Source: an uncultured virus (IMG/VR IMGVR_UViG_3300033121_000902) (lineage: Duplodnaviria > Heunggongvirae > Uroviricota > Caudoviricetes). From it: a stretch of 20,000 nt of DNA. How positions within the stretch are numbered: position 1 is the stretch's first letter; each line of letters begins with the position of its first letter. The notes beneath the pieces are model-generated. The model made no database searches. It had not been told where the DNA came from and saw only the letters and a program-made list of their open reading frames with translations. Location of the stretch: the IMG/VR virus record IMGVR_UViG_3300033121_000902; one strand, written 5' to 3'. Position numbers and translations under genes: made by a program. This document shows, one piece after another, positions 1-20,000 of this stretch.

Positions 1-908
1 AATTTAATCTAGAACAGGTTTTCGAGATAGGTCAGCTTGCTATTTATGAAAATATTGAAAACTTGCCTGATGTTGAAATAACCTTAGAAAAAGTTCTAGA
101 TGGTAACAAGTTAATGTACCATTTAGCTACTCCAACAGCTACAAGTGCTACTTTAGCTGGACGTTCAACAATTAAATCACAGGTTCTATTAAGTATCTTC
201 TCAGATACTAAAGATTCTGCTAGTGGTGCAGCTATAACAGAAACAGAATGTTCTGGTATGTTCCCATCTCAGTTGACTTATACTTTCCCTGTACAAGGAA
301 ACGCAACTGAATCTATTACTATGGTTGGTAATAACAAAACATGGAGAACTCCATCAGTAGCTAGCGGTAGCTTCCCTGGCAACAATGATACTCCTCCTGG
401 TTCAGGTGGTGTTCAAAGACGAGAAGATATTCTTTTCGGTTCTGGAGCTTCATACTGCGTATTGCCTCCTTCAGTAGAAGGTATTACAGATATTGGTGGT
501 GGTAGCGGTTATAACATTCTGGTTTCAGGTGCTTATGGTGCTGCTATTCAGTCAATCAAAGTAAGTGCAAGCTTAGGAAGAGATAATCTTGAGGAATTAG
601 GTCACAAAGCTCCTTATTTCCGATATGTTAACTTCCCTGTTCAGGTTAAAACTGATATAGAAGCTTATTGCAAAAACGGAGACCAAGTAACAGCTTTAGA
701 AGATGCTGAAAACCTTACTGACGAAACTATTATCATCAAAATGCGTGAAGGTTTAGTTATCAACTGTGGTAACAAAAATAAACTAGATAGCGTATCATTT
801 GGTGGTGGTAATGCTGGTGGTCGTGGTGGTAACGCTACATGTACATATAGCTATACTACTTTTAATGATATGACTGTAACACATCCTCAAGACCCTGCTG
901 GTCTATAA
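1..908 (+). CDS. Probable major tail tube protein, 5'-truncated
   Basis: Frame is open from base 3 (FNLEQVFEIGQLAIYENIENLPDVEITLEKVLDG...), so the TTG at 63 is not the true start; stop TAA ends at 908. The protein is Gly/Ser/Thr-rich with beta-strand patterning, includes the tube-like segment IQSIKVSASLGRDNLEELG, lies upstream of chaperone-like genes and the TMP, and is followed by a terminator-like hairpin. Product inferred from position and character. Confidence 0.65.
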   Translation, partial: FNLEQVFEIGQLAIYENIENLPDVEITLEKVLDGNKLMYHLATPTATSATLAGRSTIKSQVLLSIFSDTKDSASGAAITETECSGMFPSQLTYTFPVQGNATESITMVGNNKTWRTPSVASGSFPGNNDTPPGSGGVQRREDILFGSGASYCVLPPSVEGITDIGGGSGYNILVSGAYGAAIQSIKVSASLGRDNLEELGHKAPYFRYVNFPVQVKTDIEAYCKNGDQVTALEDAENLTDETIIIKMREGLVINCGNKNKLDSVSFGGGNAGGRGGNATCTYSYTTFNDMTVTHPQDPAGL

Positions 909-911
909 TAT

Positions 912-940
912 TTGTTTTTTAATCTGTTAGGTTTTATAAT
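912..940 (+). promoter_or_regulatory. Possible sigma70-like promoter
   Basis: TTGTTT (912-917), 17-nt spacer, perfect TATAAT (935-940) in the intergenic gap. The -35 matches only 3/6 and the DNA is very AT-rich, so chance is plausible. Confidence 0.25.
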
Positions 941-972
941 CCTGTAGAGAAATTTTCTTTACAGGATTTTTT
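938..972 (+). terminator. Intrinsic terminator-like hairpin after the tube gene, overlapping the next RBS
   Basis: AATCCTGTAGAGAA (938-951) pairs with TTCTTTACAGGATT (955-968) with one G-U pair; T run 967-972. The 3' arm contains AGGA (963-966), 6 nt before ATG 973. Confidence 0.7.
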
Positions 973-2052
973 ATGTTTACAAACAATGAAGCTATATTAA
1001 AAGTTTCGAGAGTTTGTTCTGGACTTCTTTTCGTGAGCGTTAAAGACGTTGGAAGAAATAAGTTTGAACTCATACTCAGAAATCCATCTCTGTATTATAT
1101 AAATTTATCAAACGAATTATTTTTTGATTTCATCCAAGAAGGCTTGGAGTACGGCTTATATTCTGAATCGGAATATGAAGATTTTCTATTAGATAATGAA
1201 TTATGGTTACCAGAAGGCGAAGAAAAAATAAAGTCGCTTAGAAAAGATATGGACGAACTTAAAGTAAAAATGTTTCAAACAGGATTTAATTCAAGAGAGT
1301 TAAACGAATGTAGAAAAATTTTGAAATATGTTAAAGATGATATCAATAAATTATTTAGCCAAAAACATAGATACGATTATTTGTCAGCAAAAGGGTTCGC
1401 CGACTCAGAGAAAATGAAGTTTTTAATAGGCAACAGCTTATATGATATAAACAAAAGAAAACTTATTAAAAACGGATATTGGGAATTTCCTACATTTGTA
1501 TTAGAACAAGTAGCAGTTGTATATAAGAATTCAAGATTAACAGAAGAACAAATTAGATGGCTTGTTAGGAACGAACCGTGGAGAACAATTTGGACATCTA
1601 AAAAAGGCAACCTATCTTTGTTTACCGTTTCGTCAAGCGAATTAAGCGACGAGCAAAAAGCTTTTATAGCTTGGTCTTCTATTTACGATGCTATTACAGA
1701 AAATCCAGATAGCCCACCACAAGATGTTATAGACGACGATGATTTAATTGATGGTTGGATGATTTTGCAAAGAAAAAATAGAGATAAAGATTTATTGCAA
1801 AAAAGAGCAGAAAATCTTATCACGAATGATAAAATTAAAAATTCTAGCGATATATTTTTGCCTGTTTCTACAAAAGAGGACTTCGAAAAAGTTTCTTCAT
1901 TGAACGATGCTCAAGGAAATCTAATTAAGAAACAACGATTTTCATATGTAGAGAAACATGGAGTAGTTAAAGAATCAGAAATGCCTGATGTGAAGAAAGA
2001 TATTAAGATTGAAAGAAATAGAATGTACGCGGAAAAAGTTAAAGGAGGATAG
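973..2052 (+). CDS. Phage protein, probable tail assembly chaperone (long form)
   Basis: 359-aa ORF, AGGA RBS, charged and helical with a coiled-coil stretch and acidic PPQDVIDDDDLIDGW motif. Lies between tube and TMP genes. N-terminal half aligns by eye with the 2437..3252 protein. Confidence 0.55.
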   Translation: MFTNNEAILKVSRVCSGLLFVSVKDVGRNKFELILRNPSLYYINLSNELFFDFIQEGLEYGLYSESEYEDFLLDNELWLPEGEEKIKSLRKDMDELKVKMFQTGFNSRELNECRKILKYVKDDINKLFSQKHRYDYLSAKGFADSEKMKFLIGNSLYDINKRKLIKNGYWEFPTFVLEQVAVVYKNSRLTEEQIRWLVRNEPWRTIWTSKKGNLSLFTVSSSELSDEQKAFIAWSSIYDAITENPDSPPQDVIDDDDLIDGWMILQRKNRDKDLLQKRAENLITNDKIKNSSDIFLPVSTKEDFEKVSSLNDAQGNLIKKQRFSYVEKHGVVKESEMPDVKKDIKIERNRMYAEKVKGG

Positions 2053-2054
2053 AA

Positions 2055-2456
2055 ATGTCGGACAATAATGAAATGTGGCTTAAGATGAGGGAGGTAACGG
2101 AAAAAAGAAATTCATCTGAGCCTTCCTTGCTCAAACTTCAAAGGGAACAAGAGTCAAAGAAAAGATTATTAGCAATAGCAGAAAAAAAACTAAAAACTTC
2201 TTTCATTCATCCTTTAAGTTGTTTTGAACAAATTTTTGGACATCTTTGGGGTTTTGGAAAGAAAGAATCTGAGTTGACAGAAGAACAGAAAAAAAATAGA
2301 TTTTTGTGGAATTCTTTAAGGTCTAGCGTGTTAAATAATGGTAACGGACAGATTAGAGCAATCCACAATGAGTTAAATCAATATACGGTTAACTGGAACA
2401 TGTATAAATATACACTGAAGACTATGGAGAACAATGATGGCAACAATAAAGAATAA
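2055..2456 (+). CDS. Hypothetical phage protein in the tail chaperone region
   Basis: 133-aa ORF with strong RBS AGGAGG (2043-2048), starting 2 nt after the upstream stop. No recognisable motif. Confidence 0.8.
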   Translation: MSDNNEMWLKMREVTEKRNSSEPSLLKLQREQESKKRLLAIAEKKLKTSFIHPLSCFEQIFGHLWGFGKKESELTEEQKKNRFLWNSLRSSVLNNGNGQIRAIHNELNQYTVNWNMYKYTLKTMENNDGNNKE

Positions 2457-3252
2457 ATTAGTTTTTAACACAAAAGACAAAGATGATAACGATTTAGAAT
2501 TATGTGTTAAAAAGCCTAATACTCAACAGAGCAAGGAACTTCAAAAAGTATATAACAAAAACTTTAAAGAAGCGTTAGACTCTGGTGCTATTTTGAGAGT
2601 TAAAGTAGAACAAGTAGCAAGAGAACAAAATATATGGAATGATGCTATACAAAAAGAGTTTGAAAAGTTGCAGACTCAAATATCAGATTTAGAACTAAAA
2701 CTTGCTAAAGGTGGAAACGCTGGTTTAACTCTGAAAAAAGCTAAAGAAGTTGCTGTAGATTTGGCAGGAAAGCGTGGTCAGTTAAGAATGCTTCTAGCTC
2801 CGAGAAATGAAATTGATGTTAATACAGCAGAAGCACAAGCTGAGAATGCTAGATTCAATTATATGGTTGCTTTATGTACTTATTTTAATTCTGGAAAGAA
2901 TGAAGGTAAGAACTATTTTACAGATTACGAAGATTTAGTAGAGAGATTATCCGAAAAAGCTTCTATGGATGCAGCTAAATATCTTGGATTCCTGATTTAC
3001 AATCTTGAACCAGATTATGAAATGAGCCTACCAGAAAATAAATTTTTAGTTGATTACGGTTTTGCTAACAAAGATGGTAGACTGATTAATAAAGATGGCA
3101 AGTTTGTTAACTTAGATGGTCACTTGGTTGATGAAAAAGGAAGATTGATAAACGAGAAAAACGAACTTGTTGATAAAGACGGTAATCTTCTTGACGATAA
3201 GGGTAACTATAAGGTAGACTTCAAACCATTTTTACCTGAAGACGACGAATAA
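2437..3252 (+). CDS. Phage protein, probable tail assembly chaperone with C-terminal 7-aa repeats
   Basis: ORF begins ATGATG at 2434/2437; GGAG at 2426-2429 is better spaced to 2437. Helical/coiled-coil body, immediately upstream of the TMP gene, overlaps the end of the previous ORF. Confidence 0.6.
   Translation: MATIKNKLVFNTKDKDDNDLELCVKKPNTQQSKELQKVYNKNFKEALDSGAILRVKVEQVAREQNIWNDAIQKEFEKLQTQISDLELKLAKGGNAGLTLKKAKEVAVDLAGKRGQLRMLLAPRNEIDVNTAEAQAENARFNYMVALCTYFNSGKNEGKNYFTDYEDLVERLSEKASMDAAKYLGFLIYNLEPDYEMSLPENKFLVDYGFANKDGRLINKDGKFVNLDGHLVDEKGRLINEKNELVDKDGNLLDDKGNYKVDFKPFLPEDDE
3064..3210 (+). repeat. Seven tandem 7-aa (21-nt) coding repeats
   Basis: ANKDGRL INKDGKF VNLDGHL VDEKGRL INEKNEL VDKDGNL LDDKGNY. 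Confidence 0.9.
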
Positions 3253-3272
3253 AACGGATAGAAAATATTTTT

Positions 3273-3319
3273 GGATAGAGTTTATTGCAATAATTTTGTA
3301 ATAGCTCTATCCTTTTTTT
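3273..3319 (+). terminator. Intrinsic terminator-like hairpin upstream of the TMP gene
   Basis: GGATAGAGTTTATTGCAA (3273-3290) pairs with TTGTAATAGCTCTATCC (3296-3312) with one bulge and two G-U pairs, followed by T7 (3313-3319). Confidence 0.8.
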
Positions 3320-3335
3320 GTTATATGAGGATTAC

Positions 3336-6300
3336 ATGGCTGGTTTTAACATAGTCGCACAAATACAGCTTCAAGCTCCAACAAATCTAAGTAGAATTGC
3401 TTCGCAAATCCGCAGCAGTTTACAAGGAATTAATGCGAATATTAACCTAAACTTGTCTTCAGGGGCACTTAATTCCATAAATAACCTGACAAGTTCTATC
3501 AATAATCTTAATGCTAGTATAAGAGGTTTGAATACTAGTACAGCTACACTCAATACAACTTTCGCAAATTTTGCATCAAACGCAAACAGATTTAATTCTG
3601 CTGTCAGTAATACAACAAGTAATCTTCAAGCACAAGCTGTTGCTGCTGTTGCTAATGCTAAAGCTATAAAAAGTGCTTCCGAAGCTGCTGAAGAATTCGG
3701 TAAAGCTGCTGGTTTAGCTGGTAGAAGATTCTTAGGTTTTACATTAATTGCTGGTAGCGTTGCTGGTACAATTGTTGCTCTTAAAAATGCTGTCACTGAA
3801 GCTGTTGCTTTCGAGAGAGAATTCATTAAAATCTCTCAAATAAACAATATTACAGCTGGAGAACTTGCTGCATTAAATAATGAAATCACAAGATTAGCCA
3901 CATCTTTCGGTGTTTCTAATAAAGAATTAGTTAATACCGCTGTTACTTTAAAACAAGCTGGTTTAAGTGCTAAAGAAATCACTTCAGCTATGGAAGTTTT
4001 AGCAAAAACAACTCTTGCTCCTAGCTTTGAAAACATAAGAGATACTACTGAAGGCGTAATTGCTATTATGTCTCAGTTTAAAATAGAAGCTAAAGATGTA
4101 GAAATAGCTTTAGGTTCTATTAACTCTGTTGCTAACTCTTTCGCTGTAGAATCAAAAGACTTAATTTCTGCTGTTCGCCGTTCTGGTGGAGCTTTCAAAG
4201 CTGTTGGTGGTGATTTAAATGAGTTTATTTCACTATTCACATCAGTTAGAGCTACAACTAGAGAAAGTGCAGAAAGTATCGCTACTGGTTTAAGAACTAT
4301 TTTCACAAGATTACAGCGTTCCGACACTGTAAGTTCATTGGAACAATTAGGAATTAACCTTCGTTACACAAGAGAAGAAGCAGAAGCTTTAGGACAAACT
4401 AATTTAGAGAAACAATTCGTTGGTGCTTATGAAGCGGTTCGTAGATTAAGTCAAGGTTTAGCAGGTTTACGCTCAACAGACCCAAGATATTCATCTGTTA
4501 TAGAGGAACTTGGTGGCTATCGACAAATTTCTAAAGCTATTCCTTTAATTCAAGAGTTTACTTTAGCTCAAAGAGCATTAGCTGTTGCTCAAGCTGGCGG
4601 AACATCTATCACTCAAGCTGCTGATAAAGCTCAAGAGACATTCTTAGTAAAGCTTTCAAAAGTTAAAGAAGAGTTCTTAGCTTTCGGTAGAGTAGTAGTA
4701 AGTAGCCAAGGATTTCAGTCATTTCTTGATACTGCCCTTAAACTAGGAAATGCTTTCGTAAGAATAGCAGATGCTCTCTCTCCTTTGATTCCTTTATTAA
4801 CAACATTAACCGCAATTAAGCTTACTACAAATTTTGCTTCATTCTTCACAGGTTTAAGCGAAGGTTTCTCTGGACGCGGACCTAAAAGATTCGCTACAGG
4901 TGGTGTTGTTCCTGGACATGGTAACTCAGATACAGTTCCAGCATTACTAACTCCAGGTGAATTCGTAATCAATAAAACAGCTGCTCAATCAATAGGTTAT
5001 AGCAATCTAAATAATATCAGTAAGTTTGCAGCTGGTGGGAATGTTAATTTTAAAGTTGGAAAGAAAAATCTTTCTTCTGATGATGTTTACTTCTTATACA
5101 AATTAGCGGCAGAGAAACAAAACGCTTCAAAATATTTATCTCCAGAAATTAATGGAGTTCCAAACAAGACTGGAATAAACAATCAAGCGTATTTAAAAAA
5201 ACTTTTTGGAGATGGCGATTACTCAACTCCAGCTAAAGTATTTTCAGCATTTGGTTTTCCAGGTAAAGGAAAAAACGTACAAAGCCTCAGACAGTTGAGA
5301 GACGACTTGGAAAGAAGTTCTGGATTTTTACAAGAGCGAAACACCCTTCTTGCTAAAGGTTCATCTTTAGTTCGCGGAAAAACTTTGTATGCTCCTTTTG
5401 GTGGAGACGGAATTGGTTATGTAACAATGCCTCTTGGCGGTGGAGAAAAAGGTAAGGTCGGTAGAGACACATTAAATGCAGGTATAAGAGTTAGAGAATT
5501 AAGTATTGATAATTTAGGTAAAAAGGTTAATCAGAATGCTAAAGGTTTACTAGAAAAAGCTGGTATAGAAAAGATTGTTGGAGCGGTTAATGTTTATGTA
5601 ATGGGTAGTCAGCCTACAGCAGAATTTTATAACGAAATATTAGGAGAAGTTAGTTCTAACATTCAAGGTATTTACACTAAGAAATTTGGAGCTTCACGTA
5701 CTTCTGCTTTTAATAAAAACCAGTTATCAACAATTAGTGGTTATTTATTTGAAAAATACATAGAAGGTATAACAGGTAAACCTACAGCTGGAGAAACATC
5801 AGATTTCGAATATACTAGAAGTAACTTAAATTCTGTACTTGGTCCTAAGTTTGACCAATTTGTATTTCCTTCACCAATCAAATCTAACTATATTGATTTA
5901 AAATCAAGTTATAGTCGTGGTAATGATTCTGATATTATTAAGAAATATATCAATTCAACATCAAGAACTGGTAAGCTATTAGAAGCTTTAGGACAAGCAC
6001 CAGCTAAGTTTGCTACAGGTGGAATAGTTCCAGGTAGCGGACACGGCGATACTGTGCCAGCAATGTTAACTCCTGGTGAATTTGTTATTAAAAAAGCTTC
6101 AGCACAAGCTATTGGTTACGATAATTTAGCTAATATTAATAGATATGCTAGTGGTGGTACTGTACAGATTAGACCTCCCGGAGGAGAAATTGGAGTTTTA
6201 ACAACTGAAAGCAATGCTGTAAAAAATTCTTATGATATAGTAATGCCTAAATCTGGTTTTTCTCAACAAAATATATCAAAATTTAACTTTAAGACTGGAA

Positions 6301-9300
6301 ATTATAAAGTACCAAATGATAATGTTGCTGTAAGAGCTAGAAATTATATTCCGTTTAACCAACCTCAAGCTGTTGAGTTTAGAAGTAAACTAGAACGTAG
6401 AATTATAGGAGATTTATCTAAATTATCTAAAGAATTTTTTCCTCAACAATCTATTAATGAGAGTTATTCATCAGAAATTTTAGATAAAACATTAGGAACT
6501 CAAGGTTTAGGAAGAATGTTTGAAGCTGTTTTGCAATTTGCTTTCGCAAAGCAAGCTCCTAGCAAAACTGGTGATATTTTTGATTTCGTTCCCCCTCATA
6601 GTGAAGGTTTATCTAGATTTATTGGTAAAAATATTTATGCTGACGCTAAATACGCAGATACTTATTTCAGCAGAGCTTCTATATTGGGCAAAGCTGTCAA
6701 TGCTATTAATGCTGGACTTCCAGGCTTTGATTTTACATACCCTCTTTTAACACAAAAAGAAAAAACTAATGTTAGTAAGGTAGCATCATCTAGTTTAACC
6801 TTATCAAGAGGGGATGAGCAAAGTTCATTAGCTTCTGACGATTTTAATAAAAAAATAATTCCAACTCCAAAGAAATATGCTGGTGGTGGAGTAGCTTCAT
6901 TATTAACTCCTGGAGAGTTCGTAGTGAATAAAGAAACTGCTAGTAGAGTTGGACCTACAGCTTTAAACTACATGAATAATAATGGTAGATTGCCACAGAA
7001 ATTTGCTACTGGTGGATTTGTAGTAAATAAAGCGTCTGTTTTTTCAGCATTTAAAAAAATACAAGATATTTCTGGAATAAATTTTAGAGATATAGGGGCT
7101 TTAAATGATATTAAATTAAGTAGCAGTCCAGCAGTTTCAAATGCTCTTGGAGGGCAATTATCTTCTGAGTATAGAGGTATTTTTTATCCAGTCACAAAAA
7201 GAGTTGTTATAAATCCTAATACTGTTAATAGCGAAGAATCATTATTAGAGACATTAAGTCATGAATTAGGACACTCTATTGATGCTCAAAGAGCTTCTGT
7301 TTTAGGTACTAAATCTTATTACGCATCAAATATTAATGGTAATACTTATCGACGATACGCTGATAGATATCAAGAAAGATTGGAGAAACAATATCCTCAG
7401 TTATACGCTAAAATAATTGCTCAACCTGAAAATTTAAGAAAATATACTTTCCTTCCAGAGGAAAATTTTGCTAATTTATTTGCTAGTTATATAGATGTAA
7501 ATACCAGAGACAGAACTGCTCCTATATTTGAAGATTTTGATAAAGATATTTTGTCAAAATTAAGAACTAAAAAATTTGCAGATGGCGGTTATGTAGAAAA
7601 TGCCGTAAAATTACTTAATTCTAGACTTCGTATTAATAACAGCAGAAAAATTTTCAATGAAGTTAAAGTTCAAGATTTTTATCCTGATGATAGTCCATTA
7701 GATGGGGTTGCTTACGCTAATAGAAATATATATCTAAATAATAGGTTAAATCCAACTCAATTACATGAAACATTATTGCATGAAATAGGACATACAGCAG
7801 ATTCATATTTTGCTGCAAATACTTATGGTATACCAGTTAATGAACTTAAACCTTCATATGCTACATCAATTAAAGGCAACTTATTTTCCGGGATAGTTAA
7901 CAGAGAATATATAAAACAAAGAAATTCTTTATTAGGTAATACTAATGAAAAGGCTAAAGAAACTTTAGGTAATCTATCTCAAAGTAGATATGAATATATG
8001 AAGTATCTTTTTAGAAAAGAAGAACTTTTCGCTGAAGCTTTCAAGAATTTTGCTTTAGGAGATGATACACATAAGAAAGCGTTTTTAAAAGCTTTTAAAG
8101 GTTTTAATAAAGGTGGTAAGTCTGAAGATACAGTTCCAGCTTTGCTAACTCCTGGCGAATTTGTTATTAACAAAGATTCAGCTAATCGTTTAGGTTCAAA
8201 TAGTTTAAACTATATGAACGCTACTGGTAAAATTCCTGGCTATAATCGCGGTGGAGAAGTAAGAAGATATACTAGTGCCGGAAGAGTTAATATTGGTAGT
8301 AGTAGAACTGCTGATGACTTTATTACTTCTGGGTACAATAGAAACTTATCAGTTTTGGATAATAGTGTTGCGTCTGCTATCAAATTGGACTCATTAACTA
8401 ATTCTTTAATAGAAATAACAAAAAAACATGTACTTTCTCTTAATGCTGGATTAACTGAACAACAAGCTTATAATGTTGGCGTCGAAAGAGTTAATGCTTT
8501 ATTAAAGACTAATTTTCAATTAATAGCAAATAATAAAGGTGAGCTAGTTGGTTATACAAACAGAGGATTTGCAAATCAGCCAGTTTCTAAATATTCTAAC
8601 GATTTAAGACAATCTCAACAGACAAATTTAAACCAACTTTTAGAAAAATTATCTAACGAAGCAGCTTTGAAACAAAATAAACCATCTTTTAGAGAAAGAT
8701 TATCTGGTATTGCAGGTTTATTAGCTAGCACTGGTGTAACTTATGCAGCTTCAGGTTTAGAGAGTTTAGCTGGTACTGCTGAACAAGCTGCTTTATCTGG
8801 TTCTGGTACTGCTTATAGTTTAGCTAAAGCTGGAAGTTCTGCTTTATCATCTGGAGCAACTATTGGTTTTGCTGGAGGTAACGTTTTTGGTCCTATTGGT
8901 GCTGCAATTGGTGGAACTATTGGAGCTTTATCTGGATTTATTACGGCGTTAACCGATGCTAATAGAGAAATATTAAATGCTAAAATTGGTTTAAATATCA
9001 AAAAGTTGGGAGAACAATTTGAAATATTAAATAAAGTTTCTTTAAGAGATATTTCTGTATCTAATATTAGCGTAGCATCAAGCGTAATTGGAGATTTATT
9101 AAAAGATTCTAGAAAAAGAAGTATAAGCGAAGCTACGACTTTAGGAGTTACAAATATACCTTCATTTATAAATGCCTCACAAAAAAATGATAGAGAAGTA
9201 TTCCAAAATAGTTTGCCAAACTTTATAGAATTCCTTAATAAGAATATAGAAGAACAAGCTAAGAATTTCGTTAGAAATCCAGAAAATGCTAATTTACAAG

Positions 9301-12300
9301 GTGCTGAATTAAGAGCTTCATTACCAACAGCGCAATTATTAGCTGGCAATAATGGTTTAAATCAGCAATTAGTAGATATTTTATCTAAATTTAGACCAAG
9401 AGAAGAAGTGGTAGCTGATTTACAAAAGCAACAATTACAAGCTATTCAAAGACAAAGAATACAGGCTGTACAAACAGAAGGAAGAATAGGAGTAGGTAGA
9501 GAACTTACAGTATTTGAAAGATTTTCATCTTCTATAGAAAATGTTTCTAGAGAAATGAATAAATTACAAATTGTCTCACAATCATTACAAGACGCTTTTG
9601 AAGGTGTCGTTTCAGTATCAAAGATAGCAATAAATGATAGAGCAGGTAACCTATTAGGAATAGGAAACCGTTTTGAAACAGAAAATGCTATAAATAATGT
9701 TGGGTCAGCATTCGGTTCTAATGGTTCTCAGTTAAGACAGTTTGGTAATGCTTTTGATGAAGTATCAAGAATTCTACCTGGAATTATAAGTCAAGTTGTT
9801 CAGCAAGGAGGGGGCTTACGAGATACAGAAACAACTGTAGATTCAAGAATCAGAAACCTTTTAACTGGTCAATTGGGTGGTGCAGCAAGAGTAGCAAACA
9901 ATCCAGAATTAAATGCTATTATTGGTGCTGTTTCAAGTCAAGCCTCAAACCTAAATTATGATAAACTTATCCAAGAAGGAAGACTCGATGCTGGTAAACT
10001 TATAGAAAAACTTTTATCTGATGCTGCACCATTCAAAGAACTTTTTAGCAGTTTAACAAAACAAATCGGAGAAGCAGCTAATAGATACAATGAAGAACTG
10101 GACAAACACCAAAAGCGTTTACAAAAAATCGGGGAACAGGAAGATAGAGTACGCCAACTCCAGTTGCAAGCTTTGCGGTTCTCCGTTGAGAGAAATCGTC
10201 CCGCTGCCTCTTCTGCTGATATTTTAAGCTTCCAACAGTTATCAGAACCCATAACTTTTAGAGCTAGAAGACTTGCAGAATTAGGTGGAGTTAATGGAAA
10301 TAATGCTGAAAACGCTTCAATATTAGGTTCTCAATTAAGAGATGTTAATTCTCGTATAGAATCTTCTCAAAGAAACTTACAAACAGCTTTTGATAGATTT
10401 GGATTAAATTCTCCACAGTACAAAGAAGCTGAACAAAGTTTGAGATTGCTAAAAAATCAATCAAACTCTTTAACTACAGCATTAACAGATTTAACAAATG
10501 CTGCAAAAGCTACAGCAGCACAGGAAAAACTTGCTATAATTAATAAAGATAGAGAAGGTAGATTATCATTTACAGAAAGATATATTACTAGTGATATAAC
10601 AAACAGAATTGAAACTCAGAGAAATTCTTATTTAACTTCTCAAGCTTTAAACCAAGGCAATTTATTATCTTTTAATGAAGAACAAAGAAGAGGAATACTA
10701 GATTTCTTATCTCAAACATCTGAAATTTCATTAACTGGATTTGGTGGTAAAAGAGGCAAAGAATTAAGAGATGATTTATTAGGAAATACAGCTTCGGCTT
10801 TAGGTCTTGGACAGCCTGTAAGAATTGCTAATGAAGGTGAACAACTGAGAGATGTTATTGCTAAAGCTTTTAATACTGCTATTGAAGCTGAAAGACAGTT
10901 AATAGATTCAAGAAGAGAACTTGATAATAATCTAATTTCTAATCTTGAAAGACAACAAAGAGAATTCTTTGACAGATTACTATTAAACAGCACTCAAGAT
11001 TTAAGAAGTCGTGCTGAAACCAATGTTTTAACCGGCGAATCTAGATTAGCTGAATCTAGAGTAGGTTTTGAAAACGCTAATAGATTAAGAAATTTAGGCA
11101 TTGTTAGACAGGAACAATTAGAAGCTTTGAGAACAGCTAAAGATGATTCTGGCAAAAATCTTTTAGAAAAATACGAAAGTAGTTTTAGATTAAGAAATCT
11201 AAATATACCTGAAAGAGTAAGGCAGATTATAGATAATAATCCAGATTTAGGAAGCGTTAATCGTGGAAATCCAGGTTTAGAACAATTAAGAGAAACTTTA
11301 GCACCATTAAGACTTAATGAAGATAAGTTAAATGAAATAATACGACTAGCTGGTAGCGTTAATACGGGTAATCCAACTAATAGACCAAGAATAGAACAGG
11401 TATTAGATAGAATCAGACAGCAAATTCCAGATGTTGTTAATACAAGAAATCAGTTAAGAGATAATACAGCAATACAAAATGAAGGTTTATCTGCTATAGC
11501 TAGAGGATTTTCTGATGGTACATTGACATCTCAACAATTATTAGGATTAGGAGAAGGTTTTAATCAGAATAATAGATTAGAAAACGCTTTTAATAATTTT
11601 CTAGATTCTACACTTGAATTAAGAAGATTAAAAGGTATTTTAGATAATTTTGATTTAACTATAAGAAATTTAAGTACAAGAATTAATGAAAATAGACCAG
11701 GATTTGTTGGACCTCCAACTCCAGGAGCAGGTTTAGCAACTGGTGGTATAATTGGTTCCAGCACACATTCTTCTATAGGTGGTCCTAGAGGAACCGATAC
11801 TGTACCAGCTTGGTTAACTCCTGGTGAGTTCGTAGTAAATAGAAAAGCTGCTCAAGCTAATTTAGGTTTATTACATGCTTTGAACGGCGGTCAACAAGGT
11901 GGTGGTGGATATTTTGCTTTAGGAGGTTTAGTAACTAGAGATAGATTATTTGCCGTTTTACAAAATTTAAGAGGTCGTAGAGCAAATAACACTGTTAATC
12001 CTTTTGGAGATGAAACAGGAGAACCAGATTTAGGATTTGCTGGTCAATTAGCTGATATTGCTGAAAAAGACGATGCTTTATTTAGAACTATATTTGAAAA
12101 TGCTAGAGTTGCAGCGTTCGGTTATTTAAAATTTAAACGAATGGAATTGTTTAATACACAAAGAGCTTTGGCTAATCCTGCTCAAAGAGGAGTTTTCGGA
12201 AACGATAGAGTAAATAGAAATAATCAATTGACTGAAAAATATAATGATTTATATAATGGTTTTTTGAATATTTCTCAAGAAAATACTCCTAATGAGACCG

Positions 12301-14045
12301 GAAAAGCTATAAATTATATTTCAAGATTACCAAAAGGTATAATAAATAATTTACGTTCTATTATTTATGGCAAGACTCAGCAGTTTGGTACTATTGACGC
12401 AATGAATGGTCAAATGTTGCAGAATTATTACATAAATACAACATTACCATATATTACTAATTATGTTAATTTAGCTAAAAGAGCTAGAGATGAGGCCGCA
12501 CAAAGATTACAAAATCCTGGAATTAATGAATTACAAAGAACAAATTATTCATTACAACAGAGAACAGCTGAAAGATTTATAGGAGATTTTGCGGACGCTC
12601 CTTTAGATAGAGCAGCTATAGTAAATGTTGCAGATAATTTGAATCCTCCAAATCAAGATAATATTAGAGCTAAATTATTAAAATATGCAAAATTATCATT
12701 AAGAGGAATAGTATTACCAAATTTTAGAGAAGGAGAAGATACTTTAAGAGTGTTCCCAGGATTAGCAGATTTAGGTGGAGCTATTGGTAATGTAGCAGGA
12801 AGAGAACAAGGTAGAGCAAACGCTGTTAATCAAGCTAGAAATGAAGCTGCTGAAGCTGCTGATTTATTAACTAAAAGAAAAGATAATGAATCAAAGTTAA
12901 ATTTTGAAGAATATATTACCGCTAACAAAAACGCCCTTTTAGTTAGAGCTAGGGGTTTTGGTGGAGATATACCAGAAGATTTCATTAATGAAAAAGCAGC
13001 TGCGTTACAGAATGCAAGAAATTTATGGATTACAAACTATAAAACTAGAAATGATTTAATTCAAAGAGGGGTTGGAGGTTTCAATCGTTCTAGAACTGAA
13101 GACATTTTATTTAGTGAATATATAAGATTAAAAGATAATTTTAACACAGACGGATTAGCAAAAGAATTATCTTCTCGTCAGTTTGCTCGTGCTACAGCTG
13201 AAATAAATCCTAATTTGATAGACGACATTAGAACATTTTTAAGAACAATACCAGAAGGTGATAGTAACGTATTTGATTCTTTCAAAAAGACAGTTGAAGA
13301 AAAAAGAAATCTTTCAAATACATTGCAGGCAGTAACCGATGAATTTCCAGGAGTAATAGGAAGGGCAGATGCTCCACAAGAATTATTGCAATTGCAAACA
13401 CAATATGCTAATTCTTTAGTTGAATATAATCGCTTATCTAAAAAAGCTTTTGAAAGAGTATCAGCTAAGAGATTTGGTATAGAATTATTTACAGATAGTT
13501 CAAATATAGCTGATTTCTTAAGATTAGCTAGAGGAGGTTCTGTTCCAGGAACAGGATTTGGAGATAGTGTACCAGCATTATTAACTCCTGGAGAGTTCGT
13601 AATCAATAAAGCTGCTGCTAGTGCTATTGGATTTAGTAATCTTCAGAAAATGAATAGTGTTGCTAAATATGCTGATGGAGGAAATGTTTCTCCTTCTTCG
13701 CCAAGCATATTCAATCAAAACGTTGGAGGTTTATTTGGAAGAATCAATGTCAATAATATTGGTGGAGAAACAGAAAAAGTTGGTAGTACATTCTCTAATA
13801 GCGTTAAAGAATTAAACTCTGTATTTAATACTTTTGCTGGATTTATTAGTCCTTTAGTTGAAGCTTTAAAGAATTTCCCATCAACAATAACAGGAAGTTT
13901 TACTCATAACGTAAGCGTTAATTTAAACGGTGCTGAAATATTAAAGAATTTAGAACCAACAATTAAAGAATTGGTTGAAAATCAAACAGCCGAAGTTTTA
14001 AGAAATTATATCAGAAATAATCTTTACGAAGCAGGGCAGGTATAA
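3336..14045 (+). CDS. Giant tail tape measure protein with inserted nuclease-like and metallopeptidase domains (3569 aa)
   Basis: ATG 3336 follows GAGGA (3327-3331) and is preferred over TTG 3318, which lies in the terminator T tract. N-terminal region (~3800-4600; AVAFEREF...ITRLATSFGVSNKEL...LKQAGLS...ESAESIATGLRTIFTRL) has the pattern of the TP901-type TMP core. Hydrophobic/Gly-rich segments and long coiled-coil regions follow. Canonical gene position. Confidence 0.93.
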   Translation: MAGFNIVAQIQLQAPTNLSRIASQIRSSLQGINANINLNLSSGALNSINNLTSSINNLNASIRGLNTSTATLNTTFANFASNANRFNSAVSNTTSNLQAQAVAAVANAKAIKSASEAAEEFGKAAGLAGRRFLGFTLIAGSVAGTIVALKNAVTEAVAFEREFIKISQINNITAGELAALNNEITRLATSFGVSNKELVNTAVTLKQAGLSAKEITSAMEVLAKTTLAPSFENIRDTTEGVIAIMSQFKIEAKDVEIALGSINSVANSFAVESKDLISAVRRSGGAFKAVGGDLNEFISLFTSVRATTRESAESIATGLRTIFTRLQRSDTVSSLEQLGINLRYTREEAEALGQTNLEKQFVGAYEAVRRLSQGLAGLRSTDPRYSSVIEELGGYRQISKAIPLIQEFTLAQRALAVAQAGGTSITQAADKAQETFLVKLSKVKEEFLAFGRVVVSSQGFQSFLDTALKLGNAFVRIADALSPLIPLLTTLTAIKLTTNFASFFTGLSEGFSGRGPKRFATGGVVPGHGNSDTVPALLTPGEFVINKTAAQSIGYSNLNNISKFAAGGNVNFKVGKKNLSSDDVYFLYKLAAEKQNASKYLSPEINGVPNKTGINNQAYLKKLFGDGDYSTPAKVFSAFGFPGKGKNVQSLRQLRDDLERSSGFLQERNTLLAKGSSLVRGKTLYAPFGGDGIGYVTMPLGGGEKGKVGRDTLNAGIRVRELSIDNLGKKVNQNAKGLLEKAGIEKIVGAVNVYVMGSQPTAEFYNEILGEVSSNIQGIYTKKFGASRTSAFNKNQLSTISGYLFEKYIEGITGKPTAGETSDFEYTRSNLNSVLGPKFDQFVFPSPIKSNYIDLKSSYSRGNDSDIIKKYINSTSRTGKLLEALGQAPAKFATGGIVPGSGHGDTVPAMLTPGEFVIKKASAQAIGYDNLANINRYASGGTVQIRPPGGEIGVLTTESNAVKNSYDIVMPKSGFSQQNISKFNFKTGNYKVPNDNVAVRARNYIPFNQPQAVEFRSKLERRIIGDLSKLSKEFFPQQSINESYSSEILDKTLGTQGLGRMFEAVLQFAFAKQAPSKTGDIFDFVPPHSEGLSRFIGKNIYADAKYADTYFSRASILGKAVNAINAGLPGFDFTYPLLTQKEKTNVSKVASSSLTLSRGDEQSSLASDDFNKKIIPTPKKYAGGGVASLLTPGEFVVNKETASRVGPTALNYMNNNGRLPQKFATGGFVVNKASVFSAFKKIQDISGINFRDIGALNDIKLSSSPAVSNALGGQLSSEYRGIFYPVTKRVVINPNTVNSEESLLETLSHELGHSIDAQRASVLGTKSYYASNINGNTYRRYADRYQERLEKQYPQLYAKIIAQPENLRKYTFLPEENFANLFASYIDVNTRDRTAPIFEDFDKDILSKLRTKKFADGGYVENAVKLLNSRLRINNSRKIFNEVKVQDFYPDDSPLDGVAYANRNIYLNNRLNPTQLHETLLHEIGHTADSYFAANTYGIPVNELKPSYATSIKGNLFSGIVNREYIKQRNSLLGNTNEKAKETLGNLSQSRYEYMKYLFRKEELFAEAFKNFALGDDTHKKAFLKAFKGFNKGGKSEDTVPALLTPGEFVINKDSANRLGSNSLNYMNATGKIPGYNRGGEVRRYTSAGRVNIGSSRTADDFITSGYNRNLSVLDNSVASAIKLDSLTNSLIEITKKHVLSLNAGLTEQQAYNVGVERVNALLKTNFQLIANNKGELVGYTNRGFANQPVSKYSNDLRQSQQTNLNQLLEKLSNEAALKQNKPSFRERLSGIAGLLASTGVTYAASGLESLAGTAEQAALSGSGTAYSLAKAGSSALSSGATIGFAGGNVFGPIGAAIGGTIGALSGFITALTDANREILNAKIGLNIKKLGEQFEILNKVSLRDISVSNISVASSVIGDLLKDSRKRSISEATTLGVTNIPSFINASQKNDREVFQNSLPNFIEFLNKNIEEQAKNFVRNPENANLQGAELRASLPTAQLLAGNNGLNQQLVDILSKFRPREEVVADLQKQQLQAIQRQRIQAVQTEGRIGVGRELTVFERFSSSIENVSREMNKLQIVSQSLQDAFEGVVSVSKIAINDRAGNLLGIGNRFETENAINNVGSAFGSNGSQLRQFGNAFDEVSRILPGIISQVVQQGGGLRDTETTVDSRIRNLLTGQLGGAARVANNPELNAIIGAVSSQASNLNYDKLIQEGRLDAGKLIEKLLSDAAPFKELFSSLTKQIGEAANRYNEELDKHQKRLQKIGEQEDRVRQLQLQALRFSVERNRPAASSADILSFQQLSEPITFRARRLAELGGVNGNNAENASILGSQLRDVNSRIESSQRNLQTAFDRFGLNSPQYKEAEQSLRLLKNQSNSLTTALTDLTNAAKATAAQEKLAIINKDREGRLSFTERYITSDITNRIETQRNSYLTSQALNQGNLLSFNEEQRRGILDFLSQTSEISLTGFGGKRGKELRDDLLGNTASALGLGQPVRIANEGEQLRDVIAKAFNTAIEAERQLIDSRRELDNNLISNLERQQREFFDRLLLNSTQDLRSRAETNVLTGESRLAESRVGFENANRLRNLGIVRQEQLEALRTAKDDSGKNLLEKYESSFRLRNLNIPERVRQIIDNNPDLGSVNRGNPGLEQLRETLAPLRLNEDKLNEIIRLAGSVNTGNPTNRPRIEQVLDRIRQQIPDVVNTRNQLRDNTAIQNEGLSAIARGFSDGTLTSQQLLGLGEGFNQNNRLENAFNNFLDSTLELRRLKGILDNFDLTIRNLSTRINENRPGFVGPPTPGAGLATGGIIGSSTHSSIGGPRGTDTVPAWLTPGEFVVNRKAAQANLGLLHALNGGQQGGGGYFALGGLVTRDRLFAVLQNLRGRRANNTVNPFGDETGEPDLGFAGQLADIAEKDDALFRTIFENARVAAFGYLKFKRMELFNTQRALANPAQRGVFGNDRVNRNNQLTEKYNDLYNGFLNISQENTPNETGKAINYISRLPKGIINNLRSIIYGKTQQFGTIDAMNGQMLQNYYINTTLPYITNYVNLAKRARDEAAQRLQNPGINELQRTNYSLQQRTAERFIGDFADAPLDRAAIVNVADNLNPPNQDNIRAKLLKYAKLSLRGIVLPNFREGEDTLRVFPGLADLGGAIGNVAGREQGRANAVNQARNEAAEAADLLTKRKDNESKLNFEEYITANKNALLVRARGFGGDIPEDFINEKAAALQNARNLWITNYKTRNDLIQRGVGGFNRSRTEDILFSEYIRLKDNFNTDGLAKELSSRQFARATAEINPNLIDDIRTFLRTIPEGDSNVFDSFKKTVEEKRNLSNTLQAVTDEFPGVIGRADAPQELLQLQTQYANSLVEYNRLSKKAFERVSAKRFGIELFTDSSNIADFLRLARGGSVPGTGFGDSVPALLTPGEFVINKAAASAIGFSNLQKMNSVAKYADGGNVSPSSPSIFNQNVGGLFGRINVNNIGGETEKVGSTFSNSVKELNSVFNTFAGFISPLVEALKNFPSTITGSFTHNVSVNLNGAEILKNLEPTIKELVENQTAEVLRNYIRNNLYEAGQV
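4890..5039 (+). repeat. GG/PGEFV module copy 1
   Basis: FATGGVVPGHGNSDTVPALLTPGEFVINKTAAQSIGYSNLNNISKFAAGG. Confidence 0.95.
5040..6008 (+). other. TMP cargo 1: PD-(D/E)xK restriction-endonuclease-fold-like domain with N-terminal extension
   Basis: GYLFE (5739-5753), SDFEY and YIDLK (5889-5903) give the E...D...DxK order of this fold. Paralogous to cargo 2. Confidence 0.55.
6009..6158 (+). repeat. GG/PGEFV module copy 2
   Basis: FATGGIVPGSGHGDTVPAMLTPGEFVIKKASAQAIGYDNLANINRYASGG; same 150-nt length as copy 1. Confidence 0.95.
6159..6875 (+). other. TMP cargo 2: PD-(D/E)xK restriction-endonuclease-fold-like domain
   Basis: GRMFE (6510-6524), IFDF and YADAK (6636-6650). Confidence 0.6.
6876..7016 (+). 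repeat. GG/PGEFV module copy 3 (shortened)
   Basis: YAGGGVASLLTPGEFVVNKETASRVGPTALNYMNNNGRLPQKFATGG. Confidence 0.92.
7017..7574 (+). other. TMP cargo 3: zincin metallopeptidase domain
   Basis: RGIFY...VVINP...LLETLSHELGHSID (HELGH 7260-7274) and distal EENFA (7458-7472) helix that could supply the third Zn ligand. Confidence 0.85.
7575..7589 (+). repeat. Lone GG motif separating the two peptidase domains
   Basis: KK-FADGG without the PGEFV core. Confidence 0.8.
7590..8102 (+). other. TMP cargo 4: second zincin metallopeptidase domain
   Basis: DGVAY...IYLN...LHETLLHEIGHTAD (HEIGH 7779-7793) and distal EELFAE (8019-8036). Confidence 0.85.
8103..8255 (+). repeat. GG/PGEFV module copy 4
   Basis: FNKGGKSEDTVPALLTPGEFVINKDSANRLGSNSLNYMNATGKIPGYNRGG; its second half most resembles copy 3 (LNYMNxxGxxP). 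Confidence 0.92.
8700..8951 (+). other. Gly/Ala-rich hydrophobic (glycine-zipper-like) segment of the TMP
   Basis: LSGIAGLLASTGVTYAASG...GATIGFAGGNVFGPIGAAIGGTIGALSGFITAL, typical of membrane-interacting TMP segments. Confidence 0.75.
11733..11927 (+). repeat. GG/PGEFV module copy 5
   Basis: LATGGIIGSSTHSSIGGPRGTDTVPAWLTPGEFVVNRKAAQANLGLLHALNGGQQGGGGYFALGG. Confidence 0.92.
13524..13682 (+). repeat. GG/PGEFV module copy 6
   Basis: LARGGSVPGTGFGDSVPALLTPGEFVINKAAASAIGFSNLQKMNSVAKYADGG. Confidence 0.95.
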
Positions 14046-14491
14046 TGGGTTTCAAAATTTTACATAACACAAACGCTCCATTATTAATTGGAGATGGAGG
14101 ATATCTGCTTTGGTATCCTGAAAGCGGAACTTATATTCCATTTTCAGGAACGATGAATCTATTCATTGGTGGACAAGGGGAAGAAGTTTCAGCTTCAATT
14201 CCTCTTTTTATATGTAATGAATTTGTTGAAAATTATTTAGACCTTTTTATTGAAGGGCAGGGAAATACTCCTGGAGCAATACCTTTAAATAAAACTTTAA
14301 ATTTGGTTATAAAATGTCCTGTTTCAAGAGATATTGATTTATATATCAAAGGTAAAGATACATCTATATCCAACGAAATTAATCTCTTTGTTAAAGGTGC
14401 TAATACTATTAGCAATAATTTAGATTTGGTTATGCCTAACGTTTACGATAATATTAGTAATACTATAAACCTATATATACATGGATTTTAA
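14045..14491 (+). CDS. Small probable tail structural protein with short beta-strand repeats
   Basis: 148 aa; the ATG overlaps the TMP stop (TAATG). Eight hxL[FYV]h motifs: MNLFIGG, IPLFICN, LDLFIEG, LNLVIKC, IDLYIKG, INLFVKG, LDLVMPN, INLYIHG. Confidence 0.75.
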   Translation: MGFKILHNTNAPLLIGDGGYLLWYPESGTYIPFSGTMNLFIGGQGEEVSASIPLFICNEFVENYLDLFIEGQGNTPGAIPLNKTLNLVIKCPVSRDIDLYIKGKDTSISNEINLFVKGANTISNNLDLVMPNVYDNISNTINLYIHGF

Positions 14492-14493
14492 TC

Positions 14494-15891
14494 ATGCCAG
14501 TTCTTTATGATAACAAAAAGATAATTCCCGGTCCTTTTATTTCTATTAGAAGAGAAAATATTTCAACTGAAGCTGGAAGATTACGTAGACCAATATTTAG
14601 AATAACAGCTAAAGGCACTTTAAGTGTACATAAAGGTTCTCCTAATGAAGATGGAGATTTTTGGACAAATACAGGATATCCTCCAGATACTACTATTATT
14701 GATGCCGATAACAGATTGGCAATCATTAGAGATAAGCAAGGTGCTTTAACAGATTTGTTTAAAACTCAAGGTAAATTCTTTGAAATACAACCGTATGACG
14801 GTTCTTTATCTACTAAATTTATACCAAGAGTTTTATCAATAAATTTTGATGAAGGTAATTGGTTTGATAAATGTACTTATAGTATAGAAATGGAAGCTGA
14901 TTTTATTATTTTTGGTGATTTGCAAATACCAGAAGATTTAGATTCAAGTGACGATTTCGAAGAGTCATGGACTATAGATGCTAGTGATGAAAAACAACGA
15001 ACATTTAAGATGACTCATAATGTATCAGCACAATTTAAAGATAGATATAATATTGATGGTGGAGGAACATTAGATAAAAGAGGTTGGGAGATAGCTAAAG
15101 AAGTAGTTGAAAGCAAGATGGGTTTTTCTTCTCCAATTAGAAATAATTCAAATACTAGCGTAGATAGTTCTTATCAACCTTATAACCATGTTGTTCAAGA
15201 AGCCACTGACATAACAGGCGGTAAATACAGTATAATAGAAACATGGTTGCTCTATGATGGAGGAGTGTTCTTTGAAGAATATACTGTAAGTACAAGAACT
15301 AATAGTTTAGAAGGTAGTAGCACTGTATCAGTTGACGGAAATATTCAAGGTTTATCAACACAAGACGGTTTTGGAGATAGATGGACTAATGCAGAAAATG
15401 GTTGGATTACCATACAAGCTTTAATTTATTCTAGAGCTACTTCATTAAGCGGAGTAGCTACATTAGTATCAACTCCAGTAAGTTATGTAGTTGGTAAAAA
15501 TCAAAACCAAGGTACTATTACTTATAATTATGAATTTAGCAATACCAATGGTACTTCTATAGCTGGAGTTTTGAGAGAAACAATTACCGTACAAGATTCT
15601 TTTGCTACAGATATTGTTGCTAAGCATGTATGCGTTATGCGTAGTGTGGGTCCGGTATTACAACCAATTGGCACGCAGACAGAAAAAAGAAGAACTTTAA
15701 ACATTGAATGTCAAGTATCGCCAGCTTTGGGTAGCCCACCAACATATTCTTCAGCACCTAGCGTTACAGCTATAATTACAGAATATACTCCTACAGCACA
15801 ATACGAAGGCCCATTTGTTGATAGAAACGAAGAATCGTTTAGTAAGACTTCAGGACGTTATACAAGAACAGTTTCATGGTTTTGGGTGTAA
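14494..15891 (+). CDS. Probable distal tail / baseplate hub-type structural protein
   Basis: 465 aa, Thr/Ser/Gly-rich with alternating beta-strand patterns, 2 nt after the previous stop, in the usual post-TMP Dit position. Product inferred from gene order. Confidence 0.55.
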   Translation: MPVLYDNKKIIPGPFISIRRENISTEAGRLRRPIFRITAKGTLSVHKGSPNEDGDFWTNTGYPPDTTIIDADNRLAIIRDKQGALTDLFKTQGKFFEIQPYDGSLSTKFIPRVLSINFDEGNWFDKCTYSIEMEADFIIFGDLQIPEDLDSSDDFEESWTIDASDEKQRTFKMTHNVSAQFKDRYNIDGGGTLDKRGWEIAKEVVESKMGFSSPIRNNSNTSVDSSYQPYNHVVQEATDITGGKYSIIETWLLYDGGVFFEEYTVSTRTNSLEGSSTVSVDGNIQGLSTQDGFGDRWTNAENGWITIQALIYSRATSLSGVATLVSTPVSYVVGKNQNQGTITYNYEFSNTNGTSIAGVLRETITVQDSFATDIVAKHVCVMRSVGPVLQPIGTQTEKRRTLNIECQVSPALGSPPTYSSAPSVTAIITEYTPTAQYEGPFVDRNEESFSKTSGRYTRTVSWFWV

Positions 15892-15894
15892 AAA

Positions 15895-18800
15895 ATGCCA
15901 TTATTAGGACTTAAGTTATTCGGATGTACTGTTAAAAATTTCTCTACTAATCTTGGTTGGGGAAGTTCAAAGAGTTCAGTGCGTGTTAGTTTAGTGCAAG
16001 ACACTTTATTAGGAGATTTATTCACTCCTCCTACTATCGGCACTCCTGTAAATATATCTTTTTATGCACTTAATTTTTCTGGTTTGCTGCAAAGGCATGA
16101 AGAAAGAAAAAGTGAGTCAGCAAATCCTGAATACGATATATTAATAGAAGACCCTAGAGAAATACTAGAAGGCACAGAAATTATAACCGGAGCTTATAAC
16201 GGTTCCACGTTTGGGGTTCCTAACTTAATTAATGCTTATGGTTATTGGGAAAATGTAGGTTTTGGAGGTTCATTAGTTAACGAAAGCGGAATGCCTTGGT
16301 ATCTAATAAAAAACGCTGTACAAACAATTACAGCCGGAACTAATGGTTCTTATGGTGGGCCATTAACATATAAAGGTGTTACTTATAAGCTAGATTTAAG
16401 TCAAATTCCAACAGTTCCAAATTATTATCGAATTCAAGGTGGAACATATACTAACTTAATGAGAGCTATAGAAGAAGTTTGCTCAGATAGCGGTTGTGAC
16501 TTTTTCGTAGAGCTTATTATTACTAATACTACTAGAACAATTAAAGTAAGAACTGTTAGTAGGAGGCTACAACCCGCTCCTGGAGTATTAACAAGTTTTA
16601 TCCAAACTTATACAAATAGTGGTGCGGCGAAAAGAAGTAGTGCTGGACTAGAAGCTAGAAATGAGATAACATCTTCATTTTTAGTTGGTGGCGAACAAAC
16701 AACAATGTTCGAAACATCAACAGGTATTCATCAATACTTTGGTTTAGATGTTTTAGGTTTACCTTTAGTTGGTAACGGCGTTGATTATTCAATGACTGCT
16801 ACTCTAAACTGTAGCGAAGTTTTTGATATATTAGGCACAAACGAATATGATACTGATATGCTGGAATTATTAAATGCTACATCAGATGTAACTACATGGA
16901 AATCTTATATACGTTCAAATAAACCAACTATTTCAAATTTAGTAGGATTAGATGGTATGCCTGGAGTTTTAGGAAATAATCCTCCTCAACCACAGGTTTT
17001 TAATGACCACGTATTAATGCGTGCTGGTAATCTAGCAGCGCACAATACAGCTATTGTCAGCGCGGAAACAGACTGGAAAGCTAACCGTATTTTCAGAATG
17101 GTACAGAAGAATGCTCATTTATTAGGAAAACAATTTTTAGTAGAAATACCATTCGTATTAGCTAAAGTAGAGCCTGATACTACAAAAATAGTATATAGTC
17201 ATGAACCTACTAACGCTGGTTACAAAGAAACTGGTTCTCCATTAAATTTGGACGAAGTTTTCCAAGATAATTTCAGTCCAGCGGCAGATGGAAGATATCA
17301 ACCGTTTTGTTTATTTGGAGATTTAGGAGATATAGATTTACGTAAAAATGATGTAGGAAGTTATGTTGTTGGTACGGATGGAGTTTACGTTAAATGCTCT
17401 GTTGACGAAAAAATTATTTGGCTTGACGAACTAACTCCATGTGTTCTAGTTCATGTAAACGAAGGCTTAGATAAACTTCCAACCACAGGAGTAGGAAACG
17501 AAAATCTTTTGCCTCAAGCTTTAGGAGGAAACAAAGCCGGTTTTGCCATTGCTGCCGCAAGAGGAGCAGCAGGGGCTTTTTCTTTATTAAAATCAACCCG
17601 ACCTCTTCCTGCTTATCCTACTGATTTTGCTATTCCACTTAAAAGTAATATACTTACTTATGGACCTTGGTATGCAATAGGTGGGCAAGGAAAGGTTCAT
17701 TATTCTCAAGACCCAGGTTTAGTACCTTGGAATTATGGTGGAACTACCATCATGAATCTAACAGGCTCGTCAAGAGTAACTGATGCTATTACATGGCAGC
17801 AATATGGGGAAACCGGAGATATAGAAATACCTGGAGCGCCAATAATTAACTTAGGCGATTTATTACAAGGTAACGGTCCAACTCTAACAAATATGGATAT
17901 TCAGTACGGAGCGGGTGGTGTAACCACCACTTATCGTTTCCATACTTTTACTAATAAAACAGCTTTTGGTAACTTAGGGAAGACTCAGTTTGATAGAATT
18001 AAAAAATTAGCTTTGAATAATCAAGCTATAAGAAGAGATGTAAGACAAGCTTTTAATAGATTACTTCCTCCTTCTAGTATAGCAAATGCTCAAATCAGCT
18101 TTTTACAGAATGAGATTAGTAAAGAATTAGGTATACCAGAAGCTCCTAGAAGTCCGCATGGTATAATCACAGCATGTTCTTACGAAGACGCTTCAGATAT
18201 AAATAAAAGAAGAGTGGGTTGTACGACAGCTAGTACAGTGGAAGCTTTACGTAGTTGGCAAGCTACTGATGTAACTATCAGCGGAACTCAAATTAGTTAT
18301 GAAGAAGTTTCTTCTATGTCTATGGATGGTTTTTTTAGACCTTTTAAGACAAAATTAAAAGAGGTTGGAACTTTTGATGATTATACATCAACTTATATTA
18401 ATCCTCTTAATTACGGAAGTGGAAACACGGTATTAGATTTAGACCCTTTTCAAAATGGTAATGATATTGACATTTTACTAGTTGATGGTGGTCAATATTC
18501 AATAGACGCACATAATTATATTAGTGGAAGTTTAAATGAACAAAATCAAAAACCTTTAGCTTTAAGAGCGCCATTAATATTAAATGGTTGGGGTTATTCT
18601 ACTGACGATGCTTGGGTTCCAAATGAAAATCCCACAACTTTAGACGGAAATATAGAAACTAATTATTTAAAGAAAAGTCATCATTGGAAAACTGGTCCGC
18701 TAGAGACATTATGGGATGACCAAAGAGGGGTTTGGACATCTTTTGGCAATTGTTTAGGAGTATTAACGTCTGATTGTGGTCCTGGTAGTGGAGTGAAGAT

Positions 18801-20000
18801 AGATTTATATTCATCTTACTCCGATGTTATTAATGGAAGAAGAAAAAATAGGACTGTATATAATTTTTCAAGCGGGACTTTGACTAGCGGTACTAGAGTT
18901 ACAGCAAGCTTTATACCTGAAGCTAAAAGCTGGTATATAACAAATACGCATGGTAATGCTAGCGGTGGTAGCGGAGGCACTCCAACCTCTTATGGAGATT
19001 ATGGTTGGGTTCAATATTCAGATGGTGTTGGAGGGTTTTTAGCGGAAGACGGTTTTGAATATGATGATGTCGCTAACAAATTGATTGTTGGGGATATAAG
19101 AATAAGTAATCAGATTGCTTCAGAAAATAGAATGGTTTATATTGAGACAGATGGAGATTTAACTATAAATCAACTTCTTTCGTCTGGAAGAGTACCGTAT
19201 ATTAACGGCTCTAATACTTTAAGTGATAATGCCGGTTTTACATACGATAACGCTATAAATAAATTAACTATTGGAGATGCAAAGCTAAGTAATCAAGCTT
19301 CATCCGAAAACAGAATTATATATATTAATACTTCTGGAGATTTATTAGATAATGGAATGTTAACTCCAACTAGAGTTCCTTATATAAACGCTTCGTATAC
19401 TCTTAGTGATAACGCAGGTTTTACATACGATAATGCTATAAACAAGTTAACTATTGGAGACGCAAAGTTAACTAACCAAGCGTCATCCGAAAATAGAATT
19501 ATATATATTAATACTTTTGGAGATTTATTAGATAACGGAATGTTGACTCCAACTAGAGTCCCTTACGTAAATGCATCGTATACTCTTAGCGATAACGCTG
19601 GATTTGTATATGATAACGCTTTAAATAAATTAACTGTTGGAAGTTTAGTTATTAGTAATGAAGCCGCATCAGAATATAGAATGTTATATATAGATACACT
19701 AGGAAATGTGTTAAACAACGCAATGTTGACTCCTACCAGAGTAGTTTTTGTTGATAGCGATGGTACTTTGGTTGATGATGCTGGCTTTGAGTATGATTAC
19801 TCTTTAAATAAATTAACTATTGGAAGTTTAGTAATTAGCAACGAAGCAGCATCAGAATATAGAATGTTGTACATAGATACAGTTGGAAACGTATTAAATA
19901 ACGCAATGTTAACTCCTACTAGAGTGGTTTTTGTTGATAGCGATGGTACTTTGGTTGATGATGCTGGCTTTGAGTATGATTATTCTTCAAATAAGTTAAC
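15895..20000 (+). CDS. Large tail tip/baseplate hub protein with C-terminal fibre-like repeats, 3'-truncated (>1368 aa)
   Basis: ATG at 15895, 3 nt after the upstream TAA. My translation (MPLLGLKLFGCTVKNFSTNLGWG...) stays open to the window end, which explains its absence from the ORF track. LMRAIEEVCSDSGCDFFVEL (16456-16515) resembles the helix-strand segment of Tal/gp27-like hubs. A Gly/Ser linker at 18952-18984 precedes the repeats. Confidence 0.8.
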   Translation, partial: MPLLGLKLFGCTVKNFSTNLGWGSSKSSVRVSLVQDTLLGDLFTPPTIGTPVNISFYALNFSGLLQRHEERKSESANPEYDILIEDPREILEGTEIITGAYNGSTFGVPNLINAYGYWENVGFGGSLVNESGMPWYLIKNAVQTITAGTNGSYGGPLTYKGVTYKLDLSQIPTVPNYYRIQGGTYTNLMRAIEEVCSDSGCDFFVELIITNTTRTIKVRTVSRRLQPAPGVLTSFIQTYTNSGAAKRSSAGLEARNEITSSFLVGGEQTTMFETSTGIHQYFGLDVLGLPLVGNGVDYSMTATLNCSEVFDILGTNEYDTDMLELLNATSDVTTWKSYIRSNKPTISNLVGLDGMPGVLGNNPPQPQVFNDHVLMRAGNLAAHNTAIVSAETDWKANRIFRMVQKNAHLLGKQFLVEIPFVLAKVEPDTTKIVYSHEPTNAGYKETGSPLNLDEVFQDNFSPAADGRYQPFCLFGDLGDIDLRKNDVGSYVVGTDGVYVKCSVDEKIIWLDELTPCVLVHVNEGLDKLPTTGVGNENLLPQALGGNKAGFAIAAARGAAGAFSLLKSTRPLPAYPTDFAIPLKSNILTYGPWYAIGGQGKVHYSQDPGLVPWNYGGTTIMNLTGSSRVTDAITWQQYGETGDIEIPGAPIINLGDLLQGNGPTLTNMDIQYGAGGVTTTYRFHTFTNKTAFGNLGKTQFDRIKKLALNNQAIRRDVRQAFNRLLPPSSIANAQISFLQNEISKELGIPEAPRSPHGIITACSYEDASDINKRRVGCTTASTVEALRSWQATDVTISGTQISYEEVSSMSMDGFFRPFKTKLKEVGTFDDYTSTYINPLNYGSGNTVLDLDPFQNGNDIDILLVDGGQYSIDAHNYISGSLNEQNQKPLALRAPLILNGWGYSTDDAWVPNENPTTLDGNIETNYLKKSHHWKTGPLETLWDDQRGVWTSFGNCLGVLTSDCGPGSGVKIDLYSSYSDVINGRRKNRTVYNFSSGTLTSGTRVTASFIPEAKSWYITNTHGNASGGSGGTPTSYGDYGWVQYSDGVGGFLAEDGFEYDDVANKLIVGDIRISNQIASENRMVYIETDGDLTINQLLSSGRVPYINGSNTLSDNAGFTYDNAINKLTIGDAKLSNQASSENRIIYINTSGDLLDNGMLTPTRVPYINASYTLSDNAGFTYDNAINKLTIGDAKLTNQASSENRIIYINTFGDLLDNGMLTPTRVPYVNASYTLSDNAGFVYDNALNKLTVGSLVISNEAASEYRMLYIDTLGNVLNNAMLTPTRVVFVDSDGTLVDDAGFEYDYSLNKLTIGSLVISNEAASEYRMLYIDTVGNVLNNAMLTPTRVVFVDSDGTLVDDAGFEYDYSSNKL
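19051..20000 (+). repeat. 183-bp (61-aa) tandem coding repeat, five full units plus a partial sixth
   Basis: GFxYD motif begins at 19051, 19234, 19417, 19600, 19783 and 19966. Example unit: GFTYDNAINKLTIGDAKLSNQASSENRIIYINTSGDLLDNGMLTPTRVPYINASYTLSDNA. Confidence 0.97.

Follow-up and report, generated by a model that had tools for sequence, protein, structure and literature searches.

An uncultured phage with repeated joint modules and variable inserts in its 3,569-aa tape measure protein

The tape measure gene and its joint modules

The window analyzed here is a stretch of 20,000 nucleotides from an uncultured phage (IMG/VR record IMGVR_UViG_3300033121_000902). Positions 3336-14045 (+ strand) are occupied by a single gene encoding a tape measure protein (TMP) of 3,569 aa. 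A TTG at 3318 opens a reading frame of 3,575 codons that runs without a stop to 14045 (+); translation most likely begins at the ATG at 3336, since the database copy of the protein has 3,569 aa and homologues align from residue 7. Both PF10145 (E 4e-26; 92.4 bits against a curated cut-off of 33.2) and TIGR01760 (98.7 bits against 28.8) exceeded their cut-offs and many TMP PHROGs matched, which identifies the product as a TP901-type phage tail tape measure protein, as the preliminary description of this DNA had proposed.

The gene is preceded by a 359-aa ORF and two small overlapping ORFs, and followed by ORFs of 148, 465 and more than 1,368 aa. This order fits a tail module, with chaperones before the TMP and distal tail or hub proteins after it; searches of Pfam, PHROGs, NCBIfam and cultured phages returned zero matches to the neighboring ORFs. 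Where ORFs 2055-2456 and 2434-3252 overlap, inspection by eye showed no slippery run, and the second ORF possesses an ATG of its own.

Six copies of a module of approximately 50 aa, designated the joint, were identified in the protein. In its general form, (K/R)(F/Y)AxGG is followed by DTVPAxLTPGEFV, a short helix and a second half-site, (F/Y)AxGG. The TPGEFV cores are located at aa 545, 918, 1197, 1611, 2834 and 3423, while the FAxGG-type half-sites start at nt 4890, 6009, 6876, 8103 (FNKGG), 11733 and 13524. Joints 1 (4890-5039), 2 (6009-6158), 3 (6876-7016, a short form), 4 (8103-8267, with the degenerate left half-site) and 5 (11733-11927), all on the + strand, were delimited by motif, family profile and six-copy alignment; joint 6 (13524-13682, +) lies at the same relative place as the single module of gpH, the TMP of phage lambda. 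A lone FADGG (7575-7589, +) was assigned as the left half of joint 4, from whose core it is separated by insert D (see below), based on its motif and on the unbroken joint found in relatives. The six modules, the lone FADGG and two HExxH segments of the preliminary description were thus all recovered in place. The alignment of the six copies has 15 invariant columns, and the family profile detects every copy (domain E 7e-15 to 2e-29), so that the six-fold repeat is far beyond chance.

FAxGG half-sites also stand alone, 97 being observed versus 21 expected. Within 80 aa after the end of an insert domain, FAxGG was present in 22 of 42 cases for the domain named AB and in 10 of 23 for the zincin-like domain (both described below), versus 11-12% at random places. 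The six-copy profile matched lambda gpH (8iyk_H) with an E of 3.6e-4 and the TMP of phage Douge with an E of 1.5e-4 (two copies), while the family profile matched residues 724-797 of gpH with an E of 4e-12. Judged by these profile matches, the joint of the TMP is homologous to the single joint of lambda gpH. The suggestion that it is a standard linker was borne out to the extent that it is reused across TMPs, including lambda gpH and those of cultured actinophages. The module is not peculiar to the 3,569-aa protein; it was also found in proteins of about 800 aa adjoining the baseplate hub genes of T4-like cyanophages.

At the DNA level the joint copies are 66-78% alike over 64 nt; it is therefore the peptide that is conserved, and not a recent repeat which could collapse an assembly. 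A chimera joined at the repeated modules, the kind of artefact for which a metagenome-type contig with repeats would be suspected, is on this and the following evidence extremely improbable. A 29,157-nt Logan contig of run X1, which is probably the source sample, covers positions 3300-14100 with zero differences; a second study contributed contigs spanning 3300-7007 and 8372-11333, with an identity of about 89-94%; and a full-length relative of 3,586 aa, 82% identical, is known from other sources. Parts of the gene lacking coverage in runs X5 and X6 were left out of the evidence.

Segments between the joints

The N-terminal TMP domain of TP901 type (3336-4889, +) is conserved, with blastp matches in all of 119 homologues. 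Inserts A (5040-6008, +) and B (6159-6875, +) had each been described as nuclease-like; they were found to carry two copies of one paralogous domain, here named AB. Copy 1 (aa 753-882; 5574-5963, +) was recognized by a profile (E 5e-32) and alignments A3 and A5; copy 2 (aa 1001-1171; 6318-6830, +), likewise recognized by profile and alignment, has conserved G..FE, FDF and DAK. In an alignment of 37 sequences G..FE is invariant, and D in FDF and K in DAK are each conserved in at least 90%. The order of these residues, E ... D ... (D/E)xK, is that of PD-(D/E)xK nucleases, a likeness at the level of motif only.

A nuclease fold was not recovered by Pfam, PDB, Foldseek or VIA. No Pfam match to AB was obtained in the 3,569-aa TMP or in 33 short homologues, and a profile search of the AB alignment against PDB sequences gave zero significant matches. 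Two AlphaFold2 models were computed (pLDDT 62 and 77.8), the better of which, for copy 2, consists largely of helices plus two very short strands; two Foldseek searches found no match at E <= 0.001. The best Z in a VIA-wide search was 5.1, with no match above noise, and the value for the restriction enzyme Bse634I (Z 4.3 over 119 residues) is within that noise. The ESM Atlas yielded leads only (0.81), to Mrr_cat and Tox-REase-7. In most of 559 cluster representatives the domain has a nearly fixed place, at aa ~620-830, which fits a built-in part of the TMP as well as a cargo.

Joint 3 is followed by segment C (7017-7574, +), which contains zincin-like domain 1 with HELGHSID at nt 7260, and the lone FADGG by insert D (7590-8102, +), which contains zincin-like domain 2 with HEIGHTAD at nt 7779. 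HELGH and HEIGH correspond to the HExxH zinc-binding helix; HExxHxxD is invariant in a five-sequence alignment, and a profile of the C domain matches insert D with an E of 1e-12. Among PHROGs, the HExxH domains matched phrog_87 "metallo-protease" (E 7e-7, for insert D) and phrog_4529 (E 2e-5). The families M78, DUF6782, ATLF, M76 and SprT-like were all below their curated Pfam cut-offs for C and D, and the best E in a profile search of the zincin alignment against the PDB was 0.028. Of the two metallopeptidases originally claimed, then, the two HExxH motifs stand, without a curated peptidase family above cut-off. The domain is carried by only 18 of 247 sequences and so cannot be a general protease.

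The longest segment, E (aa 1651-2807; 8268-11732, +), had been listed as one of two cargoes of unknown kind and as not resembling a TMP. These 1,157 aa are instead the conserved TMP core, a single copy of which was found by profile in 157 of the 247 sequences, with approximately 930 aa aligned to homologues. It includes a glycine-rich hydrophobic stretch (nt 8826-8945) and gave C19orf12-like and glycine-zipper type matches, both sub-threshold. Insert F (539 aa; 11928-13523, +), the other of the two, is indeed without a family and, among the 119 homologues, was seen in the nearest relative only. The C-terminal end (13683-14045, +) is conserved, with matches in 24 of the 119 homologues, and is probably the part that binds the tail tip, by analogy with the lambda, T5 and Douge structures. 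The inserts total about 1,500 aa.

Inserts are gained, lost or replaced at joints

A total of 531 large homologues was obtained, and the 120 listed were examined. All 120 have joints, from two to eight each, on a conserved scaffold made up of N-terminal domain, core and C-terminal end; the first joint lies near aa 495 and the last approximately 119 aa from the C-terminus. By blastp, the core was present in 39 of the 119 homologues, insert A in nine, C in six, B and F in one each and D in none; the inserts are the variable parts, and relatives with the same scaffold and different content between joints exist. Identity in the N-terminal domain was 48-98% among the best 10 of the 119. An alignment-based scan of IMG/VR gave at least 642 relatives and a single-protein scan of it gave none. 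When cultured phages were searched for near-identical DNA there was no match, and tblastn with the first 1,594 aa found only distant matches to the N-terminal domain (about 25% identity).

The nearest relative is the 82%-identical protein of 3,586 aa. Compared in 50-aa windows the two are mostly 86-100% identical, with 50-72% at aa 2551-2750 and 3201-3400, and 14-34% at aa 1251-1600, exactly from joint 3 to joint 4. The swapped block again contains two zincin-like domains; it represents a divergent version of one kind of insert and not a different cargo. A contig of run X2, from another study, passes from zincin-like domain 1 directly into an unbroken joint, skipping 7579-8126 and thus lacking insert D; an unbroken joint is also found at the place of the lone FADGG in relative P0003.

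The position of divergence boundaries was examined in 18 independent close pairs, with thresholds of our own choice. After excision of the joints, 27 of 91 boundaries were at most 25 aa away from the site of one versus 6.0 expected (4.5 times; p 2e-11), the other 64 lying away from joints; before excision the count was 41 of 101 versus 15.3 expected. The joints act as evolutionary junctions at which inserts have been gained, lost or replaced, a form of cassette variation.

Insert zones, defined as the 1,150 aa after joint 1, contained no Pfam domain at E <= 1e-5 in 42 of 43 related loci. ADPrib_exo_Tox was above its cut-off in six of the 120 listed homologues and one of the 43 IMG/VR loci. One locus (L011) encodes two ADP-ribosyltransferase domains with R / STS / ExE-type motifs, each followed by KKFAxGG. 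The 3,569-aa TMP has only two insert domain types, both of putative activity; some relatives have ADP-ribosyltransferase domains as well. The claim that enzymes are carried as cargo can be retained in part: exchange bounded by joints and the ADP-ribosyltransferases of relatives speak for it, the 42 zones empty of Pfam domains against it. The further proposal, that this phage's own inserts are enzymes directed against host defences, was not supported; the HExxH domains are sub-threshold and of a type common in TMPs, and no nuclease fold was recovered.

Known systems and interpretation

Among the closest known systems is lambda gpH, which is cut in a glycine-rich region just upstream of its joint, as described in PMC12617516. 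It has the same ~50-aa joint, placed like joint 6 before a short C-terminal end that binds the tail tip. It differs in that its 853 aa contain a single joint and lack inserts, compared here with six joints and inserts amounting to about 1,500 aa. T5 pb2 is cut after R1127, and its pb2C part has a muralytic metallopeptidase motif (PMC10038345). According to that account it is a TMP experimentally shown to be processed, with the enzyme part split from the ruler and kept in the tail tip; the differences are a single cut and a single, C-terminal enzyme part. Thermus phage P23-45 gp96, as described in PMC10770324, is a TMP of 5,002 aa fused to a virion RNA polymerase which acts inside the cell. Compared by description, it likewise is a giant TMP with a cytoplasm-acting enzyme and with metallopeptidase and membrane domains, whereas its enzyme, the function of which is known, occupies the N-terminus and the available text describes neither repeated joints nor swapping of cassettes. 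A cytoplasm-acting enzyme domain of the gp96 type was not found in the 3,569-aa TMP; in relatives there is ADPrib_exo_Tox. With T5 pb2 and P23-45 gp96 as precedents, the idea of enzyme delivery by a TMP is not wholly new.

Among actinobacteriophages, the TMP of TM4 has a cell-wall hydrolase motif, as reported in PMC1796659. That of Gordonia phage Yeezy (2,109 aa) has four copies of the joint, with an SLT domain ending at the third, and Douge gp16 (PDB 8ZDO) has two. These TMPs differ in being smaller and in having recognizable peptidoglycan hydrolase inserts, and no zincin-like or AB domains were seen in them. Polyvalent proteins combine many effector domains, which a zincin-like peptidase has been proposed to cut apart; they are delivered with DNA as one chain and are highly mosaic, as set out by Iyer et al. 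2017 (PMC5512222). They are head or DNA-pilot proteins in that account, in the available text of which the word "tape" is absent, whereas here the carrier is a TMP and the delimiter a defined joint. Sle1-type effectors of actinobacterial contractile injection systems, compared by description (PMC13277306), are also TMP-derived modular carriers with exchangeable domains; they are cargo of a contractile nanomachine and not the ruler of a phage tail.

The explanation preferred here, to which we give a probability of roughly 0.6, is the TMP of a large family of uncultured long-tailed phages, with a fixed scaffold and joints as junctions for insert exchange, the inserts entering the host as ready-made proteins. 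The scaffold comprises the N-terminal TP901-type domain, the ~930-aa core with its membrane-type glycine-rich stretch and the C-terminal tail-tip end; joint copies connect these parts, and inserts are exchanged at them. In this phage the inserts are two AB copies, the two HExxH domains of zincin-like type and an orphan stretch of 539 aa. The TMP would fill the tail tube and be expelled first at infection, its core helping to build a channel across the envelope. The inserts of the N-terminal third would exit last, together with the DNA, and might thereby reach the cell wall, membrane or cytoplasm. Both this delivery and any enzyme activity of the inserts are what we infer from the arrangement.

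TMPs enter the cell before any other phage protein, and the processing of the lambda TMP has been unexplained for forty years. The conserved joint found at the cut region of lambda gpH occurs in up to eight copies per protein in a very large family of uncultured phages. It offers a concrete, testable site for TMP processing and points to a natural format in which proteins could be loaded into phage tails. Should delivery prove real, the family would amount to a catalogue of phage proteins that act early, and the joint could serve as a handle in engineering phages to bring a chosen protein into bacteria.

An ordinary long ruler is less probable than the exchangeable-insert scaffold. Joints would then be hinges or contacts with tube, chaperone or hub, inserts would serve length and envelope penetration, the zincin-like domains would hydrolyse the cell wall, and this phage would deliver no cytoplasmic or anti-defence effector. 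The near-fixed place of AB, the many insert zones without an enzyme family, the SLT transglycosylase domain adjoining the module in cultured phage Yeezy and the module in the proteins beside cyanophage hub genes all agree with it, as do the muralytic nature of the T5 motif (PMC10038345) and the remark in the P23-45 paper (PMC10770324) that metallopeptidase domains are "characteristic of many TMPs". However, inserts are duplicated, swapped and lost among close relatives, as would not be expected of a fixed structural part, and the P23-45 TMP does carry a cytoplasmic enzyme. The ADP-ribosyltransferase domains of relatives, moreover, require NAD and a cytoplasmic target. A true polyprotein, the reading of the preliminary description, cut at or beside each joint after tail assembly into stacked pieces that enter the host separately, is unlikely. 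The cut would perhaps fall at the half-site, between x and AxGG, with lambda gpH* and gpHC as the one-joint case. The sole joint of lambda (aa 724-797) does lie directly after the region of the cut, and a cut near residues 710-737 gives 77.7-80.1 kDa by computation, compared with about 78 kDa reported. FAxGG follows about half of the insert domains and each ADP-ribosyltransferase domain of L011, and the excess of lone half-sites points the same way. The T5 cut, which frees an enzyme part, precedes letters resembling the left half-site; this likeness is by eye only, since the module profile did not match pb2, in which an HExxH pattern search also found none, and the residue before AxGG is R in T5 and F or Y here. 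The available text of the Ur-lambda paper, furthermore, knows cutting only for the T5 and lambda TMPs, and the rarity of the zincin-like domain speaks against it as the processing enzyme throughout the family. It is similarly doubtful that the joint is a conserved signal of TMPs for processing and recombination, with giant TMPs maturing in the assembled tail as polyproteins whose separate products enter ahead of the DNA. The conversion of lambda gpH to gpH* would then be the one-joint case, and recombination at joints would plug in new cargo.

Finally, the variable blocks might have arisen, without a change of cargo, through escape from recognition of the TMP by host factors or defences during injection, with insert surfaces under diversifying selection. 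This is rather improbable, being silent on the gain and loss of insert D, on the duplicated domains and on the toxin-type ADP-ribosyltransferase domains. It draws on the SNIPE defence nuclease, which according to PMC13190303 binds siphophage TMPs, and on the observation in that source that a swapped TMP region accompanies lost dependence and sensitivity. The replaced block of the nearest relative, which keeps its domain type at 14-34% identity while most of the rest is 86-100% identical, would also be in line with it. Escape of this kind is compatible with exchange of inserts on a fixed scaffold, and the two are not mutually exclusive.

The tape measure gene and its repeated module

A single long open reading frame of 3,575 codons was found on the plus strand at 3318-14045. 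Based on the 3,569-residue database copy and on homologue alignments which begin at residue 7, its likely start is the ATG at 3336, as in the preliminary description. The N-terminal part matched the tape measure protein (TMP) families PF10145 (92.4 bits; cut-off 33.2) and TIGR01760 (98.7 bits; cut-off 28.8), and a dozen tape measure PHROGs were matched. Pattern searches located TPGEFV at residues 545, 918, 1197, 1611, 2834 and 3423. Half-sites of the FAxGG type, the ends of an approximately 50-residue module (FAxGG...TPGEFV...FAxGG, here also termed the joint), were found at nucleotides 4890, 6009, 6876, 8103, 11733 and 13524, together with a single isolated FADGG at 7575, HELGH at 7260 and HEIGH at 7779. 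The six modules, the lone FADGG and the two HExxH sites were thus confirmed, by pattern search and family profile, where they had first been read.

Alignment of the six copies revealed 15 invariant columns, and all six were recovered by the family profile with domain E-values of 7e-15 to 2e-29. Their DNA is only 66-78% alike over 64 nt, which indicates conservation at the peptide level and makes the copies too dissimilar for an assembly collapse. A 29,157-nt Logan contig from sequencing run X1 spans 3300-14100 with zero differences; since X1 is probably the source sample, this match is a check on the assembler and does not count as independent sampling. The misassembly previously considered can be set aside on these results: the gene is a genuine giant TMP gene, and its repeats are genuine.

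No close cultured phage was found for the window protein or DNA. The uncultured family comprises 531 proteins of 1,966-6,257 aa (E <= 0.001); in IMG/VR no fewer than 642 stretches are related to it, and contigs of the TMP family reach about 240 kb. The neighbouring ORFs are arranged as they would be in a siphophage tail module. No Pfam, PHROG or NCBIfam match was obtained for any of the seven (63-3252 and 14045-19998), and the two neighbours searched against cultured phages, the 359-aa ORF and the downstream ORF of more than 1,368 aa, gave no match. For the upstream 359-aa protein, which occupies the major tail protein position, the only resemblance in the ESM Atlas was to clusters of viral hypothetical proteins (score 0.96). 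Two small ORFs 5' of the TMP gene overlap by 23 nt (2434-2456), the second lying in the +1 frame with its own ATG; there is no evident frameshift of the chaperone type, as inspection reveals no slippery run.

Relationship of the module to lambda gpH

A tblastn search with the module alone returned 137 cultured-phage records, mostly annotated TMPs; 98 of the TMP records were from Gordonia phages, often with two places each. The module was also present in proteins of approximately 730-800 aa adjoining the baseplate hub genes of T4-like cyanophages. Examples are found in Synechococcus phage Bellamy (L072, 3065-5464) and S-H34 (L073, 1990-4197), and one is annotated "endolysin". Against deposited sequences, the six-copy profile detected two copies in the TMP of mycobacteriophage Douge (E 1.5e-4) and matched the lambda TMP, gpH, at E 3.6e-4, while a profile derived from some 600 modules of the family matched gpH residues 724-797 at 4e-12, directly after a glycine-rich hydrophobic run. 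On this profile evidence the repeats are homologous to the C-terminal joint of lambda. Module 6 lies about 120 residues from the C-terminus of the window TMP and is, on this evidence, the counterpart of lambda's single copy, the other five being internal.

According to one account (PMC12617516), gpH is cut in a glycine-rich region near its C-terminus to give gpH* (about 78 kDa, residues ~1-710) and gpHC (about 14 kDa); the cut site and the protease are not identified there, and gpHC is resolved only at residues 818-849, bound to gpI. The computed mass of gpH cut between 710 and 737 is 77.7-80.1 kDa. In phage T5, pb2 is cut after R1127; the portion C-terminal to the cut carries a muralytic metallopeptidase motif and remains in the tail tip (PMC10038345). 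By eye, the letters following R1127 (~1124-1150; L075, 17122-20781) resemble the left half of the joint (AxGG..PG ... GE..V), but the module profile gave no match to pb2. Proteolytic processing at the joints is put forward as an attractive hypothesis that lends itself to testing, with lambda or some cultured actinophage as the test system. When TPGEFV, LTPGE and PGEFV were searched as text strings, no phage TMP paper was among the literature matches listed. The TMP of Gordonia phage Yeezy (L074, 210-6536; 2,109 aa) contains four module copies, of which one is weak; its SLT transglycosylase domain (aa 1511-1601) ends at the third module. This cultured phage would be tractable for testing.

Scaffold, inserts and exchange at the joints

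The sequence set consisted of the window protein and 119 listed homologues (120 in all). Every member carried two to eight modules, the first at approximately residue 495 and the last ending approximately 119 residues before the C-terminus. The stretches between modules are, from N- to C-terminus, inserts A to D, segment E (aa 1651-2807) and insert F. By blastp the N-domain was matched in 119/119 homologues, segment E in 39/119, the C-terminal 120 aa in 24/119, insert A in 9/119, insert C in 6/119, inserts B and F in 1/119 each and insert D in 0/119. Insert F is without a family and was found only in the nearest relative, P0003. Segment E had been described as an insert of no known kind and not TMP-like; its core, which includes a glycine-rich hydrophobic stretch (aa 1837-1876), was detected by profile as one copy in 157/247 sequences, and it is therefore assigned to the TMP scaffold and not to cargo.

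P0003 is 82% identical overall. In 50-residue windows, identity was 86-100% over most of the length and only 14-34% at aa 1251-1600, exactly from module 3 to module 4. The P0003 counterpart of this block again contains two zincin-like (HExxH) domains and, as judged from them, is a divergent form of the same insert type. Two stretches with no bounding modules, aa 2551-2750 and 3201-3400 (10968-11567 and 12918-13517), are 50-72% identical to P0003. A 1,335-nt contig (depth 5.75) from run X2, of another study, matches 7050-7579 with 61 differences, continues with 18 other letters and resumes the window sequence from 8126. The junction is in the window's frame and forms an unbroken joint identical to the fourth of P0003. 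This relative has the first zincin-like domain and lacks insert D, which explains the lone FADGG as the left half of joint 4. By this comparison, insert D lies between that left half and the core of joint 4, and the second half-site at its end, FNKGG, is degenerate.

Of the 27 pairs whose N-terminal identity was 94% or higher, greedy reduction left 18 independent ones and dropped nine. Each alignment was then partitioned, with thresholds of our own choosing, into blocks of high identity and blocks of divergence (minimum length 80 aa). A module was no more than 25 residues away at 41/101 block boundaries (15.3 expected). Because conserved modules alone could produce such boundaries, the test was repeated with module residues excised; 27/91 then lay near a joint against 6.0 expected (binomial p 2e-11). 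FAxGG outside full modules occurred 97 times in the 119 homologues and the window protein, against about 21 expected from composition, and these isolated half-sites may be joint remnants or minimal joints. FAxGG followed within 80 residues of the ends of 22/42 domains of the type shared by inserts A and B and of 10/23 zincin-like domains, compared with 11-12% of random positions. Joints are preferred, not exclusive, junctions of insert exchange. The expectation that relatives share the scaffold and differ in cargo was partly borne out by the enrichment at joints and the loss of insert D, but P0003 keeps the same insert type and 64/91 boundaries fell elsewhere. TMP-sensing defence is a rival cause of TMP variability: one report states that SNIPE binds siphophage TMPs and that TMP-region swaps alter sensitivity (PMC13190303).

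Domains carried by the inserts

Inserts A and B share one paralogous domain (AB domain), located at aa 753-882 in A and 1001-1171 in B; in iterated profiles the two copies recover each other at E 5e-32 and 7e-25. Its G..FE shows no variation; D in FDF and K in DAK are almost invariant. The domain was found in 559 cluster representatives of a 1.84-billion-protein library, mostly in proteins of 1,800-5,500 aa and at about residues 620-830. No Pfam family was found for it in the window protein or 33 short homologues, and no PDB sequence matched. AlphaFold2 models (pLDDT 62.4 with 18 sequences, 77.8 with 37) were chiefly helical, their two strands being very short; Foldseek returned nothing at E <= 0.001, and a VIA-wide search gave a top Z of 5.1, the restriction enzyme Bse634I (119 residues, Z 4.3) lying within noise. 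The ESM Atlas gave only sub-0.9 leads, Mrr_cat and Tox-REase-7. The two segments described as nuclease-like are thus copies of one domain, and the nuclease likeness is a motif-level lead only.

Inserts C and D are also paralogous, the C profile matching D at 1e-12. Their zincin-like domain (HExxHxxD, usually then PEE) occurred in 18/247 sequences, in at most three copies each. It matched phrog_87 "metallo-protease" (7e-7) and phrog_4529 "minor head protein and DNA pilot" (2e-5); the best E-value in a PDB profile search was 0.028. The metallopeptidase assignment is favoured by HExxH and phrog_87, but all scores against Pfam M78, DUF6782, ATLF, M76 and SprT-like were below threshold. The window phage carries, as inserts, a pair of zincin-like domains such as TMPs commonly contain and an uncharacterised domain in duplicate; sequence evidence that they are enzymes is thin.

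Precedents exist: the N-terminal part of P23-45 gp96, a 5,002-aa TMP, is a virion RNA polymerase (PMC10770324), and TMP-related modular effectors are known from actinobacterial injection systems (PMC13277306). The word "tape" is absent from the polyvalent-protein paper (PMC5512222). Literature on TMPs with polyvalent protein, ADP-ribosyltransferase, cargo, effector or anti-defence, covered non-exhaustively, described no joint-delimited cassettes.

ADPrib_exo_Tox scored above cut-off in 6/120 listed homologues (all confirmed) and in 1/43 IMG/VR loci. ADP-ribosyltransferases require NAD and a cytoplasmic target, so that some family members, at least, appear to carry a cytoplasm-acting domain. 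The proposed loading of enzymes into the tail gains from these relatives, but in 42/43 IMG/VR loci the insert zone, taken as the 1,150 aa that follow module 1, had no Pfam domain at E <= 1e-5. By precedent and by analogy with the ADP-ribosyltransferase-bearing relatives, it is plausible that the inserts are delivered enzymes. In the one IMG/VR locus (L011, 11696-15145) the transferase domain is present twice, with Arg, STS and ExE/QxE motifs, and KKFAxGG comes after both copies. A zincin-like domain lies between the two, and this domain is followed only by a degenerate SGG/KGG stretch.

Follow-up and report, generated by a model that had tools for sequence, protein, structure and literature searches.

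The tape measure protein gene and its layout

The window analyzed here is a 20,000-nucleotide stretch of DNA from an uncultured virus. Its plus strand carries, at 3318..14045, a gene for a phage tail tape measure protein (TMP) of 3,575 aa with a TTG start at 3318; the database copy of the protein, P0002, begins at ATG 3336, has 3,569 aa and is 100% identical to the window TMP. Pfam PF10145 (PhageMin_Tail) matches aa 188–400 with 92.4 bits (cut-off 33.2), TIGR01760 matches with 98.7 bits (cut-off 28.8), and at least 12 PHROG TMP families match the same ORF. The neighbouring ORFs match no PHROG or Pfam family, and the surroundings fit a tail module in order and sizes only, with overlapping ORFs at 2055–2456 and 2434–3252 upstream and large ORFs downstream. 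A downstream ORF of 465 aa has no relatives in IMG/VR, and blastn of the TMP gene against phage records gave no match. An Atlas look-up with the window TMP returned TMP clusters only (0.88), a result that we treat as a lead.

All features described below lie on the plus strand. The N-terminal ruler core (3318..4889, aa 1–524) is common to 141–214 relatives per 50-aa bin and has a hydrophobic stretch at its end, directly before the first of six copies of a repeated element that we call the junction module. Module 1 (4890..5039, aa 525–574; FATGG ... LTPGEFV ... FAAGG; module HMM E 5e-32) is followed by insert 1 (5040..6008, aa 575–897, 323 aa), and module 2 (6009..6158, aa 898–947; FATGG ... 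YASGG) by insert 2 (6159..6875, aa 948–1186, 239 aa); neither insert has a family match. Module 3, a short form (6876..7016, aa 1187–1233; YAGGG ... FATGG), leads into two zincin metallopeptidase domains, one with HELGH (7017..7574, aa 1234–1419, 186 aa) and one with HEIGH (7590..8102, aa 1425–1595, 171 aa). Between these two lies a solo edge motif, FADGGYV (7575..7595, aa 1420–1426).

Module 4 (8103..8255, aa 1596–1646; FNKGG ... YNRGG) precedes a long central segment (8256..11732, aa 1647–2805, 1,159 aa) that is common to 28 of 224 relatives. As initially annotated, a degenerate RRYTSAG starts here at nt 8262 (aa 1649), 9 residues past YNRGG; it belongs to a degenerate tandem edge, RRYTSAGRV (8262..8288, aa 1649–1657). 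The central segment also contains a glycine-zipper-like hydrophobic stretch at aa 1831–1890 (nt 8808–8987) and gives weak C19orf12-like and DUF1269 matches in Pfam. Module 5, a long form (11733..11927, aa 2806–2870; LATGG ... FALGG), and module 6 (13524..13682, aa 3403–3455; LARGG ... YADGG) enclose an insert of 532 aa (11928..13523, aa 2871–3402) that matches no family. The C-terminal tail (aa 3456–3575; 13683..14045 with the stop codon) is common to 71 of the 224 relatives.

Glycine-glycine motifs as edges of a conserved module

The initial annotation reported thirteen [FYL]xxGG motifs, and exactly thirteen are present in the TMP product, with the same pentapeptides in the same order. They start at aa 525, 570, 898, 943, 1187, 1229, 1420, 1596, 1642, 2806, 2866, 3403 and 3451, the first at nt 4890 and the last at nt 13668. 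K or R does usually precede the motif (position −1 in 9 of 13), and the first four cargos and the 532-aa insert do run from motif to motif, starting directly after one and ending at the next. The TMP has 40 GG dipeptides, 13 of which have F, Y or L at −3. Residue shuffles yield 4.57 ± 2.10 [FYL]xxGG motifs and reach 13 in 2 of 5000 cases (maximum of 11 in a separate 2000 shuffles), and the longer form [FYLM][ANS]xGGx[VIA] is observed 12 times versus 0.25 expected, with a maximum of 4 in 5000 shuffles.

A feature missed in the first reading is the pairing of 12 of the 13 motifs, which stand 42–60 residues apart with a nearly invariant core between them; they are therefore the edges of a larger module rather than free-standing signals. 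The remaining motif is a solo edge. Together, the thirteen motifs make up the conserved edges of a junction module that is ~50 residues long and specific to TMPs. The suggestion that the motif itself is the minimal boundary element also holds: solo FADGG alone separates the two peptidases, and relatives have solo and tandem edges as well, with 290 solo occurrences of the edge motif versus 1,782 module-associated ones in 225 proteins. The 9-residue tandem GGxVQ[KR]FAxGG is present in relatives too, and P0003 has RFATAGPV where the window TMP has RRYTSAGRV. The motifs are thus a real boundary element.

The six copies in the window TMP are 47–65 residues long, with LTPGEFV invariant and in register in all six. 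Each consists of (i) a first edge, [KRG]-Phi-[AN]-x-G-G-x-[VI]-P-G, followed by a short G-rich loop; (ii) DTVPA[ML]LTPGEFV, a core that hardly varies, and behind it a helix in two parts that ends in L...N; and (iii) a second edge, [YF]-A-x-G-G-x-V. When 1,148 modules taken from 224 relatives are combined into a profile, conservation runs from Phi of the first edge to the V after the second GG, and the flanks fall below 0.5 bit. Residue frequencies along this profile are G 99% and G 90%, D 98%, P 95%, A 96%, L 98%, G 100%, E 97%, V 97%, N 97%, and G 98% and G 97%. Two residues past the GG, V or I is found in 90% of first edges and 84% of second edges, and in 12% of second edges the residue directly after the GG is Pro. 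At the DNA level, the six window copies are only 63–78% identical and show synonymous differences within the invariant LTPGEFV, which, given the conserved protein sequence, indicates selection at the protein level.

Module distribution and exchange of inserts

The module corresponds to no Pfam or NCBIfam model. The protein-cluster representatives that carry it number 24,013, and among the matches listed (the best 150 of these) a single protein holds as many as 11 copies; its peptide is kept across very different hosts among the representatives listed. All 225 giant TMPs examined contain it, and the last copy ends a median of 123 aa before the C terminus (225 relatives). The module is strictly TMP-specific. 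In the window, the module HMM matches the TMP frame only, and in five near-complete phage genomes all 14 matches fall in one long ORF each. Two module matches carry 'endolysin/lysozyme' annotations; these are not free lysins, and their genes lie at the TMP position. In cyanomyophage S-SCSM1, the protein with the module bears the annotation virion protein.

Comparison with relatives bears out the proposal that the motifs mark domain boundaries, as homology breaks at the modules. Collinearity with six relatives stops at aa 947–965, by module 2, and that with P0009 and P0010 stops at aa 1235, by module 3, while the C-terminal homology block resumes at aa 3393–3416, by module 6. The five inserts, taken in order, are rare among the giant-TMP relatives, occurring in 20, 8, 9, 1 and 1 of 224 (for insert 1, as phmmer relatives). 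Relatives of insert 2 occupy different positions in their TMPs, and the 532-aa insert is shared with P0003 only. Relatives thus swap inserts exactly at the modules, and the inserts are mobile. Inserts in relatives include ADP-ribosyltransferase and EF-hand families, and many module-bearing TMPs carry wall hydrolases.

The embedded zincin peptidases

Peptidase 1 gives weak matches to Pfam DUF6782 and to a PHROG metallo-protease, and its domain is modelled by AlphaFold2 (AF2) with pLDDT 70–91. A PDB fold search with a 481-residue AF2 model as query placed it with the lethal-factor catalytic domain (1yqy_A; Z 11.0, rmsd 7.7, 202 residues aligned) and with minimal zincins at Z 6–7. The predicted fold is that of a lethal-factor-like HExxH zincin, which is generic and shows no sign of Gly-Gly specificity. 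Peptidase 2 has weak Pfam M78 and ATLF matches, a poor AF2 model and phmmer relatives in one of 224 TMPs.

The boundary role of the edge motif is also seen here, as related peptidase domains in other TMPs start 1–7 residues after a Phi-xx-GG; among 31 such domains, the motif ends ≤30 aa upstream in 20 and ≤7 aa upstream in 13. A search through shared 5-residue words for stand-alone homologues (114–364 aa) of peptidase 1 with its flanking motifs gave none. The peptidase profile matches 24 of the 225 giant TMPs, as compared to 225 of 225 for the module, and the HExxH domains are therefore not a general processing enzyme.

The module in lambda gpH and other tape measure proteins

When searched against PDB sequences, the six-copy profile matches lambda gpH (8iyk_H) at residues 730–785 with E 2.8e-5 and with both edges aligned. 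The lambda sequence reads KFH-FATGG ... GEFVF ... RG-YATGG, and the layout that can be aligned is Phi-A-x-G-G ... P-A-x-h-x-x-G-E-F-V ... Phi-A-x-G-G. Like module 1 of the window TMP, the gpH module follows a hydrophobic/Gly-rich segment; it precedes the C-terminal tail and lies outside the segment spanned by PF09718 (gpH 627–701). Whereas gpH has one module and no inserts, the window TMP has six modules bracketing five inserts. We consider it very probable that the conserved junction module is homologous to the one in lambda.

The accessible text of PMC12617516 places a cut in gpH at roughly residue 690–730, generating gpH* and gpHC. Calculated masses are 80.0 kDa for residues 1–737 and 77.7 kDa for residues 1–710, and the mass reported for gpH* is about 78 kDa. 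The cut can be placed within about 40 residues, and its site may precede the module, in the Gly-rich stretch. A Gly run occupies residues 709–721, and the FATGG of the first edge residues 733–737.

Two cultured actinophages carry several modules within a single TMP. Mycobacteriophage Douge gp16 is matched twice by the six-copy profile (963–1028 and 1411–1472), and Gordonia phage Bosnia gp17, like the window TMP, has several modules (947–1007, 1624–1677 and 1966–2022) plus solo edges. Both proteins are shorter (1,699–2,142 aa) and have fewer module copies than the window TMP. Residues 1658–1699 alone are resolved in the cryo-EM structure of Douge gp16, so that its modules lie outside the visible part; the lambda gpH module is likewise in a part of the protein that cryo-EM does not resolve.

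Processing of TMPs is described as common in the available portion of PMC1796659. T5 pb2 is cut after R1127 during tail assembly to give pb2* and pb2C. It is made where a hydrophobic stretch gives way to a small metallopeptidase segment, in a setting like that of the window TMP. The N terminus created by the cut can be read by eye as AEGG..PG...GE; the cut falls before the GG, at a single site. Homology of this region to the module was considered and rejected, as the module HMM has no match at residues 1105–1180 and hhalign gives a probability of 0.06%. The TP901-1/Tuc2009 Tal protein is cut at the Gly-rich NGGGNSGGGD between its structural and catalytic domains, but Tal is a tail-associated lysin with a different motif and no conserved core.

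Polyvalent proteins (Iyer et al. 2017, PMC5512222) offer a further parallel, being large injected multidomain proteins whose effector-like domains are mobile and which include HExxH peptidases of the lethal-factor type; their zincin-like MPTase domains were proposed to process the polypeptide. That paper mentions tape measure proteins 0 times and describes no conserved junction module, and in the giant TMPs the peptidase is a facultative insert, found in 24 of 225, rather than the junction-accompanying processor expected from polyvalent proteins. Thermus phage P23-45 gp96, a TMP of 5,002 aa that is fused with a virion RNA polymerase, resembles the window TMP as a giant TMP that brings an enzyme into the host, and it is the single giant TMP demonstrated at full size in virions, according to the accessible part of PMC10770324. 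It has neither a junction module nor a strict edge motif, and is therefore uninformative on module-bearing TMPs.

Predicted structure of the module

Burial of the motifs in a folded module, which the initial annotation regarded as an argument against cleavage, is not predicted: both AlphaFold2 monomer models place the motifs in low-confidence coil. For module 2 (83-row alignment), the core is helical, with two short helices broken at a conserved G and no strands, and both edges are coil with pLDDT 50–70. Modules 3 and 4 fall below pLDDT 50 and the solo motif at about 40, next to the confidently folded peptidase. In these monomer models, the motifs are flexible and unburied.

Models for the function of the module

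The explanation that we tentatively favour, at somewhat below even confidence in it as a whole, treats the modules as standard joints that link exchangeable inserts to the segments of the ruler, the inserts here being two zincin peptidases and three others. The invariant core would be the site at which a conserved partner docks, either in tail assembly or after ejection. Most probably the joint would be used for limited proteolysis, at an edge or next to one, as in lambda gpH, and this could free inserts to exit the tail lumen ahead of the DNA. Cleavage of the window TMP at its modules is plausible from the sequence comparisons, and there is a real, if less than even, chance that at least some module copies are cut. 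This is consistent with the position of the lambda module, which adjoins the region of the real gpH cut, and with the cuts in T5 pb2 and TP901-1 Tal, which precede catalytic domains. It is possible that a host protease acts on the module.

Several considerations argue against cleavage. A 13-residue invariant core exceeds the needs of a simple cleavage site, and a binding or oligomerization element would fit equally well. Joints inside a finished tail tube would be hard to reach for an outside protease. By analogy with P23-45, as far as the accessible account of that phage goes, a cargo enzyme could also work in an uncut TMP.

It is accordingly quite possible, though below an even chance, that the module stays uncut and acts as a joint in structure or assembly, holding the TMP to a conserved assembly partner such as the tail assembly chaperone, the tube lumen or other TMP copies in the trimer or hexamer. 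The Phi-A-x-G-G-x-V edges would be short strands or hinges, and the inserts would stay covalently attached. The GG edges are no more conserved than the core, and residues on both sides of each GG are conserved as well; the 9-residue tandems resemble a repeated strand motif, and the module is strictly TMP-specific. A protease partner was detected neither among the four families sought in the 21 related contigs considered below nor in the window, where the other ORFs match no protease family. What this model does not readily accommodate is a monomer prediction without a stable fold for the edges, the location of the module in the parts of gpH and Douge gp16 not visible by cryo-EM, and the closeness of the lambda copy to a real cut (as far as the available text on gpH describes it). 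The full-size gp96 of P23-45, as portrayed in the accessible source, would favour an uncut joint but for its lack of the module.

A broader version of the cleavage model is possible, though less likely than not. It holds that the module is a universal TMP maturation signal, that programmed cuts at its edges turn giant TMPs into effector polyproteins and that the same signal sets the gpH to gpH* cut in lambda. Swappable inserts would then be packed into the tail lumen and reach the host before the DNA does.

The initial annotation had drawn on the Gly-Gly proteases of ASFV, adenovirus, the ubiquitin/SUMO systems and C39 bacteriocin export, and this analogy is not supported. In its strict form, each [FYL]xxGG would be cut directly after Gly-Gly by a ubiquitin/SUMO-, adenain-, ASFV- or C39-type protease, or by the HExxH domains of the TMP itself. 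The 90–99% conservation of GG at both edges, the start of inserts directly after GG and the solo motif standing alone between the two peptidases would suit such a cut. At Gly-Gly protease sites, constraint is expected on the P side alone, with P1′ open to residues other than Pro, and Pro at P1′ blocks deubiquitinase-type cuts. Constraint is not confined to the P side at the module edges, as is evident from the conserved V/I at P2′ and from the Pro found at P1′ of second edges, and the hydrophobic residue is at P5, versus P4 in the adenain/ubiquitin consensus.

Candidate enzymes are also lacking among 21 module-bearing related phage contigs, six of them ≥90% complete. JAB and C48 families are found in 0 of 21, C39 in 0 of 21 over the cut-off (one weak match) and M23 in 1 of 21. 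For these contigs, the four phage-encoded families covered by the search are rejected as a general partner. The HExxH domains of the TMPs are sporadic, and the zincin fold is generic. The T5 cut, moreover, falls before its GG. In lambda, the tail cluster encodes a JAB peptidase, gpK, as the accessible parts of PMC1779556 and PMC10721106 report. The gpK JAB domain might conceivably cut gpH after FATGG, but such a link cannot be general. We do not favour a cut directly after GG and regard this model as improbable.

Two further models are less probable still. The first, which is very improbable, sees in the module a LysM-like beta-alpha-alpha-beta wall binder that would position TMP enzymes on peptidoglycan after ejection. 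The LysM pattern, which we take by eye to resemble G-E-F-V ... I-G ... L...N ... Phi-x-x-G-G-x-V of the module, the two short helices of the AF2 model and the wall hydrolases in many module-bearing TMPs would agree with this, but profiles lend no support: two modules gave no LysM or other Pfam match at E ≤ 10, the PDB profile search brought up no LysM chain at E ≤ 1, and the low-confidence model has no strands. The second, and least probable of all, is that the repeats are recombination scars or substrates whose DNA promotes cassette exchange while the peptide is functionless; mosaic breakpoints do coincide with modules and inserts do change positions, but the DNA divergence of the copies, with synonymous differences inside LTPGEFV, leads us to reject it, and the peptide is conserved over the 24,013 cluster representatives from very different hosts.

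Implications for tailed phages

TMPs with built-in enzymes and cleavage of TMPs were already known; what is new is a marker of the joints. We found no published description of the module. Few elements of tailed-phage proteins that lack annotation are as widespread (24,013 representatives). For lambda, it is a concrete, testable candidate site for the gpH cut and a lead to the protease responsible. For giant metagenomic TMPs, it gives a rule for splitting the protein into ruler segments and insert cassettes. If the joints are uncut, the module would still be a conserved docking element, and in either case the modules are natural junctions for studying what phages inject along with their DNA.

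The tape measure gene and its neighbours

Region 4890–13682 lies entirely within one ORF of 3,575 codons (3318–14045, + strand). Matches to Pfam PF10145 (92.4 bits, aa 188–400), TIGR01760 (98.7 bits) and many PHROG TMP families identify its product as a tail tape measure protein (TMP). In the database counterpart (P0002, 3,569 aa, on a 74,784-base contig), translation begins six codons downstream, with the ATG at 3336. The DNA of the gene has no match among phage records; relatives of the N-terminal part are found on MAG contigs labelled SAR202 and Flavobacteriales, and the G+C content is 29–39%. A glycine-zipper-like hydrophobic stretch at aa 1831–1890 (window 8808–8987), common to 28 of 224 relatives and weakly matching C19orf12-like and DUF1269 families, is a candidate membrane-inserting part.

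A family search of the window's other ORFs gave no hits. ORFs 2055–2456 and 2434–3252 overlap by 23 bases and occupy the usual position of tail assembly chaperones; the second has 8-residue repeats (DG.L[IV]N.KG) at its end, with a weak DUF3659 match, and contains a single, chance-level LAKGGNA. Directly after the TMP gene, ORF 14045–14491 (148 aa, no family match) is mostly built of a short motif, [IL][DN]L[FYV][IV].G, that recurs every ~17–20 residues. Positions 19190–19998 are the C-terminal part of a large ORF that starts at 15895 and runs off the window; its protein ends in tandem repeats of ~60 residues (...RVPYINASYTLSDNAGFTYDNAINKLTIGDAKL.NQASSENRIIYINT.GDLLDNGMLTPT...), looks fibre-like and matches no family.

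A repeated junction module

The 13 [FYL]xxGG motifs reported in the initial annotation are all present where it placed them. Residue shuffles yield 4.57 ± 2.10 and reached 13 in 2 of 5000 trials, and the longer form [FYLM][ANS]xGGx[VIA] is observed 12 times against 0.25 expected. A preceding K/R, described as usual, occurs in 9 of 13, and the degenerate RRYTSAG at 8262 is indeed there, nine residues beyond YNRGG, where it fits a 9-residue tandem pattern found in relatives.

Twelve of the motifs are paired, 42–60 residues apart, with a core containing an invariant LTPGEFV between them. The TMP thus carries six modules (edge 1, core, edge 2; all + strand), at aa 525–574, 898–947, 1187–1233, 1596–1646, 2806–2870 and 3403–3455; the 13th motif, at aa 1420 (+), is a solo edge between peptidase 1 (aa 1234–1419, HELGH) and peptidase 2 (aa 1425–1595, HEIGH). 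Because the six copies are only 63–78% identical in DNA, with synonymous differences within the invariant peptide, selection on the module acts on the protein.

In a profile of 1,148 modules from 224 relatives, conservation extends from the aromatic residue of edge 1 to the Val after the edge 2 GG, and nothing is conserved beyond either limit. Percentages are F49, A76, x, G99, G90, x, V64/I26, P64, G62 for edge 1; D98 T83 V90 P95 A96 M70 L98 T84 P92 G100 E97 F88 V97, and further on L93 and N97, for the core; and Y45/F37, A49, x, G98, G97, x, V75 for edge 2.

At E ≤ 0.001 the six-copy profile matches 24,013 cluster representatives, of which 1,270 reach ≤ 1e-30; among the best 150 of these matches the highest copy number is 11, in a protein of 7,794 aa. 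Each of the 225 giant TMPs examined has 3–10 copies, the first starting at a median residue of 509 and the last ending a median of 123 residues before the C terminus. All 14 matches in five near-complete phage genomes fall inside one long ORF per genome, and those in the window are confined to the TMP frame. Among cultured phages, with hosts including Gordonia, Arthrobacter, Mycobacterium, Klebsiella, Synechococcus and Cellulophaga, nearly all of the 191 matching records are annotated as TMPs; two matches labelled 'endolysin' and 'lysozyme' come from genes in the TMP position. No Pfam or NCBIfam model covers the module, PF09718 spanning only residues 627–701 of the lambda TMP, gpH.

Exchange of inserts between modules

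Inserts, the 532-aa one included, start after one motif and stop at the next, as initially described. The motif was also taken as the minimal boundary element, which is true of the edge: of the strict edges in the 225 proteins, 1,782 belong to modules and 290 stand alone with no core, and tandem edges are common. Six relatives lose collinear homology at aa 947–965, where module 2 ends; two do so at 1235, where module 3 ends, and two at 1398. Homology restarts at aa 3393–3416 (module 6). Few of the 224 relatives share the inserts: inserts 1 and 2 occur in 20 and 8, peptidase 1 in 9, and peptidase 2 and the 532-aa insert in one each. The C tail is shared with 71. Inserts of this TMP are found at different positions in others. 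Searched with a peptidase profile, 24 of 225 TMPs contain 31 such domains in total; a Phi-xx-GG ends at most 30 residues upstream in 20 of the 31 and at most 7 in 13.

The two-peptidase cassette (window 6855–8297, compared with aa 1174–1663 of P0003, the nearest relative) has been replaced, or has diverged rapidly, between otherwise close phages, since identity is only 37% there but 82% over the whole TMP. Precomputed Pfam matches to ADP-ribosyltransferase (PF03496) or EF-hand families in module-bearing giant TMPs (P0017, P0027, P0028, P0060, P0097, P0099; P0030, P0098) indicate a broad insert repertoire. In Gordonia phage Bosnia gp17 (L083, aa 1236–1400), solo edges FASGG and YASGG directly precede a segment with SGxR ... 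HxxGxAxD, by eye resembling a LAS/M15-type metallopeptidase motif (no Pfam match at E ≤ 0.01).

Are the junctions cleaved?

We favour, tentatively, the view that the joints serve as sites of limited proteolysis, either at an edge or next to one. The six-copy profile aligns to lambda gpH 730–785 (E 2.8e-5), and to two places in Douge gp16, of which only residues 1658–1699 are resolved. The lambda sequence, which includes ...LMRG-YATGG-YV, immediately follows a hydrophobic, Gly-rich stretch. According to the available text of PMC12617516, once the tail is assembled an unknown protease splits gpH into gpH* (~78 kDa, roughly residues 1–710) and gpHC, residues ~690–817 being unresolved. As computed masses are 77.7 kDa for 1–710 and 80.0 kDa for 1–737, the cut maps, at this resolution, to the module or just ahead of it. 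The available parts of other accounts call TMP processing common, internal segment loss included (PMC1796659), and describe a cut at a Gly-rich joint ahead of the catalytic domain in TP901-1 Tal (PMC11409707). For polyvalent injected proteins with lethal-factor-like peptidases autoprocessing was proposed, in a text whose available portion never mentions TMPs (PMC5512222).

Nearly as probable is that the joint stays uncut and serves in docking or oligomerisation. AlphaFold2 gave module 2 with flanks (83-row alignment) a mean pLDDT of 64 and a pTM of 0.30, the sole regular element being a two-part helix after GEFV (pLDDT ~80–86), with both edges in coil at 50–70. For aa 1180–1660 (12-row alignment), peptidase 1 is confident (pLDDT 70–91), its first helix beginning five residues past GG, and modules 3 and 4, the solo motif and peptidase 2 fall below 50. 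Burial of the motifs, named at the outset as a refuting outcome, is thus not seen, although these are monomer models and the module may be ordered as an oligomer. The peptidase 1 model resembles the lethal-factor catalytic domain (Z 11.0, rmsd 7.7, 202 residues) and minimal zincins, PPEP and Wss1 (Z 6–7), and is a generic zincin. A seeming counter-example to cleavage, the RNA-polymerase-bearing TMP of Thermus phage P23-45, gp96 (L086, 5,002 aa), is full-size in virions according to the available text of PMC10770324; since pattern searches find in it neither module nor strict edge (nor GE[FYW][VI] or HExxH), it is irrelevant to module-bearing TMPs. Its record notes 'contains metalopeptidase domain' despite the lack of HExxH.

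Cleavage after Gly-Gly by a GG-type protease, as originally proposed, is unlikely, the evidence being mostly against it: JAB, C48 and over-cut-off C39 proteases are missing from related phage contigs, V/I is conserved two residues past GG, 12% of second edges have Pro right after GG, T5 pb2 is cut ahead of its GG, and the peptidases within the TMP are themselves optional inserts (24/225 TMPs). The proposed search for a candidate protease found no family matches in the window's other ORFs; 21 related phage contigs (6 at least 90% complete) contained no JAB, no C48, no C39 over the cut-off (one weak C39 match) and one M23. The T5 cut follows R1127 (...FVPR/AEGGMMYPG...), in a region without homology to the module. 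The lambda tail cluster encodes a JAB peptidase, gpK (Iyer et al. 2006, PMC1779556), non-structural according to PMC10721106 (both in the parts available). We suggest that gpK might be the protease that cuts gpH; a gpK-type JAB as a general module-cutting protease is ruled out by its absence from all 21 contigs.

The motifs thus form the edges of a junction module that is conserved, TMP-specific and homologous to the lambda one, and that is multiplied in the window's TMP around exchangeable inserts.
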